Shown here in pieces: positions 1 to 64,000 of a stretch of 64,000 nt of DNA. Positions within the stretch are counted from its first letter, which is position 1; each line of letters begins with the position of its first letter. The translations under genes and the position numbers were made by a program. This DNA comes from Bacteroidales bacterium. Lineage in GTDB: Bacteria; Bacteroidota; Bacteroidia; Bacteroidales; SZUA-534. The stretch is from positions 1,088-65,087 of the forward strand of contig JAZUEN010000045.1 in NCBI GenBank assembly GCA_045640185.1. Reading direction: 5' to 3'. A model generated the notes under the pieces. It was not told the origin of the DNA and made no database searches. It worked only from the letters and a program-made list of their open reading frames with translations.

Positions 1-1275
1 GCCGAGACAATCTACGAGTTCGCCAGCGACGAACAGAAGGAACGCTACATACCACGCATCTGCGCAGGCGAGACAATGTCAATGGACCTGACCGAACCCG
101 ATGCAGGCTCCGACCTTCAGTCTGTCACACTCAACGCTACATTCAGCGAGGCCGACAACTGCTGGTACCTGAATGGCGTTAAACGATTCATCACAAATGG
201 CGATGCCGACATTCACCTCGTTTTGGCACGTTCCGAAGAAGGCACACACGACGGCCGTGGACTTTCAATGTTCATCTTCGACAAGCGCAATGGCGGGCAC
301 ACCGTACGTCGCATCGAGAACAAAATGGGCATAAAGGGCTCGCCAACCTGCGAGATTGTGTTCCACAACGCAAAGGCAGAACTTTGTGGCGAACGACGTC
401 TAGGCCTGATAAAATACGTGATGTCGCTGATGAACGGCGCGCGATTGGGCATTGCCGCCCAATCTGTCGGACTGTCGCAAGCCTGCTACTACGAAGCCCT
501 TGCCTACGCCCGCGACCGTCAGCAGTTCGGACACCCAATAATTGAATTCAGCGCCGTTGCCGAACTAATAAAGACAATGAAGGCAAAACTCGATGCCAAC
601 CGTGCAATTCTTTATGAAACAGCACGTTTTGTCGATATGTACAAAATACTGGAAGATATTTCGAAAGAACGGAAACTAACACCCGAAGAACGCCAAGAGG
701 CAAAGAAATACTCACGACAGGCCGACGCCTTCACACCGCTCGCCAAAGGACTGGGAAGCGAATTCGCAAACCAAAACGCCTACGACTGCATTCAGGTTCA
801 CGGCGGTTCGGGATTTATGAAGGACTACACCTGCGAACGGCTTTACCGCGACGCCCGCATCACAAGCATATACGAGGGCACGACACAACTGCAGGTTGTC
901 GCATCCACTCGATATGTCACTACAGGATTCTACCTGAATATGATGCAAGATTATGCCACACAGCCTGTAAACGACAGCCTGCAGAAAATGCACGACACCC
1001 TGGACAAGATGACCGCCGAATATGAGGATGCCGTCAAATTCGTCACCGAAAAAGAATCGCCCGAATTTATTGAATATCACGCACGTAGATTGGTCGAAAT
1101 GGCTGGATACACCATTATGGCTTACCTGCTGATGATTGACACCAACCGCGATGCAATGTTCCGCGAATCGGCCGAAACTTTCCTGAAATTCGCACGCTCG
1201 CAAAACGCTATGCGGGCAATATTCATCAAGGAATCAGACATTGCCGACATCGACACTTTGAAGAAATTTCAATAG
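1..1275 (+). CDS. Acyl-CoA dehydrogenase (5'-truncated by window edge)
   Basis: Frame is open from base 1. Motifs MDLTEPDAGSDL, LNGVKRFITNG, KMGIKGSPT, QVHGGSGF and IYEGTTQLQ. Confidence 0.93.
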   Translation, partial: AETIYEFASDEQKERYIPRICAGETMSMDLTEPDAGSDLQSVTLNATFSEADNCWYLNGVKRFITNGDADIHLVLARSEEGTHDGRGLSMFIFDKRNGGHTVRRIENKMGIKGSPTCEIVFHNAKAELCGERRLGLIKYVMSLMNGARLGIAAQSVGLSQACYYEALAYARDRQQFGHPIIEFSAVAELIKTMKAKLDANRAILYETARFVDMYKILEDISKERKLTPEERQEAKKYSRQADAFTPLAKGLGSEFANQNAYDCIQVHGGSGFMKDYTCERLYRDARITSIYEGTTQLQVVASTRYVTTGFYLNMMQDYATQPVNDSLQKMHDTLDKMTAEYEDAVKFVTEKESPEFIEYHARRLVEMAGYTIMAYLLMIDTNRDAMFRESAETFLKFARSQNAMRAIFIKESDIADIDTLKKFQ

Positions 1276-1289
1276 AATGCCTCAATAAC

Positions 1290-1326
1290 GGCAAAGCCGA
1301 TTTTCTTTACGAAAATCGGCTTTGCC
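1290..1326. terminator. Intrinsic terminator between convergent genes
   Basis: Perfect 16-bp inverted repeat ggcaaagccgattttc / gaaaatcggctttgcc with a 5-nt loop, followed by atttttattt. Confidence 0.85.
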
Positions 1327-1358
1327 ATTTTTATTTACACCATTTTCAACAGACAGCA

Positions 1359-2600
1359 TCAGTTGTTGGCTGAATGTAGCAGATTCTTGATATGTCTGAT
1401 TTTATATGTCTGAATTGAGTTGTAAGGCGAATAATCGTTAACGCTTACAGCATACATTAATATTCCGTCGGAAAAACACAGCCACACATTGCCGTATTTG
1501 AGTCTGACGCCTTCGCTTCCACCATCTTCCTCTATATTTACATTGTTTGAATTATCGGCCTCTGGCTCACCCAGAAATTTAATCACATTGTCCTTGGTTG
1601 TTCCTATGGGCAGTCTCAGTGCCAAATTAGTAATGACAGCATTGTGTTCCAAATAATCATAAATTCCTCCTTCAACATCTTCCAGTGAATGGCCAACTTG
1701 CAAAGATTGAGATTGCAAAGTGCCGGCTTTTTCATTCTGCCATACGCCACCGACATTGTATTCCGAGCCCTTCAACAGATTCCTTACGCCTCGCTCAGGA
1801 TACCACCCTATATACCAATCGCCTCTAAAAGATTCAATTCCAACAGCATAGTACAAGACTTCGCCTTCAAACAACAGCCACACGTTGCCGTATTTCCTCG
1901 TCTCGTGCAAGCCTCTTTTTGCGAAACTTAATTGAGGACCAACCTCATCTGGCACACCCAATATCTCCTCGATATCTGACAATCTTGCTCCGATAGGAAA
2001 ACTCAATGCCAATTCCGCCCTTGCGTTTATTTTTTCAACATACTTGTCAATCTTGGCTTTAATCTCGTCATATTGCATCTGCAATTCCTTCTCCACTGCC
2101 TTCGACTCTGCAAGTTCCTTGATTTTTTCCTCCAGTTCGATTATGTGTTCTTTCGACATCTCAAGTTCCGCCTGCAGGCTGTCAACCGACACGTCGTTCT
2201 TCCTGTCTTCAATCGATTTGTTTATTCGGCGCACCACATCCGACGGGTCGACGGTGATTTCTGCCTTCACATAATATATGGAACCATTCCACTGCTCGTC
2301 GATAATCCTGGTTTCAGCCACGCCCATGCTCAATTGCCGTATCTCGTTGGTATAAAAGTCCTTTGACACCTTTAGGCCGTCATCTTCGACATTGTAGTTG
2401 ACATAGCTCTCAATGTAAACGCCCAGCTCTTCAACCAGCAAGCCCTTGACTGCCGAAAGAGCGCACGAACGTGCCGACAACTTGCTGTCCGATTCCGATG
2501 CCTGATAGGTGTATTCACGTACGAAAATCTTTGGCTCTGCATTCGATATAACACTGATTGACAACATTATTACGGCGACCAACAGTTTCATTGCTTTCAT
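1359..2600 (-). CDS. Secreted hypothetical protein: N-terminal LPP20/FlgT-N-like domain, coiled coil, two copies of a small C-terminal domain
   Basis: Signal peptide. The motif LALxxPIG...LGxPD/E...KYGNVWLxF...YAV...NLL occurs twice. Paralog of 2626..3492. Confidence 0.75.
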   Translation of the reverse strand: MKAMKLLVAVIMLSISVISNAEPKIFVREYTYQASESDSKLSARSCALSAVKGLLVEELGVYIESYVNYNVEDDGLKVSKDFYTNEIRQLSMGVAETRIIDEQWNGSIYYVKAEITVDPSDVVRRINKSIEDRKNDVSVDSLQAELEMSKEHIIELEEKIKELAESKAVEKELQMQYDEIKAKIDKYVEKINARAELALSFPIGARLSDIEEILGVPDEVGPQLSFAKRGLHETRKYGNVWLLFEGEVLYYAVGIESFRGDWYIGWYPERGVRNLLKGSEYNVGGVWQNEKAGTLQSQSLQVGHSLEDVEGGIYDYLEHNAVITNLALRLPIGTTKDNVIKFLGEPEADNSNNVNIEEDGGSEGVRLKYGNVWLCFSDGILMYAVSVNDYSPYNSIQTYKIRHIKNLLHSANN

Positions 2601-2625
2601 AATTCCATTATTTTGGTTAGATAGG

Positions 2626-3492
2626 TTATTGTTTATCCAAATCGTAAGTCAACTTGTTTTTCAAAAGATTCTTCACACCGCGTCCTTCGTATGCCGACTT
2701 GTCGCATTTGTGACAAAAGTCGTAAACACCGACTGCATATACCAAATCGTAATCGCGAAAAAGCAACCAGACATTGCCATACTTGCATTCGTACCACGTA
2801 ACACGCCTTTCCAACGAAAAACTGTCGAACTCGTCAGGCTCGCCCATAACGTCCTTCACCTTATAACGCCTCATTCCTAACGGCAATTTCAGGGCCACGG
2901 CCGTAATATCGTTGCTCTCAACAATATAATCCAGCAAGTTTGCACTGGCATCGGCACAGCGCAACTGCATTTCCAAGTCCTCCTCTTTCCGCAACGACGT
3001 ATTTAGTTCATTCAGTTTCCGTTCCAATTCCACTATGTGTTCTTTCGATTTTTCGAGTTCCGCCTGCAGGCTGTCAACCGACACGTCGTTCTTCCTGTCT
3101 TCAATCGATTTGTTGATTCTGCGCACCACATCCGACGGGTCGACGGTGATTTCAGCCTTCACGTAATAAGTGTGGCCGTCCCACTGCTCATCAATAATCT
3201 TGGTTTCGGCCACGCCCATACTCATTTGACGTATCTCGTTGGTATAAAAGTCTTTTGAAATCTTTCGGCCGTCATCTTCGATGTTGTAGTTGACATAGCT
3301 CTCAATGTAAACGCCCAACTCCTCAACCAGCAGGCCTTTAACCGCCGAAAGGGCGCACGAGCGGGCCGACAGTTTGCTGTCCGATTCCGATGCCTGATAG
3401 TTGTATTCACGTACGAAAATCTTTGGTTCCGCATTCGATATAACACTGATTGCCAGTAACATTATGGCAAACGACAGTTTAACCGCTTTCAT
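2626..3492 (-). CDS. Secreted hypothetical protein, tandem paralog of 1359..2600 with one C-terminal domain copy
   Basis: First ~155 aa are nearly identical to the downstream paralog. Single KYGNVWLLF domain. Confidence 0.75.
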   Translation of the reverse strand: MKAVKLSFAIMLLAISVISNAEPKIFVREYNYQASESDSKLSARSCALSAVKGLLVEELGVYIESYVNYNIEDDGRKISKDFYTNEIRQMSMGVAETKIIDEQWDGHTYYVKAEITVDPSDVVRRINKSIEDRKNDVSVDSLQAELEKSKEHIVELERKLNELNTSLRKEEDLEMQLRCADASANLLDYIVESNDITAVALKLPLGMRRYKVKDVMGEPDEFDSFSLERRVTWYECKYGNVWLLFRDYDLVYAVGVYDFCHKCDKSAYEGRGVKNLLKNKLTYDLDKQ

Positions 3493-3701
3493 AAATGTAT
3501 TTTTTAACAGCGAATATAAGATGTTTCACATTAAGAAAAGGTTGCGTGACCGAAAAACTTATTCGCACACCGTTTCAGGTAGCGTATTTCGCCACGAAAG
3601 AAAGGAGAAGTTATTTTTATAAAACGAACTTTTTACAAAGGCCGTTTCTTCAACTAAAAACACTGTACTTTTTCGAAAAAGTTTTTGGCTGAGAATTATA
3701 A

Positions 3702-3756
3702 AAATCCCTCATTGGGGGACAAAATTTGTTGGATTCGTCCTTCATTGGAGGGATTT
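3702..3756 (-). terminator. Hairpin directly after res stop codon
   Basis: Outer stem aaatccctc...gagggattt with inner ggggac/gtcctt pairing. Confidence 0.5.
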
Positions 3757-6709
3757 ATTCTTGCATCAATTCTCTTACAATCTCTGTCATTTTTTTATTA
3801 TCTAATTGAGTTTTGAAATTGACCGAATAACCATCTATCTTGAGTTGCTCAAAGAACTTTTGAGCACAATCAATTTTTACTTGTTCTATTGGACGTAAAG
3901 TAGTCTTTCCTTCCACATCTTTTGTTTCAATAATGATATTTAGCTCTTTTTTGCCATCTTTTCGTTTGACAATGTACATAAAATCAGGACTATAATTGTC
4001 GATTATGGTTGGAATTGCAATACTTCGACGCGGAATTTTTCCAAACACAATTACATCATCTATATCTGATATTATATTTTTCTTTTCCAATTCTGAATCG
4101 TAAGCAATTCCTTCATACAAATATTTTGTAGAAGGGTTTCCTTTGTCTAATGTGATGCCAATAAGACCTTGGGTAATTTCATCTTTCAATTTTCCGTTTA
4201 CATCTGTCAGCGAAGTTTCTTTTGAATTATAGTTTGCTTGTTTATAATTCAGCAATCCTTTGACATTCTCAACTTTCCAATCATTGAATTGAGAGATAAT
4301 GTTTGTCATTGAACTTTCATTTATATATGTGCTTATGTATGGCGGATTTGCTTCAAAATACTCTACGATCTTATTGTGTATCAATTTTATTGGCAACGAT
4401 GTTGACTTGTTTATCCTGATAAGAAATTGATTGTATGACATTTCTTTCCCGTGAAGTTCATATTCAACGCCCGCATCACAAGCTAATGTTGCTTCATTAC
4501 CAACTATTTCAACTGCGTCACGACGACTATTAATTGTAACAAATTGAAAAGTATCTTTAGATAAATGAAAATCATTTTCAATCCGTTCGTTAAGTTCCTT
4601 TTCAAAGAAAATGATATACTTCTGATTGATTTTGCTCCAAAGTTCTTTTAGCTCGTCAAACCGTTCCTTCCTAATTTTGATAGTATTCGTCTGCTTTCTG
4701 TTTCGATCGGTAATTTTACTGTTATTCAAGCCACCTGTCTGAAATTCAGGATATTTATCAAAAAACTCTGATAGTTTTTCAACTTGAACTTTTTTGTTTG
4801 AATCGACGAATCCACTCAAAAGCATTTCTGCGAATAGTACATTTTTGTCTTTTCCTAATTTTGTGGCAACTTCCTCAAGTTTTTCATCTGTAATAATCAT
4901 TTCATTGGTTGATGTAACATCGCCATTGATTTCTGCCACCAAGCGATTTGCGAAATCAGCTTCTGTAAAATCGACAATATAATTCAACTGGAATTCTTCG
5001 TTTATACGATTTCCAAACTCATCAACTGGCAATCTCAAACCACGTCCAACTTCTTGAATCTTGCTAATTTCGCTTCCGCTTGAACGTAATTTAGTTATAG
5101 TAAACACATTAGGATTGTCCCAACCTTCTTTAAGCGTCCATTTTGAGAAAAGGAAACGACGAAGATTCCAATTGCCATTAGCATCTTTAAAAGACAATAG
5201 TCCCTTTTTGTTTCGTAAAATATCATCAACTTCTTTTGCAACGGCTTCATCACTATCACTATTATCTTGAGCAAAATAGCCTGCCGAGCAAGCTCTTAAA
5301 TTGCTTAAACTTGCATTTAGAAAATCTTGATATTCCGTTGAATTATCTTTTTTCAATTCCTTTTCGATGTTTTCTTTCAGTTTCTGCTCAAATTTATCAC
5401 GCAACCAAGCATTTTCTCCATTCTCATCACCTCTAAAGGACTGAATGTCATCAATAAAGAACAAGGCTAATGTTTTTATCTTTTGTGTGCGTTCAAAGTT
5501 TTTGCGTTCACTTTCAAAATGACGTTGAATTGCCAAATCTATCATTGCTTCCTGATACGACGATGAACAAATGTTCACATCAAATTCTTCGCCTTTACGC
5601 TTGGTTTGTCCATTTGAAAATGCGACATAGTCTTTGCCAATATCCTCAATGACAATTCCTTCCATATCGGAAGAAACAGAACCTAATGAATCATTCTTAT
5701 ACAACGTATAAGATTTTGTTTGTAATGCAGTAACATAATTTACATCAATCGACTCTCTATTTTTTATAGCCGTGACTTTTATTTTTTCATTCTTCTTGCT
5801 TGGTGATTCGAAATGTTCTTTCGCAACGCCTTTTACCAAATTCTGATTGAAAGCCTGACACGCATTCAAGTTGTACAAAAGATTTTCATAATCTTTTCTT
5901 ACGAATTTATTTTTTCCCTTTCCTTCGGTTATTTCAGGGAATGTTGCGCCAAAACGGATAATACATTGTGGTACAATTTTTTCCCGTAGAACTGTATAAG
6001 CTTTTTGGTCGCGTGAAAAGCGGTGTGGCTCATCAATAATCACTATCGGGTGCGTGCCTTTCAAGGCTTCGTATGGTTTGTAAAAGCCTTGTATGGTTTG
6101 ATCGTAATCTTCACGGCTCAACATTCCGTTCTTTTGGTCGGAAAGTAACGCCATATTAACCAACAAAACATATATTTTGTTGGTGGTTTGATGCGAACCA
6201 CTTACAAACTCTCTCACTTCCGAAGGGAACATTCGCTTTCCTTTTTTAGCCTGTTTTGCAACAAGTACGCACAAATCTATTTCAGCATTATACCCACAAG
6301 CATTGCTAAAATGACGTTTCACGTCGGCATCTCCTAAAAATGATTTTGCACCTTCCTTTATTGGCAATGTTGGCACGGCTACAATAAATTTATTGAAGCC
6401 GTAACGTTTGTGCAATTCATAAATAGTATGGGTGTAAACGTAGGTTTTGCCAGTTCCTGTTTCCATTTTCACATCAAGGTTTAGGAAATTGGGCGAGACG
6501 ATTTGTTTACGATTGTCTGCATCAACATTGTATTGTGAATCAATCTGAACAGACTTTATATTTTCTTTAATTTTAGTATCAGTAAAATCTATTTGCGGAT
6601 TTTCGTAAAGTTGTGTTGGCTTGTTAATCTGCACATTATCAAAAACCTTTACTATGGCATCGATGGCTTTTTGCTGATGCTCTAATCCACTTTGATATTT
6701 AATCTCCAT
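3755..6709 (-). CDS. res: Type III restriction-modification endonuclease/helicase subunit Res (EcoP1/EcoP15I-like)
   Basis: METGTGKT (Walker A), IIDEPH, EGWDNPNVF, QEVGRGLRL, and C-terminal YSPDF...IIETK nuclease motif. Lies 2 bp downstream of mod. Confidence 0.95.
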   Translation of the reverse strand: MEIKYQSGLEHQQKAIDAIVKVFDNVQINKPTQLYENPQIDFTDTKIKENIKSVQIDSQYNVDADNRKQIVSPNFLNLDVKMETGTGKTYVYTHTIYELHKRYGFNKFIVAVPTLPIKEGAKSFLGDADVKRHFSNACGYNAEIDLCVLVAKQAKKGKRMFPSEVREFVSGSHQTTNKIYVLLVNMALLSDQKNGMLSREDYDQTIQGFYKPYEALKGTHPIVIIDEPHRFSRDQKAYTVLREKIVPQCIIRFGATFPEITEGKGKNKFVRKDYENLLYNLNACQAFNQNLVKGVAKEHFESPSKKNEKIKVTAIKNRESIDVNYVTALQTKSYTLYKNDSLGSVSSDMEGIVIEDIGKDYVAFSNGQTKRKGEEFDVNICSSSYQEAMIDLAIQRHFESERKNFERTQKIKTLALFFIDDIQSFRGDENGENAWLRDKFEQKLKENIEKELKKDNSTEYQDFLNASLSNLRACSAGYFAQDNSDSDEAVAKEVDDILRNKKGLLSFKDANGNWNLRRFLFSKWTLKEGWDNPNVFTITKLRSSGSEISKIQEVGRGLRLPVDEFGNRINEEFQLNYIVDFTEADFANRLVAEINGDVTSTNEMIITDEKLEEVATKLGKDKNVLFAEMLLSGFVDSNKKVQVEKLSEFFDKYPEFQTGGLNNSKITDRNRKQTNTIKIRKERFDELKELWSKINQKYIIFFEKELNERIENDFHLSKDTFQFVTINSRRDAVEIVGNEATLACDAGVEYELHGKEMSYNQFLIRINKSTSLPIKLIHNKIVEYFEANPPYISTYINESSMTNIISQFNDWKVENVKGLLNYKQANYNSKETSLTDVNGKLKDEITQGLIGITLDKGNPSTKYLYEGIAYDSELEKKNIISDIDDVIVFGKIPRRSIAIPTIIDNYSPDFMYIVKRKDGKKELNIIIETKDVEGKTTLRPIEQVKIDCAQKFFEQLKIDGYSVNFKTQLDNKKMTEIVRELMQE

Positions 6710-6711
6710 AA

Positions 6712-8748
6712 CTAATAGCGAATGTCGAAGTTGATGTTTATGTTCTTTTGGCTATCTTTGAGTGTAGCAAGATTTTTCTTTAACATTTCGGTTTGCGTAA
6801 AAGTGAAGCTGTAGCCGAACAACACGATATTTTGCGGATTGAACGATGGTTCACTGCTGTATTTGTCAATTAAAGCCACCATTGCTTCTTCGTTGAAATT
6901 TTCGCCTTCCACAAAATACAAATGGCTCCCGCAATGATAGGCGGTATAATCTTTCAGTTTCAATTCTTCTACTTTTGCGCCAAACCCATAACCATCTTTC
7001 ACACACCAAGTTTCAAGAACTGTTTCTTTGCCAAAAGAGTGTAGAATATTCATATCGGCAAAGGCATTAAACATTGATGCATCAAATGTTTCCATCTTGT
7101 CCAATGTTTTTTGCGGAACATCCTGCAAAGTGAAGTGCTTGAAACCCCAGTCCATGTTTTGGAGTGTATTCTTCTTGGTCTCAATTTCACCCTTCAAGGT
7201 CTCAATCTCTTGCGCCAAAGGATTCTCTTCTTCAAAGATTTTTCCTTGCTGGCTCTCTTTGGCAAGTTTTTCTTCTTTGGTTTTGAGTTGAGTTTCTTTT
7301 TGAGATATTTCTGTTTGAAGGTCGGATTTGATTTTTGTGGCTGCTCGACGGATGCGCTCTTGGCCAATTTGGTCGATGGTTAGATAACCAGCTTTATGTG
7401 CTTCTTTATCTGTTGCAATAAATTCAGGAATTTGCACCATAATAAACTTTCTATTTTCTTCATCTTCTGCGTTTAATTTCATAACAGCGTGAGCGGTGGT
7501 GGCAGAACCAGAAAAGAAATCAAGAATGATAGAATCTTCTTTCAAATTTGCTAATTTAGACAAATGCACAATTAACTTTGTTCCTTTAGGATTATCAAAA
7601 ATTCCTTTTCCTAAAAGTTCTGCTAATTCTTCATTATTGCCATGTGTATGTCCAACAACATTATAATGCAAAACGCTACCTGGAACAACTCCTTTTTGAG
7701 AAACTTCTTCCAAATAAGTTTTTTTATCAACACCACCATTTTTATTAAAATAAAGTTCTCCTTCTTCATATAATTTCAATAAGGTTTCTTTGGAATATCG
7801 AGGGAACCGACCTTGGGGGCAACTCCATTTTATTCCATTAGGAAACATCACTTCATATTTTGAATTTTCTGTACCACTTTTAGCATGTAGTGGTGTGGGT
7901 TTCCATGGACCTTTAGGGTCATTGTCTCTATTTTTATAGCTTTCGTTTTGTTCTTCATTTCGGTTTAATCGACCAATTTTAAAAAGAGACTTTTCTTTTG
8001 CAAAGAATAAAATATATTCGTGTTGACCTGAAACATATTCGGTATCATTAGATACGGTATATTTACTTTCCCATAGTAATTGTATTATTAAATTCTCTTC
8101 TCCAAACACGTTATCACACAGCAACTTTAAATTAGCCTGTTCATTATCATCAATAGAAATAAAAATCACACCATCTTCGGTCAGCAAGTCTTTTGCAAGC
8201 ATTAGGCGCGGAGCCATAAACATAAGCCAAGCGGAATGTGAAGCCGAACCTCTTTTGCAAAGGTCAAGAATGCGCTTAGCCTTATCTTCGTCCACGCCCA
8301 ACTTGGTTTGTAATTGTTCGGGCGTGAAATTGAACTTGTCGTTATACACAAAACCGTCACTGCCAGTGTTATAGGGCGGATCTATGTAGATGCACTTGAT
8401 TTTACCAGAGTACGATTTCAGTAAATGTTTCAGCGCATCAAGATTATCGCCACTTATGTAAATGTTTTGGCTGTCTTTGTTTTCTGGCTTGCTGTTATGT
8501 TCTATATCTGGTTGAATAACCGTTTCGGTTTCGGTGCTGGCTATTAAATTCGCATAGTTTTTACCCAAAAAGTTTAAGTCGTAGCCTTCTTTGGTAATAT
8601 CGACTTTGTCGCTAATCAACGACTGAAATTTTTCCAAATCGAATTTTCCTTCTTTGTTGAAGCAGTTGGGAAAATCTGCGTGCAGTTTCCTAAAAACCAT
8701 ATCATTGGCTTTTATGGTTGCATTATCTGCTTTTGTGTCTTTTATCAT
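6712..8748 (-). CDS. mod: Type III restriction-modification adenine methyltransferase Mod
   Basis: GDNLDALK, IYIDPPYNTG (motif IV), FDNPKG, LDFFSGSATTAHAV (motif I), with an AT-rich TRD between them. Confidence 0.95.
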   Translation of the reverse strand: MIKDTKADNATIKANDMVFRKLHADFPNCFNKEGKFDLEKFQSLISDKVDITKEGYDLNFLGKNYANLIASTETETVIQPDIEHNSKPENKDSQNIYISGDNLDALKHLLKSYSGKIKCIYIDPPYNTGSDGFVYNDKFNFTPEQLQTKLGVDEDKAKRILDLCKRGSASHSAWLMFMAPRLMLAKDLLTEDGVIFISIDDNEQANLKLLCDNVFGEENLIIQLLWESKYTVSNDTEYVSGQHEYILFFAKEKSLFKIGRLNRNEEQNESYKNRDNDPKGPWKPTPLHAKSGTENSKYEVMFPNGIKWSCPQGRFPRYSKETLLKLYEEGELYFNKNGGVDKKTYLEEVSQKGVVPGSVLHYNVVGHTHGNNEELAELLGKGIFDNPKGTKLIVHLSKLANLKEDSIILDFFSGSATTAHAVMKLNAEDEENRKFIMVQIPEFIATDKEAHKAGYLTIDQIGQERIRRAATKIKSDLQTEISQKETQLKTKEEKLAKESQQGKIFEEENPLAQEIETLKGEIETKKNTLQNMDWGFKHFTLQDVPQKTLDKMETFDASMFNAFADMNILHSFGKETVLETWCVKDGYGFGAKVEELKLKDYTAYHCGSHLYFVEGENFNEEAMVALIDKYSSEPSFNPQNIVLFGYSFTFTQTEMLKKNLATLKDSQKNININFDIRY

Positions 8749-8769
8749 TTTGCGCCATAATTTGTGCGC

Positions 8770-8966
8770 CCCACTTATCTGTTTCGGATTTCTACGGACA
8801 TTATCTTAGGGCAAAAAAGAACGTGGACTCAACATTATCCACGCTCTGAGGCCCTAGGATTGCCCGTCACAACAGATAAGTCAAGCCCACGCCATACAGC
8901 GCAGGCATTTACTTGACTTATTCGTGTTGTAACATTCTTTCTAAAATTTCCTAGGTTTCAGAGCAG
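8770..8966 (-). promoter_or_regulatory. Candidate structured leader RNA / transcription attenuator upstream of mod-res
   Basis: Long nested hairpin (8843-8859 with 8949-8964; 8868-8885 with 8912-8930). Terminator at 8813-8843 with U tract. Alternative 14-bp helix between 8820-8833 and 8880-8893. Confidence 0.6.
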
Positions 8967-9039
8967 TTACCGAATAATAAGCAAACGCTTGTTAGTTAAT
9001 ATGTTAATTTATAATTTCTTTTCTATTTATTTGTAATAA

Positions 9040-10101
9040 TTATCTATTTGATATTAGTTTCTTAAGTTCGTCTTTGCTTGGCAAAACTGTTTCGTATTTT
9101 GTTGCAAAAATCTGGTTATTATCTTGCGGAAGAGTATATTCCACCACAGCGTTGTCTTTGTCTGCACAAAGCAAAAGTCCTATAGTTGGGTTCTCGTCTT
9201 CCAATTTTATTTCTCTATCGTAATAGTTTACATACATCTGCATCTGACCAATATCTTGATGCTTCAACTTGCCTCGCTTCAAGTCTATCAGTACAAAACT
9301 TTTCAATAGTCGGTTATAAAACACCAAATCGATGTAGAAGTGTTCTTCTGCAAACGTCAGTCTCACCTGTCTGCCCACAAAGGTAAACCCTTTGCCCAAT
9401 TCGAGCAAGAATGCCTGAAGATTATCAATCAATTTTTGCTCAAGTTTCTTTTCTGTATATTGCGGAAGTTCAGGAAGCCCTGTGAATTCCAATATATATG
9501 GATCCTTTAGCAGGTCTTGTGGTTTTTCTACAATTTGTCCTTTCTGAGACAATTCCAATATCTGTTCCTTATTCCTACTTAACGCAAGCCTTTCATACAG
9601 CGAAGAGTCAAATTGACGCTCCAATTCTCGCAGACTCCAATTGTTATTTGTTGCTTCTATTTCGTAAAAACGACGTTCTTCCAAATTTTCAATACGCATT
9701 AGTTTAAGGTAATGCGACCAACTGAGAGTAAATTGTGGAGTACTATGTTCTTCAGAAGAAATACGAGACAGTGTCTCGTATTTTGAATATGAAAGAAAGA
9801 AGTTCCTCATATTCTGTAAGTTGTCCACAGAAAACCCTTTTCCAAGTTTATCAGTCAGTCTTTTGGATACTTTCTGCAATGTTTTTTTTCCGTATTCCGC
9901 CCTTTCATCTCCGCCTTGTTCGTCTTCCACTATCATCCTGCCTATCTCGTAATAAGTATATACCATAGCGGTATTTACAAACGAAACGACTTTGGTACGT
10001 GCCTCCGTAATCAGCGCTTCAATGCGCGATGCAAGCACATCCGCACGGCCATTTTCGTCTTGAACAATATCTGTCTTTGCCTCTTTCATAATTTGCAACA
10101 T
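9040..10101 (-). CDS. DUF1016/YhcG-family PD-(D/E)XK nuclease-domain protein
   Basis: YYEIGRMIVE, LSWSHY, KDPYILEF, FLLELGKGFTFVGRQ, IDLVFYNR, IDLK, GQMQMY. Confidence 0.92.
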   Translation of the reverse strand: MLQIMKEAKTDIVQDENGRADVLASRIEALITEARTKVVSFVNTAMVYTYYEIGRMIVEDEQGGDERAEYGKKTLQKVSKRLTDKLGKGFSVDNLQNMRNFFLSYSKYETLSRISSEEHSTPQFTLSWSHYLKLMRIENLEERRFYEIEATNNNWSLRELERQFDSSLYERLALSRNKEQILELSQKGQIVEKPQDLLKDPYILEFTGLPELPQYTEKKLEQKLIDNLQAFLLELGKGFTFVGRQVRLTFAEEHFYIDLVFYNRLLKSFVLIDLKRGKLKHQDIGQMQMYVNYYDREIKLEDENPTIGLLLCADKDNAVVEYTLPQDNNQIFATKYETVLPSKDELKKLISNR

Positions 10102-10179
10102 ATAGCAAACACTATGATTTATAATATGTCAGTTGAAATTTCCTTTCTAGTTTATTCTTTCTCGTTTAACTATTTAATA

Positions 10180-10187
10180 CAAAGATA
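10180..10187 (-). promoter_or_regulatory. Bacteroidota sigma-A -7 element (TATCTTTG)
   Basis: Matches TAnnTTTG ~80 bp upstream of the DUF1016 gene. Confidence 0.5.
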
Positions 10188-10233
10188 ACTACATAGATTA
10201 GCATTCAAGCAATTGGGTTCAACATAGAAATCA

Positions 10234-12309
10234 CTACTTCAGCCACTTGTCGAGCCAACTGAAGAACGTACGTTGCCACAATATTCCGTTTTGTGGCTGA
10301 AGCACCCAGTGGTTCTCATCGGGGAAAATAAGCAGTTCGGCAGGAACGCCACGCAATTTGGCCGCGGCAAATGCCGACATTCCTTGCGATGCCAATATGC
10401 GATAGTCCTTCTCGCCGTGAATGCAAAGAATTGGCGTATCCCATTTATCAACAAACTTATGGGGCGATGTTGCGTACGAGCGTTGAGCCACCTCGTTCTC
10501 CTTGTCCCAGAATGGTCCGCCAATGTCGTGATTCTCGAACCACATCTCCTCTGTCTCAAGATATTGCTGTTCAAAGTTGAACATTCCGTCGTGGGCAATG
10601 AATGCCTTGAAGCGTTTCTCGTGATGTCCCGCAATCCAATATACCGAATAACCGCCGAAACTTGCGCCTACGCAGCCAAGGTGGTCTGTATCAACCCAAG
10701 GTTCCTTGCTGTAGGTGTCAATTGCAGTAAAATAGTCCTTCATGCAAAGTCCGCCGTAATCGCCGCTTATCTCCTCAAGCCATTCCATTCCGTAGCCATA
10801 CAAGCCTCGACGGTTTGGCGCAACTATTATGTAATCGTTGGCTGCCATAATCTGGAAATTCCAACGATAACTCCAGAACTGGCTCACTGGACTTTGCGGA
10901 CCGCCTTCGCAGTATAGCAATGTCGGATATTTCTTGCTGGCATCGAATTTTGGAGGATAAATCACCCAAACCTGCATTTGCTTGCCGTCGCAAGTCTCCA
11001 TCCAACGCTCCTCCACCTTGCCGAAATCCATTTGGTCAAGCAACGGCTTGTTTTCGAAAGTTATCTGTTTCTGCTCGCCCGATACGGGATCGACAACATA
11101 TATGTCGTTTGGCGCACTCATCGAATGGCGGACTGCCACCAGTTTGTCCCCTGCCAATGCCACCGATTCATAATCGTGCTGACCGACAGTTATCTGCTTG
11201 AATATTTTTGAGTTGATGTCGGCTTTGTAGATTTGGATTGTCCCGTGCTGGCAACTAATCAGATAGATGCTTTTGCCTTCGGCATCCCAGACAAACTGCT
11301 CTACGCTTTGGTCCCAGCCCTCACTCACGTCAGTACGCTGACCAGTAGCCAACTCTATCACCATCATACGGTTCTTGTCCGACTCACAGCCGTCACGCTC
11401 CATACTCTGAAATGCGATCTTTGTCCCGTCAGGCGAGAATGCAGGATTGATGTCATAGCCCATCATACCTTCAGTAAGGTTCTTCACCGTCTTGCCTGCG
11501 GAAATATCATATAGGTAAATATCTGAATTTGTTGATATTGCATATTCAAGACCTGTCTTTTTGCGACAAGTGTACGCAACAGTCTTGCTGTCTGGCGAAA
11601 AGGCAATCTGCTCAATGCCGCCAAAAGGTTTCATCGGACATTCATACGGCTCCCCCTCAAGCATGTCACGCTCGTTTGACACCGTAGTGCCGTCATAATC
11701 GAGCAGGAATGGATGCGGGACAGTCTCAACCCATTCGTCCCAATGCTTGAACATCAAATCGTCGATAATCTTTCCTGACGATTTAGGGAGATCGGGATAT
11801 ACATCAACCGTACGTTGCCCGTATTTCACATCGGCCACCACTAGTATCTTGCTGTCGTCTGGCGAATACATGAAATCGCTTATTCCGCCTTCGTGGCTGG
11901 TTACCTGTCGGCGTTCAGTTCCATCGAGGTTCATCTCCCAGACCTGCATGTCACCGCCTTCAGGCGACATAAATGCCACCTTGCTTCCGCCTTTAACCCA
12001 TTTTGCGCCATATTCGCTTTTGGCCGATTGGGTTATCTGCCTGTTATCGGTGCCATCCACGTTGACTGCAAATATTTCACGGTTGCTCTTGTTGGCCTCC
12101 ACGCTGTAATAGGTTACGCCATATAGCACCTGCTTGCCGTCTGGACTCACCTGCGCATCGGCAAGCCGCCCAAAAGCCCACAAGGCTTCTGGCGTCATTC
12201 TTCCATTTTCAATTTTCAGTTCGCTTTTGCCAATGATTGGCTCGTCGTTCGAACTGCACGACGTTAGTGTTGCTGACACTGCCATAACTGCCATTAATTT
12301 GAGTTTCAT
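10234..12309 (-). CDS. S9 family peptidase (dipeptidyl-peptidase 5-like), lipoprotein
   Basis: Lipobox LTSC, PD40-type propeller repeats, GASFGG nucleophile, HGEKDYR, DENHW. Confidence 0.9.
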   Translation of the reverse strand: MKLKLMAVMAVSATLTSCSSNDEPIIGKSELKIENGRMTPEALWAFGRLADAQVSPDGKQVLYGVTYYSVEANKSNREIFAVNVDGTDNRQITQSAKSEYGAKWVKGGSKVAFMSPEGGDMQVWEMNLDGTERRQVTSHEGGISDFMYSPDDSKILVVADVKYGQRTVDVYPDLPKSSGKIIDDLMFKHWDEWVETVPHPFLLDYDGTTVSNERDMLEGEPYECPMKPFGGIEQIAFSPDSKTVAYTCRKKTGLEYAISTNSDIYLYDISAGKTVKNLTEGMMGYDINPAFSPDGTKIAFQSMERDGCESDKNRMMVIELATGQRTDVSEGWDQSVEQFVWDAEGKSIYLISCQHGTIQIYKADINSKIFKQITVGQHDYESVALAGDKLVAVRHSMSAPNDIYVVDPVSGEQKQITFENKPLLDQMDFGKVEERWMETCDGKQMQVWVIYPPKFDASKKYPTLLYCEGGPQSPVSQFWSYRWNFQIMAANDYIIVAPNRRGLYGYGMEWLEEISGDYGGLCMKDYFTAIDTYSKEPWVDTDHLGCVGASFGGYSVYWIAGHHEKRFKAFIAHDGMFNFEQQYLETEEMWFENHDIGGPFWDKENEVAQRSYATSPHKFVDKWDTPILCIHGEKDYRILASQGMSAFAAAKLRGVPAELLIFPDENHWVLQPQNGILWQRTFFSWLDKWLK

Positions 12310-12429
12310 GTCTGAATGTTAATTTCAATAAAGTGGCAATTTACCAATTTATTTAGCACGAAGAGTTTTATTCCAGCAACTAATTAGTAACTGGACTGTG
12401 CAATAGAAGCCTTGTATAGGGAGCAACAA

Positions 12430-15400
12430 CTATTTCTCGACTACGACAATCTCGCACCGACGGTTTTGCGCACGACCTTCTTCAGAGTCATTGGCAGCAA
12501 CAGGCCGCGTATTGGAGAATCCCATATACTTGACACGGTTGTAGCCGTTGGCAATCAGATAAGATGCTATTATGCGGGCACGGTCCTGTGCAATATCACG
12601 TCCTCCGCCAACTTCCGTATCATCGGCATGGCCATATACGGCTATCTTGACTGACGGGTTCTGCTTCAGCACACGCAACAGACGCTCAAGTTCAGGGAAT
12701 GCAATTGGCCTGATTTCCGAGCTTCCCGGTTCAAACGTCAGGTTCTCCATCGGAATAATGGCTCCCTCGGTAATCTGCTTAAGCATTATGTCCTTCTCAT
12801 TGCTTGAGAATGTAATCTCCTGCTTCTCATATAGTTTCTCGGCATAGAACCAGTAACCTGGCGCACTGACTTCAATGCTGTAATTATCGCCGGCAAGGAA
12901 ACTCATGTTGTACATTCCGGTCTTAAGATTCGACTCATCTTTTGCCACAACTTTTCCATCGCCATTCAATACGACTACGCTTGCCGCAATTGGGCTCAAA
13001 GTAGAAGCATCCTTGATTACGCCCGACAGATTTGCACGCCTTATGATTTCAATTGCATTGTCCGATTCGTTCAGACCATATTCTTGAGTTTGCGCAAAAT
13101 TGACCTTTCGGCGTTTTTCATTGAACACGAAGTTGATTTCGAACTGACGATAGCCGTTCAGCTGAACCTCATAGTTGTTTTGTTCAAGTTCAAAATTCTC
13201 AAAGAAGATGTTATTAATCTTCACGTTGTACTTATCTACGGTAGGCACGTAAAGCGTGTATTTTCCGTTTTGGTCTGTTAGCGTGCTGTATATCTTGCCT
13301 TTCGAATCTTCAGCAGAAACCTTGACGTTAGCCACGCTGATAGAGCCGAGATTCGACAATTTTGAACGATTCATCACTATTTGTCCGAACAGCTTGTTGT
13401 TTTCCCTGAACGGTATGTCAAGCTTCATGTTCTTTCCTATGTAAATTGTCTGCTTGCTTGTTTCGGTTGTATATGCGCCTTCAATTGCCCCCATTGGCAC
13501 ATATTCGATGGTATAAAATCCGTTTGGCACATTATTGTAAACCACACGGCCATCCATATCCGACATAAGGTCGATTGGCATGAAACTGCTGGCAGCATCT
13601 TCATTGAACCCTTGAGTCTCGTCAATTGTTATGCTGAACAAGACATCCTTTACGCCTGGTTCATCCTCGTCCCTGACATCGTTGCCATTCAAGTCCTTGT
13701 AGAATGTTATGTCAAGGTCATAATACTGGTAGCGTGGCTGATTGATATTGAAATCCTTGCGCAGGCGGGCCTCCACGTATGATCCCTGATACTTGTAGCG
13801 GTCTTCGGTAATGACATCGTAAGTTGACGAGAAGTTCCAGGTATGTGTCAATGTGAATTCCCAAGTCTTGCCAGGATATATAACCAGATCTGAGCCAAGG
13901 TTTATGCGGGTTGTCTTTTCGGTTATGTCATACGACACTGTCGAACGGTTGACAAAACGCACGTATTTAGGCATAAGGTAGAAATCAAGATAAGGATTTG
14001 CCCTGATTACTCGATTATATCCATTCCTGGTGAAATGTGTAAATTGCTGCTGAAGCGAATTTGGCCCATGATAGTAGTTGAAGAACACACCCCAAATACC
14101 CGACCTGTAACTTGCAGTTGCAAGCAATGAGAACCAATTCTTATTGACATTGAGCGTATCAAACCGCGCATCATATCTTGTTGCGAAATTTGCACCTGTC
14201 TTTAGTGTAAACGAAATCAAATCTCGTTTTGCTCCTTTTGCCCTAACTCCGCCATACGCCAGAATATTCCTTGTGGCAAATTCCGTGTTTGCATATCGCG
14301 AACTGAAATTGTCGCCGAATCGGCTCTCAGTTATCGCTCCCAACGAATACATTAGCGATTTTGTCAGATTCCTGCTGAATACTACACGCAACTCGTCATA
14401 ATCTACTTCAACACTAGGCGCAATGCTGTCGCCCACATAGCGGATTTGATTGTTGGCATTTCTAGCATAGGAAGCAACAATGTAATTGAAATCGCTCAAA
14501 TCTTGCCGAATTTGGCTGTTCAGCTCCAGTCTGCCATTATAGCGACCAGCATATTCGGGCTGGCCATAATGCAACATTCCGTACAAATGCGTGTTCTTGA
14601 TAGAATTTGAATATGTAGCATCAATTCCGATGCCCGATTGAACGCCTAGACGTGTAGAGTTTTTCCATTCCGAACTTGTGGCAGACAGTGTCATATTCAA
14701 GTTTCCGAACCTCTTCATTTGAATGTTGCTTGAAAAAAACGCGCCTATGTCTTGTCTGTCATTGTCTTTGTCATCACTCAAAGCCCCGCCCAGTTCAAAT
14801 GAGAAAGCATTGGATTTGCGCGAGAACGATGCCGCAAAATTATCCTTGTCAGAATATACAGAAGTCTCAGCCATAAGTTTTACCGAGTAATCGCCGAACG
14901 ACTGTTGCAGCAAACCTCCCCTGCCATACAAGTCAAGTGCCATTACCTGCTGGATGTCGCCCAGCCATGCAAACGTTCCATGTTTGTTGTTATACTTTAG
15001 TTCAAACCTGCCGCTTTTCCATGTTTGGTTCATATCGTCAAAATCCAGTTTGCTCATCATTGCCCGCAAATGAAAATCGCCGCCACGCTTAAGCAACAGA
15101 TTGCCATATATGTTTGCGCCAAACGACGGCTCCGCTCCGCCTATCAGGTCTCGGCCTATCAATTCCACGCACAGCATTGTATAGGTCGATGGTATCTCGT
15201 TGTAATATTGTCCGAGCAACTCACGCGCCCACAAGGTAGCATGCATCGCTGTGTCGCCTGTTGATACTCCAATCTGCAACCTATGGAACTTCTGTACATC
15301 GCTATAATATGATGTTTCTGAATATATAGGCAACGATATCACCGTATCGTGATACGATTTCAGCATAAACTCATCGCGCAAGATGCCGTTGCGGGCACCT

Positions 15401-15966
15401 ATTGCTGTCATATCATCGCCTAAATTGTAATCGAGGTAAAAAATCTCATCGGTATTTCCGTTGTTCGAAAACGAAAGCCGTATTTCTGAGTCTTTTTTTT
15501 GCTGATCGATGTATATTGTCCGAGTCAAGGGCTTGAACTTCACGTCTTGCACTTTCGGAATATCGACAAAACTGTATATTGTCTTGAATGTATTGCCTTT
15601 TTGGTCGGTAAGCGATGCCACTATCGAGTAGCCTATCTCGCCTTTGGCATCAAGCGATGCCGATGCCCTGAACGGGATGAGCAGCGAATCGTGTGGCTCA
15701 AGCGTATATTGCTGGTTCTTCTCGCCCATAAACGACCATCCGGCAGGATAACTGAACTTTACATAGAATGTAAGTTTCTGTGATGTGGGGTTTTTTACAG
15801 ACAACCCGTTAAAGAAAGTCTTGTTTGAAACCGTCTCGATTTTCTTTTTCAGGAAATCAATTTCCAGTTTGTCTTGTGCGTTTTCCAGAAAATAGAATTG
15901 TGCATACGAAGCGTACGCAATGCTCCATACAATAAAGGTTAGCAAATATTTAACCTTCAAGCTCAT
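12430..15966 (-). CDS. Large outer-membrane protein: N-terminal Ig-like domains, predicted beta-barrel (usher-like), SdrD-B/carboxypeptidase-like domains, C-terminal OmpA-like domain
   Basis: Signal peptide, long alternating beta-strand region, FYKDLNGNDVRDEDEPGV, and C-terminal FEPGSS...GHADD...GRAQNRRCEIV. The usher assignment is inference. Confidence 0.65.
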   Translation of the reverse strand: MSLKVKYLLTFIVWSIAYASYAQFYFLENAQDKLEIDFLKKKIETVSNKTFFNGLSVKNPTSQKLTFYVKFSYPAGWSFMGEKNQQYTLEPHDSLLIPFRASASLDAKGEIGYSIVASLTDQKGNTFKTIYSFVDIPKVQDVKFKPLTRTIYIDQQKKDSEIRLSFSNNGNTDEIFYLDYNLGDDMTAIGARNGILRDEFMLKSYHDTVISLPIYSETSYYSDVQKFHRLQIGVSTGDTAMHATLWARELLGQYYNEIPSTYTMLCVELIGRDLIGGAEPSFGANIYGNLLLKRGGDFHLRAMMSKLDFDDMNQTWKSGRFELKYNNKHGTFAWLGDIQQVMALDLYGRGGLLQQSFGDYSVKLMAETSVYSDKDNFAASFSRKSNAFSFELGGALSDDKDNDRQDIGAFFSSNIQMKRFGNLNMTLSATSSEWKNSTRLGVQSGIGIDATYSNSIKNTHLYGMLHYGQPEYAGRYNGRLELNSQIRQDLSDFNYIVASYARNANNQIRYVGDSIAPSVEVDYDELRVVFSRNLTKSLMYSLGAITESRFGDNFSSRYANTEFATRNILAYGGVRAKGAKRDLISFTLKTGANFATRYDARFDTLNVNKNWFSLLATASYRSGIWGVFFNYYHGPNSLQQQFTHFTRNGYNRVIRANPYLDFYLMPKYVRFVNRSTVSYDITEKTTRINLGSDLVIYPGKTWEFTLTHTWNFSSTYDVITEDRYKYQGSYVEARLRKDFNINQPRYQYYDLDITFYKDLNGNDVRDEDEPGVKDVLFSITIDETQGFNEDAASSFMPIDLMSDMDGRVVYNNVPNGFYTIEYVPMGAIEGAYTTETSKQTIYIGKNMKLDIPFRENNKLFGQIVMNRSKLSNLGSISVANVKVSAEDSKGKIYSTLTDQNGKYTLYVPTVDKYNVKINNIFFENFELEQNNYEVQLNGYRQFEINFVFNEKRRKVNFAQTQEYGLNESDNAIEIIRRANLSGVIKDASTLSPIAASVVVLNGDGKVVAKDESNLKTGMYNMSFLAGDNYSIEVSAPGYWFYAEKLYEKQEITFSSNEKDIMLKQITEGAIIPMENLTFEPGSSEIRPIAFPELERLLRVLKQNPSVKIAVYGHADDTEVGGGRDIAQDRARIIASYLIANGYNRVKYMGFSNTRPVAANDSEEGRAQNRRCEIVVVEK

Positions 15967-15967
15967 T

Positions 15968-16462
15968 CTATTTAAACCTCACTGTAAACTCCAAATCTGT
16001 TGAGAAATAGTCACTCGAATAACCTTTCAGAGTGCCATTCTCACCCAATATGTATGATATTTTGATATCTTTCACCGCATTAGTCTTGGGATGAATTCCA
16101 TGCGCCAATTGGGTTTCGGTATCGCTTAACACAATCTCTGCACCGTCACTTTCAGAATACGACGACCGCAACTTAAGCACATCCAATGGCATCTTTCTTA
16201 TGCCGTAGTCCGGGTTAAGGCTGGCGTCATTAGCCTTGACCAGCAACTCCCATTCGTTTGTTGATTCATCGGCATCACTAAAATACACCCTGACAGTTGT
16301 GTAGTCATCGTATGTTATCCCATTCTTTACCTTGGAATAGGAATTCACATTGAACACCACATTCGCTCCTCCCACTATCTGCAACCGCACCGATGGTTGC
16401 GCTTGCGGAAAAGCAAGCATGGCAAGCAATAGGAATGGTAATATCAGTAGTGCCTTAAGCAT
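15968..16462 (-). CDS. Secreted pilin-like subunit (minor), paralog of 16531..17112
   Basis: Likely ATG at 16462. Signal peptide. LQIVGGANVVFNVNS resembles MNVVSGGNIEFAFNT of the paralog. C-terminal strand DYFSTDLEFTV. Confidence 0.55.
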   Translation of the reverse strand: MLKALLILPFLLLAMLAFPQAQPSVRLQIVGGANVVFNVNSYSKVKNGITYDDYTTVRVYFSDADESTNEWELLVKANDASLNPDYGIRKMPLDVLKLRSSYSESDGAEIVLSDTETQLAHGIHPKTNAVKDIKISYILGENGTLKGYSSDYFSTDLEFTVRFK

Positions 16463-16474
16463 AACATAAAAGAA

Positions 16475-16510
16475 CAAAAGTCAAACAAGTTATTACAAGT
16501 TTGACTTTTG
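16475..16510 (-). promoter_or_regulatory. Intercistronic stem-loop after first pilin-like gene
   Basis: Perfect 12-bp inverted repeat caaaagtcaaac / gtttgacttttg. Confidence 0.6.
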
Positions 16511-16530
16511 CTTTGATGTATTATGTGTTA

Positions 16531-17112
16531 TTATTGTTCGCTCAATACAAGGAAAATATTGGTAGAATAACGGTCTGGTGCCAAATTTGCCGACAAAACA
16601 GAACCAGATGCACCTTCAGCATCATCACCACAACTCCAATTAATAGTATAAGCATTTGCATTAATATCACCACCTTTAGACTTTACTAGGGTACAAGCAG
16701 TAGCATCTGAATTTTTACCACTCAAATTGGTCCAGTCTTTCTGATAATCACTGTCACCAGGTGCTACAGTTCCATTGTTTGCAACTTTGAAACCTACGAG
16801 ACCCAATTCCATTGTATGGGTTGCATCATCAGCGCCATAAAATTGGTCATCTTCGGTGTATAACAACACCTTAAAATCAACAGAAGAAGCCACCGTAAAC
16901 TTGGTATCGTAACGTGGTGAGTTGCTGATACCGCTTGTGTATTGATTAATTGTATTGAATGCAAACTCGATGTTACCACCAGACACAACATTCATACGCA
17001 TGATTGAATTTATGTTGACTGATACTGGAATGACAGCATTGTCAACCACTGCTTGAGCGTAAGTGCCAAGAGCCAAGCCTAAGGCACATACTGAAAGGAA
17101 AATCTTTTTCAT
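16531..17112 (-). CDS. Secreted pilin-like subunit (putative major), CS1/Csu-like
   Basis: Signal peptide without lipobox, N-terminal IPVSVNINS strand, two Cys in the mature part, C-terminal PDRYSTNIFLVL strand. Confidence 0.6.
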   Translation of the reverse strand: MKKIFLSVCALGLALGTYAQAVVDNAVIPVSVNINSIMRMNVVSGGNIEFAFNTINQYTSGISNSPRYDTKFTVASSVDFKVLLYTEDDQFYGADDATHTMELGLVGFKVANNGTVAPGDSDYQKDWTNLSGKNSDATACTLVKSKGGDINANAYTINWSCGDDAEGASGSVLSANLAPDRYSTNIFLVLSEQ

Positions 17113-17149
17113 AATTTCAAATTTTTAATGTCACTTAATAAAACGGCTA

Positions 17150-17157
17150 CAAATTTA
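17150..17157 (-). promoter_or_regulatory. Bacteroidota -7 promoter element (TAAATTTG) for pilin-like operon
   Basis: TAnnTTTG 38 bp upstream of the ATG at 17112. Confidence 0.5.
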
Positions 17158-17431
17158 AACATAATACATTACGCAAGTATCTTTTACATTGCTTTTTTTG
17201 CAAAAAGCATCAAAAAAAATTGTTTTTTTGATGGTTCATGTGGCATTTGCAACTTAAAACTTCAGCAATTGCCGGTCACTGGCACCGTTATTGTTTATCG
17301 TTAATAGCTAAACACTTATATTTATATATTCACAAAACTAACGTAGCAGGCTTCAGCTACCGACACGGCACTACCCCACCTTTCGTGCAACAGGTCGCAC
17401 AAGAAAGCCGTACCTATACGAAAAAAAATGT

Positions 17432-17439
17432 TAACTTTG
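17432..17439 (+). promoter_or_regulatory. Bacteroidota -7 promoter element (TAACTTTG) for ketosynthase cluster
   Basis: TAnnTTTG ~95 bp upstream of the GTG start. Confidence 0.5.
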
Positions 17440-17533
17440 CGACTTATTTCGGACAAAACAGACTTGCCTGCAAGTCTAACTATCCGTAAAGATTAACAAT
17501 ATTTTGGAATAACAACTGTAACAGATTCGTATT

Positions 17534-18754
17534 GTGGAGAAAAGAGTTGTAATAACAGGAATGGGTATTTATTCGTGCATAGGCAAAAACCTGGCCGAAG
17601 TTCAAGACTCATTATACAACGGCAAGTCGGGCATAGTGTTCGACCAAGCACGTAAAGACATGGGGTTCCGTTCGGCATTAACAGCCTATATCGAAAAACC
17701 AGACTTGAAGGGCATACTAAGCCGCAACCAAAGAATATTCATGCCGGAACAGGCCTTATATGCCTATGTGGCCACCGCTGAGGCTCTCCAAAACGCAAAG
17801 ATAGATCAGGACTACCTTAACAACAACGTAGTAGGCTTGCTTTACGGAAACGACAGCAGCGCCGACCCTGTAGTAAAGGCAGTTGACACAATGCGCGAGA
17901 AAAAGGACACTACCCTGGTTGGCTCTGGCGCCATTTTCCAATCAATGAACTCAACCGTGACAATGAACCTTTCATGCATATTCAAGCTGAGAGGAATGAA
18001 CTTGACGGTTTCGGGGGCTTGCGCAAGCGGTTCGCACGCCATTGGTTTGGGTGCGTTGCTTATCAGGAATGGCTTGCAGGACATGGTTGTCTGCGGTGGA
18101 GCTCAAGAAGTGAACCCCTTCTCCATCGGCAGTTTCGACGGCATTAGCGCATTTTCAACCCGAGAAAGTGAACCGACACGCGCCTCCCGCCCATTCGACC
18201 GCGACCGCGACGGACTTATCCCAAGCGGTGGCGCCGCTACTGTAATCATTGAGGAATATGAGCATGCTGTAAAACGTGGCGCACCGATTCTCGCAGAAAT
18301 ATTGAGTTACGGCTTCTCATCAAACGGAGACCATATATCGACACCAAATGTCGAGGGACCTACCGCTTCTCTTGAAATGGCAATAAAACTTGCTGGCATC
18401 GACATTCGCGAAATCGGATACATCAACGCTCACGCCACATCGACACACGTAGGCGACGCCCAGGAAGCCAAAGCGATATACAATGTATTCGGCGACCAAC
18501 GCACTGAAGTGACTTCGACAAAATCGCAGACAGGCCATGAAATGTGGATGGCCGGAGCTAGCGAAATCATCTACTCCATGCTGATGATGAAAAACAACTT
18601 CATCGCGGCAAACCTCAATTTCGAAAACCCTGACGAAGATTCAGCCAAGCTTCTAATTCCAGACAAACGCATCGAAAAGAAATTCGACACATTCCTTTCC
18701 AATTCATTCGGATTTGGAGGAACCAATGCAACACTAATTGTACGCAATATGTAA
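17534..18754 (+). CDS. Beta-ketoacyl-ACP synthase (FabB/FabF family)
   Basis: Cys-His-His triad in GACASG, NAHATST and KSQTGHE; SNSFGFGGTN. Confidence 0.93.
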   Translation: MEKRVVITGMGIYSCIGKNLAEVQDSLYNGKSGIVFDQARKDMGFRSALTAYIEKPDLKGILSRNQRIFMPEQALYAYVATAEALQNAKIDQDYLNNNVVGLLYGNDSSADPVVKAVDTMREKKDTTLVGSGAIFQSMNSTVTMNLSCIFKLRGMNLTVSGACASGSHAIGLGALLIRNGLQDMVVCGGAQEVNPFSIGSFDGISAFSTRESEPTRASRPFDRDRDGLIPSGGAATVIIEEYEHAVKRGAPILAEILSYGFSSNGDHISTPNVEGPTASLEMAIKLAGIDIREIGYINAHATSTHVGDAQEAKAIYNVFGDQRTEVTSTKSQTGHEMWMAGASEIIYSMLMMKNNFIAANLNFENPDEDSAKLLIPDKRIEKKFDTFLSNSFGFGGTNATLIVRNM

Positions 18755-18760
18755 TTTGCA

Positions 18761-19006
18761 ATGGAAAAAACTGAACTGATAAGCAAGTTGAACTATATTC
18801 TGGCAAAAGAATTCGAGGTTGACGCGGCAACAATCAGCGATGAGGCCAACATCAAGGAAACCCTTATGCTGAACAGCCTTGACGTAGTTGACATGATTGC
18901 CGTCATTGAATACGAATTCGGCGTAAAGATTCCTGCCGACGAATATGCCAAGATGAAGCAATTCTCGCAGCTATACGACTACATGGATCGTCATATAAAC
19001 AATTGA
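18761..19006 (+). CDS. Acyl carrier protein (NSL variant)
   Basis: 81 aa, acidic, LNSLDVVD...EYEFGVKI. Confidence 0.85.
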   Translation: MEKTELISKLNYILAKEFEVDAATISDEANIKETLMLNSLDVVDMIAVIEYEFGVKIPADEYAKMKQFSQLYDYMDRHINN

Positions 19007-19043
19007 AAACATACTAAGAATCAAATACAAACTCAAAAAGATT

Positions 19044-19289
19044 ATGGAGAAACAAGAACTAATCGAAAAAATCAACCAAGTGTTGGCTGATGAATTTGAA
19101 GTTGAAGTAAACGACATCACTCCCGATGCCGACATCAAGGAAACGCTAAGCCTTGACAGCCTTAGCCTTGTTGACATGGTAGCTCTTATTGAAGAGGAAT
19201 TTGGTGTGAAAATAAAAGGCACCGAATTGGCAAGCGTAAAAACATTCGGTCTGCTATACGACTTTGTATTCGACAGAATGGATAAGTAA
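19044..19289 (+). CDS. Acyl carrier protein
   Basis: 81 aa, acidic, LDSLSLVDM...EEEFGVKI. Confidence 0.9.
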   Translation: MEKQELIEKINQVLADEFEVEVNDITPDADIKETLSLDSLSLVDMVALIEEEFGVKIKGTELASVKTFGLLYDFVFDRMDK

Positions 19290-19334
19290 TTTGTCCGCCA
19301 ATTCTTTGATTGTCCAAATTGAACCATTTTAGAA

Positions 19335-19757
19335 ATGACTCTTTTTGAAGGTGAAGAAATAAAGAAACTCATTCCACAACGCGAACCCATAATCATGGTA
19401 TCGCACTTCTTTGAGGCATCTTCCGAATGGGCAAAGACCGGACTTCAAATAACTGAAGACAACATATTCTGCAAAAACGGAAAACTCACTGAGCCTGGCC
19501 TGATTGAGCACATTGCCCAATCGGCCGCGGCTTTTGCGGGGTTCAATGCAACACAGTCAGGCTCGCAAGTCGTACTTGGCTACATTGGCGAAATAAAGAA
19601 TTTCGCTCTGCACCAACTGCCTCCAGTTGGATCTCTTATTGAAACAAGAATCAGCGTAGTGTCAGAAGTGATGAACGTTATGCTGATGAAAGCCTGCACC
19701 ATTTTAATCGACACCACCATTGCCGAATGTAGCATAAAATTGTTTATGGACAGGTAA
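19335..19757 (+). CDS. Hotdog-fold 3-hydroxyacyl-ACP dehydratase-like subunit
   Basis: LIPQREPIIMV...GLIEHIAQSAAA...GYIGEIK. Confidence 0.8.
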   Translation: MTLFEGEEIKKLIPQREPIIMVSHFFEASSEWAKTGLQITEDNIFCKNGKLTEPGLIEHIAQSAAAFAGFNATQSGSQVVLGYIGEIKNFALHQLPPVGSLIETRISVVSEVMNVMLMKACTILIDTTIAECSIKLFMDR

Positions 19758-19802
19758 TGGCTTCCGTCAACAATTTGGTCACACCTATTACAATCCAATA
19801 AA

Positions 19803-20180
19803 ATGTTACTGAAAGAATATTACAACGTTTTGTCGCAAACCGTCGACAATAACAATGGAAATAACATATTCCGCATCAAGCTAAACCCAGAACACGAGAT
19901 ATACAAGGGACATTTTCCTGAGAGACCAGTATCGCCTGGAGTATGCAACATTCAGATAATGAAGGAATGTGCCGAGCGGATTGTCGGCAAGGAATTGACC
20001 ATCAAGAACATGGTACAATGCAAAATGCCCGCAATGATAACCCCCGACGGCACCCCGGAACTTTCAGTTTCTGTTGCAATTGAAAAAAATGACGACGGAT
20101 ACAAAACCGTGGCATCAATATTCAACGAATCGACAACATACATCACATTTAAAGGGACACTAACACCAGAACAACTATGA
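19803..20180 (+). CDS. FabZ-like 3-hydroxyacyl-ACP dehydratase
   Basis: HEIYKGHFPERPVSPGVC motif. Confidence 0.85.
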   Translation: MLLKEYYNVLSQTVDNNNGNNIFRIKLNPEHEIYKGHFPERPVSPGVCNIQIMKECAERIVGKELTIKNMVQCKMPAMITPDGTPELSVSVAIEKNDDGYKTVASIFNESTTYITFKGTLTPEQL

Positions 20181-22663
20181 CTAGCCTAGCCATACGCATA
20201 TACCGTTTTTTCAAGAAACACAAAGCCGTAATGTACGCAACAATGTTGGCAAGCCTTGCCCTGTTTGCGTTCATCGGCAGTCAAATGAAGTACGAGGAAG
20301 ACATCTCGAAACTGCTTCCTGGTGTCGACCCTTCAAAATCCGAAGGCTTGGTATTCTCACAGTTGCAAATAAAAGACCGCATCTTCATACAGTTTGTTGC
20401 CAAAAACGACTCAACTAGCATCGATGAAGTAATTGAGTCTTGCGACATCTTTGTCGATTCATTGCTTGAACACGATGCCAACGACAACGACATACGCGAC
20501 GTTCTCTACCGCATTGATATGGACATGCTGATGAATGCCGCCACTTTTGCAGTCGAAAATGTGCCATCATTCCTCGACTCATCCATGTACGCCACTATCG
20601 ACTCGATGCTCACAAAAGAGAACATCGAATCGCAAATGGCTGAAAATCTCGACCTAATAATGTCTGGCGATGAACTGGCATATAACTACCTTGTTCCTTA
20701 CGACCCTGTCGGTTTCAGGAACCTTGCAATAAATGCTCTTGGAAACAAAAAAGATGAAAAGACAGGAAGTTTCACCATTTACAACCAACATCTGGTTACA
20801 ACCGACAGTTCAGTAGCACTGGTATTTCTAACACCGAATTTTGTAGCATTCGACTCAAAGACCGGCACAAGGCTTGCCAACAAGATTGAAGCCGAAATAG
20901 CAAGCATACAGAATGAATATCCCAACGTGGAAGTCCTTTTCCATGGCGCACCTATACAAAGCGTATTCAACTCTCGGCAGATAAAAGCCGACCTGATGCT
21001 GACCATGGGCCTGTCAATGTTGCTGATATGCATTGTTCTGCTGCTTTGTATGCGAAACAAATCAACATTGGCAATGCTTATATTCCCCATTCTCTACGGA
21101 ATGGCGTTCGCACTTGCCTGCGTTTATCTGGTTCAGGGACAAATGTCGCTTATGGCATTAGGAATTGGCGCCATTGTGCTTGGTGTGGCGTTGAGTTACT
21201 GTCTGCACGTAATTACACACTATAAATATGTAAGCGATCCCGAACGTGTCTTGCGCGAGCAAACCCGTCCTGTCCTGCTTGGAACCATAACCACGATTGG
21301 AGCATTCATAGGGCTTTTGTTCACAAAATCGCCACTGCTGCGCGATTTCGGAATGTTCGCATCGCTCGGGATGGTTGGCACTACAGGCTTTTGTCTCATA
21401 TTCCTTCCGCAATTTTTCCGTCCTGAACGCAACCGCAAGTCAAACAAGGCATTCAACCTGCTCGAGCGTTTCAACAGTTACCAATTCGAGAATGTCCGTT
21501 GGTTTATTGCATTGATAGCCATTGTTTTTGTAGGATGCCTGATAATGTCGCGCCACGTCACATTCGATTCCGACCTGAAAAACATAGGCTACTTTGAACC
21601 GAATGTCATGCGTTCAAGCCAATTATATGCAGAAAAGACAAGCAACGGATTTGCTACAACAAACTATGCCGTCACCGCACACAGTCTCGATTCGGCATTA
21701 ATATACAATATGGCACTCTGCAACACTTGCGATTCTCTTCAAAAATCAGGCATAATACAAGGTTACAGCAAGTTCGGCAAATTGCTACTCCCATTCGGAG
21801 AACAACAGAAGCGCATTGATTTCTGGAACAGATACTGGACCGACGAGAAAAGGCAAAAGGTAAAAACCGACATAAGCAAGGCTGGCGAAAAATTGGGTAT
21901 CAAGGCCGAAATGTTCCAACCGTTCTTTGAAATGATCGATGCCGAATACCAACCTACATCGCTTTACGAATCACAAGCATTGCCAAATGGCTTCATGTCA
22001 AGCCTTGTCGAACAGGTTGGCGATTCGTACCTGGTTTTCACATCAGTCAAGGCACCTGCCGAAAATGTAAGCCGCAACAACGGCATCTTTACCGCCCTGC
22101 CCCACACTGTAGTTGTCGACCCATTCTACTATACTGGCAATATGGTGAAACTGCTGAACGACGATTTCAACATTGTTCTCGGCATATCATCACTGTTTGT
22201 GTTTATTGTACTGTTACTATCGTTCAAACGACTATTGCTGGCAATAATCGCATTTTTGCCAATGGGCATGAGTTGGTACATCACGCTTGGCATTATGGGA
22301 ACATTCGGAATGCAGTTCAACTTGATTAACATCGTCATTTCAACATTCATTTTCGGCATCGGCGTTGACTACAGCATCTTCATAATGGACGGACTATTGT
22401 CAAAAGCACGAGGCGACAATTCTGCAAATCAAAATCTATTGCTATATCACAAGACCGCTATTGTTTTTTCAGCATTTGTATTGATAGTTGGAATTGCATC
22501 TCTGATATTCGCCACACACCCAGCCATCTCATCAATAGGCTTTGCCACACTGGTCGGAATGACATCTACTGTTGTAATTGCCTACACGGTTCAGCCATTC
22601 CTATTCAGGTTGCTGATGAAGACGAAATACAAAGACAAATTGATGAATCAGGCAAACGGCTGA
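20177..22663 (+). CDS. MMPL/RND-family lipid exporter
   Basis: Two repeats of a periplasmic domain plus 5-6 TM helices; GVALSYCLH and GIGVDYSIF. Confidence 0.88.
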   Translation: MTSLAIRIYRFFKKHKAVMYATMLASLALFAFIGSQMKYEEDISKLLPGVDPSKSEGLVFSQLQIKDRIFIQFVAKNDSTSIDEVIESCDIFVDSLLEHDANDNDIRDVLYRIDMDMLMNAATFAVENVPSFLDSSMYATIDSMLTKENIESQMAENLDLIMSGDELAYNYLVPYDPVGFRNLAINALGNKKDEKTGSFTIYNQHLVTTDSSVALVFLTPNFVAFDSKTGTRLANKIEAEIASIQNEYPNVEVLFHGAPIQSVFNSRQIKADLMLTMGLSMLLICIVLLLCMRNKSTLAMLIFPILYGMAFALACVYLVQGQMSLMALGIGAIVLGVALSYCLHVITHYKYVSDPERVLREQTRPVLLGTITTIGAFIGLLFTKSPLLRDFGMFASLGMVGTTGFCLIFLPQFFRPERNRKSNKAFNLLERFNSYQFENVRWFIALIAIVFVGCLIMSRHVTFDSDLKNIGYFEPNVMRSSQLYAEKTSNGFATTNYAVTAHSLDSALIYNMALCNTCDSLQKSGIIQGYSKFGKLLLPFGEQQKRIDFWNRYWTDEKRQKVKTDISKAGEKLGIKAEMFQPFFEMIDAEYQPTSLYESQALPNGFMSSLVEQVGDSYLVFTSVKAPAENVSRNNGIFTALPHTVVVDPFYYTGNMVKLLNDDFNIVLGISSLFVFIVLLLSFKRLLLAIIAFLPMGMSWYITLGIMGTFGMQFNLINIVISTFIFGIGVDYSIFIMDGLLSKARGDNSANQNLLLYHKTAIVFSAFVLIVGIASLIFATHPAISSIGFATLVGMTSTVVIAYTVQPFLFRLLMKTKYKDKLMNQANG

Positions 22664-22687
22664 TTCGCATTAACTTATAAAACGAAA

Positions 22688-22721
22688 TAAGGTGTGGTTG
22701 CTCAATAGCAGCCACACCTTA
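22688..22721. terminator. Bidirectional terminator-like hairpin
   Basis: taaggtgtggttgct / agcagccacacctta between the MMPL gene and a convergent small ORF. Confidence 0.75.
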
Positions 22722-22741
22722 ATCATCTGCAAGAAGCAAAA

Positions 22742-22849
22742 CTATTTGGTTTTCTTCTTTTCCGATGTTTCTGCAGCCTCTTTTGTGGCGTAAGCAGGAA
22801 CGTGTTTCCCGTGCTTTGCCTTTGGCTTTTTGTTACCAGCAGCTCCCAT
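22742..22849 (-). CDS. Unannotated 35-aa Lys-rich small protein MGAAGNKKPKAKHGKHVPAYATKEAAETSEKKKTK
   Basis: ATG..TAG, 108 nt. AGGAGG lies 8 nt upstream of the ATG. Followed by the 22688-22721 hairpin. Confidence 0.6.
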   Translation of the reverse strand: MGAAGNKKPKAKHGKHVPAYATKEAAETSEKKKTK

Positions 22850-23074
22850 AGTTTGAACCTCCTATCAATTTAATTAGTCATTAAAAACATTGAGTTGTTC
22901 GGTTACGAAAAAACATAGCTGGACGAGCTCTTGTGCCTGTCAATCAAAAAACGCACAAACAGGCCATTTGTGACAAAATATGTCGATTGTGGAAATTGTG
23001 GCATACTGACATTGTGACACAATAAGTGTAATGCTTATAAAGCAACTTTTAGTTTCCACTATCGGCTATTTTTA

Positions 23075-23082
23075 TACCTTTG
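23075..23082 (+). promoter_or_regulatory. Bacteroidota -7 promoter element (TACCTTTG)
   Basis: TAnnTTTG ~60 bp upstream of the DASS transporter. Confidence 0.55.
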
Positions 23083-23140
23083 CAAACTCATTTTTAAGGT
23101 TGAATTTCTTAATTAACACTAATAATAAACATCAAAAAAA

Positions 23141-24688
23141 ATGGACACAAAAAAATTGATTAAGTTATTGATTCCATTTGCGTTGTTTCTGTTCGCATGG
23201 TGCGTTCCGACATCGTTTTACGGAATCGACGCATTAACCGTGGTTCAACAACGTGTTATTGCAATGTTCCTTCTCGCAGCACTTCTGTGGATTTTCGAAC
23301 CAATTCCAAACTGGACAACATCAGTGCTCGTAATTGTATTGTCGTTGCTGACAGTATCAAACAAGGGCATCGGTTATTTCTGCAACCCTGATTTTGGCAA
23401 ATTGGTATCGTACAAGGAAATCATGGCCGCATTTGCCGACCCTGTCGTAATGCTGTTCTTAGGCGGATTCGTTCTTGCCATCATGGCATCAAAATACGGT
23501 CTTGACGTTACACTTGCACGCATTCTGCTGAAGCCTTTCGGCAAAAAGCCAAAAATGGTTTTGCTAGGCTTCCTTGTAGTGATTGCAGTATTCTCAATGT
23601 TTATGAGCAACACCGCCACTGCTGCAATGATGCTTGCATTCCTAGCTCCAGTGCTTGCCGTATTGCCAAGCGACGATAAAGGCAAAATCGCACTTTCTCT
23701 TGCAATTCCTGTAGCAGCAAACCTTGGTGGCATAGGAACACCTATCGGCACACCTCCTAACGCTACTGCCGTCAAATTCCTGGCTGAAGCAGGTTGCGAA
23801 GTAACCTTCGGTGAATGGGCAATACGCATGATTCCATTCGTTATCATAATGATTTTGGTTGCTTGGATTTTGCTTCAGGTATTCTTCCCATTCAAGTCAA
23901 AGGAAGTTGTGCTCGACATCAAGAAAAGCGAGCGCAAGACCGACTGGAAGACAATAGTTGTCTGGATTACATTTATCGGCACCATCCTATTGTGGGCTAC
24001 CGAGCAATGGACTAAAATCAACTCTAACGTAGTTGCCCTCATCCCACTTGCAGTACTTACCTGCTGTGGCATTTTCACAAAAGACGACATCAAGGAGATC
24101 AACTGGACAGTTCTTTGGTTGGTTGCTGGCGGTTTCGCCCTTGGCACCGACCTTCAAGGCACAGGTCTTGCAAAGGTTCTTATCGAGGCTATTCCATTCG
24201 GAACAATGGGCGTTGTGCTTGTATTCGTAATCGCAGGTTTTGTCTGCTATTTCCTTTCAAACTTCATCAGCAACTCTGCTACTGCGGCATTGCTTATCCC
24301 TATACTGATTGTAGTTGCAGAAGCAATGGGACAACCTGAGGCTGCTAGCCACGATTCATTCATGGCACTCGGCGGAACTCACGCAATGATTTCATTCATA
24401 GCAGTCTGCGCTTCAATTGCAATGCTATTCCCAATCTCCACTCCTCCAAATGCAATTGCAGCATCAACCGGTTTGGTTGAGACAAAGGATATGGCAAAGA
24501 TTGGCATCTGCGTTGGTGCAATAGCATTCGTTCTTGGCTATTTCTGGCTGACAAAGATTTTCCCATTTGAACAAAAAGCGGAAAATGCACAGCCAGCACC
24601 AGCAGTCGTAGAAGCACCCGTAGTTGCCGACACTATTGCAACTGCCGACACATTAGTTGTAACTGCTGACTCGGTAAATGCGCAATAA
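23141..24688 (+). CDS. DASS/SLC13 family sodium-coupled anion symporter
   Basis: FMSNTATAAMM, GTPIGTPPNA, FISNSATAALL, PISTPPNAIA; multiple TM helices. Confidence 0.93.
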   Translation: MDTKKLIKLLIPFALFLFAWCVPTSFYGIDALTVVQQRVIAMFLLAALLWIFEPIPNWTTSVLVIVLSLLTVSNKGIGYFCNPDFGKLVSYKEIMAAFADPVVMLFLGGFVLAIMASKYGLDVTLARILLKPFGKKPKMVLLGFLVVIAVFSMFMSNTATAAMMLAFLAPVLAVLPSDDKGKIALSLAIPVAANLGGIGTPIGTPPNATAVKFLAEAGCEVTFGEWAIRMIPFVIIMILVAWILLQVFFPFKSKEVVLDIKKSERKTDWKTIVVWITFIGTILLWATEQWTKINSNVVALIPLAVLTCCGIFTKDDIKEINWTVLWLVAGGFALGTDLQGTGLAKVLIEAIPFGTMGVVLVFVIAGFVCYFLSNFISNSATAALLIPILIVVAEAMGQPEAASHDSFMALGGTHAMISFIAVCASIAMLFPISTPPNAIAASTGLVETKDMAKIGICVGAIAFVLGYFWLTKIFPFEQKAENAQPAPAVVEAPVVADTIATADTLVVTADSVNAQ

Positions 24689-24708
24689 CTAATTTCTATC
24701 AATACATC

Positions 24709-24742
24709 AAAAGCACCGGTGCACCGCATCGGTGCTTTTTTG
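24709..24742 (+). terminator. Intrinsic terminator
   Basis: aaaagcaccggtgc / gcatcggtgctttt plus T run. Confidence 0.8.
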
Positions 24743-24925
24743 TTACATACAGCCAACAATCAACAAATTCGCATTCGGTTTTTCCCTAACAGCTTTACAC
24801 ATCATAACACACTCATAATCACCATAATGCAAAAACACCTGGCCATAATAATAGAAAAACGACATATTTTATATAAGATAGATATAGAATACGTTTCAAT
24901 TGCTTAAATTTGAAACGTAAATGTT

Positions 24926-26824
24926 TTGTCAATGACAAAGAAGGCCATCACAACTATCCTCGTCACCTTATTGATTTGCATAAACTATTATGCAACAGCC
25001 CAATATATGTCTCCGGAAGACGAAGAAAAGATTGGACGTCTTGAGGAATTGGCATCGAACTATTACAATGAGAACAACCTTCCTAAAGCGGCACAGACCT
25101 TCAATCTCATTGCAAAGTCATATATGAATTACGGATATATCCCAAAAGCCGTAACCAATTTCAACAATGCCGCAGAAATATACATCCAACTAAACAAACT
25201 CGAAGAGACCCGCAACACATATACTAACATTGCCGTTGCGTATAGCGAGATTGACGAATTGGAACTCATGTGTCAATACTTTGAAAAAAGCCTTGAAATA
25301 CGACGCAAAATTGGCGAAAGCAACCAACTTGCATCAGGACTTATCGACCTCGCCTTTGGCTTAAATGCAATAACCCACTATGATGATGCAATAAAGTTGC
25401 TCGAAGAGGCGCTAAAGCTATCTTCCGAAGCAAACAACACGTCGTTAGTACTTGAATGCTACAAACAATTATCGAACAATTACAAGCAGACAGGCAATCT
25501 ACGATTGGCACAAGAAATGGCGAGCAAAGCCGAAACATACGCTCAAAACATAAATAAAGAAGCTACTGCCCGTGAATATGAAACTCGAGTGCTAAAATCA
25601 GAATCGAAATCAGCCGTACTGAAAAAGGAAAACAGCGAACTACTTGCGCAACAATTGGAAGACCAGCTGAACGCCTTGAAACTAAAATTAAGACAAGACT
25701 CACTTGACAATGAATTGAAGGCAGAACAAGAAAGATTCCTTGAGGAAGAGAGAAAAACAAATGATGCAAAGAAAGAGGCAGAACGGCTTGCTCTTGAAAA
25801 CAAGAACAAGGAGCTTGTCAACGCTCAATTGCTCGCTGAAAGTCAAACATTTAAAATATACATTTATATTGCAATTGCCGTACTTATTATAATATCGATT
25901 TTTGCAATATTCCTGATCCGAGCCAACCGAATCAGAAAACTGAACAACATCAAGCTGGCCCAACAAAATGACGAGATTATCAAAAAAGGTGAAGAACTGA
26001 ACGATGCACTGAAAAAAATCGAGCATCAGAACCAGAGCATAACACAAAGTATCAACTATGCTAAAGGCATTCAGCAGGCCTTGCTACGCAAGCAGGAAGC
26101 TCTAAACGACTACATAAAGGATGCTTTCATCTTCTTCAAGCCTCGCGATATTGTGAGTGGCGACTTCTACTGGTTCAACGAAGTCTGCATAAACCCTTCA
26201 AAATCACTGGAAGAAGCCGACTTGTCGGAAAAAAGGTTTATAGTCACAGCTGTCGATTGTACTGGCCACGGTGTTCCTGGTGCATTCATGTCCATGATCG
26301 GCTTTAACCTGCTTAATGCCATAACCGCAAATGGAACGTACCATGCCAACGAAATCCTGGAGCAGCTGCACATTGGCGTACAGAACACTCTGAAACAAAA
26401 GGAGACACTGAACCAAGATGGCATGGATATGGCCCTATGCGTTATCGACCCAAGCACAAAAACCATTGAATATGCTGGCGCGAAAAACCCTGTCGTGTAT
26501 ATTCAAGGCGAAGAACTGAACATCATAAAAGGTGACACTGATGGCATTGGTGGCAAAGAAGACAACGTAAAATTCACATGCCACACCATAACCATTGATC
26601 AACCCACATGGTTCTACATCTTCTCCGACGGCTACATTGACCAATTCGGTGGCGAACTTGGCCGCAAATTCATGATCAGCAACTTCAAGAAATACCTGCT
26701 AAGCATACACAACGAATCGCCCGAAACCCAGCGCGAAATGCTCAAGCAAAACATCATAGATTGGCGAGGCACTAAATACAATCAGCTCGACGACATGATG
26801 GTCATAGGATTCAAACTTGAATAA
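24926..26824 (+). CDS. TPR-sensor membrane PP2C/SpoIIE-family phosphatase
   Basis: Signal peptide, TPR repeats, coiled coil, one TM helix; PRDIVSGDFYW, VDCTGHGVPGAFMS, DGMD, SDGYIDQFGG, DD. Confidence 0.9.
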   Translation: MSMTKKAITTILVTLLICINYYATAQYMSPEDEEKIGRLEELASNYYNENNLPKAAQTFNLIAKSYMNYGYIPKAVTNFNNAAEIYIQLNKLEETRNTYTNIAVAYSEIDELELMCQYFEKSLEIRRKIGESNQLASGLIDLAFGLNAITHYDDAIKLLEEALKLSSEANNTSLVLECYKQLSNNYKQTGNLRLAQEMASKAETYAQNINKEATAREYETRVLKSESKSAVLKKENSELLAQQLEDQLNALKLKLRQDSLDNELKAEQERFLEEERKTNDAKKEAERLALENKNKELVNAQLLAESQTFKIYIYIAIAVLIIISIFAIFLIRANRIRKLNNIKLAQQNDEIIKKGEELNDALKKIEHQNQSITQSINYAKGIQQALLRKQEALNDYIKDAFIFFKPRDIVSGDFYWFNEVCINPSKSLEEADLSEKRFIVTAVDCTGHGVPGAFMSMIGFNLLNAITANGTYHANEILEQLHIGVQNTLKQKETLNQDGMDMALCVIDPSTKTIEYAGAKNPVVYIQGEELNIIKGDTDGIGGKEDNVKFTCHTITIDQPTWFYIFSDGYIDQFGGELGRKFMISNFKKYLLSIHNESPETQREMLKQNIIDWRGTKYNQLDDMMVIGFKLE

Positions 26825-26856
26825 AACTGTCATTTCACTATTTCAACACTACAGCA

Positions 26857-29025
26857 ATGCAACCGACGATAGGCGAAGGCCTGGAACAGCGACTATACGC
26901 CCTGTGTTCGCAGTGCGATGTCGAAAAAATCAAGCAGGCATCATCTTTTGCCAAAAAGCAATTATGCGGCACAACCAGAGAGACTGGAGAAGATGCCTTT
27001 ATGCATGTTGCCAGAGTCGCAACAATAGCCTCAGAAGAAATAAGCCTGGGACAGACATCGGTGATTGCCGCACTACTGCACGAATGTCCTATTGCCGACC
27101 AATCAATATGCAATGAGATAAAAGACTTATTTGGGGCTCAAGTGCTATCCATCATAGCCGAAATGGATAAAATCAGCCATCTACAAAAAGAAAAACTGCA
27201 ACTGAATAGCGAAAACTACATTTCGCTATTGCTGACAATAACAAAAGACGTTCGGGTAATACTTCTGAAATTGGCCGACACTCTCGACAAGATTCGCACC
27301 ATAAAAGCATACCCGGCAGAACGCCAGCAAAAGATAGCGCAAACGGCACGCCTGCTATATGGCCCCATCTCCCATCGTCTCGGACTTTATCATATCAAAA
27401 CCGAATTGGAAGACATTTCCCTCAAATACATCGAGCCTGAAATATACTACGGCATAGCCAGAAAACTGAATGAGACAAAAAGTAAAAGGGAACAATACAT
27501 TGAAAACTTTAAGCAATCTGTCAATGAAGCATTGCAAAGCAAAGGATATATATATGAAATAAAAGGACGTCCGAAATCAGTCAACTCAATATATGGGAAA
27601 ATAAAGAAGCAAGGCGTGGACATTTCTGAAATATACGACCTGTTCGCCATACGAATCATTTTGGACAACATTCCTCCAGAAAAGGAAAAAGAGGAATGCT
27701 GGAACGTTTACAGCATCATCACCAATATATATACACCAAATCCGACACGACTCCGTGATTGGATATCGACGCCACGGCCAAGTGGATACGAATCGCTGCA
27801 CACGACCGTTACCGGCCCCGATGGCCATTGGGTTGAAATACAGATTCGCACACGGCGCATGGATGACATTGCCGAAAAAGGACATGCCGCCCATTGGAAA
27901 TACAAATCTTCAGGCAACGACGAATCACACGACAAATGGCTAAGCACCATACGTGGCATCATAGAAAGCAAAGACACCTATTCATTTGACAGCGAAAACA
28001 CCTTGCAAGCCAGCAAGACTCTGCCGACAAATGTATTTGCATTCACGCCACAAGGCGATATCATAAAACTAAGGCACGGGGCCACTATTCTTGATTTCGC
28101 CTATGCCATTCACAGCAACATTGGCAACACATGCACTGGTGCCCGAGTAAATGGGAGAATCGTCCCCATCAGGTATGAAATCAGCAATGGAGACACCATA
28201 GAGGTAATAACCTCAAAAACACAAAAGCCCAATATGGAATGGATAAACATTGCTGTATGTCCTCAAACGAAATCGAAAATACGGCATGCGCTAAACGAAG
28301 AAACATTCCGTCATGCCGATTTAGGGAAAGAAATGCTCGAAAGGAAAATCGCACAGCTGAAACTCGACTTCAATGACCAGACGATTCTGCAAATGATAAC
28401 GCACTTCAAGTATAGGCACGCCCTCGACTTCTATCAAGACATTGCCGACGAGAAAATAGACATAAAGGAAATACGCGACTTCCTACAAAGCCAGACCAAC
28501 CCCGACGACACGCCACAAGCCGAATTCCAAGAAACCAACAGTGACTATGTCGCAACACACGTCGATTCCGACGATTCTCTTGTAATCGACCGTGATTTGG
28601 TAAATGTCGATTACAAACTGGCACGATGCTGCCACCCCATTCCTGGTGACAAAATATTTGGATTTGTAACCGTTGACCGCGGTATACAAATTCACAGGCA
28701 AGGCTGCCCTAACGCAAAAGACTTGTTTTCGAGATATCCATACAGAATAGTAAAGGCTCGCTGGAACGACAACGAAAAAGCGTCAGTCTTTAATGCCGGC
28801 ATATTGGTAACCGGAGTTGACAAGCCTGGTGTTGTCAATCACATCACAGAAATAATAGCACAAAGTGAAAACATAAGCCTACGGGGACTTACTGTGAATT
28901 CGAAAGACGGCATTTTCAAGGCTAGCATATCCGTATTCACCAATAGCACGGAACAACTCGACTCGCTGTTGTCAAGCATTAGGCGAATAAAGGATATATT
29001 AAGAGCGGAACGAATCGAACAATGA
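26857..29025 (+). CDS. relA: Long RelA/SpoT homologue ((p)ppGpp synthetase) with degenerate HD domain, TGS and ACT
   Basis: GRPKS, YDLFAIRI, GYESLHTTV, EIQIRT, AAHWKYK, TGS (DFAYAIH), CC motif, ACT domain. HD reads HE. Confidence 0.9.
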   Translation: MQPTIGEGLEQRLYALCSQCDVEKIKQASSFAKKQLCGTTRETGEDAFMHVARVATIASEEISLGQTSVIAALLHECPIADQSICNEIKDLFGAQVLSIIAEMDKISHLQKEKLQLNSENYISLLLTITKDVRVILLKLADTLDKIRTIKAYPAERQQKIAQTARLLYGPISHRLGLYHIKTELEDISLKYIEPEIYYGIARKLNETKSKREQYIENFKQSVNEALQSKGYIYEIKGRPKSVNSIYGKIKKQGVDISEIYDLFAIRIILDNIPPEKEKEECWNVYSIITNIYTPNPTRLRDWISTPRPSGYESLHTTVTGPDGHWVEIQIRTRRMDDIAEKGHAAHWKYKSSGNDESHDKWLSTIRGIIESKDTYSFDSENTLQASKTLPTNVFAFTPQGDIIKLRHGATILDFAYAIHSNIGNTCTGARVNGRIVPIRYEISNGDTIEVITSKTQKPNMEWINIAVCPQTKSKIRHALNEETFRHADLGKEMLERKIAQLKLDFNDQTILQMITHFKYRHALDFYQDIADEKIDIKEIRDFLQSQTNPDDTPQAEFQETNSDYVATHVDSDDSLVIDRDLVNVDYKLARCCHPIPGDKIFGFVTVDRGIQIHRQGCPNAKDLFSRYPYRIVKARWNDNEKASVFNAGILVTGVDKPGVVNHITEIIAQSENISLRGLTVNSKDGIFKASISVFTNSTEQLDSLLSSIRRIKDILRAERIEQ

Positions 29026-29259
29026 CAGATTTCATGCAATAAACACCTCAATAATAGCGTTATTTATGCATGTCAGAAAAAAACCGATTTTTTTTTACAC
29101 CATGTGTATTTGAAATGTATTTTTTTGTAATATTGCAATGTTCTAAAAGACAATATGAGTTCTAATAAAAACTATAAAAGAAAACTTAAAATTAACCAAA
29201 GAAAACAATTTGAAATCCGGCGAAAGCTATTTTAATATTAACTTAAAATTCAAGAAAAA

Positions 29260-30090
29260 ATGAAAAAACTTTATCTTTTAAGCGCAGTTGCTTGCTTGTT
29301 CGCTTTCAATGCAAATGCTACTAACACTTGGTTTGCTAGTGGTGGTGCTACTGACGAAGGAACTTTCTCTATGGAACAAGTTTCTGGCACATTGGCTACT
29401 CAATGCCCAGTTGCAAAAGTTGTAGTTTCAAAAGCAGGTGCAGCTGGTGACCCATGGGCAGTTCAATTCTGCAACGTTCTTCACGAGGCTGCAAAAGGTC
29501 AAGCTGATGGTAACGCCATCAAAATCGAGTTCGAAGTTTTGTATGCAGGTGCATCTACAGAAGGAACTTCTCTTGCTTTCTTGACTGGTAAAATGCAAGA
29601 CGAAACAGGTGCAACATTGCACGATGATTGGCAGTGGGGTGACAACACCGAAATTACTGGTGTAGAAGGTGCTCCTAACAGCTGCATAAACATTACTTAC
29701 CCAGTATCTGCTACAGAGTGGACCAAGATTTCACTTGAAGGTACAATCGGTGCATGTGGTGCAGATTATATCGGCATCCAGATCAACCTTGGTGGCAATG
29801 CCGCTAACGAAGGTACATTCTTCTTCAAGAACTTCAACATCACTATGAAGAAAGACGTTCTTACATTCTTCGAAGACAAGGGTACCGCTATCGCTGAAGA
29901 AGCTGCTGTAAACGCATTTGTTGCAAATGACGTACTTTACGTTTCTGAAGCTAGCGACGTTGTTATCTTCAATGTAAACGGTGTTGCTGTTAAGAGCGCA
30001 AAGAACGCTAACAGCGTTAACGTAAGCGACCTTAAGGCTGGTCTTTACATTGCTAAGGTTGGTAACAACACTATCAAGTTTGTAAAATAA
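29260..30090 (+). CDS. Secreted protein with T9SS type-A-like C-terminal sorting domain, possible carbohydrate-binding module
   Basis: Signal peptide; C-terminus IFNVNGVAVK...VSDLKAGLYIAKV...IKFVK; strongly biased codons (gct/ggt/aac). Confidence 0.8.
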   Translation: MKKLYLLSAVACLFAFNANATNTWFASGGATDEGTFSMEQVSGTLATQCPVAKVVVSKAGAAGDPWAVQFCNVLHEAAKGQADGNAIKIEFEVLYAGASTEGTSLAFLTGKMQDETGATLHDDWQWGDNTEITGVEGAPNSCINITYPVSATEWTKISLEGTIGACGADYIGIQINLGGNAANEGTFFFKNFNITMKKDVLTFFEDKGTAIAEEAAVNAFVANDVLYVSEASDVVIFNVNGVAVKSAKNANSVNVSDLKAGLYIAKVGNNTIKFVK

Positions 30091-30117
30091 ATAAACAAGC
30101 ATAGCTAGCTGGATTTT

Positions 30118-30148
30118 GGGGCTATCCTAAGGGTAGCCCCTTTTTTTT
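30118..30148 (+). terminator. Intrinsic terminator
   Basis: ggggctatcc-taa-gggtagcccc followed by T8. Confidence 0.88.
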
Positions 30149-30654
30149 GCCCTATTGCGAGTGGCAAATAGTTTTGAACCGATAGTTTTCGCAAGCCTAC
30201 AATACCCAAAGCAAAATGCCGTCCTGGCCCTACCCCATATCAATAAATTCCTTACCATGAATGGTCAGGCATGATATTGCTCATTAATTCCTATATGTAC
30301 TATGTCTGGGCCAAAATTTAAGTATAAAAGCAACTATAGCGACAAGCAACCATACTTGGCTCATTCAACACACGGATGCGTAACACCACAACACACCGCG
30401 TTTGGCAATTACACATGGCGGATACCATACGGAAAACCAATTTCTCCATTCATCAGAATGGAACCTTTATGATATTCATGTGTACCCCCCATCATAAGGC
30501 AACATTTCGTTTAAACATACCAATTATCTTCTATGGTGAAAACGATTCATTGTCGCTTATACAAAGCGTAGCCCCGCTTGCCATACGCTTGCCTTGTGCT
30601 ATTTATGCAGGTTGCATTTTCAGGACGCAGAAAGTATCACAACAGGCTCTTGGG

Positions 30655-30688
30655 AAAAAAAAAAGCCCCAGCATCTATGCTGAGGCTT
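30655..30688 (-). terminator. Intrinsic terminator of glycogen operon
   Basis: aagccccagcat / atgctgaggctt preceded by A10 on the + strand. Confidence 0.8.
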
Positions 30689-30708
30689 ACGTATAAATAG
30701 TGCAGATA

Positions 30709-33700
30709 TTAAATCCAGCGCAACAAAGGAAGATCCTGGCGATGTGGCAGATCGGCATGCTTTGCAAACAATCTTACGCCGTAATCATAAGACCCCGGAT
30801 GGTCGAGTTTGAAATCTATTTCAAAGAATGCCATTGAGTTTACATTCTTAACAAATTTCAATTCCTTACGTTCCAGCAGTTTAGTGCAATCTTGATACAT
30901 TATCACCATTTCAACACCAACATCATTGATATCCATATTCTTTATATCAAGGACAACTTCGCCATGGTAATTTTGTCCAGCCTTGAACTCTGTCTTTATT
31001 GTACTAGGGAAATCAACAGAAACAATCTCAATCTTATCCCAATTTTCATAAATCTTGTTTTTCCAACGAGACAAAGAACGAGCCAAATCGAAGTTGTTGG
31101 CTATGACCTTGCTGCTACGTACAAACAATGGAGTGTAATACTTGTTGATATAGTCGTCAAGCATACGTTTGGTTGTGAAATGAGGTGCGATGCCTGCAAT
31201 TGAGCGTTTGATGTATTGTACCCATTCTGTTGGTATGCCAAATGCATTACGAGAATAGAACAATGGTATGATTTCATTTTCAAGGATACTATAGATAGAA
31301 GCCGCATCCAGTTCATTCTGGAACTGATGGTTTTGATAAGTCTGCTCCTGAGGAAGAGCCCAACCTGCCTTTTCCTTATAGCCTTCAACCCACCATCCGT
31401 CAAGTACGCTGAAGTTCAGCACACCATTCATTTCAGCCTTCTGTCCACTGGTACCGCTGGCCTCAAGTGGGCGTGTCGGGTTATTCAACCATACATCGAC
31501 ACCACGAACCAATCGTTTTGCAAGATCCATATCGTAATTTTCAAGGAACAAGATCTTACCTACGAATTCAGGACGACGCGATATCTCGACAATATTCTTA
31601 ATCAGGTCTTGGCCTGCCTTGTCGTGTGGGTGAGCCTTACCTGCAAACAGGAATTGCACCGGACGTTGCGGATCGTTGACAATTTTAGCCAGACGGTCAA
31701 TATCGCTGAACAACAAATGCGCACGTTTGTATGTGGCGAAACGACGAGCAAAACCGATTGTAAGAGTATGTTCATTAATCTTGCTCAAAGTCTCGACAAC
31801 ATACTTTGGACTTTCGTGGCGCATAATCGAGCTCTTTTCGAAACGAGTCTTTACGTAGTCGATCAACTTTTTACGCAATTGATTACGCAAGTCCCAAATG
31901 ACGCCATCCTGAACATCAAATATCTTCTCCCAATATTTAGTGTTTGACTGATCCTGCATGAAGCCATCGCCAAAAGTGTTCTCATACAAACGGCGCCATT
32001 CTTTTGCCGCCCACGTTGGCATATGCACGCCATTGGTGACATAGTTGATGTATAGCTCATTAGTTGAGAATCCTGGCCACATATACTTGAACATGTCTTT
32101 TGTGACATCGCCATGCAACATGCTCACACCATTCATTTCCTGTGAAGTGCGAGTTGCCAACACACTCATTGAGAATTTGCCATCAGGAGCCAATCCCAAG
32201 TTCATAAACGTATCCCAATCAACCTTCAACCGTTCAGGAACTGGGCGCAAATAAGTGCGAATCATTTGCTGGTCAAAAGCATCGTGGCCGGCAGGGACTG
32301 GTGTATGTGTGGTAAACAATGATGATGCACGGACAACTTCCAATGCCTCGTTGAATGTCAAGTTTTCATGCTGAACATAGTCTGACAGACGTTCAACGTT
32401 AATCATTGCGGCATGTCCTTCGTTGCAGTGGAATACGTTTGGCTTAATGTTCATTGCCTTTAAGGCACGGATACCGCCCAAGCCAAGCAGCATTTCCTGC
32501 TTTAGACGATTTTCCCAATCACCGCCATATAGCTGCTGAGTGATTGCGCGATCTTCAGGGCTGTTCTCTGGGCATTCCGTATCAAGAAGATACAATGGAA
32601 CACGTCCAACCTGCACCTTCCATATTCTAGCAAGGACCATACGTCCGGGCAAATTTAAAGAAATCGTCAATGGACGCTTAAATTCATCTAGAACTGCGGA
32701 AATAGGCAGATTATCCATATCCTGAGGGATAAGGCTTGCCTGCTGTTCGCCGGAAACTGTCAGTTCCTGAGTAAAATAGCCATATTTATAAAGGAATCCG
32801 ATACCAACCATTGGCATATTGGAATCGCTGGCCTCCTTAAGATAGTCGCCTGCCAAAATACCCAAACCGCCTGAGAATATTTTCAGGTTGTCGGTCAAGC
32901 CATACTCCATGCTGAAATAGCCTACCAATGGCATATCAGTACGTGGGCTGACACTCATATATTCAGCAAAGTTCTTCGAAACCCTGTCGAATTTTGCCAA
33001 GAATGCCGTATCGTTTTCCAATTCTGTCAAACGCGCTGTAGAAACAACCTTCAACAAGGCAATTGGGTTCTTTTCACATTTTTTCCATAATTCAGGGTCG
33101 ATGTATTTAAACATCTCGATAGCCTCGTAATTCCAACACCACCAAAGGTTATTCGCAAGTTTATCCAAATTTTTCAGTCTTTCAGGAAGATCTGAATGAA
33201 TAACCATTTTCTTCCAAATTGGTTCGTTACTCATAAGTTTTTGTCTATTATTATTTAAGTTGTTATTTGTTTGTATTGCTTGTTCTTCTGATGCACGCAT
33301 CAACGAAAGGGTTAATGCCTTCTCATAAATGTCGGTGTAATAGTGGAACAGATTGTCCCAACTGATTTCCTTAGAGAGATCTTTAGCCTTTTTGCGAAGT
33401 TTTGCCCTATCGATAATTGACAATCCGTATACACTGTCAATGATACTTGCCAAATTGTCAACCACCTCCCAATAGTTGTCTTCTGTCCTGTTCAGTACGG
33501 CAATGCCATCATGGATTCCTTCGGTTTTCTTAAGCATCCATTGACCGAAGCCTGCCAAATTTGTGGTAACTGTAGGCACGCCGACAACGATACTCTCAAG
33601 AGGCGTATATCCCCAAGGTTCATAATATGAAGGGAATGCTGTCAAATCGAAGCCACTTAACAGGCTATAGTATGGCATGTTGAATATGCCATCATTGCCA

Positions 33701-34917
33701 TTCAGATAGACCGGAACCAATATGATGTTCACATTCTGCCCTAAGTTGTTGTACAACTTCAGCTGATGGGCCTTGTCAATAACCGGATCGTAATAATCCG
33801 GATTTAGGGAATGTGTGGTTATACGGTCATCTGGGATGAGGGCATTGGCGTCGGACAACCGGTCTTGCAGGCATTTGCGTGGTCCGTAGTTGTTGTTTGG
33901 AACCAAAACGAAGCCGACAATGCCGTGCTTGTACTTGTTCTTTTCGTTCAGCTTTCCAAGCGCGTCGACAAAGATGTCAATACCCTTGTTTTTGAATTCA
34001 TATCTACCTGAGATAGCCACAAATAATGTATCATCGTCGCATTTATTGCCAGTCAGAGCCTCTGCCACTTCAGCCAATCTCTTTCTTGCGTTTTGTGCGA
34101 CATCAGCGCCCATTGGTGGCAAATGATTAAGTGTGAAGCCGTTGGGTGTAACCGTATCTGGTTCGTTATTCAATAGGATTTTGCACTCGTTGGCCGTGAC
34201 CTTACTGACTGTAGTGTAGACGGAAGCGACATTGGCGGCAGTCTTTTCAATAGAATGCTTTGCCATGACACCGAGCTCACGAGCTCGCGAATCCGGATCA
34301 AAAGAGCCGAGGCTCTTATACAACGGATAGCCATTTCCTGCCACCGAACGACCTAATACTGTTGCATGAGTAGTGAATACGGTAGCAACTTGCGGGCAAG
34401 CCTTATCGAGATAAAGCACGCCTGCGGCAGTCTGCCATTCGTGGAACTGTGCCACTATAGGCAAATCATGCATATAGAATTTTCGATAGCTCTCAATAAC
34501 CTTGCCTGCGGCATAGCCGAACAATACAGACTCGACATACTCCCATTCTCCTGTAATTGAATCGAGTTTATATGTTTCCCACCACGAAGCGAACAGTTTG
34601 TCCTTCTGTGGTATGAAAACGGTATAATCGACCAATATTGCAATAGGTTTGTGAGCGACATTCCAGCGACCAATCTTCAGCCTAAGGCCTTCTTCTTCCG
34701 CCACTTTTTTCCAATCTGCCTTCAGGCTTTTGTCTTCAATGAACTCCGGATTGGCACCTTCTTTCACCAAGTCAGGACCAATAAAAGCCATGTTGTCGCC
34801 GTATTCGGCATACTCATTGGGCAACTTTGACGTAATTACGGTGTGTATGCCACCCACCTTATTACAAACCTCCCAGCTTGTCTCAAACAAGAAACCTGGT
34901 TTTATGGAATCTTTCAT
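30709..34917 (-). CDS. glgP: Fused GT3 glycogen synthase + GT35 alpha-glucan phosphorylase
   Basis: N half: FETSWEVCNKVGGIHTV, YYEPWGYTPLE. C half: YFSMEYG, SGGLGILAGD, ARRFATYKR, EASGTSGQK. Confidence 0.92.
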   Translation of the reverse strand: MKDSIKPGFLFETSWEVCNKVGGIHTVITSKLPNEYAEYGDNMAFIGPDLVKEGANPEFIEDKSLKADWKKVAEEEGLRLKIGRWNVAHKPIAILVDYTVFIPQKDKLFASWWETYKLDSITGEWEYVESVLFGYAAGKVIESYRKFYMHDLPIVAQFHEWQTAAGVLYLDKACPQVATVFTTHATVLGRSVAGNGYPLYKSLGSFDPDSRARELGVMAKHSIEKTAANVASVYTTVSKVTANECKILLNNEPDTVTPNGFTLNHLPPMGADVAQNARKRLAEVAEALTGNKCDDDTLFVAISGRYEFKNKGIDIFVDALGKLNEKNKYKHGIVGFVLVPNNNYGPRKCLQDRLSDANALIPDDRITTHSLNPDYYDPVIDKAHQLKLYNNLGQNVNIILVPVYLNGNDGIFNMPYYSLLSGFDLTAFPSYYEPWGYTPLESIVVGVPTVTTNLAGFGQWMLKKTEGIHDGIAVLNRTEDNYWEVVDNLASIIDSVYGLSIIDRAKLRKKAKDLSKEISWDNLFHYYTDIYEKALTLSLMRASEEQAIQTNNNLNNNRQKLMSNEPIWKKMVIHSDLPERLKNLDKLANNLWWCWNYEAIEMFKYIDPELWKKCEKNPIALLKVVSTARLTELENDTAFLAKFDRVSKNFAEYMSVSPRTDMPLVGYFSMEYGLTDNLKIFSGGLGILAGDYLKEASDSNMPMVGIGFLYKYGYFTQELTVSGEQQASLIPQDMDNLPISAVLDEFKRPLTISLNLPGRMVLARIWKVQVGRVPLYLLDTECPENSPEDRAITQQLYGGDWENRLKQEMLLGLGGIRALKAMNIKPNVFHCNEGHAAMINVERLSDYVQHENLTFNEALEVVRASSLFTTHTPVPAGHDAFDQQMIRTYLRPVPERLKVDWDTFMNLGLAPDGKFSMSVLATRTSQEMNGVSMLHGDVTKDMFKYMWPGFSTNELYINYVTNGVHMPTWAAKEWRRLYENTFGDGFMQDQSNTKYWEKIFDVQDGVIWDLRNQLRKKLIDYVKTRFEKSSIMRHESPKYVVETLSKINEHTLTIGFARRFATYKRAHLLFSDIDRLAKIVNDPQRPVQFLFAGKAHPHDKAGQDLIKNIVEISRRPEFVGKILFLENYDMDLAKRLVRGVDVWLNNPTRPLEASGTSGQKAEMNGVLNFSVLDGWWVEGYKEKAGWALPQEQTYQNHQFQNELDAASIYSILENEIIPLFYSRNAFGIPTEWVQYIKRSIAGIAPHFTTKRMLDDYINKYYTPLFVRSSKVIANNFDLARSLSRWKNKIYENWDKIEIVSVDFPSTIKTEFKAGQNYHGEVVLDIKNMDINDVGVEMVIMYQDCTKLLERKELKFVKNVNSMAFFEIDFKLDHPGSYDYGVRLFAKHADLPHRQDLPLLRWI

Positions 34918-34934
34918 TTACAGAAAATTAAATT

Positions 34935-36227
34935 CTACTTCTGTTCTGTTTTTGCTTTTTTAGGCTTTGACTTCAGTTTTTTGATTTCTGCTTGTTGTTC
35001 AAGCACCATTTCCTGCAATTTTTCGACATCACGGCAAGTACGTATTTCCGAATCAGGCAGAGCCTTGTTGACACGTAGCGTGAAATCAGTAAGTACGTTC
35101 ATGTAATTGATAAATGCGTCGTATGGTGTCTTGTAAGGGTTGAAATAAGCATGAACCTCGCCATCGCTGAACCACTTTGTCGACATATAGTAGAAATGGT
35201 CGCTAGTCTGCAAATACTCCCAATCCTGAAGAATCTGCGGATCTTTAATCAATGCTATCTTGTCAGTAAGTGCGTATAGCTTGCTGAACGCCTCATTCTG
35301 CATATTATTGCCAAGCCAAGCAGTAATGTCACGTTCCTCATCGGCCCATGAAATTGGGTATGGCACATTGATGGCCGCAACCGGCTGAACGTTCTTTATA
35401 ATAGTTGAAGGTGTCGCGAAACGGAAATCGGTCTGGTTGAGCACTGCACTTGGCAGATGCTCAATGAATTGGAATATGCCAGTGCCGGCATCCTGATGCT
35501 CGCCAAATGTTTCGTAATCCATAAACAAATTGACTACCTCTTCCTTATCTGTGACCTCGTTAAGTTTTGCCGCATAAGATTCTGCAGTCCAATTCTTTGC
35601 ACAGAAACGGAATGATATATCATCGCTCAACATATAGTTACGGAGCAAAAGTTTCAGTTGTGGTTCCTTTGCATTATAATACAAAAAGTTAGGCGATTTC
35701 CATCCTAAAATATGCTTTGCGCCTTCGGTAAGCATACCCTTATATCCCATCTTGTAAATAGCAGCCCCAACTTCATCGGAATAAATCAACTCAGTATTGC
35801 GGAACACTTTAGGCTTCTGACCGAACAGCTTTTCGATTTTTGCAGAATGTTCCTTCACTTGCTTTTTCATCACCTCCAAATTGGACTGTGATGCCAAAGA
35901 ATGCGAATATGTTTCTGCCAAGAATTCAACTTGGCCAGTCTTTGCCAAACGTTGGAAACTCTCTATGACCTCTGGCGCATACAGCTCGAATTGGTCAAGA
36001 GCAATGCCAGTGATTGAAAAAGTAACCTTGAAGTTACGGCCGTGCTTTTCTATAAGTCTGAGCAACAATTCGTTAGTTGGCAAATAGCAATTTTGTGCCA
36101 CTTTTTGCAGAATAGACTCATTCAAATAGTCATCATAATAATAATGGTCGCTACCGATATCGAAAAATGAATATTTACGGAATCGGAATGGTTGATGAAC
36201 CTGAAAATAAAGGCATAAATGCTTCAT
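34935..36227 (-). CDS. Glycoside hydrolase family 57 (alpha-amylase-like)
   Basis: FQVHQP, FRNTELIY, DYETFGEHQ, SWADEERD, QTSDHFYYM. Confidence 0.92.
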   Translation of the reverse strand: MKHLCLYFQVHQPFRFRKYSFFDIGSDHYYYDDYLNESILQKVAQNCYLPTNELLLRLIEKHGRNFKVTFSITGIALDQFELYAPEVIESFQRLAKTGQVEFLAETYSHSLASQSNLEVMKKQVKEHSAKIEKLFGQKPKVFRNTELIYSDEVGAAIYKMGYKGMLTEGAKHILGWKSPNFLYYNAKEPQLKLLLRNYMLSDDISFRFCAKNWTAESYAAKLNEVTDKEEVVNLFMDYETFGEHQDAGTGIFQFIEHLPSAVLNQTDFRFATPSTIIKNVQPVAAINVPYPISWADEERDITAWLGNNMQNEAFSKLYALTDKIALIKDPQILQDWEYLQTSDHFYYMSTKWFSDGEVHAYFNPYKTPYDAFINYMNVLTDFTLRVNKALPDSEIRTCRDVEKLQEMVLEQQAEIKKLKSKPKKAKTEQK

Positions 36228-36246
36228 AGTTCTACTTTTTATGAGG

Positions 36247-37536
36247 TTACTTTTCTAATACTGATTTATAAACATTGTAAACGTGCTTTGCCGACTCTTC
36301 CCAACGTAAGCTGTTGGCTTCTTTCAAACCATTTTCGCCAATAGTCTGGGCCAGCGAAGGATAGTTAAGCAAGGCATATATGGCGTTAGCCATCTTATCG
36401 ATATCCCAGAAATCAATCTTAATGGCGTGTTTCAGGATCTCGCTGACACCCGACTGCTTTGAGATGATGACAGGGACACCAGATTGCATTGCCTCAAGCG
36501 GAGAAATGCCAAACGGCTCTGATACAGACGGCATAATATACACATCGCTATAGTTGAACATGCGGAACACGGCATCACCACGCAAGAATCCTGTAAAATG
36601 GAACTTGTCCATTATACCAAGACTTGCCGCACGCTCTATCATCTTGTTCATCATATCGCCGCTACCTGCCATGACGAAACGTACGTTATCCATGCGCTTA
36701 AGCACCTTGTAGGCAGCCTCGATGAAGAACTCAGGGCCTTTCTGCATTGTGATGCGTCCAAGGAATGTCACGACTTTCTCATCGAAACCTTTCTTTTGCT
36801 TGTTCAATGCTTTCAGGTTTGGCTCAACTGCATTGTAAACAGTCACCACCTTGTCTGGCGATTGCCCGTATTTATTTATGACGATGTCACGAGTAAGATT
36901 GCTGACGGTAATTGCGCGATCAGCGGCATCAAGGCCAGCACGCTCAATATTGTACACTGCCGGATTTACGCTACCGCCACTGCGGTCGAAATCAGTTGCA
37001 TGGACGTGAACGACAAGAGGCTTGCCTGACACACGTTTTGCAGCCATTCCTGCAGGATATGCCAACCAATCGTGTGCGTGGATAATGTCAAAGTCGTACA
37101 TTGTCGCAATCTGCTCGGCAATTAGACTATAATAGTATATTTCCTGGAACAAATTATCGCCATACTTACCTGTAAATGGAATGCATCCCGACTCGCCTAC
37201 TTCAACAAAATGCTTGCTGCTGTAGCGTTTGTCGCTTTTCAAAGAATAGAATTCCTCTGGTGTCGAATATGGGACCAAATTTGAGCCAACCTCAAGATAT
37301 TCAAGGTTACGAATCTGATTTGAATGATACTCGGCTCTTGTAATTTTCAATGGGATATTACCGGCCCCGACTAGTTTGATAGCCTCTTGATCCTCATCGC
37401 CATACGCCTTAGGAACGACAAAGATGACCTCGAGATCTTCTATCTTCGACATTCCTTTGGTAAGACCGTAACAAGCGGTACCCAAGCCTCCGGAAATGTG
37501 AGGTGGAAATTCCCAACCGAACATTAATACTTTCAT
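36247..37536 (-). CDS. GT4 family glycosyltransferase (glycogen cluster)
   Basis: WEFPPHISGGLG, HAHDW, EPFGISPLEA. Confidence 0.9.
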   Translation of the reverse strand: MKVLMFGWEFPPHISGGLGTACYGLTKGMSKIEDLEVIFVVPKAYGDEDQEAIKLVGAGNIPLKITRAEYHSNQIRNLEYLEVGSNLVPYSTPEEFYSLKSDKRYSSKHFVEVGESGCIPFTGKYGDNLFQEIYYYSLIAEQIATMYDFDIIHAHDWLAYPAGMAAKRVSGKPLVVHVHATDFDRSGGSVNPAVYNIERAGLDAADRAITVSNLTRDIVINKYGQSPDKVVTVYNAVEPNLKALNKQKKGFDEKVVTFLGRITMQKGPEFFIEAAYKVLKRMDNVRFVMAGSGDMMNKMIERAASLGIMDKFHFTGFLRGDAVFRMFNYSDVYIMPSVSEPFGISPLEAMQSGVPVIISKQSGVSEILKHAIKIDFWDIDKMANAIYALLNYPSLAQTIGENGLKEANSLRWEESAKHVYNVYKSVLEK

Positions 37537-37559
37537 TATACTCTGCGTTAATTGTTATT

Positions 37560-39512
37560 CTAAACTTCTTCGGTAGCCGCGGCAGCATCGACAATGCGCT
37601 TCAGATGCAGCATTGCCGCCGTGCTCATGGCAAACGATATCGCGCCTTTGCCGTGATATGGAGGATCGCCATGATACAATTCCGATATGCAACAAATGCC
37701 TGCTGTTGTCATTTCCGCCTCAAATGTATCAAGGAACTTCTCGGCAGCCGACACTACAAGGCGTGGCTGTATTTTTGCAAGGGCATCGACATATACAGCA
37801 TAAAGCCATGGCCATGCAGAACCATTGTAGGCGGCATACTCGCGCTGATCCTGATTGCCACGGTAATGCGACACGTAACGAGGATCGCTTGGCGACAGAG
37901 AACGTATGCCGTAGGCTGTCATCAGTTGTTCCTCGACAATTCGCAAGACTGACTTTATCTGATGCTTGTCGAGCATTGAATAGTCGAGGGCGCACGCTAT
38001 CAACTGATTTGGCCTAACCTGGGCATTGGTCTCGCTATATGTGACATAGTCTGCCAAATACCCACGTTCCTCATTCCAAAACGTTGCGACGAAACTGTTT
38101 TTCAGTTTTTCGGCAAGCGCTTCCCACTTTTTGCCGAAGGTCTTGTCGCTTGTAGTCTTGCATTTACCCAATGCGTACATTATCGCATTATACCACAAAG
38201 CGTTGGTTTCGACAGCATAGCCATTTCGAGGCAGTACTGGACGTCCTTGAATTGTAGAGTTCATCCAAGTGTTTGGTATTGAGTCGAAAATATTGTAAAT
38301 CATGCCATTTTCATCGATGCGGAAACATGTCGAGTGTTGCAAGTATCCGTTCAGTATCTTCTTCACATCCTTGCCGTACTCTTTCCAGATGTCGAACTCT
38401 GGATAATGCTTGTCGATTTGCTGGATACACCAAACCATCCACAATGGCACATCCGACTTGCAATCGGCATAGTCGGCGATATTGGTGCTTTCGTTCATCA
38501 AGCAGCTGCTCATTTGATTGAACAGGGTTGACAACACGCTTTTGTAGATTTTAGGGTTGTCGCTCTTGTATATCAAATCAGGCAACGAAATCAAGGCATC
38601 GCGTGAACGAGCCGGCAACCAAGGGTAGCCTGCCAAAATGCGGGTCTCCTTACCTTCGCACAGGTACAACTGCTCTGCACTATTGATAAGGCAGTTTTCG
38701 AAGCTGTTTCGAGGAACGCGATTGCTGACCTCGCTGTTGAATTTTGTCTTTAGCGTACGGGCGTTGACTTCACTCAAACCTGCCGACACTATTATACTTT
38801 CGCCTTTGGCGATTGTGGTCTCGAAATATCCGGGAACGAACAAATCCTCCTTGAAATCGTAGCCACGCTTCTGCTCAAGTATGTATTCGATATTGTAATA
38901 CCAATCGGGAGCCGAAACGAAATCACACTTTTTCGAGCATTGTATGAACAGATCAGGATAACCGTCATATAGGCAAGATGCGATGCCATTGTCGACAGCA
39001 CGGACTTTCGTGTTTGCGTCAAGATTTGCCTTGCTCAATGTGTGAATGTTGCGGAAGGCAAGAAATGGCTTAAAGCGTATTTTTGTCTGGCTGTGTGCAT
39101 CAAGCAAGGTGTATTTAATGAGGATACGAGGTTCACTGCTGACCAAAATCTTTTCCTTTGAAAGCACGACGCCACCCACACCATATATCAATGTCGGTAT
39201 TGGGTTAGTAATGAACTCAGTAACGTATTTGTGACCTTTTGGCTCATAGTTGTCGCCTTCGTATTTATGTAAAGCGAGATTAAACTCGTGGTCGTGCTGG
39301 ATGACAGTCTCGTCAAGTGACGATAGCAGTACGTGACGTCCTCCATCGACTTGAGGCAGCGGACAAACCAACAACCCATGATATTTACGGGTGTTACATC
39401 CAATCAGCGTGGTGCATGAGAATGAACCGGCGCGATTTGTCCTTAATACTTCCTTTGTCAATGAATTCTCAAGGTTTACAAGCTCCTTTTTGTTAAATTC
39501 AAGATAACTCAT
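37560..39512 (-). CDS. Glycogen debranching enzyme (amylo-alpha-1,6-glucosidase family)
   Basis: NTRKYHGLL, AGYPW, TWMNS...PRNGYAVETNALWYNA, RPNQL, AYNGSAWPW. Confidence 0.9.
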   Translation of the reverse strand: MSYLEFNKKELVNLENSLTKEVLRTNRAGSFSCTTLIGCNTRKYHGLLVCPLPQVDGGRHVLLSSLDETVIQHDHEFNLALHKYEGDNYEPKGHKYVTEFITNPIPTLIYGVGGVVLSKEKILVSSEPRILIKYTLLDAHSQTKIRFKPFLAFRNIHTLSKANLDANTKVRAVDNGIASCLYDGYPDLFIQCSKKCDFVSAPDWYYNIEYILEQKRGYDFKEDLFVPGYFETTIAKGESIIVSAGLSEVNARTLKTKFNSEVSNRVPRNSFENCLINSAEQLYLCEGKETRILAGYPWLPARSRDALISLPDLIYKSDNPKIYKSVLSTLFNQMSSCLMNESTNIADYADCKSDVPLWMVWCIQQIDKHYPEFDIWKEYGKDVKKILNGYLQHSTCFRIDENGMIYNIFDSIPNTWMNSTIQGRPVLPRNGYAVETNALWYNAIMYALGKCKTTSDKTFGKKWEALAEKLKNSFVATFWNEERGYLADYVTYSETNAQVRPNQLIACALDYSMLDKHQIKSVLRIVEEQLMTAYGIRSLSPSDPRYVSHYRGNQDQREYAAYNGSAWPWLYAVYVDALAKIQPRLVVSAAEKFLDTFEAEMTTAGICCISELYHGDPPYHGKGAISFAMSTAAMLHLKRIVDAAAATEEV

Positions 39513-39822
39513 CGTTCTGATGTTTTAGAAGAATTGACAATATTTTACGTTGAATCTACTTACAGTTTGATTTCAAAAAGCCAAGTTAAGCATAACTTTG
39601 GTTCTTTAAAAAAAGATTTGCAAAGAAACATAATTTTTTGCTAAAGATGAAGTTTGAGACAATTTGAAAAAACAGATTGTTGGCAGTCAGAAAACTGCGC
39701 TACTACTATTTTGCAGAAGAAATGAGCCGTTACGTGCAACTCGTAAAAGTTTCTGCCGGGGATAAAGAGACTGCTATTTAACGCGTATTTCTGTTCAACC
39801 GCACAAAAAAGCCAACATCATT

Positions 39823-41124
39823 CTACCTATATATCTTGATGTCGGAAACCGAGACTTTGACACCCTCTGCCCCCTCCTTATTCCAACCGTAAAACACAAG
39901 CATCTTCTCCAGCTGCGCCTTTATTATTTCGCTCTCATCACGTTTCGGACCGATAACTATCTCCTTAAGCCTCAACGGGAATGCATCCTTGTTGATGTCA
40001 ACATAACGGTTAGGGATGGAATTCGTATTGTCGAGCACCCAATCAGAATTCTTGACGACTTCGTTTTTTCCGGTCTTTCCCGATAGATTTCTGAACAACA
40101 GCCTGATCTCGCTTTCGACAGAGAACAGCGAACTCTTGACAAAAAATGGGAGGACCGAAAAATCGTTAACCGACGCCTCGTCAATGTTGTTCTTCCTGAA
40201 CCATTTAGCCAACTTGGTCTTGGACGGGCTTTTGTCGATATCCTGCAAATCGAGATATGTTATTGGGGAAATCCAAAAATTGTCCGAAGTAAAATCGACC
40301 TCGAACACAAGACATACACCTTGCGCCTTGTCGCCATAAAGCCTGAACATTGTGAGGTCGTCACGGCTACACTCCGGCGAGCATGACGATATGAACCACT
40401 CACTGCGCTTTGACGCCACATACTCCGGCTTGCTGTAGTTTTCGTCGCCCGTGACGATGGACAGGAATATGCCTTCAGACTTGTCGTTCATTGAGGCCAA
40501 CGAGAACAACCTGTACGACTGGTTCTGGATTGTGGCGAAAATCGATTTCAGGCTTGTGTACCGGCACACAACGGACCCAATTGGCAAAGAATCCAGCAAG
40601 CTGTTTTCGTTGACTTTTCGGCCGGGCCTCACTGAACGAGCCTCAACATTCGACTTCAGCACCGGGACCTTTTGCATTTCGGGCAATCGGGCCTTGCCTG
40701 TTGCGATATCGATGGCGACAGACTGCCCCACAGGCTGCGAAAAGCCTTGTGCAGTGCTATCGGAGACCAAGAAATCGATGCCGTCGGTCAACACGAAACA
40801 GCATCTGTTGCCAACCTGCGAACGCGCGATTGCCCCGAAACTGCGACGGGAATATTCTTGGGCAAATGGTTCATAAATGTCTTCCCTGACCTTGCCCATG
40901 ACAATCGCATCGCCATTCAGCATATAGGCGAAATCGATATATGAGCTGAAGCCTGACATATTGAACGTAAATGGCTCGAACACGATACCACGTTTTGTCA
41001 AGCAAGACTCGATGCTGGCAATCACCTTGTTCCTATCGAAAGCTGAATTGCTCTTTGGTCTGATGGTCATAATACTTGCATGTCGAACTGTCGGCAACAT
41101 TGCCGATTGCGTAAATATAGCCAA
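39823..41124 (-). CDS. DUF2971-like domain protein with extra N-terminal region (start uncertain)
   Basis: CRYTSL, MNDKSEG, LTMFRLYGDKAQGVCLVF, KSSLFSVESEIRL, EIVIGP. Confidence 0.7.
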   Translation of the reverse strand: MAIFTQSAMLPTVRHASIMTIRPKSNSAFDRNKVIASIESCLTKRGIVFEPFTFNMSGFSSYIDFAYMLNGDAIVMGKVREDIYEPFAQEYSRRSFGAIARSQVGNRCCFVLTDGIDFLVSDSTAQGFSQPVGQSVAIDIATGKARLPEMQKVPVLKSNVEARSVRPGRKVNENSLLDSLPIGSVVCRYTSLKSIFATIQNQSYRLFSLASMNDKSEGIFLSIVTGDENYSKPEYVASKRSEWFISSCSPECSRDDLTMFRLYGDKAQGVCLVFEVDFTSDNFWISPITYLDLQDIDKSPSKTKLAKWFRKNNIDEASVNDFSVLPFFVKSSLFSVESEIRLLFRNLSGKTGKNEVVKNSDWVLDNTNSIPNRYVDINKDAFPLRLKEIVIGPKRDESEIIKAQLEKMLVFYGWNKEGAEGVKVSVSDIKIYR

Positions 41125-41326
41125 AAGATGCGCAATTGCGAAACATTGAAAAGCACAGGTTCAATGCAAATTTACGCAACACTTATGCGAACATTTTAAA
41201 TAAATACAAATCAACAATATACATTGTTTTTTCATCAAAAACGGAAGCTTTTCCGAAAATTTGCGCACGCAAACAACATTTTTCCTATATTGTAAGTCTA
41301 ACTGAAAAAAGCACAATCGTTAAAAT

Positions 41327-42781
41327 ATGAGCAATATAACAAATCTGGAACCATCGGAAGTCTGGAAACAGTTTGACGAAATATGCAAAATACCGCGCCC
41401 ATCGAAGAAGGAAGGCAAAATGGTTGAGTACCTCATAAACTTTGGCAGAGTGCTCAATCTTGAAACCTTGCGCGACGATGCAGGGAACGTTGTGATAAAG
41501 AAACCTGCCACGAAAGGCTACGAGAGCCGACCGACCGTTGTACTGCAAAGCCATATTGACATGGTTTGCGAGAAAACCGCCGACTCAAAGCACGATTTCC
41601 TGACCGACCCGATAGAACCGATTATCGACGGCGAATGGGTACACGCAAACAACACCACACTTGGTGCCGACGACGGCATCGGCGTTGCAACACAACTCGC
41701 AATTCTTGCATCGGATAGCGTTGAACATCCTGCGCTCGAATGCCTGTTCACAGTTGACGAAGAGACTGGACTGACTGGCGCATTCTCTTTGAACCACAAT
41801 ATGTTGAATGGTCGCACGCTCATCAATCTCGATTCAGAAGACGAAGGCGAAATTTTCATCGGCTGCGCTGGAGGCATCGGCACAACCGCAAAATTCAGCT
41901 ATTCAACGCAAAAAGTTGCAGACGGCCAAATAGCATACCAAATAGACATCAAAGGCCTGTGTGGAGGTCACTCTGGCGACGACATCCACAAGGGTTTCGG
42001 CAATGCCAACAAAATCCTGAACCGTTTTCTATGGAATGCAACAAAGCATTTCGGGTTGCACTTATGCAACATCGATGGCGGAAATTTGCACAACGCCATT
42101 CCTCGCGACGCAAATGCGACATTCGTCATTGACAAGTCGGCAGAAAACGGAATGCTGTCATATTTTGAATCGTACAAAAACGACATTAGGCAAGAGTTTA
42201 AATACACCGAGCCCAACCTCAAAATTGAACTGACAAAGTGCGAGTTGCCCGACTGCTATCTGGCAATGAACGACCAGGATCGCCTACTGAACGCCATCTA
42301 CGGCTGTCCGAACGGGCCAATGGCCATGAGCCACGCCCTGCCTGGGTTGGTCGAGACTTCGACAAACCTGGCATCGATAAAGATGAAAGACGGGCAAACG
42401 ATAGAAATTGTCACAAGTCAGCGTAGCGCCATTGAATCAGCCAAATACGACATCGCAAACATGGTTGAAAGCGTGTTTGTCCAGGCAGGTGCCATAGTTG
42501 AACATTCCGAAGGATATCCTGGATGGGAGCCTGACACCAATTCCGAAATCCTGCGCACCGCAGCAAATTGCTATAAACGGCTGTTCGGCAAAGAGCCAAC
42601 AGTAAGAGCCATTCACGCAGGACTGGAATGCGGGCTGTTCCTCGACAAAATACCTGAAATGGATATGATTTCAATCGGGCCAACCCTACGCGGAGTACAC
42701 TCGCCAAGCGAACGAATCGAGATAAAGACCGTAAAAATGTTTTACGACTTTTTGATAGACATTCTGAAAAGCAACCAATGA
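41327..42781 (+). CDS. pepD: Aminoacyl-histidine dipeptidase (M20C)
   Basis: QSHIDMVCEK, TTLGADDGIG, DEETGL, NLDSE, GGHSG, IHAGLECG, HSPSE. Confidence 0.95.
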   Translation: MSNITNLEPSEVWKQFDEICKIPRPSKKEGKMVEYLINFGRVLNLETLRDDAGNVVIKKPATKGYESRPTVVLQSHIDMVCEKTADSKHDFLTDPIEPIIDGEWVHANNTTLGADDGIGVATQLAILASDSVEHPALECLFTVDEETGLTGAFSLNHNMLNGRTLINLDSEDEGEIFIGCAGGIGTTAKFSYSTQKVADGQIAYQIDIKGLCGGHSGDDIHKGFGNANKILNRFLWNATKHFGLHLCNIDGGNLHNAIPRDANATFVIDKSAENGMLSYFESYKNDIRQEFKYTEPNLKIELTKCELPDCYLAMNDQDRLLNAIYGCPNGPMAMSHALPGLVETSTNLASIKMKDGQTIEIVTSQRSAIESAKYDIANMVESVFVQAGAIVEHSEGYPGWEPDTNSEILRTAANCYKRLFGKEPTVRAIHAGLECGLFLDKIPEMDMISIGPTLRGVHSPSERIEIKTVKMFYDFLIDILKSNQ

Positions 42782-42811
42782 CAAGACATTATTGACTCAA
42801 ACAGACAAGAA

Positions 42812-43291
42812 ATGGAAACCCGTACAATAAAAATAGAAGTGCAGACAACAAGCGACATCAAGGAACTGAACCAAGATGAACAGACTTTGATACGTCAAGC
42901 ACAAGATGCGGCACAACGTGCATACGCACCATATTCGAAATTCAATGTCGGAGCCTGCCTATTGCTTGACAATGGCGAGATGGTTGAAGGAAACAATCAG
43001 GAAAACGCATCGTACCCTTGCGGATGCTGCGCCGAACGCACTGCGTTGTTTTTCGCCAACTCTAAATATCCAAACGTAGCGGTAAAAGCCATTGCCATAG
43101 CCGCCTACAACGAAAACGGACAATTGGACGAGCCAATAACACCTTGCGGAATATGCCGTCAAGCACTGCTCGAGTCGGAAATACGCAACAACAAACCAAT
43201 AAAAGTGATCATGAACGGCAAAAACCGCACAAATGCAGTCGGATGCGTATCTGACCTTTTGCCACTGTCGTTCGACAAGAACCAACTATAA
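42812..43291 (+). CDS. cdd: Cytidine deaminase (homotetrameric type)
   Basis: AYAPYSKFNVGA, NQENASYP..CAE, PCGICRQ. Confidence 0.93.
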   Translation: METRTIKIEVQTTSDIKELNQDEQTLIRQAQDAAQRAYAPYSKFNVGACLLLDNGEMVEGNNQENASYPCGCCAERTALFFANSKYPNVAVKAIAIAAYNENGQLDEPITPCGICRQALLESEIRNNKPIKVIMNGKNRTNAVGCVSDLLPLSFDKNQL

Positions 43292-43306
43292 ACACACACA
43301 ACAGAT

Positions 43307-44323
43307 ATGAAAAAGGCAGCAACAATAAAGGATATAGCAAAAGCCATCGGGGTATCGGTTTCTACCGTATCACGCGCATTGCAGGACAAGCCTGAAATTT
43401 CGGACGAGACCAAAAACCTTGTGCGCGAAACCGCATCAAAAATGAACTACAGGCCCAATACTATGGCCGTGGCCCTGAAGACTCGCAAATCGTATTCAAT
43501 AGGCGTAGTTGTTCCGCAAATAGTAAGTTTCTTCTACGCGACAGTTGTCCAAGGCATCGAGCAAGTGGCGAACGAACTTGGATATCAGGTCTTTGTCAGT
43601 TCGTCGAACGAAGATATGATAAAGGAGATGCAGAACGTCTACGGTTTTCTTGACCACCGCGTCGACGGAATGATAGTTTCACTATCGAAAGCCACTGACG
43701 AGTTTCAGCACATTCACCGTATTGAAGAAAACAACGTGCCGTTGGTTCTGTTCGACCGAACATCGAAAGAGATAAACGTCCCGAAGGTTGTGGCTAACGA
43801 TGCCGATGCCGCATATATGGCCGTTTCGCACCTGATTGAACGTGGAGCAAAACGGGTAGCACTGATTACTGGCCCTGAACATATGCTGATAGGCCGTAAC
43901 CGTTTCCGTGGCTACCGCGCCGCTCTCACAAACCACGGGCTTCCTATCGACAACCGAATGATTGTCCGTTGCAACCTGACCGTTGACGATGCACGCGAAG
44001 CCGTCATCAAACTGTTCGAGATGAAGAATCCACCCGACGCAATATTCGGAATCAACGACGAAGTGGCAATTGGCGCACTTTACGCCATAAAGGAAATCGG
44101 GCTAAAAATACCTGAAGATGTGGCAATCGTGGGATTCTCGAACAGTCGCCGTTCAAGTTACATTGAGCCGACATTGAGCACCCTTGACCAAAACCCGATG
44201 AAGATTGGCGTGCTGGCCGCGAAACTGCTCTTTGACCAAATACAGGGCAAGCCCGACTTTAGCGAAAGCAAGGAAGTGATTGTACCTGCGACCCTGATTG
44301 TCAGGGCATCTTCGAATAGGTGA
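43307..44323 (+). CDS. LacI family transcriptional regulator
   Basis: TIKDIAKAIGVSVSTVSRAL HTH, YRPN, periplasmic-binding-protein-like domain. Confidence 0.93.
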   Translation: MKKAATIKDIAKAIGVSVSTVSRALQDKPEISDETKNLVRETASKMNYRPNTMAVALKTRKSYSIGVVVPQIVSFFYATVVQGIEQVANELGYQVFVSSSNEDMIKEMQNVYGFLDHRVDGMIVSLSKATDEFQHIHRIEENNVPLVLFDRTSKEINVPKVVANDADAAYMAVSHLIERGAKRVALITGPEHMLIGRNRFRGYRAALTNHGLPIDNRMIVRCNLTVDDAREAVIKLFEMKNPPDAIFGINDEVAIGALYAIKEIGLKIPEDVAIVGFSNSRRSSYIEPTLSTLDQNPMKIGVLAAKLLFDQIQGKPDFSESKEVIVPATLIVRASSNR

Positions 44324-44344
44324 CAAACAATTATCGCAACAAAC

Positions 44345-44377
44345 AAAACGGAATGTCGTCAAATGACATTCCGTTTT
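44345..44377. terminator. Bidirectional terminator
   Basis: aaaacggaatgtc / gacattccgtttt between convergent genes. Confidence 0.85.
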
Positions 44378-44416
44378 TTGTTTTACTGAAAAGCATTTTA
44401 TCGACTATAACATTTA

Positions 44417-45523
44417 TTATCGGCAAATGCGTGACTTACAATTCATTATACGCTCATAAGATTGACTGATGCGCTCTTCCGAAATCTTTCCGCTCTTTAC
44501 AGAACGGACAATAATATCGACAGCATCTTTCACAATATTAGGATTATAGACATCAATATTATTTGAAAAGACAAGTACATCGATGCCTGCATTTATTGCC
44601 AAGCAAATCGACTCTTCCAATCCGTAATACTTGCTTATGGCATTCATCATCATATCGTCGGAAAAGATTATGCCGTTGAAATGCAAATCGTTGCGAAGCA
44701 TCGACATTATTGATTGCGAGAGTGTTGCGGGATAAACGCTGTCGAGAGCGCGATTGAAAATGTGCGAACTCATAACCGCCATTTGCATAGTATCGCAAAG
44801 CAAAAGCCCATACGGAATCAATTCGTCGGCAGTCCACGTATCGGTGACATCGGCAAGGCCAAGATGCGTGTCACTGACAGAACTGCCGTGACCTGGAAAA
44901 TGCTTAATCGAACACAGCACGCCTTGACCATTGTGTTCGCTGACATACCAACGGGCATTACGAGCAACCACTTCAGCATCAGACGAAAACGAACGTCCCA
45001 ATTTGCCGATTATCGGACAATCAGGGTTGATATTGACATCGACCGACGGCGCAAAATTAACATTGATGCCCAACTTTCGGCAAGTCTGCGCTATCCTGCG
45101 GGCATATAAACGGGTTGAATCCTCGTTATCAAGCGAGCCAAGGTATTTAGGCGTAACGGTGGGCTCAAAACCATAGCGAGACTTGAGACGCGACACATTG
45201 CCTCCCTCCTCGTCTATTGCCACAAGCAACGGCGATGATGAAAATGCCTGAAGGCTGTCAACCAAGCGTTTCACCTGCGCTTTAGACACGATGTTTCGTG
45301 GACGGCTTTTGGACGGCATATCGTACTCAAACAGAATCACTCCGCCAATCTGATAGTCGCGCAACCAAAGCGAGACCTCGCTTTGCGCGGTTATGGCCGT
45401 GTCGCGGAAGCCAAACATCAGCATCTGGGCAACCTTCTGCTCGAGCGTAGGGCTTGTGACACCTTGTGAATGGCACGAGACAAACATCATTGTCAGTATA
45501 GATAGTGCAATTATCTGTTTCAT
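44417..45523 (-). CDS. GH3 beta-N-acetylhexosaminidase (NagZ-like), lipoprotein
   Basis: IDEEGGNVSRL, KHFPGHGSSVSDTH, FSDDMMM; lipobox FVSC. Confidence 0.9.
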   Translation of the reverse strand: MKQIIALSILTMMFVSCHSQGVTSPTLEQKVAQMLMFGFRDTAITAQSEVSLWLRDYQIGGVILFEYDMPSKSRPRNIVSKAQVKRLVDSLQAFSSSPLLVAIDEEGGNVSRLKSRYGFEPTVTPKYLGSLDNEDSTRLYARRIAQTCRKLGINVNFAPSVDVNINPDCPIIGKLGRSFSSDAEVVARNARWYVSEHNGQGVLCSIKHFPGHGSSVSDTHLGLADVTDTWTADELIPYGLLLCDTMQMAVMSSHIFNRALDSVYPATLSQSIMSMLRNDLHFNGIIFSDDMMMNAISKYYGLEESICLAINAGIDVLVFSNNIDVYNPNIVKDAVDIIVRSVKSGKISEERISQSYERIMNCKSRICR

Positions 45524-45548
45524 TGTTATTTACATAAATAATATTCAA

Positions 45549-46964
45549 CTAAAAGGCCTTCAGCACGTGCACATACAGACCGCTTTGCCCCTGTTTGGAC
45601 AACGTTCCCTCAAGGCGAAACACCAAATCGTAGTAAGTGATGAAGTCCAAACCTGCTCCAACACTCATCAACAACTTATCAGACAAATAGTTGTACGTAT
45701 TTTCACGGACATCGTGGACATATCCCGCATCGACAAACAAGTTGGCATAGATGCTGTAATGAATCTTGTTGAACTCTTCCCACGACCAACTGTCAATCTT
45801 TGAAATGTGCATTGGCAGAATGGCAAATTTTGCGAAAGCACGACCTGTAGCAAAACGTTGTCCGTCAATTACATAATACTCAAAACCACGCAAATAGTCG
45901 AGATAGCCAAGAGCCTGTTCGGTATAGTATGGCTGGAGCTTGTCGGGCGAATATTTGGCCAAACCGCCTACACCCGCATAAAAACGATTTCCAAAATCGA
46001 AATATTTGTATGCCGAAAGTTTGGTGTACCACGAGCCGTCCAACTCATTATCAAGCAGATTGAGTCCGATTTTTCCTATCTCGAATGTCAGGTTGTGGCC
46101 TTTGAGTGGATAATAGATGTAGTCGCGACGGTCCCAATCGAATGTATATGACAATGTCAGGTACTGGGTGCGCGATGTCTGCCGACCGAAAAAGTCAGGA
46201 TTAAGGGTGATAATGGTGTCGGCCACGTGGGCACGTGCATAACTTGCTGTGACAATATGTCTTACATCGAATTTAGGACGATAGGTGTAAAAAAGGAACA
46301 AATCCTGATTCTTGATTACGCTTTTTTTGTCGTTTTTGTAATAAAGCAACTTGCAACTATCTGTGGCATAGCGCAATTCCTTTTGCCTATACCAAGAATA
46401 CTGAATGCCTATGCCGTGTTTTTTGTTTGCAGTAAGATTAGGAATGTCGTAGAAAAGTTGGAATTGTTGCTTGTAGCCGAATCGGAACTTCACCTTGAGC
46501 GTCTCGTTGCGCCCGCGGAAGTTTTTCTTGACGAGCATAAGTCCGTAGTTTATGCGCGACCACTCGCCGTCGTTGAAGAACGCGCTCAAATTGCGGTCGG
46601 CCTGTTCAAAAATGATATATGGCCACCAATACCAACGTTCTTCGAGCAAGACAAGAACCTGTTTCTCGCTCTCGCCGACATCAATCAAATTGATTGTTAC
46701 ATAGTTAAATAACGATGTGTTAATCAGATTCTCCTTTGACCTTGCCAAAACGGCATCGACCTGACTTGCCGACAAGGTATCGCCTTTGGCAAAAAGAAGT
46801 TCACGCTGAACAATGTAATCCTTGGTGGTGCGGTTCCCTGCAATAAGTATGTCGCTGATGACAAATGTGGAATCGGGCGAAGCAGTTGCCTGCGATACGA
46901 CATCTTTAGGTAAAAGGCAAAATGTCAATACAATACAACGGAATATCGATAATCTGCCTGCCAC
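45549..46964 (-). CDS. Omp85/BamA-TamA family outer membrane protein with POTRA domain
   Basis: GNRTTKDYIVQREL (POTRA), NFRGRNE, LRGFE, C-terminal Phe. Confidence 0.85.
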   Translation of the reverse strand: MAGRLSIFRCIVLTFCLLPKDVVSQATASPDSTFVISDILIAGNRTTKDYIVQRELLFAKGDTLSASQVDAVLARSKENLINTSLFNYVTINLIDVGESEKQVLVLLEERWYWWPYIIFEQADRNLSAFFNDGEWSRINYGLMLVKKNFRGRNETLKVKFRFGYKQQFQLFYDIPNLTANKKHGIGIQYSWYRQKELRYATDSCKLLYYKNDKKSVIKNQDLFLFYTYRPKFDVRHIVTASYARAHVADTIITLNPDFFGRQTSRTQYLTLSYTFDWDRRDYIYYPLKGHNLTFEIGKIGLNLLDNELDGSWYTKLSAYKYFDFGNRFYAGVGGLAKYSPDKLQPYYTEQALGYLDYLRGFEYYVIDGQRFATGRAFAKFAILPMHISKIDSWSWEEFNKIHYSIYANLFVDAGYVHDVRENTYNYLSDKLLMSVGAGLDFITYYDLVFRLEGTLSKQGQSGLYVHVLKAF

Positions 46965-47630
46965 CTAAACACTCAAGAATTTCATAAAGGAATTGTAGCG
47001 GTCCTCAAGCATCGAGTCAATTTCCCTGTCGCTTGAGTAAACCTGCACAATGTTGTAATTGTATCGTTCCAACGTCTGAATCACTGGCGACACATCCGTG
47101 CGGTTCAACTTGATTGTCACATAGATATGGTCGGGCAGGCTGTGATTATGCACATACAGGCTGACGATTTTAGTGTCGTTGCCCTCGACAATCTGCGCAA
47201 TCTGGCTCAACGAGTAGTCTCTGATGTACAAATCGAGCACAATGATTGCGCCTGCTGTCACCGACGACGACAAGAGAGACAATTTGCCCGAAAGGTCAGG
47301 CAAGGTTATGACGCCCATATACTTGTCCTCGACATTGAGCACAGGAATCACGGTTATTCTGTTTTTCGACAGCAAATCAAGAATCTCAAGAATATGCTGG
47401 CTTGAATGGACAAATGGTCGGGCAAAGACGAACTGCTGTGCGACAATGGAAGCATCGGCATCGGGCAGATTGTAAATCTCCGACTCCGAAATCAGGCCGA
47501 GATATTCGCCATTATCGACAATGGGAAGGTGCGACACCTTGAACTCGTCCATCCATTCAAGGGCCATATTTCCCGAATCGGTTCTGTTTATTGCGGGGAT
47601 AACATTCGATAGCAATTCTTCGGCGTTCAT
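46965..47630 (-). CDS. CBS-domain protein (AcuB-like)
   Basis: HLPIVDNGEYLGLISE and IPVL...YMGVIT CBS pair plus a C-terminal ACT-like domain. Confidence 0.85.
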   Translation of the reverse strand: MNAEELLSNVIPAINRTDSGNMALEWMDEFKVSHLPIVDNGEYLGLISESEIYNLPDADASIVAQQFVFARPFVHSSQHILEILDLLSKNRITVIPVLNVEDKYMGVITLPDLSGKLSLLSSSVTAGAIIVLDLYIRDYSLSQIAQIVEGNDTKIVSLYVHNHSLPDHIYVTIKLNRTDVSPVIQTLERYNYNIVQVYSSDREIDSMLEDRYNSFMKFLSV

Positions 47631-47759
47631 CAGTGCTTCTCTATTGGGCGTAAATTTACGAAAAAGTATTTTAGGGGGATTCTATAAAATACCCTATTAT
47701 AAAATTTCGCAGAAAAGATTGTTCATCAATATTTTGGACATTATACAAGACAAAATCCC

Positions 47760-49949
47760 TTAATTGCCCAATTCCAATTGGTTCTTGACCAAATTATAAT
47801 AAGCGCCTCGTTTTTCGACCAATTCTGTATGTGTTCCAACTTCCAATACCTTTCCTTCGCCTAACACGATAATTTGGTCTGCATTTTTAACAGTACTTAG
47901 ACGATGTGCAACAACTATAGTCGTACGACCTTCGTAAAACTCTGATAAATTCTCAACAATAGCACGTTCGTTTTCAGCGTCAAGGGCATTTGTTGCTTCA
48001 TCAAGGAACAAAAAGCTTGGATTTTTATAAACCGCACGAGCTATAAGTATGCGCTGTTTTTGCCCCTGGCTCAAACCAATTCCATCTTGTCCAATTTTTG
48101 TATCATACCCTAATGGCAATTGTAAAATAAAATTTTTTATGTTGGCTATTTCAGACGCAATAGACAACCGATTCTCATCGACAGGACCATCTCCGACCGC
48201 TATATTTCTGGTTATTGATTCGGAAAAAATGACACCATCCTGCATAACAACGCCACATTGACGGCGCCACCACTTTTTGCTGTATTCATTTATATCAACT
48301 CCATCTACCTTGACTGCACCTTCTTGTACCTTGTAATAGCCTAACAGAAGTTTTATAAGTGTTGTCTTGCCACTACCGCTTGCGCCAACAATGGCCGTAA
48401 CCTTGCCATGCGGAATGATAAGACTGACATTCTCAATAGTTTTTGTCGGACTATGCGGATCGTACTTGAAACTGACATTTTCAAACCTTACATCTGGCTT
48501 GTCAGACTGAAATCGTGATATTTGACTGGAATTTGCGTCTTCATTGTCAACAATGTGAATTTCATTAATTCGTTCAAGACTTATTTTTACATCCTGCAAT
48601 GCATAGAAGAAACCCATAAGTTCATCGATTGGACTATTTAGTTGACCTATAATATATTGCACCGCCAACATCGCACCTAACGTCAATTGTCCATTGATGA
48701 CAGCCGTAGCGGACAGCACTGTGATTATCATATTTTTGACCTCGTTGATGAATACAGAGCCAACTTCTTGTGTTTGGTTGATCTTCAATCTCTTCATCTG
48801 AGCTCCAAACAAATCGACCTGAACATTCTTCCACTCTTGACGACGGCGACGTTCGCAATCTTGCAACTTTATTTCCTGCATTGCAGTTATGAATTGATAA
48901 GTCTTATTGGCATTTTCAGATTGCCGTTCAAACAATTCATAATCAATTACTCTACGTTTATTCAAAAACAAGGCTATCCATCCGCCATACATCAAGCCAA
49001 ACAACAGAAAAATAATGAATATCAATCTATTATATATACAAAGCACTACACCAAACACTACAAAGCTTATCATTGAGAACATTACGCTTAGTGTCTGATT
49101 TGTAAGGAACTTCTCCACTCTGCTGTGGTCCTCCATTCGTTGCAACAAGTCTCCCAACAATTTTGTGTCGAAAAACGACATAGGAAGTTTAAGCAACTTA
49201 ATGAAGAAATCGCTGACTAGCGAAATATTAATGCGCATACTGATATGCAACAATATCCATCGACGGAAGAAATCGACTGCAGTTCGGCTCAAAACCAAAA
49301 CAAATTGGCCAAGCAATATGAGCCACACAAGTTTGACACTGTTGCGCTCAATACCGACATCAACAACAGCCTGCGTAAGAAACGGCAATATTAATTGCAA
49401 GACACTGCCAATTGCCAAGCTGACAATTATCCTACCAAAATATTTCTTGTAGCGTTTGAAATAGCCAAATAAGAATTTAAAATCATGTTGTTCGGGTGCC
49501 TTGCGAAGCTCCGAATCGAAAAATTTTGGAGTTGTCTCCAAAAACATTGCCACTCCGCATTTCTCTCCTTCCACTTCGCAACTCAGCCACGATTTCGAAA
49601 ATTCAGAATCACTGAGCACAAGCAATCCTTTGCCTGGGTCGGCAATATAGTATTTATGCTTTCGGACTTTATAGAGCACTACAAAATGGTTCTGATTCCA
49701 ATGCAGGATTGCTGGCAAAGGTGCCTCTGACAATTCCTTTAGCCCAACCTTTCCTGCGACTGGATTAAATCCCAATTTTGTAGATGCTTCACTTATGCCA
49801 AGCAAACTAACGCCCTCGGTTGTTGCAAAGCAAATCTTTGACAGTTCTGCAAGCGAATACTCACGACCATAGTATTTGCACACCATTTGCAGGCAAGCAA
49901 TACCACATTGCATTGAATCGTGCTGTATGGTTAGTGGAAAACGGAACAT
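47760..49949 (-). CDS. C39 peptidase-containing ABC transporter (PCAT)
   Basis: QHDSMQCG, HWNQNHFVV, IADP, TM domain, GASGSGKT, LSQGQKQR, LDEAT. Likely ATG at 49949. Confidence 0.93.
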   Translation of the reverse strand: MFRFPLTIQHDSMQCGIACLQMVCKYYGREYSLAELSKICFATTEGVSLLGISEASTKLGFNPVAGKVGLKELSEAPLPAILHWNQNHFVVLYKVRKHKYYIADPGKGLLVLSDSEFSKSWLSCEVEGEKCGVAMFLETTPKFFDSELRKAPEQHDFKFLFGYFKRYKKYFGRIIVSLAIGSVLQLILPFLTQAVVDVGIERNSVKLVWLILLGQFVLVLSRTAVDFFRRWILLHISMRINISLVSDFFIKLLKLPMSFFDTKLLGDLLQRMEDHSRVEKFLTNQTLSVMFSMISFVVFGVVLCIYNRLIFIIFLLFGLMYGGWIALFLNKRRVIDYELFERQSENANKTYQFITAMQEIKLQDCERRRRQEWKNVQVDLFGAQMKRLKINQTQEVGSVFINEVKNMIITVLSATAVINGQLTLGAMLAVQYIIGQLNSPIDELMGFFYALQDVKISLERINEIHIVDNEDANSSQISRFQSDKPDVRFENVSFKYDPHSPTKTIENVSLIIPHGKVTAIVGASGSGKTTLIKLLLGYYKVQEGAVKVDGVDINEYSKKWWRRQCGVVMQDGVIFSESITRNIAVGDGPVDENRLSIASEIANIKNFILQLPLGYDTKIGQDGIGLSQGQKQRILIARAVYKNPSFLFLDEATNALDAENERAIVENLSEFYEGRTTIVVAHRLSTVKNADQIIVLGEGKVLEVGTHTELVEKRGAYYNLVKNQLELGN

Positions 49950-49993
49950 TATTGCCACATTTGCAGACAACAAAAAAATAAAAACAACTTACA

Positions 49994-51208
49994 TTAATTT
50001 ACATCTTCCATCATTTCACTGAAATCAACATCAGGATACTTATCCTTAAGAGACTCTATGATTTTTCTGATTTTCTTTGAATGATATTTAGTGGCAAAGT
50101 TTTTGTCATGCTTTATTTCATCATACCTCCATTCGTTCAAATCTTCGAAACTTAGTGAAATTGGTCTAAACATTGTAATATCGCCAAAAGAACCGAAGCA
50201 ATTCACAACATCATTTTTTGCCACATAACGACTTTTCTTGCCATCAAGTGCAGTATGTGTGAAATAACACTCATTGTAAAAATGAGACAAATGATATTTG
50301 CCATTTTGCTTGGAAAATTGCAACCTCGTAACGGATGAATCTACGGAATGATATTCCACACTTTTCGAAAAACGACCAATATCAATAGTAACATCTTTCT
50401 GCACCAACAAGCCTTCATCAACGACACCGTACTCAATATACACAATCGCAAAATCCTTCTTGTCAATTTTCACAATTCCACTATACGGATGTTTTGAATC
50501 GACCACGTTTGGTCGAAAACAGATACAATAGCACACGCTATCACCAACATCTTTTGAATATGTGTAACAATCTGTATTTTCAATAAAATCCAAATTGCCA
50601 ATATATAACTGACTAATAAGATTGACAGGGAACGCATCGCTTTTGTACGAAACTGTGTAATCCACCGTTTTTCGGTTATTCCAAAAGGCATCATAATCGA
50701 ACAATCTGTACTCACTTGGCTGTTTCTTAACATAACCTTTTATTGAACCAATGACATTGCCTTCAAAAACTGAAAGTATAGCACTGTCAGATTCAATAAG
50801 ATGATGTACCGACAGCAAGTACCTTTTCAAAGCCAAAGGGTAATTTATTGATAAAATTTCTCTTGCGCGCTTAATCAACTGTGCTGGATTATCGTAATGC
50901 ACCATTACTTCATCTAAAGTTACGCAATACGGCGCAAGAGTTACTAATGTGTCAAGTTTTGATACAGCACATATGAATGCATCATAACCAACATAAGAAA
51001 TCACAACAGTATCATCTGCAAGCAACACACTGTCAAACTCAAAGTATCCATCTTCGTCTGTAATTGTGCCTACATTATTTTTCACAAAAAAGACATTTGC
51101 AAAAGGCAATGGCACGCTATCATTTTTTGAGACACACCTTCCCTCAAAATGTTGAGCATTCAGTCCGTAACTGATGCTTAACAATACTACAATTATAAAA
51201 AATCGCAT
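49994..51208 (-). CDS. Carboxypeptidase-like regulatory domain-containing secreted protein
   Basis: Signal peptide from ATG 51208; PLPFANV...GTITDEDGYF...ISYVGY...LDEV. The longer ORF start runs into the repeat. Confidence 0.8.
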   Translation of the reverse strand: MRFFIIVVLLSISYGLNAQHFEGRCVSKNDSVPLPFANVFFVKNNVGTITDEDGYFEFDSVLLADDTVVISYVGYDAFICAVSKLDTLVTLAPYCVTLDEVMVHYDNPAQLIKRAREILSINYPLALKRYLLSVHHLIESDSAILSVFEGNVIGSIKGYVKKQPSEYRLFDYDAFWNNRKTVDYTVSYKSDAFPVNLISQLYIGNLDFIENTDCYTYSKDVGDSVCYCICFRPNVVDSKHPYSGIVKIDKKDFAIVYIEYGVVDEGLLVQKDVTIDIGRFSKSVEYHSVDSSVTRLQFSKQNGKYHLSHFYNECYFTHTALDGKKSRYVAKNDVVNCFGSFGDITMFRPISLSFEDLNEWRYDEIKHDKNFATKYHSKKIRKIIESLKDKYPDVDFSEMMEDVN

Positions 51209-51267
51209 TCTTTTTGTTTTGCCAAAATCAATGATGTTCCTTTCCCTTACTACTATCAAAAATACAA

Positions 51268-51359
51268 AAAAACGCCACTCCAAATATTTGAAGTGGCGCT
51301 GTGATATCGGAATAAATCCGTACGATTTACTTCTGAAGCACATCCGACCGCTACGAGTT
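51268..51359. repeat. Left direct repeat: copy of htpG 3' end plus terminator
   Basis: 51268-51340 matches 52972-53044 at 68/73 nt; gapped similarity continues for ~18 nt. Confidence 0.92.
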
Positions 51360-51423
51360 ATCTAAAGAACTGACATCATTGCAAAAAACATCATTAGTGA
51401 TTTTTGAAATGTGCAGTTGCAAC

Positions 51424-52782
51424 TCAAAAAATGCAGTTTTCTTCCGACGGTTCAGTTTGGTCGATACACATAACATAGTATATTGGCATATAGATAACCT
51501 TACCCACAGTACGCACTTCCCTATCGTTATCAAGGACAATGGCTGTAGGAATGTCATACTCATCATTTTCAAGAAAGCGGTCCAAAGCCCGATGCCGTGC
51601 ATAGTCCTTGCCCGATTTCACTTCAACAGGAAGGACTGTCGTATCTGACACATTGTTTATCAAATAGTCAACTTCGCCTTTTGTCGCATTATCGTAATAG
51701 AATAGTTCGTGTCCGTGAGCCTTCAGTTCCTGTGCCACTACACTCTCGTATACCGAACCCAAGTTTACGCTCAACTCATCTTTCATAACTGGTGCAATGT
51801 TGCTTCCGTACAATCGGCCTGTAAGCAAGCCCACGTCGTTCAAATATAGTTTCAGCAAGTTCTTGTGCACCGACTCCGAGAGTGGGTATTTGGGATTAGA
51901 TATGGCGTGCACATCGAGAGATATGCCTGAAGATATGAGATATTCAAACTCTTCAGCAAACCATTCGAACCTATCTCCTTTCTTGTCACGAATATCCTTT
52001 GCCACAATGCGTTTTTTCTTGTTTTCCATTTGAGACACTATCATATCGTAGATACGACGGACCAACAGTTTCTTGCTCGACTCGTTTTCATACTTTGTGG
52101 CATCCTCCTTATACAAGTTACGAATGGCATCCTGAACTTTCCGCACCTTTACGATGTTGTGAGTATCAATATATGTGTTGACTGCGTCAGGCAACCCACC
52201 GACCAACAGATATTTCTTGAACTCACTCAATAGATTATTGTGCTGTGCCTCCGTAAGCGAGACTTTACGTTTGTAGCAATCACGAACATGGTTGAGAGCG
52301 TCTTCCCCCCAACCCTCCGCAATCAACCATTCCTCAAAGTCCAACTGGTTCATTTGCATGCGAATTATGCTCCCGATAGGTATCGATGTCGTATTGTGTA
52401 ACGCGATGCCAAGCAGACTTCCACTGGCAATGTAAGTGAACTTTCCCTCTTCGCGGAAAAATTTCAGCATAGTCAAATATTGTGGATAGTGCTGTATTTC
52501 GTCAAGAAAAACAAGCGTATCAGACTTGTCGCCCAACTTTCCGCCTGCCACCATACTCAGGGCCATATAGAACTCGCTCAAATCATGTATGTCGCGAAAC
52601 AGGCCTTTCGTCTCATCATCTTTGACAAAATTCACCTCTACAAAGTTTTTGAAGAGTCGCTTGCCTACTTCCCGAATGATATACGACTTGCCAATCTGCC
52701 TTGCACCTTCAACCACTAATATCTTGTCGCTACTTGAACGCAGAAACAACTCAATATCAGCACTTATTTTTCTGTAAAGCAT
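51424..52782 (-). CDS. AAA+ ATPase (AAA_14-like) with DUF4143/PD-(D/E)XK C-terminal domain
   Basis: GARQIGKS, LVFLDEIQ, ASGSLLG, GGLPDAV, KLYLNDVGLL, EVDY...PVEVKSG. Confidence 0.9.
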   Translation of the reverse strand: MLYRKISADIELFLRSSSDKILVVEGARQIGKSYIIREVGKRLFKNFVEVNFVKDDETKGLFRDIHDLSEFYMALSMVAGGKLGDKSDTLVFLDEIQHYPQYLTMLKFFREEGKFTYIASGSLLGIALHNTTSIPIGSIIRMQMNQLDFEEWLIAEGWGEDALNHVRDCYKRKVSLTEAQHNNLLSEFKKYLLVGGLPDAVNTYIDTHNIVKVRKVQDAIRNLYKEDATKYENESSKKLLVRRIYDMIVSQMENKKKRIVAKDIRDKKGDRFEWFAEEFEYLISSGISLDVHAISNPKYPLSESVHKNLLKLYLNDVGLLTGRLYGSNIAPVMKDELSVNLGSVYESVVAQELKAHGHELFYYDNATKGEVDYLINNVSDTTVLPVEVKSGKDYARHRALDRFLENDEYDIPTAIVLDNDREVRTVGKVIYMPIYYVMCIDQTEPSEENCIF

Positions 52783-52785
52783 ATT

Positions 52786-52931
52786 AAAATTACACTTTTA
52801 TTAAAATTTTTCGCAAGCAAAATTACACTTTTTTAAGTTTTCAAACATCCCAAAATTACACTTTTTCGAATTTTTAATACTGCAAAAATTACACTTTTTG
52901 AAGTTTTCACATACTGAAAAATTACACTTTT
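52786..52931. repeat. Five perfect AAAATTACACTTTT 14-mers at exact 33-bp period
   Basis: Copies start at 52786, 52819, 52852, 52885 and 52918, with four different 19-bp spacers. Confidence 0.95.
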
Positions 52932-52971
52932 TGAAAATCACCCACATTCAACGTCCGATTTTGCATAAAAC

Positions 52972-53002
52972 AAAAACGCCACTCCAAGCATTTGGAGTGG
53001 CG
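52972..53002 (-). terminator. htpG terminator (part of right direct repeat 52972-53060)
   Basis: cgccactccaa / ttggagtggcg stem with a T tract on the minus strand. Confidence 0.85.
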
Positions 53003-53030
53003 CTGTGATATCGGAATAAATCCGAACGAT

Positions 53031-55085
53031 TTATTTCTGAAGCAATTCGACGCTACGGTTTACGAATACGTTCAAGTCTTCGCCCTTGAGCATATTGTTT
53101 GCAAGCAAAGCCAAATCGACCAACTGCTTTACAAGTGGCGTTGCCTTGCCGAACTCGCGCAACTTGGCGTCTTTTTGGTCGCGCAATGTGTTGATTTGCT
53201 TTTCGACGTCGGCAATCTGGTCCTTCAGCGACTGCGGGATCTCCTCTTCCTTCTTGTCCTTCTTTTGAGCCTCAAGGTCAGATTTCTGTTTGCTTAGCGG
53301 TTCAATCTGGGCATCAAACTCGGCCAACTGCGAGCCTACGCCTGCCTTTTCGGCATCGAGCACCTTCTGCACAAGCGGATGCGCCGTGTTTACGACAAGG
53401 TTGAAACTGTCGGGCATATCGCCGTAATAGTTCATTCCGCTCATTGCGGCAGTGTCCTTCATACGGCGCATAAACTCGTTTTGCGTTATCATCAAAGGCT
53501 TGCCCTCGGCGCCCAAGTCTTCAAACTCGACAATGAAGTAGCCTTTGTCTGGCGTAACTGAATTGAACACCTGGATAAGATTGTCGCGATCGGCCTGCTC
53601 CAACTTGCTTGCTGGCTCATCGTCCTTCTGAATCAGGCGGTTGATGACGTCGGCATCGACACGGGCGAAACGAGTCTTCTCAAGTTTCTGCTCGAGTTTG
53701 CCAATCATATGCATATCAAGTTGTCCGTCAAGCAGAAGCACATCGTAGCCCTTGGCCTTCGCGCTCTCGATGTACGAATATTGCGAATCCTTATCGGTTG
53801 CGTACAGATAAACCTTCGTATCGTTCTTGTCGGTTTGGTTTGTCTTGACCAAAGTTTCATATTCTTCGAGCGTAAAGTATTTATCTTCAATATTCTTAAA
53901 CAGATAGAACTTAACGGCGCGGTCGTAGAACTTCTCATCGGTGAGCATTCCGTACTCGATGAACAACTTGAGATTGTCCCACTTGCTCTCGAACTGTGCG
54001 CGGTCGGTCTTGAAGATCTCCTCCAAGCGGTCGGCGACCTTCTTTGTGATGTGGCTCGAAATCTTCTTGACATTTGAATCGGCCTGCAGATAACTGCGCG
54101 ACACGTTCAATGGGATGTCAGGCGAGTCGATTACGCCGTGCAAAAGTGTCAGGAATTCTGGCACAATGCCCTCAACACTGTCGGTGACAAACACCTGATT
54201 GCAGTACAGTTGAATCTTATTTTTCTGTATCTCGATGTTATTCTTGATTTTAGGGAAATACAGGATACCTGTAAGGTTGAACGGGTAATCGACGTTCAGG
54301 TGAATGTTGAACAACGGGTCTTCGAGCCCTGGATAGAGTTCGTGATAGAAGTTCATATAGTCTTCGTCCTTCAGGTCGGCAGGCTTGCGCGTCCACGCTG
54401 GTGTGGCATTGTTGATGATTTTGTCCTTATCGGTGTCAACCATCTTCTTGTCCTTGTCGCTCCACTCCTGCACCTTGCCGAATGCGATATCAACTGGCAG
54501 GAACTTGCAGTATTTGGTCAGCAACTGGTTGATACGGCTGTCTTCAAGGAACTCTTCGTTCTCGCTGTCGATATGCATAATGATATCGGTACCGAAATCG
54601 GATTTGGTGGTCTCTTCAAGAGTGAACTCTGGACTGCCGTCGCAACTCCATTTGATAGCCTTTGAGCCTTCCTTGTACGATTTTGTGATGATGTCGACAC
54701 GCTCCGAAACCATAAATGCGCTGTAGAATCCCAAGCCGAAATGGCCGATTATTGCGCCAATGTTGTCCTTGTACTTGTCAAGGAACTCGCCTGCGCTTGA
54801 GAATGCTATCTGATTGATATACTTGTCAACTTCTTCTTCAGTCATACCGATACCGTGGTCTGACACAACAATTGTCTTATTGCCCTTGTTGACCGATACG
54901 CGGACTGTCTTGTCGCCCAACTCGCCTTTGTAGTCGCCTTTGGCAGAAACGGCTATCATTTTTTGTGTTGCGTCGACTGCGTTTGCTACAATCTCACGCA
55001 AGAAAATCTCGTGGTCGGAATAAAGGAACTTTTTGATTACGGGGAAGATATTCTCGCTCGTAACACCTATTTTACCTGTTTGCAT
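53031..55085 (-). CDS. htpG: Hsp90 chaperone HtpG
   Basis: FLREIVANAVDA, DHGIGMT, IGHFGLGFYSAF, GVIDSPDIPLNVSRS. Confidence 0.96.
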   Translation of the reverse strand: MQTGKIGVTSENIFPVIKKFLYSDHEIFLREIVANAVDATQKMIAVSAKGDYKGELGDKTVRVSVNKGNKTIVVSDHGIGMTEEEVDKYINQIAFSSAGEFLDKYKDNIGAIIGHFGLGFYSAFMVSERVDIITKSYKEGSKAIKWSCDGSPEFTLEETTKSDFGTDIIMHIDSENEEFLEDSRINQLLTKYCKFLPVDIAFGKVQEWSDKDKKMVDTDKDKIINNATPAWTRKPADLKDEDYMNFYHELYPGLEDPLFNIHLNVDYPFNLTGILYFPKIKNNIEIQKNKIQLYCNQVFVTDSVEGIVPEFLTLLHGVIDSPDIPLNVSRSYLQADSNVKKISSHITKKVADRLEEIFKTDRAQFESKWDNLKLFIEYGMLTDEKFYDRAVKFYLFKNIEDKYFTLEEYETLVKTNQTDKNDTKVYLYATDKDSQYSYIESAKAKGYDVLLLDGQLDMHMIGKLEQKLEKTRFARVDADVINRLIQKDDEPASKLEQADRDNLIQVFNSVTPDKGYFIVEFEDLGAEGKPLMITQNEFMRRMKDTAAMSGMNYYGDMPDSFNLVVNTAHPLVQKVLDAEKAGVGSQLAEFDAQIEPLSKQKSDLEAQKKDKKEEEIPQSLKDQIADVEKQINTLRDQKDAKLREFGKATPLVKQLVDLALLANNMLKGEDLNVFVNRSVELLQK

Positions 55086-55291
55086 AGTATATAAAGTTTA
55101 GTTATTTTTTAAATGACAGCCAAACATACGCAAACAGCGTGCCACGGGCAACGAGCGGAAAGTTTGGCACAAATGTCACAGTCGGTGCTGACAAAAAGGC
55201 GGATTTTGACGGGAAATCACAAGTAAACAAAAAACCTTTTTATTGGTCAAAAACATTCAGCGCACAGCAACTTAAAACAACGAGTCTCCCA

Positions 55292-56164
55292 TCAACGGCG
55301 TTTACCCGCCTTCGGCCTCTGATATGTGACATTGGACTGGTAGAGCCACATTCCATCTTCGAACTTAAGCGCGTCATACGACATGTCAGGGCCCAAAAAC
55401 ATGGGATTGCCGGTACTCCGCTCGCCGAAATCGGTAAGGTGGTCGAACACAATCATATCCAGATTTGCGTCGTACTGCACCATCATAGTGACACGCTTGC
55501 TGAATTCGAATATTAAGCGTTTGGCCTTCTTGCGATCGTACTTGATCATCAGCTTGCCGAATTTAGGCTGTCCCTTTTCGGTAAACACCAATGGCTCGAC
55601 AATCTTCTTTGAGGTATATAGGCCGTTGCCGTCCCAGCCGAGCAATGTGTACACAATTCCATCGGGGCCTTTTTTCTCAACAATGCTGTAATACAAAGAG
55701 CCGTACCAATTTTGTGGCGACAATGTCTGGTTTTCCAAATTCGGCGTCTTTTCCAGCGCATCGCTGTTGTCAACCAGATTGTACAGGCGCAGTTTTTTTG
55801 CCGACCTGTCGTCGTACTGCAAAAAGCCGTAATAATGGTAGTCGCCAGCGTCACCGACAGTGAACCATGTGAGCAGGCGCAACCTGCCATCGCTGGATTT
55901 CACAATGCTGACATCGTTTTTTAGGCTGTCGAATGGATATTCAAACGAACCTTCATTTTTCAGCACGCCGCCTAGCATTTCATGCAGCAGATGAGCCAAG
56001 CTGTCCTGAATGGCGTCCTTGAATCGGCTTTCCGACAACTTTGCGGCAATTGCCGACATCTGCTGTTCGGCATTGACAAACGTGGTGTCGGTAACAGGCG
56101 ACGACATTGCCAATGGCGACCATAGCAATGACAGAAACAATATCAATCGGTGTGTGTTGCTCAT
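55292..56164 (-). CDS. Conserved hypothetical secreted protein
   Basis: Signal peptide after ATG 56164; WYGSLYY, YTLLGWDG, IVFDHL, GPDMSYDA. Confidence 0.75.
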   Translation of the reverse strand: MSNTHRLILFLSLLWSPLAMSSPVTDTTFVNAEQQMSAIAAKLSESRFKDAIQDSLAHLLHEMLGGVLKNEGSFEYPFDSLKNDVSIVKSSDGRLRLLTWFTVGDAGDYHYYGFLQYDDRSAKKLRLYNLVDNSDALEKTPNLENQTLSPQNWYGSLYYSIVEKKGPDGIVYTLLGWDGNGLYTSKKIVEPLVFTEKGQPKFGKLMIKYDRKKAKRLIFEFSKRVTMMVQYDANLDMIVFDHLTDFGERSTGNPMFLGPDMSYDALKFEDGMWLYQSNVTYQRPKAGKRR

Positions 56165-56264
56165 AACATTTGCAAAACGCAAATTTTCGAAAAAGATTGT
56201 TCTACGAAACAGGAAGAGCCCACAAATTGCAGGCTCACCCTATATATGATTCTGAAACGACGAC

Positions 56265-56978
56265 CTATTTTGATGAAATCGTGTTCAGGTCCTCCATAAG
56301 CGTATCGCGATACGACTTGCCAATTGGGACAAGTTTTGGACCTGTCTCGGTACGCATCACCACGTTGCATTCCTCGATATAGTCTATCCGGCTGACATTC
56401 ACTATATAGGAACGATGCACACGTTTAAATTTAGATAGAGGCAGCTTACTCTCTATCGCCTTCATTGTATAGTGGATTGTGAATTTTTCCTTGTACGTAT
56501 TGACTGTGACGTAGTTTTCGAGCGCCTCAACCCAAAGTATGTCCTCATACTTGATCCTGACCAAAGTGGAATTTTTCTTTTTGATGAAAATCTCATCAGG
56601 GAAGCTCGATGCGCTCTCCCTCTCCTGATACAGGGATAGCGCCTTGTTGACAGCCTTGAAGAAACGCTGCAGTGAAACAGGCTTCAGCAAATAGTCAACA
56701 ACATCATATTCGTAGGACTCGATGGCATATTTTTCCTGGCCCGAAACAATGATAATCATTGGCTTGACATCCAACGTATTGATGAAATCAAGGCCATTCA
56801 TTTCCGGCATTTCCATATCCAGGAACACCAAATCAATTGTATCTGGCAAGTCGAAAGCCTTAAAGGCTGCGACTGGGCTGTCATACGAACCCAATAAGTT
56901 CAGTGCGTCAGATTTTTCGGTCAAACCTTCCAAAACCTTACGACTCAGCAAATCGTCATCTATAATTATGCAATTCAT
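56265..56978 (-). CDS. LytTR family response regulator
   Basis: IIDDD, FLDMEMP, DYLLKP, RVHRSYIVN. Likely ATG at 56978. Confidence 0.93.
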   Translation of the reverse strand: MNCIIIDDDLLSRKVLEGLTEKSDALNLLGSYDSPVAAFKAFDLPDTIDLVFLDMEMPEMNGLDFINTLDVKPMIIIVSGQEKYAIESYEYDVVDYLLKPVSLQRFFKAVNKALSLYQERESASSFPDEIFIKKKNSTLVRIKYEDILWVEALENYVTVNTYKEKFTIHYTMKAIESKLPLSKFKRVHRSYIVNVSRIDYIEECNVVMRTETGPKLVPIGKSYRDTLMEDLNTISSK

Positions 56979-57349
56979 TACAGAAAGATTAAGGGGCATT
57001 CCTTAAATTCCCCGATTAAATAATTAAAAAATAACAAGTTGTTCCGCCACTCATTGTGTAAACTTTGTTTTTGTAGGCATCTTGCTGATTTTCACCCAAC
57101 AGCAGCATCCAAACCATTCTTGCGAAAAAAACATGGTCTGCCTAACAAGGCATACAAAATCACCACAAGCAATTTATAGAACTCCTTTTGATTTCACGAG
57201 AATTATTTTACAAATATAAATCAATTAAGTAAATGATAAATAGGTTACAGCACGAAAATCAACTTTCATCAACATTTTTATTTCATTTAACCACAAAACA
57301 CACACGTCTGCAATAGTTTTAATAAATTGCAAGACAATTTTGTCTTGCT

Positions 57350-60013
57350 ATGAAAAACATATTTATATCACTTTCAATCATTTTACTATCATTCACCTTG
57401 TTGAATGCACAAGACGGGAAATTCATTCCAGGAATGGTAATAGTGAAATATTCAAACGAGAAAGCAGCAAACAACAGGGAGTCCGATTTTGCATATTTAT
57501 GCAACACGAAGGCCAAACGGGCTGCAAGAATGTTCGCCACGCCAAAGCACGACAAGCCATCGGCAGATATTAGCCGAATATACAGAATTGAATACGAAGG
57601 CAACGCAAGCCCAGCCGTAGTGGCAAGAAAACTGGCGCAAAGCGAAGATGTGGAGTACGCGCAGCCCTACTGGATACCAGAATTGCTCGACGCCCCCAAC
57701 GACCCACGATTAGGTTCGCAATACTACATGCAGATTACCAAAGCCCTCGAAAGCTACCAACTTACAAAAGGCGACACTGACATTGTCATCGGAATAATCG
57801 ACACTGGCGTCGACATCTACCATGAAGATTTGGCCGACAACATAAAAATCAACTATGCCGACCCCATAAACGGAATTGACGACGACAACGACGGATACAT
57901 TGACAACTACCGCGGCTGGGACATAGCCTGCAACGACAACAACCCCATCAGTACGGTCAATCACCACGGCACCTACGTGGCTGGCGTTGCCGTAGCCTCA
58001 ACCAACAACGGCATAGGCATTGCCGGCATAGGCTACAACACTAAATTCATGCCCATAAAGGCGTCGGAAGACACTGAAGGCTTGCTTACGGCCTGCTACG
58101 AGGGCATTGTATATGCCGCCGACCACGGTTGCAAGATAATAAACTGCTCATGGGGGAACTCCCGCAAAAACCCGCTTTGCGACGACGTGATAAAATACGC
58201 ACAATCAAAAGGATGCCTTGTTGTTGCGGCCGCCGGAAACACTGGCACTGACGTAAGATACTATCCGGCATCATGCCAAGGTGTCATTTCTGTGGCAGGA
58301 ACCAATGCAAACGACGCCAAATGGGCAAAATCGACATACAACAACCGCGTTGACATATCGGCTCCTGGCGAAAACATATACACGACCAACTACGACAACA
58401 AATACCTGTCGGGAGGAAACGGGACATCGTATGCATCGCCAATTGTGGCCGCCGCCGCCGCACTTGTCTGGGCCCACCGCCCCGAACTGACTGCCACACA
58501 AGTTGCCGAACTACTGCGCGTGACTGCCGACAACATCGACACCATTCCCGGGAACGCCCCGTTCATCGGGAAAATCGGCTCTGGCAGGATAAACATACTG
58601 AAGGCGCTGACCGACAGCACTTCGCCTTCCGTCAGAATTACAGATTACGCGTTTTTGTCGAAATCCGACGAAATGATTTCCGGAAGCGAGATTACAATCG
58701 ACATTGACGTCTGCAACCACCTCTACCCGACATCGGACATAAAAGTAACCGTTGAATCGCCCGACAACAGCGCGACCATAGCCGACGCGGCATGGAAAAT
58801 TGACTCGCTCGGCACAAACGGCACCGCCAGCCACACCTTTACGGCAACACTTGCCGACACGCTATCGGCCGACAGGATTGTCCAGTTTCTATTCCGATTC
58901 GAGACGGGGAACTACTCGGCCAGGCAAACCATCGAACTGACCGTAAACCCATCTTTCAAGGACATAAAATGGGGCGACACGGAAACAACCATTGCCAACA
59001 ATGGGAAAATTGGCATTTACAATTATGACGCACAATACGGCAACGGATTCTTGTTCAAAAAACAATACAACCTGATAAGCGACGGTGCACTGATTGTCGC
59101 ACTCGACGAACAGACCATTGCCAGCGCCTTCCAAAACGACGACCAGTTTATATGCACCTGCGGGAACACTCTGACTGATGAAAACGGCGTAACGCACATC
59201 AAATCGACAATTGAGCCTATCAACATTGAAGGCATAAGCATACAGCAAGACTTCATTTTCGACAGCAAGAACCTGCCATCGGCAATGGTATGCGACTACA
59301 CCATTGTAAACAGCGGAGACTACGACTACAGCAACGCCGCCGTGGGACTATACTTCGACTGGGACGTGGTCAACAGCACTCAAAACGTAATTGACTACGA
59401 TGCAAGCCGGCAATTGGCCTACATCTACAATACCGGCACCGAAGGAATACACGGAGGCATCTGCCTGCTGACAAAAGGCAACGCCGTGCCATACGCCTTC
59501 GAACTGAGCGAGTACGGCGGAAGCATCGACATTACAAACGGCTTTACCGATGAGCAGAAATGGGAAACGATGAACAACGCCCGGCCAAAATCGACAAGCA
59601 GAAACATCGACCTGGCACTTATGCTAAGCCTCAACCGAATGAAACTGCACATTGGCGACACTGCCGAAATAAAATTTGCGATTCTGGCTGGCGAGAACAT
59701 CCACGAGATTGACGTCGCCGCCGACCTGGCCAAGGAACTATACTGCACTGAAGACGAGCCAGCATACCAAATAGAAGATACTGAAACTCGGTTGTCGGTT
59801 TTCCCGAATCCGGCAAAATCGACAATCACCGTCATGCAGTCAGCTACAATTTCAAGAATCAACATATACAATGCAAGCGGCACTCTGGAATTGACGCAAG
59901 GCGTTGACAGCCATCAGGCGACAATCAGCACTGAGCGCCTTGCCGAAGGCTGCCACATTGTGGAGATTGTCAGTAGCGATGGTCAAACATCACGTCGGTT
60001 GGTGATAAAGTAA
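57350..60013 (+). CDS. S8 subtilisin-like serine protease with T9SS C-terminal domain
   Basis: IIDTG, HGTYVAG, AAGN, GTSYASP; C-terminal VFPNPA...IYNASG...RRLVIK. Confidence 0.92.
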   Translation: MKNIFISLSIILLSFTLLNAQDGKFIPGMVIVKYSNEKAANNRESDFAYLCNTKAKRAARMFATPKHDKPSADISRIYRIEYEGNASPAVVARKLAQSEDVEYAQPYWIPELLDAPNDPRLGSQYYMQITKALESYQLTKGDTDIVIGIIDTGVDIYHEDLADNIKINYADPINGIDDDNDGYIDNYRGWDIACNDNNPISTVNHHGTYVAGVAVASTNNGIGIAGIGYNTKFMPIKASEDTEGLLTACYEGIVYAADHGCKIINCSWGNSRKNPLCDDVIKYAQSKGCLVVAAAGNTGTDVRYYPASCQGVISVAGTNANDAKWAKSTYNNRVDISAPGENIYTTNYDNKYLSGGNGTSYASPIVAAAAALVWAHRPELTATQVAELLRVTADNIDTIPGNAPFIGKIGSGRINILKALTDSTSPSVRITDYAFLSKSDEMISGSEITIDIDVCNHLYPTSDIKVTVESPDNSATIADAAWKIDSLGTNGTASHTFTATLADTLSADRIVQFLFRFETGNYSARQTIELTVNPSFKDIKWGDTETTIANNGKIGIYNYDAQYGNGFLFKKQYNLISDGALIVALDEQTIASAFQNDDQFICTCGNTLTDENGVTHIKSTIEPINIEGISIQQDFIFDSKNLPSAMVCDYTIVNSGDYDYSNAAVGLYFDWDVVNSTQNVIDYDASRQLAYIYNTGTEGIHGGICLLTKGNAVPYAFELSEYGGSIDITNGFTDEQKWETMNNARPKSTSRNIDLALMLSLNRMKLHIGDTAEIKFAILAGENIHEIDVAADLAKELYCTEDEPAYQIEDTETRLSVFPNPAKSTITVMQSATISRINIYNASGTLELTQGVDSHQATISTERLAEGCHIVEIVSSDGQTSRRLVIK

Positions 60014-60704
60014 ACGGCTCGGCACTGATGCCCAACTCGCCACACAGGCGCGAGACAATCAAATCGGACTTCTTGACCGTGCGCAAAAGCCACGTGAGCA
60101 TCACCTCGTCGTGTTCGGCGGGCGAAAGATGCCAGTCGATGTCGGAATTGTGCAGACGCTCGACCAAATTGCCCAAAATTATGGCCACACTGACCGATAC
60201 GTTGAAACTCTCGGTGAAGCCGTACATCGGAATCCGCAGAAACTCATCGGCATTGTCGAGCACATCGGCGGTCAGGCCACGGCGCTCTGTGCCGAAAAAT
60301 AGCGCAAACTTGCCTTTTGCCAAATCGAAATCGGGCAAAAGCACATCGTTGGAATGTGGCGTTGTGGCAACAATACGATAGCCTGCCCTACGCAAATCGG
60401 CAATGGCATCGAGCGTCACGGTTGGACTTGCAGGATATTTTTTCACAGTCAGCCACTGGTCGGAACCCATAGCAATCTCGGGATTCACGCGGTACTGATT
60501 GTACTGCTCTATCACATTGACATTCTGTATTCCAAAGCAATCGCAAGTGCGCAATACGGCACTGGCGTTTTGTGGCTGGTAAAGATTCTCGACTGCGACA
60601 GTCAGATAACGCGTGCGGAGCGAAAGTATCGATTCGAGCAATGCGAGCCTCTGTGGCTCGAGCACGTCGGAAAGGCCTTTGATGATTTGTTTGCGGTAAT
60701 CCAT
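59970..60704 (-). CDS. trmH: SpoU/TrmH-family RNA 2'-O-methyltransferase
   Basis: NASAVLRTCDCFG, FGTERRGL, IPMYGFTESFNVSVS. Likely ATG at 60704. Confidence 0.85.
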   Translation of the reverse strand: MDYRKQIIKGLSDVLEPQRLALLESILSLRTRYLTVAVENLYQPQNASAVLRTCDCFGIQNVNVIEQYNQYRVNPEIAMGSDQWLTVKKYPASPTVTLDAIADLRRAGYRIVATTPHSNDVLLPDFDLAKGKFALFFGTERRGLTADVLDNADEFLRIPMYGFTESFNVSVSVAIILGNLVERLHNSDIDWHLSPAEHDEVMLTWLLRTVKKSDLIVSRLCGELGISAEPFTLSPTDVMFDHRY

Positions 60705-60796
60705 ATGCAAATGAACAAAAAACAAGCCCATTTGCCAAATCGGCGTGCAATCTTTTGGCTGTGGCAAGTTGCCGTGAATGGCGATAAAGCCAATGC

Positions 60797-60828
60797 AAAA
60801 AAAAAGCCGTCTGTTTGTGACGGCTTTT
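60797..60828 (-). terminator. Intrinsic terminator after DUF2795 gene
   Basis: aaaagccgtc / gacggctttt with an A9 tract on the + strand. Confidence 0.8.
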
Positions 60829-60836
60829 AAATTTCT

Positions 60837-61058
60837 TTAGTATTCATCTTCGTTGAAGAAGAAATCTTCTTTGCTTGGATAATCAGGCCAGATATCTTCG
60901 ATGCTGTCGTAAATATCGCCGTCATCTTCCATTTCCTGCAAGTTTTCAACAACTTCCATCGGTGCTCCGGAACGGATTGCGTAATCAATCAATTCTTCCT
61001 TTGTTGCAGGCCATGGTGCATCTTCCAACTTAGAAGCCAATTCAAGAGTCCAGTACAT
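60837..61058 (-). CDS. DUF2795 domain small acidic protein
   Basis: MYWTLELASKLEDAPWPATKEELIDYAIRSGAP...FFFNEDEY, a conserved Bacteroidota sequence. Confidence 0.9.
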   Translation of the reverse strand: MYWTLELASKLEDAPWPATKEELIDYAIRSGAPMEVVENLQEMEDDGDIYDSIEDIWPDYPSKEDFFFNEDEY

Positions 61059-61219
61059 AATTGTAGTTTTTTAAAATTCGCGCAAATATGAAAAAAATAT
61101 CTAATATGTATCGTTTTACATAACTTTTTTTACAAACAAGACAAAGCTCTGTAAGCAAACAAGTTAAAGCCAACACAGCGTTCAAAATACAGTAAAAGAC
61201 TGTTTTCTGTTAATATCTA

Positions 61220-62011
61220 TTAATACCGAAGACAGATTGTCTGATGCGACAACTGATGCCGAAAAAACAGCACTCCCATTGTGTAGAAATCCAACGATAG
61301 CGTAACTCTGCCATTGCCCCTGACCTCGTTCCAGGCCTGCTCCATTTCTGCGTTCTTGTGAATATCGTCGAACACAAAAACCGTATCGTTGTGCACGTAC
61401 GGAAGGCACTGGCAGAAATAGTCGATTGTCGGCTGACGCCTATGGTTTCCGTCGAAATAGACAAAATCGACTGACGGCATCTCAGCAAGCACTTGTGGCA
61501 GGGCTTCGGAAAATTCGGCATTCAGCTGTCTTATATTGCCAAAGCCGTAACTGCCGAAGGCACTCTGCGCCAACCGCGACAATTGCGGACAGCCTTCTAT
61601 TGTAACCACGCTCTGGCAATTGTCGGCCAACGAAAGATATATAGAGCCTATGCCAAGATTTGTGCCAAGTTCCAGAAAATTGCGGCTATGCATGCTGCTT
61701 GCCAAATTGCAAAGCAAGCGTCCGTCGCGTGCCGAAGCGGAGCTATGGCGGGCAATGTCGCAGATACGACGCCGGCCACCATTGCCAAACTGACTGCCCG
61801 AACCCAAATCGGTAACATCGACCATACGCTTGTCGGACAGCAGCTCCCGTCGGTACTGCTCAACCTTGGCCAGTTTTTCCGGGGCAATTGGCTTATGCAG
61901 CGAACCCGATATCAGCGAATACAGGAAAGGCGAATGTACACGATGCCCCTGCTTGGTGCGGGCGTGACATTGCCATTGCAAAAAGCTCCTTATGTCATAG
62001 CAGTTAAACAT
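61220..62011 (-). CDS. Class I SAM-dependent (O-)methyltransferase
   Basis: HRVHSPFLY, LELGTNLG, FDGNH, VFDDIH. Start uncertain (62011 or 62074). Confidence 0.85.
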   Translation of the reverse strand: MFNCYDIRSFLQWQCHARTKQGHRVHSPFLYSLISGSLHKPIAPEKLAKVEQYRRELLSDKRMVDVTDLGSGSQFGNGGRRRICDIARHSSASARDGRLLCNLASSMHSRNFLELGTNLGIGSIYLSLADNCQSVVTIEGCPQLSRLAQSAFGSYGFGNIRQLNAEFSEALPQVLAEMPSVDFVYFDGNHRRQPTIDYFCQCLPYVHNDTVFVFDDIHKNAEMEQAWNEVRGNGRVTLSLDFYTMGVLFFRHQLSHQTICLRY

Positions 62012-62091
62012 TGGCTGCAAAGAAAATACATAAACAGGTGGGTTCAACAAAAAAATGGTGATAAATTCGCCCAATTATTGAACACAAAGCA

Positions 62092-62568
62092 ATGAACAAG
62101 ACAAACGCCGCTCGCATATTGGACAAGGAAGGCATCAGCTACAGCCTTACGGAATACGAAGTTGACGAGAACGACTTGAGCGCCATACACGTCGCAGCCC
62201 AATTGGGGCAAGACATTGGCCAGGTATTCAAGACCTTGGTATTGCGTGGCGACAAGACTGGACTGTTCGTCTGCGTTATTCCGGGCGCCGAAGAAGTTGA
62301 CCTGAAAAAAGCCGCAAAGGCTTCGGGCAACAAAAGCGCCGCAATGATTCACGTAAAGGAACTTTTGGGCTACACTGGCTACATCAGGGGCGGTTGCTCT
62401 CCTATCGGGATGAAGAAGAAATATCCGACATACATTGACGAGCAATGCATTCTGTACGACGAGATTTACATTAGCGCAGGCGTTCGCGGAATGCAGATTA
62501 AGTTGGCGCCCGACGACCTGATACGCATTGCCGACTGCACGGTTTGCGAACTGACAATTGCCGAATAG
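62092..62568 (+). CDS. ybaK: Cys-tRNA(Pro) deacylase YbaK/EbsC
   Basis: KTNAARIL, VFKTLV, TGYIRGGCSPIGMKK, SAGVRG. Confidence 0.93.
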   Translation: MNKTNAARILDKEGISYSLTEYEVDENDLSAIHVAAQLGQDIGQVFKTLVLRGDKTGLFVCVIPGAEEVDLKKAAKASGNKSAAMIHVKELLGYTGYIRGGCSPIGMKKKYPTYIDEQCILYDEIYISAGVRGMQIKLAPDDLIRIADCTVCELTIAE

Positions 62569-62629
62569 CATTTCAGGCTTTCAGAATTCGCAATTGTGCA
62601 AGCCACCAAGCTTTTCATTCTGCACAATT

Positions 62630-63814
62630 TCATTCCAACTCTATCTTGTAGAAAAACGAGAAGTCACGCTCGGTCGTTGCCGACAATTTTTCCTGCATGG
62701 TTTTGTAAACTGACATTTGCATGGAATCGAGGCATTGGGCATGCCTGTCTAAAAACTTGTACGCATTACGATGCGCCTTCGCATACAGGTATTTCCCATC
62801 GCAATACAGCACTTGCGAGCAAAGCATCACTGCCCACACGTCAAGCGATGTGTCGTAATTATCCCTATTGTTGCCAATGCTATAAACATTATTGTTGCGT
62901 TTGTCTATCAGCACGCGATAACGCGTTGTTGGTCCTAGGTTATATACAAATGTCATGTAATTTTCAACTTCACCCAAGTCATAGAGCTGAATAGCGTTTT
63001 TATTCTCTTCTAATTCATTGACAAATTCAAACAAATCCCTAACATCTGATAATTTTTTTATTTTATCCTCTGGTATAGGTTTTGATGGAATAAAATGGTA
63101 CGTTTTCCCATTTGGGAAAGAATACAACCGATACGTAAATTGGTATATAAAATGCAAAGTATCGTTAAACACATACCTGTCAGGCGATGTGTTTGAAATA
63201 CCATAAGTAGCCAATGCTTTATATTCATTAGGAATTTTAAAATATGAACCTAAGACATTAAAGGAACTATCAAGTAAAGTCAGACAATGGTCTCTATCGT
63301 AGTATGTACCACGAAAATCGCAACATATATACCCATTATTTATTGGAAGTACGTATGATGAGCATGTTTCGGCGTTCAATATGCCGCAAAAATCTCCAAA
63401 ACAATTATATGACAACAACCTGCCTTGAGCATTGATTACGATATTGTCGCCAGATGTGAAATAACTATTGGCTTGAGCACATTCGCCATGTCCACGACCT
63501 TGGACGCTTCTTGAAAACATCAACTTGCCAGTTGCCTTTTCATAGCACGTCAATTGCAGCCCTTTGCTTATGAAGTAGTAGTAGTTGTCGCTCACTCGCA
63601 AATCGGACACATCGGTGTACACATAGTTGCTATCCATCTGCAGATTAATTATTTCAACATTCTTGATGTGCTTTACGAATTCGCTTTCGTCGGCATTTTT
63701 TTCTGGCAAGATTATATCTATTTCATTATCGGCACTGTAGCTATTGTTGCAACTGTTGCAACTTAAAGCCATTAGTGAAACCATGATCAGACATACAATT
63801 GTTAAACTTTTCAT
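62630..63814 (-). CDS. 6-bladed beta-propeller lipoprotein (DUF4934/BF3164-like)
   Basis: Lipobox LSC; IKNVEIINLQ; QGRGHGE motif. Confidence 0.75.
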   Translation of the reverse strand: MKSLTIVCLIMVSLMALSCNSCNNSYSADNEIDIILPEKNADESEFVKHIKNVEIINLQMDSNYVYTDVSDLRVSDNYYYFISKGLQLTCYEKATGKLMFSRSVQGRGHGECAQANSYFTSGDNIVINAQGRLLSYNCFGDFCGILNAETCSSYVLPINNGYICCDFRGTYYDRDHCLTLLDSSFNVLGSYFKIPNEYKALATYGISNTSPDRYVFNDTLHFIYQFTYRLYSFPNGKTYHFIPSKPIPEDKIKKLSDVRDLFEFVNELEENKNAIQLYDLGEVENYMTFVYNLGPTTRYRVLIDKRNNNVYSIGNNRDNYDTSLDVWAVMLCSQVLYCDGKYLYAKAHRNAYKFLDRHAQCLDSMQMSVYKTMQEKLSATTERDFSFFYKIELE

Positions 63815-63860
63815 TTTGTAGTGTTTTCAATAAAACAGCAATACGTATCAATACCGGAGG

Positions 63861-64000
63861 TTATTGTGCAGGAGTGTAGTTGTCTTTCAGCTTTATCTCA
63901 ACCACCACAGGGTTGTCGTCTTCCTTAAGACCTGGCAACACGTTCATTAGTTTATTGGCTGGTATGGCGGTTATCAGTGTGTTGCCATGCTGAACTTGTT
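63861..64000 (-). CDS. C-terminus of another probable 6-bladed beta-propeller protein (truncated by window edge)
   Basis: Open frame ...NVLPGLKEDDNPVVVEIKLKDNYTPAQ*. EDDNPV is the typical terminal motif of this family. Confidence 0.6.
   Translation of the reverse strand, partial: QVQHGNTLITAIPANKLMNVLPGLKEDDNPVVVEIKLKDNYTPAQ

Follow-up and report, generated by a model that had tools for sequence, protein, structure and literature searches.

Genes and signals at the locus

Three co-oriented open reading frames, pA, pB and pC, follow one another on the minus strand of the window, the whole 64,000-nt stretch of Bacteroidales DNA that was analysed (Table 1). This agrees with the gene trio of the preliminary description. 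The likely start of pB is an in-frame ATG at 16462, which gives the 164 aa reported earlier. The pB stop codon and the pC ATG are separated by 1 nt. A signal peptide was predicted in all three proteins. The predicted cleavage site is directly followed by a Gln that is invariant in the pA (Q20) and pB (Q25) families and nearly invariant in the pC family (Q23). Since the Cys in the signal peptide of pA is not kept across its family, it does not mark a lipobox, in line with the earlier description of the small proteins.

Table 1. Positions of genes, protein regions and nucleic acid signals in the window.
Feature	Position	Strand	Description
TAAATTTG	17150..17157	-	Fits TAnnTTTG, the Bacteroidetes -7 promoter consensus; 38 nt 5' of the pA ATG
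pA	16531..17112	-	193 aa ORF; candidate major subunit, TLP-1-like
pA, parts			Signal peptide 1-19; N-terminal extension (donor strand) ~21-37; incomplete Ig-like body 38-193; C-terminal end PDRYSTNIFLVL
Hairpin between pA and pB	16473..16512	-	14-bp stem-loop, then U-rich run
pB	15968..16477	-	169 aa from TTG; pA paralogue without N-terminal donor strand
pC	12430..15966	-	1178 aa ORF
pC, residues 29-250	15217..15882	-	Two N-terminal Ig-like beta-sandwiches (model)
pC, residues 259-743	13738..15192	-	Outer-membrane beta-barrel, ~26 strands, no plug inserted (DSSP of model)
pC, residues 748-1045	12832..13725	-	Row of beta-sandwiches, SdrD_B-like, then CarboxypepD_reg-like
pC, residues 1063-1178	12433..12780	-	OmpA_C-type peptidoglycan-binding domain
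TPR-TM-SpoIIE (PP2C) phosphatase	24926..26824	+	Orthologue of the gene adjoining pA 5' in most related loci

The promoter claimed upstream of pA corresponds to a single TAAATTTG. Motifs of this class show no enrichment in the window (45 against 59 expected), which makes it a positional hint only. The hairpin between pA and pB (-23 kcal/mol, z -5.56) was not equalled in folding by any of 200 shuffles. Of 57 related loci, 47 have a similar hairpin 3' of pA (z <= -2.5). The element may act as an attenuator/terminator or may stabilise the RNA. The entire operon is covered by contigs of an RNA library, in which DNA carry-over is possible; one contig of 1539 nt contains pA, pB and 126 codons from the start of pC.

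Fold and relatives of pA and pB

The AlphaFold model of pA (pLDDT 90) has no secondary structure in residues 18-37. In Foldseek searches of the PDB, TLP-1b and TLP-1a ranked first (E 4.5e-5 and 1.2e-4). With VIA-align, Z scores of 9.5 and 9.4 were obtained (rmsd 3.2, 159 residues aligned, model residues 20-193), the former only moderately above the 7-8 often reached by unrelated models. Among the 987 chains compared, no others reached Z>=8, and the third-best scored 6.7. A profile of the pA family (53 sequences) matched TLP-1 at E 2.3e-4 and 7.9e-4, in equal register from the mature N-terminus and on through the donor strand; the sequence match, at E about 1e-4, spans only the ~60 N-terminal residues. 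By fold and by sequence profile, TLP-1a/b match pA more closely than any other PDB entry.

Nearly all of the best 50 VIA-align matches of pA were donor-strand-exchange fibre subunits, among them Csu, FimG, the CFA/I adhesin CfaE, TasA and cannulae, which supports the earlier proposal that the small proteins are pilin-like subunits with incomplete Ig folds. The likeness to CfaB and CsuA-B expected at that time was found in part: CfaB ranked 3rd to 7th in Foldseek and Csu was among the matches, but TLP-1a/b are the better reference. C-terminal strand motifs had been noted in both proteins and are present and conserved in both families. The pA family has R181, Y182 and N185 without exception and D180 and T184 almost always, and the pB family has the consensus DxYxVDLxFxL. 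In the extension of pA, D24, P29 and I37 are invariant.

The proposed paralogy of pA and pB was confirmed with hhalign (probability 99.5%, E 4e-23). The alignment has a gap of 14 residues, which falls exactly over AVVDNAVIPVSVNI, the N-terminal donor strand of pA. Without a donor strand, pB would be a strand acceptor only, and it would therefore stand at one end of each chain. To judge from its sequence, pB is probably the end (capping) subunit of the predicted fibre.

Architecture of pC

The AlphaFold model of pC reaches medium overall confidence (pLDDT 79, pTM 0.52). The N-terminal Ig-like domains would be periplasmic, because the modelled strand count is even and the protein ends in an OmpA domain. 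Domain 1 resembles macroglobulin domains (4ziu_A, Z 12.2, rmsd 2.5, 105 aligned) and not specifically PapD, and the Atlas lead for residues 29-250 was NPCBM_assoc/CARDB with a score of <=0.85. Pfam SdrD_B matched residues 756-825. Within this match lies the Ca-type DxNGN...EPG motif that had been reported in pC, with K757, D758, G761, N762, E769, P770 and G771 invariant in the family. Pfam OmpA matched residues 1077-1169 (E 1.2e-12), Pal and OmpA structures aligned with this domain at Z 14-15 and rmsd about 2, and NCBIfam similarity of the C-terminus was to 'outer membrane integrity' OmpA-like proteins. Taken together, the model and Pfam support an OmpA-anchored protein whose barrel is very large and whose Ig-like domains are periplasmic.

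The barrel was best matched by MtrB (6r2q_B, Z 20.5, rmsd 5.6, 431 aligned). FimD and PapC scored Z 14.1, and porins, TonB-dependent receptors and LptD Z 12-14.5. No Pfam family was found in the barrel region at E<=1, and the Pfam search gave no match of pC to the usher family PF00577. The preliminary description had taken pC for an usher fused to an OmpA domain. The OmpA part holds and the usher part does not; instead of the predicted plugged barrel of ~24 strands, the model has about 26 and no inserted plug. As no usher or PapD Pfam family was found in pC or in the genome, pC is placed outside the usher family. Membership in that family was considered and rejected on the missing PF00577 match, the absent plug, the strand number and the better match to MtrB.

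Conservation of the locus and accessory genes

The three-gene unit pA-pB-pC is conserved in gut and sediment Bacteroidales. Small genes precede pC in 54 of 54 related loci with at least 1500 nt 5' of pC (25 further loci were too short and were left out), so the neighbourhood conservation looked for was found. The order was A-B-C in 39 loci, A-A-B-C in 2, A-A-C in 3, B-A-C in 4 and A-x-C in 6, where x is an unclassified ORF of 174-260 aa in the B slot.

For the chaperone, the PapD_N and Usher Pfam families were searched in the genome (96% complete) and were not found. A secreted protein with two Ig domains, pD, is nevertheless syntenic in 37 of 44 loci, which leaves the earlier statement that there is no separate chaperone doubtful. 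Members of pD matched Cep192_D6 (30/33), MSP (28/33) and WxLIP_PGBD (23/33) weakly, the matches to WxLIP families lying under curated thresholds; Cep192_D6 and MSP are PapD-clan families. The pD family profile matched EfmWxLIP1 at E 0.026. From its sequence, pD is a candidate periplasmic chaperone. The TPR-TM-SpoIIE phosphatase gene keeps its synteny in 44 of the 49 loci whose upstream sequence is long enough, and encodes a candidate regulator of the locus. In the present genome it is displaced by about 7.8 kb and inverted relative to related loci, and pD sits on another contig (C87), not adjoining the operon. This separation of both genes from the operon is a point against a fibre reading.

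Comparison with known systems

TLP-1a/b are donor-strand-exchange fibrils from pond water resolved by cryo-EM (PDB 9ikj, 9ikk). As the published account describes them, the cleft formed by beta2 and beta7 is filled by an N-terminal strand that is disordered in AF2, protomer n+4 acts as the donor, which gives four intertwined chains, and the nearest AFDB relative is a Flavobacteriales protein, from the Bacteroidota (Wang et al., PNAS 2024, PMC11494351). Four intertwined chains are hard to square with extrusion via a single pore. Common to TLP-1 and pA are a signal peptide, an N-terminal strand unstructured in AF2, an Ig-like body and a last strand that borders the acceptor cleft. The TLP-1 protomers, with 236-237 residues against about 173 in mature pA, are ~60 residues longer.

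Chaperone-usher pili (Csu, CFA/I-CS1, Fim/Pap) resemble the locus in their incomplete-Ig subunits with N-terminal donor strand, in a large monomeric outer-membrane barrel beside periplasmic Ig-like domains, in a leading major-subunit gene with a hairpin after it, and in an end subunit without donor strand. The pilin domains of FimH and PapG are such end subunits. Unlike these pili, the locus is without usher and PapD Pfam families, its plugless ~26-strand barrel protein carries an OmpA peptidoglycan anchor and a macroglobulin-like N-terminal domain, and its candidate chaperone resembles WxLIP/ASH-type domains and not PapD.

MtrB, the 26-strand sheath of the MtrCAB porin-cytochrome complex, has the same apparent strand number as pC. 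In contrast to MtrB, with which it shares 11% identity, pC has no MtrB_PioB Pfam match at E<=1, no cytochrome partner, and large extra periplasmic domains with an OmpA anchor. MtrB sheathes a resident protein and does not secrete one, a further point against a fibre reading. The C-terminal 200-250 residues of pC correspond to the CarboxypepD_reg + OmpA_C cassette of PorE-type proteins (Z 12.6 to 6top_B). Proteins of about 690 aa that match residues 930-1178 occur in many genomes of the order and are taken by us to be PorE; the part in common is the anchoring cassette only.

TasA/TapA fibres of Bacillus and archaeal bundling pili/cannulae are donor-strand-complemented without a PapD/usher pair. 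As proposed here for pB, a minor paralogue stands at the fibre end in TasA/TapA-type fibres, where TapA has this function. At fold level, pA scored Z 6.4 with 8aur_A and 9h8b, and the locus proteins gave no match to the camelysin/TasA Pfam families. Unlike the fibre proposed here, TasA and archaeal fibres are made by cells that lack an outer membrane. WxL-interacting proteins (DUF916-DUF3324; EfmWxLIP1, 9i25/9i1y) are secreted tandem Ig-like proteins like pD, which differs in lacking a C-terminal membrane helix and in belonging to another phylum with another envelope. They are predicted to insert a beta-hairpin into a partner, as stated in the cited text (PMC10599100).

Alternative explanations

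By far the best match of the pC barrel being MtrB (Z 20.5 vs 14-15 for the next barrels), pA and/or pB could reside permanently inside or under this barrel, as MtrA in MtrB or LptE in LptD. Such a peptidoglycan-tethered complex would serve envelope integrity or transport and form no polymer. The OmpA tether, the NCBIfam likeness of pC and the strict 1:1:1 gene linkage are in its favour. It is plausible but unlikely in view of the TLP-1 link of pA and its nearly uniform list of donor-strand-exchange matches. The strong hairpin 3' of pA suggests unequal stoichiometry, the translations of pA and pB show no CxxCH haem motif, and the conserved unstructured extension of pA is precisely absent from pB, which fits a polymer with an end subunit and not a 1:1 plug. 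A highly diverged true chaperone-usher system, with pC as a FimD/PapC homologue with added OmpA domain and pD or the pC N-terminus as a diverged PapD, is very improbable. FimD and PapC do appear in the Foldseek list of pC (E 1e-11 to 1e-7), some alignments extend past the barrel into the beta-sandwiches as in usher C-terminal domains (model residues 261-949 with FimD 138-833), and pD weakly matches PapD-clan families. Against this, PF00577 and PF00345 are unmatched in pC and genome, the strand number is about 26 vs 24 with the plug not inserted in the barrel, and a Z of ~14 is no better than that of porins, TonB-dependent receptors and LptD and far under that of MtrB.

A curli/TasA-like mode, in which pC exports monomers and surface-bound pB seeds growth at the distal end, with neither usher-like base growth nor chaperone, is a version of the fibre reading favoured here and not its opposite. 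Donor-strand polymerisation of TasA is not known to require a chaperone. For archaeal cannulae, chaperone-free polymerisation by donor strands has been reported (PMC12518558). The n+4 geometry of TLP-1 with four chains per fibril suits building outside the cell, a PapD-family gene is absent from the genome, and an acceptor-only pB could offer its open groove as a seed. The syntenic two-Ig protein pD with its weak PapD-like/WxLIP matches argues against this mode, as do the Ig-like domains on the periplasmic side of pC, whose roughly 500 residues exceed the apparent need of a simple pore; on balance it is unlikely.

Proposed fibre assembly

For a fibre built from pA, we infer the following route of polymerisation and outer-membrane crossing and the following roles of pB, pC and pD. 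pA would be exported by Sec and cleaved before the invariant Gln. It would polymerise by donor-strand exchange, the alternating hydrophobic residues of its extension (~21-37) filling the groove left open in another pA copy, where the first body strand lies on one side and the C-terminal DRYSTNIFLVL strand on the other. pB would cap one chain end, which would be the distal tip if chaperone-usher pili are a guide, or else it would serve as a cell-proximal nucleator. pC would serve as outer-membrane conduit and/or anchor: the modelled barrel appears wide enough to pass a folded subunit, the OmpA domain would fasten pC to peptidoglycan, and the Ig-like domains would flank the barrel on the periplasmic side. 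The separate periplasmic two-Ig-domain protein pD may act as chaperone, the hairpin after pA may provide a surplus of the major subunit, and the TPR-PP2C phosphatase and SiaC-type proteins are probable regulators. TLP-1 is known from orphan fibrils, and pA from genes and models. As predicted from these genes and models, we consider it moderately likely that the locus is a new one for the usher-independent assembly of TLP-1-type fibres.

Gene structure and coordinates

The three genes under study, the small secreted paralogues pA and pB and the 1178-aa pC, were confirmed as the preliminary description had them and all lie on the minus strand, its 164-aa length for pB corresponding to translation from the ATG rather than the TTG. 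Coordinates of the operon and its surroundings are compiled in the table. No Pfam family was found for pA or pB. The own genome holds a single pA and a single pB and no further copies. In a 90%-clustered database 139 pA homologues were retrieved, all unnamed or annotated 'hypothetical', and the family was matched by 383 clusters at E<=0.001 in a 50%-clustered library of 1.84 billion representatives.

Features of the operon and its surroundings (positions in the window)
Feature	Position	Strand	Remarks
Low-GC stretch	4001-10101		GC 0.34-0.38, elsewhere 0.42-0.48
YhcG/DUF1016 PDDEXK nuclease gene	9040-10101		low-GC stretch ends there
pC	12430-15966	-	1178 aa; start one base past pB stop
pB	15968-16477	-	169 aa from TTG; 164 aa from in-frame ATG at 16462
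Hairpin between pA and pB	16473-16512		14-bp stem, then U-rich run
pA	16531-17112	-	193 aa
TAAATTTG motif	17150-17157		promoter-like
Lipid/aryl-polyene-like cluster	17534-22663	+	divergent from pA
Ketoacyl-ACP synthase-like ORF	17534-18754	+	in lipid/aryl-polyene-like cluster
MMPL-family membrane protein	20177-22663	+	Pfam; in lipid/aryl-polyene-like cluster
TPR-TM-SpoIIE phosphatase orthologue	24926-26824	opposite to operon	separated from operon by lipid-type gene cluster
RelA/SpoT-family protein	26857-29025	+	directly after phosphatase
Protein with type IX secretion C-terminal sorting domain	29260-30090	+	276 aa; after RelA/SpoT-family gene
ORF	30709-34917	-	1402 aa

Relation of pA to TLP-1 fibrils

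The pA model (pLDDT 90) is a beta-sandwich that ends in the strand DRYSTNIFLVL and is preceded by residues 18-37, which follow the signal peptide directly and have no secondary structure. As modelled, pA consists of an Ig-like body missing a strand, with an N-terminal extension outside the monomer fold. In a Foldseek search of the PDB, the pond-water fibrils TLP-1b and TLP-1a (PDB 9ikk and 9ikj) ranked first and second (E 4.5e-5 and 1.2e-4), followed by CfaB, FimF, CooA, TasA, SafA, AggA, PapK and Csu. The CfaB/CsuA-B-like fold that had been expected was thus present among the matches, but both TLP-1 chains ranked above it. VIA-align superimposed residues 20..193 of the model on residues 1..237 of the TLP-1 chains (Z 9.5 and 9.4, rmsd 3.2, 159 residues aligned). 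Only these 2 of 987 chains reached Z>=8, the next chain having Z 6.7, and nearly all of the best 50 VIA matches were donor-strand-exchange subunits.

Sequence comparison led to the same structures. A pA-family profile of 53 sequences (A5) was run against 177,635 PDB sequences and gave the two TLP-1 chains as its best matches (E 2.3e-4 and 7.9e-4). The alignment covered the N-terminal 60 residues only, with identical register from the mature N-terminus through the donor strand. The broader profile was required for this, as an earlier, narrower one (A2) had found TLP-1 at E 0.5 and 0.84 only. In single-sequence PDB searches, pA-like proteins from two Flavobacteriales loci had chance BRCA1 matches or none. 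pA is accordingly linked to the TLP-1 protomer family by a fold match over the whole protomer and by sequence homology over the N-terminal 60 residues.

[quoted passage not shown] The cleft that beta2 and beta7 form in protomer n is reported to be occupied by the N-terminal strand of protomer n+4, a strand that AF2 gives as disordered in relatives (PMC11494351). In the Discussion of that article its authors identified no matching gene, producing organism or machinery (PMC11494351). A literature search found no later paper naming a TLP-1 gene locus.

Type V pili of Bacteroidia are made from lipoprotein precursors whose lipobox Cys is conserved. pA and pB differ from the FimA/Mfa1 type in that their alignments contain no conserved signal-peptide Cys and carry, in both families, an invariant Gln after the predicted SPase I site; fimbrillin Pfam families were not matched at E<=1. 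The earlier proposal of a donor-strand fibre outside type V has good support.

The paralogue pB

The pB family (alignment of 43 sequences) was compared with pA by hhalign, which identified the two as clear paralogues (probability 99.5%, E 4e-23). A 14-residue gap in pB falls exactly on the AVVDNAVIPVSVNI of pA. Because the gap covers the donor strand and the Gln marks the predicted cleavage site, mature pB should start about 5 residues before its first body strand. Judged from the alignment, pB appears to retain the acceptor side and lacks the donor strand, as would be expected of a subunit at the end of a strand-exchange polymer.

Architecture of pC

Pfam matches of pC were confined to OmpA (PF00691, residues 1077-1169, 48.4 bits against a curated cut-off of 27.2), CarboxypepD_reg and SdrD_B (756-825), with none in the first 750 residues, and NCBIfam recognised the OmpA-type end and nothing else. 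Two features of the preliminary description, the OmpA-like C-terminus and the DxNGN...EPG motif, were recovered here, the latter being invariant across 28 homologues and lying within the SdrD_B-like domain.

The pC model (pLDDT 79, pTM 0.52) comprises, in order, a signal peptide, beta-sandwiches at residues ~35-135 and 142-250, a barrel at ~259-743, a row of beta-sandwiches at 748-1045 and the OmpA domain. In this AF2 model about 26 barrel strands were counted (residues 265-739), joined only by short loops and helices and with no inserted plug domain. The OmpA domain matched Pal and OmpA structures at Z 14-15, and the domain nearest the N-terminus is similar to macroglobulin domains (4ziu_A, Z 12.2). 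In the ESM Atlas, the N-terminus matched generic Ig-like families (score <=0.85). Because the OmpA end has to bind peptidoglycan and the strand number of a barrel is even, both Ig-like arrays of pC are probably periplasmic.

In members of the usher family the barrel has 24 strands, and strands 6 and 7 are separated by an inserted plug domain. A plugged barrel of about 24 strands had been expected for pC and was not what the model contained. The best barrel match was MtrB (6r2q_B; Z 20.5, rmsd 5.6, 431 residues aligned), which came out on top whether the comparison was limited to the top 1000 chains of Foldseek or covered 48,161 chains independently of it. The ushers FimD (3ohn) and PapC (2vqi) scored Z 14.1 each, level with porins, TonB-dependent receptors and SusC (12-14.5) and far under MtrB. 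In the list of Foldseek itself, the E-values of ushers and LptD were 1e-11 to 1e-7. PF00577 (Usher) was absent from pC at E<=1 and from the 96%-complete genome, and an E. coli control gave the match. The proposed usher fused to OmpA is therefore better read as an OmpA-anchored barrel that resembles MtrB and is not an usher. Functionally, pC may well be an analogue of ushers, yet it is no member of that family. The likeness to the MtrB/PioB sheath concerns barrel geometry only: MtrB_PioB Pfam gave no pC match at E<=1, and CxxCH is absent from the pA and pB translations.

Conservation and gene neighbourhood

A family scan with one genome per species yielded 79 loci, hosted by Salinivirgaceae, Tenuifilaceae, other Bacteroidales, MAGs labelled Rikenellaceae, Draconibacterium or Chlorobiota, and two Flavobacteriales MAGs. 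Gene order was counted in the 54 loci whose sequence extends 1500 nt or more beyond the start of pC, the other 25 being too short, and was A-B-C in 39, A-A-B-C in 2, A-A-C in 3, B-A-C in 4 and A-x-C in 6, where x is an unclassified ORF of 174-260 aa in the B slot. Small genes precede pC in all 54, so the neighbourhood held up under the check proposed for it. In a sample of 301 genomes of the order, matches that include the pC barrel occur in at least 36 among the matches listed, 214 further matches lying outside these. A raw tally of 219/301 genomes with full-length pC was discarded as inflated, the C-terminal CarboxypepD_reg-OmpA cassette also matching proteins of ~690 aa.

A second, remoter pC-like group in the same order (e.g. 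genomes G179, G279, G042, G200 and G093) has 22-28% identity. Its ORFs of 970-1300 aa match query residues ~30-965 only, the barrel and N-terminal domains being kept and the C-terminal anchor different or missing. In the Flavobacteriales loci (L077, L079) the match extends similarly, to residue 957.

A TPR-TM-SpoIIE (PP2C) phosphatase gene lies directly upstream in 44 of the 49 loci with enough DNA, and a SiaC-family protein is encoded downstream in 25. Since the phosphatase gene fills the space upstream of pA in most related loci, the lipid/aryl-polyene-like cluster looks inserted here; it also contains two 81-aa ACP-like ORFs and two small ORFs, maybe dehydratases. The own genome carries 12 SiaC-family genes and 35 SpoIIE-type phosphatase matches, many of them in ORFs of 700-1100 aa, on several contigs, and partner-switch signalling modules are thus unusually many for a 3-Mb genome. 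On the other side of the operon, the low-GC stretch is possibly an island of mobile or foreign DNA.

A candidate periplasmic helper

PF00345 (PapD_N) had no match anywhere in the 96%-complete genome, and to this extent the claim that no separate chaperone exists was upheld. It is made doubtful by pD, a secreted two-Ig-domain protein of ~270 aa, which clustering of flanking ORFs placed in 37 of 44 loci. In 2 of the 4 B-A-C loci pD lies directly after pC on the same strand. Sub-threshold Pfam matches recurred among pD members (Cep192_D6 in 30/33, MSP in 28/33, WxLIP_PGBD in 23/33), and the family profile matched EfmWxLIP1 at E 0.026. WxLIP is described as having Ig-like domains in tandem, and a hairpin of it is predicted to insert into the partner protein (PMC10599100). 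Taken together, these matches and the hairpin prediction make pD a candidate strand-donating helper, which is a lead rather than a result. For pD, the ESM Atlas returned uncharacterised Bacteroidota clusters only. A relationship of pD with pC (hhalign probability 75%) was not counted, since signal peptides drive part of the score. The hhalign probability for pA with pC was 15%.

A MORN_2-repeat protein of ~380 aa (359-1498, minus strand, in locus L080; equivalents in 37 loci) always accompanies pD. In the own genome the pair is located on another contig (C87), away from the operon.

Expression signals

The hairpin between pA and pB has a folding energy of -23 kcal/mol (z -5.56, 0/200 shuffles as good). 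It was missed by a sigma-70 promoter and terminator scan because its loop exceeds the length permitted there. Of 57 related loci, 47 have a hairpin of differing sequence 3' of pA (z <= -2.5, each locus compared with 100 mononucleotide shuffles), which fits attenuation after the gene for the major subunit. The scan found promoter-like sites no commoner than in shuffles. For the proposed promoter, the one TAAATTTG was confirmed upstream of pA, but with 45 occurrences in the window against 59 expected, its motif class shows no enrichment.

Contigs of a horse-gut RNA library tile the operon, with DNA carry-over possible. One RNA contig of 1539 nt covers pA and pB and reaches 126 codons into pC, which does not by itself prove a single transcript. 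Its depth across pA-pB was 122 against 9-10 for two pC contigs, depths that cannot rank the genes; the intergenic gap upstream of pA in these contigs carries no weight. DNA near-identical to 12430-17400 was present in animal gut metagenome runs (0.74-0.82 of sampled words) and in one horse-gut RNA library (0.70). At least half of the words were found in 6 rows from 3 studies, and one of these rows may be the source sample.

Interpretation

The operon is probably an assembly locus for a TLP-1-type donor-strand-exchange fibre. pA would polymerise by donor-strand exchange, and pB would take the end of the chain where no donor strand is required, either at the distal tip, by analogy with chaperone-usher pili, or as a surface-held seed. 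pC may conduct the fibre through the outer membrane, anchor it there, or both, and tie it to peptidoglycan, while pD may hold subunits competent in the periplasm and the PP2C/SiaC genes may regulate the system. A more specific proposal, which we advance tentatively, is that the module is the genetic basis of TLP-1-type fibrils and a new class of Gram-negative pilus biogenesis, with a peptidoglycan-anchored, plug-less, 26-strand non-usher barrel, an acceptor-only cap, a WxLIP/ASH-like rather than PapD-like helper and PP2C/SiaC partner-switch control.

The n+4 geometry of TLP-1 implies four intertwined chains, which suit cooperating pores or extracellular assembly better than a lone usher-like pore. 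A pore combined with extracellular self-assembly, a variant of the fibre-assembly reading, agrees with this geometry and is nevertheless quite unlikely in our estimate. It is unlikely, too, that plug and barrel form a non-polymeric complex, the structural neighbours of pA pointing to polymerising subunits. A complex prediction for pC residues 29-258 with mature pA (score 0.00, mark 0.32) was uninformative either way. A truly diverged chaperone-usher system would accommodate the Foldseek matches of pC to ushers, and is highly improbable given the missing plug, the missing Usher domain and the MtrB-like geometry.

The chief value of the locus is the TLP-1 link rather than the earlier usher-OmpA idea. 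It supplies the orphan TLP-1-type fibrils with a testable candidate gene family, a phylogenetic home in the Bacteroidales and candidate machinery, and the origin of such fibres can now be tested directly in cultured relatives. Should pC prove to be the assembly platform, pili built by donor-strand exchange would have been joined at least twice to unrelated outer-membrane barrels. If the reading is true, a non-type-V fibre would be added to the Bacteroidota, animal-gut members included.

Follow-up and report, generated by a model that had tools for sequence, protein, structure and literature searches.

The 1.63 kb lying between two copies of the htpG gene end is a single-gene cassette that travels horizontally and is made up of a leader, an array phased at 33 bp and a gene of the PDC-S01 type. 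It was found in the window, the whole stretch of 64,000 nt of Bacteroidales DNA that was analyzed, and is inserted roughly 12 codons short of the htpG end (Table 1). We favor, at a probability of roughly 55%, an entry by one-sided homologous and illegitimate host recombination, which would have displaced the resident htpG end, with the block spreading later by ordinary recombination.

Table 1. Features of the htpG-cassette region (positions of the window).
Feature	Position	Strand	Evidence or remark
htpG (684 aa), intact; last 4 codons and stop inside proximal repeat copy	53031..55085	-	NCBIfam NF003555, 628.9 bits; Pfam HSP90
Proximal (R) repeat copy: working htpG end, stop, spacer, terminator (hairpin 52975-53004)	52972..53044	-	Repeat comparison, folding, terminator scan
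Leader between terminator T run and first array repeat; travels with cassette here	52933..52971 (39 nt)	-	Lies between repeat copy and array
Array: five 33-bp-spaced copies of ~15-nt core AAAAGTGTAATTTT (gene sense)	52786..52932	-	Repeat search
Cassette gene, 452-aa AAA_14 ATPase + DUF4143 PD-(D/E)XK nuclease	51424..52782	-	Pfam PF13173 9.9e-22, PF13635 1.4e-18
Filler between cassette stop codon and displaced htpG tail, ~58 nt	51366..51423	-	No match elsewhere
Decayed remnant of last ~12 htpG codons and stop	51327..51365	-	Alignment to G006 and X16
Distal (L) repeat copy: displaced htpG end, spacer, terminator (hairpin 51271-51300), now ending the cassette gene's transcript	51268..51340	-	Repeat comparison, folding, terminator scan
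Neighbouring low-GC accessory block	47619..51267	-	Absent in G006; GC 0.40 and 0.35 vs genome 0.45
C39-peptidase ABC exporter, in accessory block	47760-49973
CarboxypepD_reg-like secreted protein, in accessory block	49994-51208

The duplicated htpG end

A repeat search over 49000-55000 returned a sole long pair, 51268-51340 and 52972-53044. By direct comparison the two copies, 1704 nt apart, were identical at 68 of 73 positions, and all five mismatches fell where the original prediction had placed them: the Lys codon before the TAA (AAG versus AAA), two adjacent bases of the 4-nt hairpin loop, a stem C-G pair changed to U-G, and the spacer. That prediction had taken the pattern as two functional htpG alleles, which fits a history of displacement. 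Each copy comprises the htpG stop, a spacer and an intrinsic terminator with a 13-bp stem. Both were called by the terminator scan, at 53004-52975 and 51300-51271 of the minus strand. Stems of 13 pairs, with 7 and 6 G-C pairs, close loops of 4 nt, and both sites have what defines an intrinsic terminator, namely a G+C-rich hairpin and, on the gene's strand, a T run behind it. Four terminator-like sites were found in the scanned region versus 1.6 ± 1.4 in shuffles, and the two 94-95-nt repeat segments folded at -31.4 and -30.5 kcal/mol. As had been claimed, one self-contained gene unit was inserted and the duplicated end both keeps htpG intact and gives the cassette gene a terminator; htpG stays whole because the proximal copy, with the htpG end and terminator, precedes the cassette.

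The duplication is not an assembly artefact, a point singled out for checking in the prediction, because the independent metagenome contig X16 spans 51266-53513 in one piece with both repeat copies included. The contig of another species of the genus, G006, also has the proximal copy, for which no difference from the window was listed, and the tail remnant. Compared with the window, X16 showed four single-base deletions (51341, 51349, 51361 and 51363). When these were applied, the register between the distal copy and htpG held over a further 23 bases, 18 of them matching, and 10 of the last 13 codons of htpG could be read with no stop in between, whereas the window's own distal copy matched ungapped at 4 of the 23 and contained one internal stop. 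The 23 further bases in register indicate that the original duplication was about 96 nt and thus longer than 73 nt. The htpG remnant is an in-frame C-terminus in the X16 strain and has decayed by indels in the window.

Content of the cassette

The content of the cassette was demonstrated by profile searches. The Pfam matches of its protein were above their cut-offs, showing an N-terminal P-loop ATPase and a C-terminal PD-(D/E)XK domain, the class to which DUF4143 is assigned in the available text of PMC3424549. The PADLOC profile PDLC04792 was matched at full length (E 8.7e-172; residues 1-447 of 452 on profile positions 1-440), and the protein has the two-domain architecture of PDC-S01 (AAA_14 + DUF4143; COG1373). 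Walker A (G26/G31/K32), Walker B (D94/E95) and nuclease residues (D372, E387, K389) were invariant in 61 sequences. The AlphaFold model (pLDDT 88.6, pTM 0.90) best matched the archaeal AAA+ ATPases 2qen and 2fna, and then STAND, ORC/Cdc6, RuvB and MuB chains, with low TM-scores (0.2-0.44 on query). The gene is a candidate anti-phage gene (PDC-S01), with a putative function in defence. According to the available text of PMC12988326 and PMC13356809, PDC-S01 ranks fourth among "defence system" calls across prokaryotes and leads all single loci in rumen genomes by frequency; there it is described by prevalence only, and it belongs to a kind of candidate for most of which validation is pending. COG1373 is named among the genes shared nearly identically between gut genera in the accessible part of PMC10782964.

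The array adjoins the gene. Its fifth copy abuts the ATG and its fourth forms a -7 box at 52817-52824, 42 nt before the ATG (consensus TAnnTTTG, from the available text of PMC7366714). Across 78 loci with cassette relatives, the window included, the core spacing was 33 nt in 166/180 intervals, the core-embedded GTGTAnnTTTG was present at 73 loci, and of 87 TAnnTTTG matches within 100 nt upstream of the gene, 56 started at -43 to -41. The array probably serves as promoter plus operator. Phased direct repeats beside the gene of a DNA-associated AAA+ protein are likewise a feature of iteron and operator arrays (Orc1/Cdc6, plasmid Rep iterons). However, the structural similarity is low, binding of the array is only putative, and the array overlaps the promoter, suggesting autoregulation rather than replication. 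A phased operator array with the promoter inside makes both autoregulation and DNA binding testable. In the portions of the literature on DUF4143, PDC-S01 and COG1373 reached by full-text searches, there was no mention of a 33-bp promoter/operator array, a compact moving unit or a duplicated-target footprint, and nothing was found in print on regulation or movement of PDC-S01.

The leader matched nothing in the rest of the genome or at the other loci compared, and the filler was identical in G006 except for one base inserted after 51382. No integrase or recombinase was found among the genes at 46965-56999, within ~4 kb of the cassette. Three PF00589 matches in all were found in the genome, on contigs C24, C33 and C84 and none on the cassette contig C45, and the unit is integrase-free as predicted. 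The neighbouring accessory block lies outside the cassette, yet within the same variable gap.

Distribution at htpG and the route of insertion

Insertion and transfer were demonstrated by comparison with related species. In 14 of 15 same-genus species htpG had no cassette (the HtpG proteins of 14 are 87-90% identical to that of the window), and one other species, G006, has the cassette at htpG. G006 shares 51327-53971 (tail remnant, cassette, proximal copy and 940 nt of htpG) with the window at 98.75% identity, in contrast to 72-89% over the rest of the 20 kb compared. The 3′ part of htpG was thus co-transferred with the cassette, as an anchor is in 3′-end displacement. The homology ends exactly at the stop codon of the remnant (51327), beyond which G006 has a different spacer and terminator. 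The cassette unit is horizontally mobile, in agreement with the original prediction. An empty site had also been called for. It was found as a single copy at a related cassette (L057/G075, below) and as htpG without cassette in the congeners, but not within the same species, where four metagenomes gave no contig skipping the cassette. This counts against the favored route, as it leaves no resident allele to set beside the distal copy.

For the favored route, the donor DNA would have carried the htpG 3′ part, the terminator and the cassette. On one side it would have recombined homologously inside htpG, and on the other through an illegitimate joint, or very short homology, inside the resident htpG tail. 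The outcome of such homology-facilitated illegitimate recombination (HFIR) would be an insertion-duplication, or 3′-end displacement, in which the distal copy (the other htpG end and terminator) was pushed downstream, where its hairpin would now terminate the cassette gene. Host recombination machinery, not a site-specific integrase, would act. The finished block could then move between species by ordinary recombination, with one crossover in the tail remnant of at most 37 nt. A displaced remnant, as this route predicts, was found at 51327-51365, in frame in X16 with 10/13 codons identical. HFIR is described in the available text of PMC3240628. That of PMC5361080, where displacement is modelled for T6SS and Rhs arrays, gives HFIR as a rare event in tested systems, and this counts against the HFIR reading here. 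If one-sided homologous recombination is the source of the footprint, this would be a way for single defence genes to spread through core-gene neighbourhoods without mobile-element marks.

The cassette has several features in common with the 3′-end (C-terminal) displacement arrays known from Rhs, CDI and Vibrio T6SS effector-immunity loci, as modelled in the same part of PMC5361080: a conserved anchor gene is transferred together with the module, the resident gene end becomes a downstream orphan remnant, no integrase takes part, and once complete the block is passed on by ordinary homologous recombination. Unlike those arrays, the cassette has as its anchor a housekeeping gene to which it is unrelated, htpG here and a histidine kinase, mgtE or others at further loci, it is a stand-alone gene with its own promoter rather than an alternative end of the anchor gene, and its footprint tracks one gene family over many loci instead of one locus.

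Both copies might alternatively predate the gene, as a tandem duplication or as hot-spot boundary repeats, or the cassette might be what deletions left of a larger island. Variability of the gap between the CBS gene and htpG, and further insertions in G068, a relative at the L134 site, are both in line with such a past. However, all 18 related species have a single htpG end, and their downstream sequence, available over 459-1390 nt, holds no second copy of their own htpG tail or terminator, the empty site matching L057 has one copy, and mobile-element genes are absent nearby, which makes this history highly improbable. The island remnant that the original prediction had offered was not supported: at 10 duplication-bearing loci, 0 of 41 neighbouring proteins was a recombinase or transposase, and the 31 with a Pfam match were ordinary cellular proteins, including one further AAA ATPase.

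Relatives at other loci

Relatives of the cassette with 61-84% protein identity occur in many Bacteroidales; their contexts are unrelated, but the array accompanies every one of them, and near-identical pairs have only array and ORF in common. Cassettes that are 94-97.5% nucleotide-identical in different contexts (L052/L054/L151/L053 and L062/L154) share only the region from ATG-152 (or -102) to the stop codon, and the right border of the shared unit lay between 10 nt before and 4 nt after the stop codon in seven cross-site comparisons. The moving unit thus has no terminator of its own. Random illegitimate joints would predict a looser border; this speaks against the favored route and may mean that the element has a defined end. 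For further work, handles are offered by a minimal moving unit with its end at the stop codon and by a recurrent footprint that duplicates host terminators or gene ends without an integrase.

Recurrence of the footprint was demonstrated by a survey of 83 distinct insertion sites, in which clusters from related genomes are not fully independent. Tight flanking duplications were present at 15 of them (22-234 nt; 772 nt at one further locus), as against 4/139 neighbouring genes (Fisher p = 2e-4) and 9/504 genes of the window's genome (p = 3e-8); these controls are mostly core genes, and the excess may reflect accessory versus core and not be special to the cassette family. Close homologues at other loci are thus flanked by target duplications, as the original prediction had proposed to check, and this recurring footprint around one gene family points to spread without an integrase. 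At L057 the order is terminator, cassette, terminator, with a 59-nt duplication; G075 has one terminator and contiguous flanks, 93-94% identical to those of L057 by direct alignment. The pair represents one clean empty site, with a single copy, at a related cassette.

Duplication of a gene 3′ end is the classic footprint of site-specific integrative elements, and the 73-nt copies had accordingly been read as attL and attR. A tyrosine or serine recombinase could have acted in trans on a CIME-like element, and the genome does encode one 461-aa PF00589 protein (contig C84) besides two Xer-sized ones. However, the relatives lie at unrelated targets, none of the 10 loci examined has a recombinase nearby, and G006 retains of the distal copy no more than the part that encodes the htpG tail, with another terminator after it. 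Moreover, the duplicated sequences are unrelated between sites (window, L057, L134, L088, L099, L125, L130, L156 and others) and range from 22 to 772 nt, so that independent insertions share neither an att core nor the fixed-length target duplication of a transposon or IS. The att assignment is not supported on these grounds, and action in trans is very unlikely. Because targets differ between sites and no integrase is nearby, neither the att/integrase nor the island-relic reading is supported. Integrative and cis-mobilisable elements resemble the cassette in their direct repeats with the 3′ end of the target gene, the regenerated gene and, for a related cassette, the single-copy empty site; they differ from it in having an integrase and in lacking its unrelated, variable-length targets. 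Integron gene cassettes are likewise compact single-ORF units with a boundary at the ORF end, often with hairpins at the borders, in many contexts. In contrast, reading of flanks by eye showed no IntI, attI or attC consensus; the PDC-S01 unit has its own promoter and array, and its flanking hairpins are host terminators that differ by site.

A strong hairpin is, or lies within, the repeated segment in 6 of the 12 duplications folded. This, together with the variable length of the duplications and a process that needs no recombinase, would suit copy-choice, in which a fork stalled at the terminator hairpin switches template to cassette DNA, returns upstream of the hairpin and copies the target again. 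The half of the folded duplications without a hairpin speak against it, and we regard template switching as improbable.

The same hairpins would also agree with an autonomous element, in which the ATPase-nuclease would load on the 33-bp array and cut target DNA or capture it, in many cases at terminator hairpins; array and ORF would enter through a long staggered cut and repair would duplicate the target. The sharing of only array and ORF by near-identical cassettes, the border at the stop codon, the invariant catalytic residues of nuclease and ATPase and the extreme abundance of the family (PMC12988326 and PMC13356809, as available) all favor it. At L057, L134, L125 and L157, two copies 94-100% alike directly bracket the insert, and a staggered-cut target duplication would look alike. 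On the other hand, the duplications vary in length from site to site, and cassettes 97% identical to each other differ in the filler that separates ORF from duplication. At L099, a 109-nt piece of the 5′ coding region of the neighbouring mgtE lies on the far side of the cassette and does not adjoin the insertion point, thus fitting displacement better than a staggered cut. No inverted ends were found, and in the window's orthologue group the array is on one side only. The array core occurred 256 times in 15.6 kb upstream versus 3 times in 44.6 kb downstream, in a single orientation, and flanks outside array and ORF were not conserved, unlike transposon ends. With the cassette protein as query, five further copies were found in the window's genome, at only 29-35% identity and hence not near-identical, indicating no recent intragenomic transposition. 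Taken with these points, autonomous movement is unlikely, if conceivable. It is equally doubtful that PDC-S01 cassettes (leader, 33-bp array and ORF, ending at the stop codon) form a distinct integrase-free class of mobile cassettes whose ATPase-nuclease assembles on its own array and promotes capture beside host terminators or gene ends, giving long target duplications of variable length. If the encoded nuclease did make the footprint, this would be a new kind of mobile element, and under autonomous movement a highly abundant "defence candidate" would be, at least partly, a selfish element with new insertion chemistry. A blind scan of 505 genes of the window's genome bears on both sides of this question. 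Tight flanking repeats were found at 10 genes, of which three are AAA_14/DUF4143 and one is a related ATPase_2, but in two of the three the repeats are copies of the array that flank the gene on either side and no target duplication.

The duplicated end of htpG and the cassette between its copies

The direct repeat at the htpG 3' end was identical at 68 of 73 bases between its two copies, and a terminator scan predicted a terminator in each. The proximal copy (R) is the working end of htpG, and the distal copy (L) lies beyond the cassette, a 33-bp array with an AAA_14/DUF4143 ATPase-nuclease gene. The five differences between the copies fell where the original prediction had placed them: a Lys codon that changes synonymously, two bases in the loop, a C-G pair that becomes U-G in the stem, and a base in the spacer. 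The L copy has the AAG codon, the loop ATAT and the U-G pair. The differences are consistent with both hairpins having been kept functional, a pattern that is statistically weak at n = 5. Rfam gave nothing above threshold; a PyrG-leader match on the distal terminator scored 32 bits, where the gathering score is 65.

Beyond 51340, the htpG-tail remnant of the window is decayed, and its register was restored by four single-base deletions in an independent contig from the metagenome run X16. With these deletions, 18 of 23 further bases matched those of htpG, whose last 13 codons were identical at 10 positions with no internal stop, so the original duplication spanned about 96 nt, with a joint about 12 codons upstream of the htpG stop. 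The evidence for this extension is the X16 indels and not the shuffle test, in which a 16-nt extension was not significant alone (348 of 1000 shuffles reached its local-alignment score). The single X16 contig also covers both repeat copies, which rules out the possibility, raised earlier, that the duplication arose in assembly.

Features of the htpG cassette region
Feature	Position	Strand	Description
htpG	53031-55085	-	NF003555 match
R copy (proximal)	52972-53044	-	last htpG codons, TAA, 30-nt spacer, 13-pair hairpin with 4-nt loop, T run
Leader, 39 nt	between R copy and array	-	unmatched
Array	52786-52932	-	five repeats spaced 33 bp
Cassette ORF, 452 aa	51424-52782	-	AAA_14 and DUF4143 domains
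Filler, ~58 nt	after ORF, before htpG-tail remnant	-	unmatched
L copy (distal)	51268-51340	-	same layout as R copy
Low-GC block	47619-51267		ABC exporter and CarboxypepD_reg
Variable stretch	55215-55337		htpG promoter region

The cassette protein gave a full-length match (8.7e-172) to the PADLOC phage-defence candidate PDC-S01. According to passages of two surveys, PDC-S01 is very abundant and most such candidates await validation (PMC12988326, PMC13356809); a domain listing places DUF4143 among PD-(D/E)XK families, with function unknown (PMC3424549). The residues of Walker A (K32 among them) and Walker B and the nuclease motif D372...E387-x-K389 did not vary among 61 aligned relatives of 34-100% identity. 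The AlphaFold model was confident (pLDDT 88.6, pTM 0.90). With the whole model as query, the nearest structures were the archaeal AAA+ ATPases 2qen and 2fna, followed by STAND, ORC/Cdc6, RuvB and MuB chains, all with low TM-scores; a PDB sequence search with the protein gave no match at E <= 1. BLAST queries made of the leader and of the filler, extended into neighbouring bases, matched nothing in the genome or in the other loci compared. Base composition did not mark the gene as foreign, its GC of 0.433 standing at the 30th percentile of genome windows.

Array, putative promoter and moving unit

The array was compared across 78 loci holding relatives of 61-100% protein identity, the window counted in. 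Of 180 intervals between copies of its core (AAAGTGTA, with flanks), 166 measured 33 nt, and 69 of the 78 loci had 3-6 core copies within the last 200 nt before the gene. The core always lay upstream and on the gene's strand (256 occurrences in 15.6 kb, versus 3 in 44.6 kb downstream). The array is a feature of the cassette family. In 73 loci the core makes GTGTAnnTTTG, and TAnnTTTG starts at -43 to -41 from the ATG in 56 of 87 matches within the last 100 nt; TAnnTTTG is also the -7 consensus of Bacteroides promoters, as given in a section of PMC7366714. We infer that a promoter is embedded in a putative operator array, on which a regulator or the cassette protein itself would act. Arrays that have different cores and a period of likewise 32-33 bp accompany more distant paralogues in this genome and genus.

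Of three AAA_14/DUF4143 genes of this genome that a blind scan had picked out as target duplications, two (on contigs C53 and C78) were rejected as such, having the array motif on both sides. At C53:93182-94319, C78:43809-45084 and C20:78604-80011 (two AAA_14/DUF4143 genes and one ATPase_2/AAA_14 gene), an operator-like motif flanks the ORF on both sides, in same-orientation or palindromic copies, in contrast to the orthologue group of the htpG cassette, where the array is upstream only.

Relatives of 77-84% protein identity were found in MAGs labelled Prevotella, Bacteroidaceae, Muribaculaceae, Cryptobacteroides, Limisoma, Lepagella and others. The sequences adjoining array and ORF differed in nearly all relatives, two locus pairs having a common upstream flank. 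Between pairs of 94-97.5% nucleotide identity at different sites, the common part ran from 152 (or 102) nt before the ATG to at most 10 nt before or 4 nt after the stop codon. The shared segment thus ends at about the stop codon, which points to a moving unit that carries its promoter and has no terminator. Because of this, insertions with a host terminator on both sides would be expected to survive. Part of one study lists COG1373 among genes nearly identical between gut genera (PMC10782964).

At one locus (L052), about 55 nt of the right flank, 3' of the cassette stop, precede the array of a 97.5%-identical cassette in the left flank of another (L151). The arrangement resembles a circular permutation, which a circular or tandem intermediate would be expected to produce. 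Five contigs (L056, L083, L101, L108, L112) held 55-83%-identical relatives in MAGs labelled Methanomethylophilaceae, Limiplasma, Lachnospiraceae, Waltera and Oscillibacter; these non-Bacteroidales labels reflect either mis-binning or transfer beyond Bacteroidales.

Flanking duplications at other sites

The flanks of relatives were compared by blastn, and a duplication was called tight when its upstream copy ended within 400 nt of the start and its downstream copy began within 200 nt of the stop.

Direct repeats in the flanks of cassettes and control genes
Set	Flanks	Any direct repeat	Tight	Tight, neighbouring genes
Genome-contig loci	3 kb	17/62	not counted	
Metagenome-contig loci	3 kb	12/59	11/59	
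Genes of 350-560 aa, this genome	3 kb	21/505	10/505 (one is this cassette)	
Genome-contig loci	1 kb		8/57	1/110
Metagenome-contig loci	1 kb		12/53	3/29

With loci at the same site merged, tight duplications of 22-234 nt and 78-100% identity were present at 15 of 83 sites, answering for these sites the earlier question whether homologues elsewhere are flanked by target duplications. The Fisher p values, 2e-4 against neighbouring genes and 3e-8 against the genome control, overstate the significance, since loci from related genomes do not count as independent and most control genes belong to the core genome. The sole tight neighbour in the genome-contig set was another AAA ATPase. Further cases outside this count were L065 (772 nt, 99.1%) and L134 (35 nt). 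The duplicated segments of different sites were unrelated to one another; a strong terminator-like hairpin was, or lay within, 6 of 12 folded duplications, and others included coding sequence, such as 109 nt of mgtE. No recombinase or transposase occurred among 41 neighbouring proteins at 10 duplication-bearing loci, and none of the three PF00589 matches in this genome is on the window's contig. The repeats had been likened to the attL/attR of a site-specific element, a reading that fails because the targets are diverse and an integrase is absent. The alternative that the cassette is the remnant of a larger island fails on the neighbouring proteins.

Filled sites were compared with relatives at several loci. 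The L057 cassette is flanked by a histidine-kinase gene and groEL, and a 59-nt terminator segment is present on each side of it; in a related species (G075, flanks 93-94% identical) the flanks are contiguous, with one terminator. The relative G121 of L099 has flanks 183 nt apart and one mgtE start, and in filled L099 the extra mgtE piece lies apart from the insertion point. For L065 and L130, the search for empty sites gave relatives that match one flank only, or two flanks on different contigs. The L134 site (G079:C11) is not empty in its closest relative G068 (L140, G068:C1, 94% identity), which kept the array and ~90 nt from the 3' end of the gene, an internal deletion of ~1.2 kb having removed the rest, and which has ~11 kb of extra DNA downstream. 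Another duplicated gene end, on a different gene body, is seen at L042 (G008:C126), where two unrelated small membrane-protein ORFs flank a distant family member (34% identity); the last 20 residues and stop of these ORFs are exactly alike, and the repeat element after them is similar.

Insertion at htpG and exchange between species

Each of the 15 same-genus species searched has htpG. Fourteen have nothing cassette-like within 1.5 kb of it, and each of these has one terminator of its own. A second htpG tail was found downstream in 0 of 18 related species (459-1390 nt available), in a search whose 1.5-kb span excludes nearby duplicates only and missed the window's own second copy, which lies beyond it. 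An alternative in which the two copies are older than the inserted gene gained no backing at htpG from this search or from the single terminator of G075.

The cassette is carried by one other species, G006, in which window 51327-53971 is 98.75% identical, against 72-89% in the rest of the 20-kb comparison. The homology begins exactly at the stop codon of the htpG-tail remnant; past it, G006 has a different spacer and terminator and then directly a CBS gene. This island of identity and its break show a recent exchange between species of a block comprising the htpG 3' part, terminator, cassette and tail remnant, with one crossover within the remnant of at most 37 nt. The low-GC block of the window (GC 0.35-0.40, genome 0.45), missing from G006, codes for a bacteriocin-type ABC exporter with a C39 peptidase and for a secreted CarboxypepD_reg-like protein, and resembles a second accessory insertion into this gap.

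The data fit recombinational insertion-duplication. An allele of the anchor gene's end would arrive together with the cassette and displace the resident gene end, by homology-facilitated illegitimate recombination as proposed for the Rhs/T6SS displacement arrays (PMC5361080, PMC3240628). The finished block would then move by ordinary homologous exchange, a step that the pair of this genome and G006 displays directly. The idea that the two copies are htpG alleles stands conditionally, as the five differences can be allelic if displacement occurred. On the other hand, the right border at the stop codon in seven cross-site comparisons, the near-identical copies directly bracketing the insert at several sites and the strength of the enrichment are poorly explained by displacement. 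They leave room for two rivals: the invariant nuclease and ATPase may have an active role in insertion, or a hairpin may provoke a template switch.

In four gut metagenomes from four studies, contigs join the cassette to htpG at 97-99% identity, and their flanks further left are 93-96% identical or different. None of the contig joints listed for runs X1, X16, X10 and X11 (one joint not shown) skips 51341-52971; contigs drop rare variants, and empty sites or circles may exist. An exact 24-nt pattern from the repeat had 0 matches in metagenome contigs, and a protein-based scan of these contigs gave no relative above 86% identity and no conspecific alleles. No conspecific cassette-free strain was found among the contigs. 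Upstream of htpG, the X1 and X10 contigs skip 121 nt of the promoter region and the X16 contig diverges from 55215, making this a small variable stretch. In another species, the 13-nt unit ACGCATTACTTTT occurs in four tandem copies near position 2585 of locus L023 (G005:C241), some 120 nt beyond the 3' end of its htpG.

Follow-up and report, generated by a model that had tools for sequence, protein, structure and literature searches.

In theta-replicating plasmids, Rep proteins such as RepA of pPS10, pi of R6K, TrfA of RK2 and RepA of P1 act on iterons, direct repeats of typically ~22 bp. In the ParR-parC systems of plasmids R1 and pSK41, tandem direct repeats lie over the promoter of the binder's own operon, which is autoregulated by cooperative binding. 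In type II restriction-modification systems, control is exerted by a small, separate HTH dimer, the controller (C) protein, which has two palindromic boxes. Archaeal Orc1/Cdc6 proteins and their origin recognition boxes (PDB 2qby) likewise bring together an AAA+ protein and repeated recognition sites next to its own gene.

The locus studied here lies in a window of 64,000 nucleotides (the whole stretch of Bacteroidales DNA that was analysed) and consists of five 33-bp direct repeats directly upstream of a gene encoding an AAA_14 + DUF4143 protein. It resembles iteron/Rep systems in that helically phased direct repeats adjoin the gene of the presumed binder, in its predicted winged-helix-type module, in its variable copy number and in the apparent use of an inverted repeat as operator in some relatives. 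Unlike iterons, however, the units span three helical turns, there is no sign of an origin here with 21 loci in one genome, and an AAA+ ATPase and a predicted nuclease are joined in one protein that lacks any Rep-family domain (only AAA_14 and DUF4143 match in Pfam, and no NCBIfam model matches the 452-aa protein). With Orc1/Cdc6 it shares, according to the structure model, the AAA+ fold, the lid and the winged helix (Z ~12), but it belongs to no Cdc6/ORC Pfam family at E values up to 0.001, carries an added C-terminal PD-(D/E)XK nuclease, also predicted, and is preceded by direct repeats on a promoter rather than by boxes around an unwinding element. As in ParR-parC, a short direct-repeat array overlaps the promoter of the presumed binder's gene; ParR, however, is a small ribbon-helix-helix partition protein, whereas a single large ATPase-nuclease gene without partner genes is found here. 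Like the C proteins, a self-operator on the promoter would time and limit the nuclease of a mobile cassette on its entering a new cell, except that regulator and effector would here be one polypeptide with two to more than ten phased sites.

The array occupies 52786..52950 on the minus strand, as delimited by pattern search, TRF and column analysis, and contains five invariant 14-bp cores (52786-52799, 52819-52832, 52852-52865, 52885-52898 and 52918-52931; AAAAGTGTAATTTT on the coding strand), the starts of which lie at -17, -50, -83, -116 and -149 relative to the ATG. The first-pass annotation had described five mismatch-free 14-mers, and pattern search recovered AAAATTACACTTTT exactly at 52786, 52819, 52852, 52885 and 52918 of the plus strand, with no further exact copy within the window. 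The four spacers quoted in that annotation are also correct, the array edge does lie 3 bp from the ATG of the ATPase gene (CAT on the plus strand at 52780-52782, first core at 52786), and an in-frame TAA six codons upstream of the start confirms that the array is no in-frame extension of the ORF. When up to two mismatches were allowed, AAAATTACACTTTT gave 7 matches in the window compared with a mean of 1.88 in 100 shuffles, one of which reached 7. TRF returned a 33-bp period across 52819-52935 with a score of 141. Throughout the whole genome of 3,008,384 bases the exact 14-mer occurs in these five places only, and the array cores make up five of the 11 sites that differ from it by at most one mismatch; the scattering over the 3.0-Mb genome that had been named as the observation to count against specific sites was thus not seen, exact copies being confined to the array.

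Column analysis revealed 15 invariant columns out of 33, with a longest contiguous run of 14, a run that was found in 0 of 100,000 permutations. Pairwise identity was 100% in the core and 40% in the other 19 columns, compared with 30% expected from composition. The 14 contiguous invariant columns, the near-random remainder and the exact 33-bp step bear out the earlier suggestion of selection on core sequence and phase, and with core and unit length kept, the repeat must have existed long enough for decay to bring its spacers almost to random. A related genome (G006) has a copy of 99% identity that differs at three positions of the array, two in spacers and one in the last core. Assembled contigs from four RNA-library runs covered parts of the gene body and of the adjacent htpG, and none extended across 52740-52913. 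A single contig from run X16 (window ~52866-52917) joins spacer 3 directly to the distal-most core and then diverges; with one unit fewer, it may represent a copy-number variant in another strain or some other arrangement.

The gene behind the array (51424..52782, minus strand; delimited from the ORF list, Pfam, PADLOC and the structure model) encodes a protein of 452 aa that matches AAA_14 with 77.8 bits (cut-off 27) and DUF4143 with 67.6 bits (cut-off 28.1). PADLOC assigned it over its full length to the phage-defence candidate PDC-S01 (PDLC04792, E 8.7e-172), with residues 1-447 aligned to positions 1-440 of the 452-position profile; this family corresponds to COG1373 and to the Pfam combination AAA_14 + DUF4143. 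The protein has a Walker A motif (GARQIGKS), a Walker B pair (D94/E95) and the nuclease residues D372, E387 and K389. Comparison of 91 sequences showed G26, G31, K32, D94, E370 and K389 to be invariant and E95, D372 and E387 to be nearly so, all of them present in the window's protein. Judged from its sequence, the C-terminal part is a predicted PD-(D/E)XK nuclease; the accessible part of one paper places DUF4143 in the PD-(D/E)XK superfamily, with function unknown (PMC3424549).

A structure model built from 91 family sequences (pLDDT 88.4, pTM 0.90) replaced an earlier one from 6 sequences (pLDDT 52.5). The closest superpositions of model residues 1-325 are with two Walker-type ATPases of archaea, PAB2304 (Z 16.9) and SSO1545 (Z 15.7), followed by NB-ARC/STAND modules (CED-4 and plant NLRs, Z ~14) and by ORC/Cdc6 chains (Z 11.6-12.3), some of which were solved on origin DNA. 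The modelled residues 1-325 are thereby assigned as an ORC/STAND-like AAA+ base, a lid and a winged helix (~residues 235-316). Sequence search of solved structures gave no match for the single protein, and with a profile it gave P-loop-level matches and 2fna at E 0.0003. Complex prediction with two copies of the 452-aa protein ended at a score of 0.00, which is no answer and carries no weight either way.

A census of the organism's own genome (G000, 3.0 Mb) with the DUF4143 profile identified 21 family genes. The 350 bp upstream of each gene were scored by self-alignment with a threshold of at least 17, and other ORFs of at least 300 aa served as controls. A phased upstream repeat was found at 18 of the 21 DUF4143 genes compared with 28 of 1218 control ORFs, one of the 28 being a divergent neighbour that has its array in common with a family gene. 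Five of the strongest 'control' arrays of the first pass lay upstream of other AAA_14 + DUF4143 genes. The three family genes below the threshold scored 13, 11 and 8, and two of these show two or three diverged units by eye, the third (C89) having no array. All five closer paralogues in the genome have a 32-33-bp tandem array directly upstream, with cores that are all different, so no single regulator is common to all. Six genes have a period of 22-23 bp, 12 one of 32-33 bp or its double and 2 one of 40-42 bp, and 1 has none; these classes, which amount to roughly two, three or four helical turns (10.5-11 bp each), follow the protein subfamily, as expected if protein geometry sets the spacing.

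Other DUF4143 paralogues of this genome have arrays much longer than that of the window. Those of C70 (~36720-36935) and C47 (upstream of 36985) have 22-bp units in at least 10 copies and score 150 and 100, respectively, and a DUF4143 paralogue of C35 is preceded, upstream of 18371, by seven 23-bp units at 118-277 bp from the ATG (score 130). Elsewhere in C35 (~11365-11470), four palindromic units of the TTTTCAGTTGTAACTGAAAA type are set at a 40-bp step in the space that separates a DUF4143 gene from a divergently oriented lipoprotein-like gene, and could serve the promoters of both. The strongest control array outside the family is a 14-bp-period repeat near 26595 (+) of C51, upstream of an unrelated ORF (score 55).

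The survey was extended to 95 genes of the window's subfamily from 41 related genomes, of which 92 with at least 300 bp of upstream sequence were used; kin are not independent, and the counts are given as descriptive, with no tests. The best self-alignment lag was 32-34 or 64-66 bp in 83 of the 92 genes compared with 121 of 1244 ORFs of the own genome, and a score of at least 25 was reached by 55/92 compared with 14/600 controls. The AAA/TTT signal of 54 arrays peaks at 11.0 bp (2.05, compared with 0.50-0.71 at the other harmonics of 33), which indicates three A/T tracts per unit, one helical turn apart. Members of the window's own clade, with proteins of 52-60% identity, have the core AAAAGTGTA, and its register to the ATG is kept within 1-2 nt (-16/-49/-82 and so on); the spacers have nothing in common. 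To this clade belongs a plasmid locus, pE2-28 of Prevotella sp. E2-28, with three units before the 'AAA family ATPase' gene L6465_RS14780. Only two matches to the cassette (64-67%) were found in the plasmid collection, both to 'AAA family ATPase' genes, and none in the phage collection. Unit number varies among close relatives, with three units in C41 of G000 compared with four in G006, and 3.4 in L059 compared with 4.5 in L063 and L064. The proposed check of homologous upstream regions, for phased cores that differ with the protein subfamily, thus came out positive in the own-genome census as well as in the 41-genome survey, and a general lack of phased repeats among homologues, which had been put forward as evidence to the contrary, was not encountered (18/21 genes of the own genome have them).

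Among distant members of the window's subfamily, 3 of 20 score at least 17, and 13 of 20 have their best lag at 32, 33 or 66, usually with two sites. In a phylum-wide sample drawn with the DUF4143 profile, which consists mostly of a different subfamily of ~390 aa, a score of at least 17 was reached by 2 of 23 genes, and many genes, by eye and uncounted, have instead an inverted repeat of 25-40 bp directly before the ATG. Such an inverted repeat is the classical form of a self-operator. The minimal form seems to be two sites three turns apart, of which the arrays of three to seven units in the window's relatives look like expansions. Array similarity correlates with the identity of the AAA+, winged-helix and nuclease domains at Pearson 0.54-0.57, with partial correlations of 0.09-0.12 (partial Mantel). 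This domain-level comparison does not single out the winged helix; since the array tracks the three domains about equally, the co-variation is what co-inheritance gives. Taken together, the array is a real, selected, family-wide cis element.

The array also coincides with a putative promoter. We take TAnnTTTG to be the Bacteroidota -7 promoter box. Two units had been noted to match this element, and indeed TAATTTTG occurs twice on the coding strand (minus), at 52818..52825, where it starts at -43 and overlaps the second core from the gene, and at 52851..52858, where it starts at -76 and overlaps the third; these two cores read TAATTTTG because a G comes next after each. The box at 52818..52825 is likely the core promoter of the ATPase gene. 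The position of this box predicts a transcription start at ~-30, so the last core would fall in the 5' leader. Among arrays scoring at least 20 (n = 64), TAnnTTTG is present within the last 120 nt in 50, the proximal box having a median start of -33.5, and absent from that stretch in 14. In 35 of the 50 arrays with a box it lies inside the array or no more than 12 nt from its proximal end, and in the other 15 it stands apart.

Cores that differ by paralogue, a period that follows the subfamily and the fact that only the ATPase gene moves with the array make the encoded protein the simplest reader of the sites. We consider it probable that the cores are cognate operator sites, to which the protein of the adjacent gene would bind cooperatively and thereby control its own gene. 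Recognition would be through the winged helix, perhaps with other parts of the protein. One protomer or one dimer would occupy each 33-bp unit; since 33 bp make three helical turns, all sites would lie on the same face of the DNA, with A/T tracts every 11 bp, and neighbouring protomers would bind cooperatively. Since a -7 box falls within a core, and a further core would fall within the 5' leader, filled sites would shut off transcription, and through the resulting steep negative feedback a nuclease that is potentially harmful to its own cell would be kept at a low set point. A burst of expression would follow when the 1.6-kb cassette described below enters a cell free of the protein, or when the protein is drawn off the array. 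Cooperative autorepression agrees with sites that are three turns apart on one face and overlap both the -7 box and the leader, and would make sense for a nuclease on a transferable cassette. That the encoded protein, not another factor, binds the sites, that it does so cooperatively and that it represses transcription are our reading of these features; as to the sign of regulation, repression rather than activation is a guess from the position of the sites. The element is thus most likely of the iteron- or operator-array type with a cognate binding protein, namely a self-operator array for which the encoded protein is the presumed ligand. The earlier proposal of iteron- or operator-like sites that the adjacent protein would read is favoured by the phased repeats of homologues and the unscattered 14-mer, and the versions that invoked origin-like loading or an RNA found no support.

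A more elaborate reading, which we hold to be rather unlikely when all its parts are taken jointly, regards PDC-S01 loci as one-gene immune modules with their own DNA docking station. On an intrinsically curved array that is specific to each gene and lies over its promoter, the protomers would assemble at intervals of two, three or four turns, and the parked ORC/STAND-like oligomer would be the resting state of a sensor. Invading DNA or a phage factor would release or switch the oligomer, giving a burst of synthesis together with activation of the nuclease, and gene-specific cores would prevent cross-talk among the 21 paralogues in the cell. Its core can be stated separately, and in that form too we judge it unlikely: the array would be the assembly platform of a defence machine, with one protomer per unit on curved DNA in an ORC/STAND-like oligomer parked on its own promoter, until it is displaced or activated by foreign DNA or by a factor of a phage, so that derepression and activation of the nuclease are coupled. 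The modelled ORC/STAND-like fold including the nuclease is consistent with such a platform, as are periods that are whole numbers of 11-bp turns, phased A/T tracts and numbers of units (three to more than ten) that exceed the need of simple autorepression. A Thermus relative, TT_P0211, is moreover listed as 6.6-fold up with a plasmid present in the accessible part of one report (PMC4406477). Distant relatives, however, manage with two sites or one palindrome, which fits plain autoregulation, and one PDC-S01 placed in E. coli B was, according to the accessible text of that study, not among the four candidates protective against T7, T5 or T4 (10.1101/2024.09.26.614923). With the one PDC-S01 tested outside the protective set, even a defence role is no more than putative.

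It is quite improbable that the array is instead a structural element of the promoter or a site for another host factor, in which phased tracts would bend the DNA and so boost or tune the promoter, and changes in unit number through recombination would determine how strongly the gene is expressed, with no part for the protein as reader. The A/T tracts recur every 11 bp, unit number varies among close relatives and the arrays are positioned like upstream promoter elements, all of which would suit such an element. Bending, however, has no need of 14 invariant bases including GTGTA, and within the window's clade the core is kept at 52-60% protein identity while the tract-bearing spacers drift. 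Cores that differ between paralogues of one genome mean that no single host factor fits, and the trait follows one gene family (18/21 compared with 28/1218).

The surroundings of the array bear on its possible role in mobility. A direct repeat of ~90 bp flanks the locus on the minus strand. Its right copy (52972..53062) comprises the 3' end of the live htpG gene (stop 53031-53033) and a terminator hairpin (52975-53004), and its left copy (51268..51360), behind the ATPase gene, holds a remnant of the htpG 3' end at a displaced position, together with a terminator-like hairpin. The two copies are 93% identical over 73 bp and then decay, and the left one ends in a synonymous version of the last htpG codons. 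Gene and array are therefore a ~1.6-kb insertion behind htpG (~51361-52971), bracketed by both repeat copies. Of 41 genomes including G000, the cassette is carried by G000 and G006 only (99% identity); in G006 the same short htpG remnant follows the cassette, and then a different terminator and gene, and in 14 further genomes of the genus htpG is followed by DNA of various other kinds. This bracketed insertion, its narrow distribution and an array whose distal end is ~20 bp from the insertion boundary would be consistent with a cis mobility site, which the ATPase-nuclease would recognise for recombination or homing, a reading we nevertheless regard as very improbable. The other end of the cassette has no core-like sequence, no recombinase is present at the cassette, host gene sequence makes up the duplicated flank, in keeping with replacement through homologous recombination, and the register of the array is fixed to the ATG and the promoter, not to the cassette ends.

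Several further features were observed around this position. In genome G005 (L011), four tandem 13-bp units lie ~60-120 nt behind the htpG stop and are followed by a lipoprotein-like gene (MKRIFSLGLIATV...), which comes after htpG without the repeat in three other genomes. Within the window, an ABC exporter of the bacteriocin-export type, which has a C39 peptidase domain at its N-terminus (47760-49973), and a LytTR-type response regulator (56265-56999) are found a few kb to either side of the array, and may form a peptide-signalling or bacteriocin locus. The listed start of a 449-aa ORF with a CarboxypepD_reg domain (49994-51343) falls inside the left repeat copy; its true start is more likely an ATG near 51213, from which the protein would begin with a signal-peptide-like stretch (MRFFIIVVLLSISYGLNAQ).

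That the array is a functional small repeat-spacer RNA, as the first-pass annotation had also considered, or a neutral minisatellite is barely credible: the fixed-length repeat with variable spacers is superficially CRISPR-like and some bacterial intergenic repeats are neutral, but the spacers, with 40% mutual identity, are degenerated copies of one another rather than foreign inserts, no Rfam family reaches its cut-off (best 25.6 bits compared with 65), folding z-scores of +0.69 and +0.12 on the two strands are no better than those of shuffles, the greater part of the array is upstream of the promoter box, and the contiguous, invariant core, conserved across species, contradicts neutrality. 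A CRISPR array was rejected, with a core of 14 nt compared with the ~23 nt or more expected, and with spacers whose 40% likeness and common sub-motifs mark them as decayed copies; no cas gene was found among the six neighbouring ORFs scanned. Origin-like loading of the protein, the other variant of the original proposal, is unlikely, and a replication origin was rejected as improbable in view of the multiplicity of the loci (21 in a 3.0-Mb genome) together with the lack of a match to any Rep or initiator family.

The finding matters because the gene family is abundant and the array offers a tangible way into its mechanism. PDC-S01 is given as the fourth most common prokaryotic defence candidate, with 29,494 bacterial and 9,986 archaeal copies, in the accessible text of one paper (PMC12988326), and as the most frequent single locus in rumen genomes in that of another (PMC13356809). 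So far as their accessible parts go, these papers and the E. coli B study characterise PDC-S01 by abundance and domain content only, with no cis array (PMC12988326, PMC13356809, 10.1101/2024.09.26.614923). The terms looked for were absent from the main text of the PADLOC source preprint (10.1101/2024.01.29.577857), and no description of a cis array for the DUF4143 / AAA_14 / COG1373 / PDC-S01 family was found in the accessible literature, supplements lying outside the search. For this family, the array predicts the DNA ligand of the protein and makes binding, oligomer geometry and regulation directly testable. Constructs that lack the native upstream 150-250 bp may misbehave. The 21 mutually distinct pairs of protein and site in one genome offer a natural system for the divergence of specificity.
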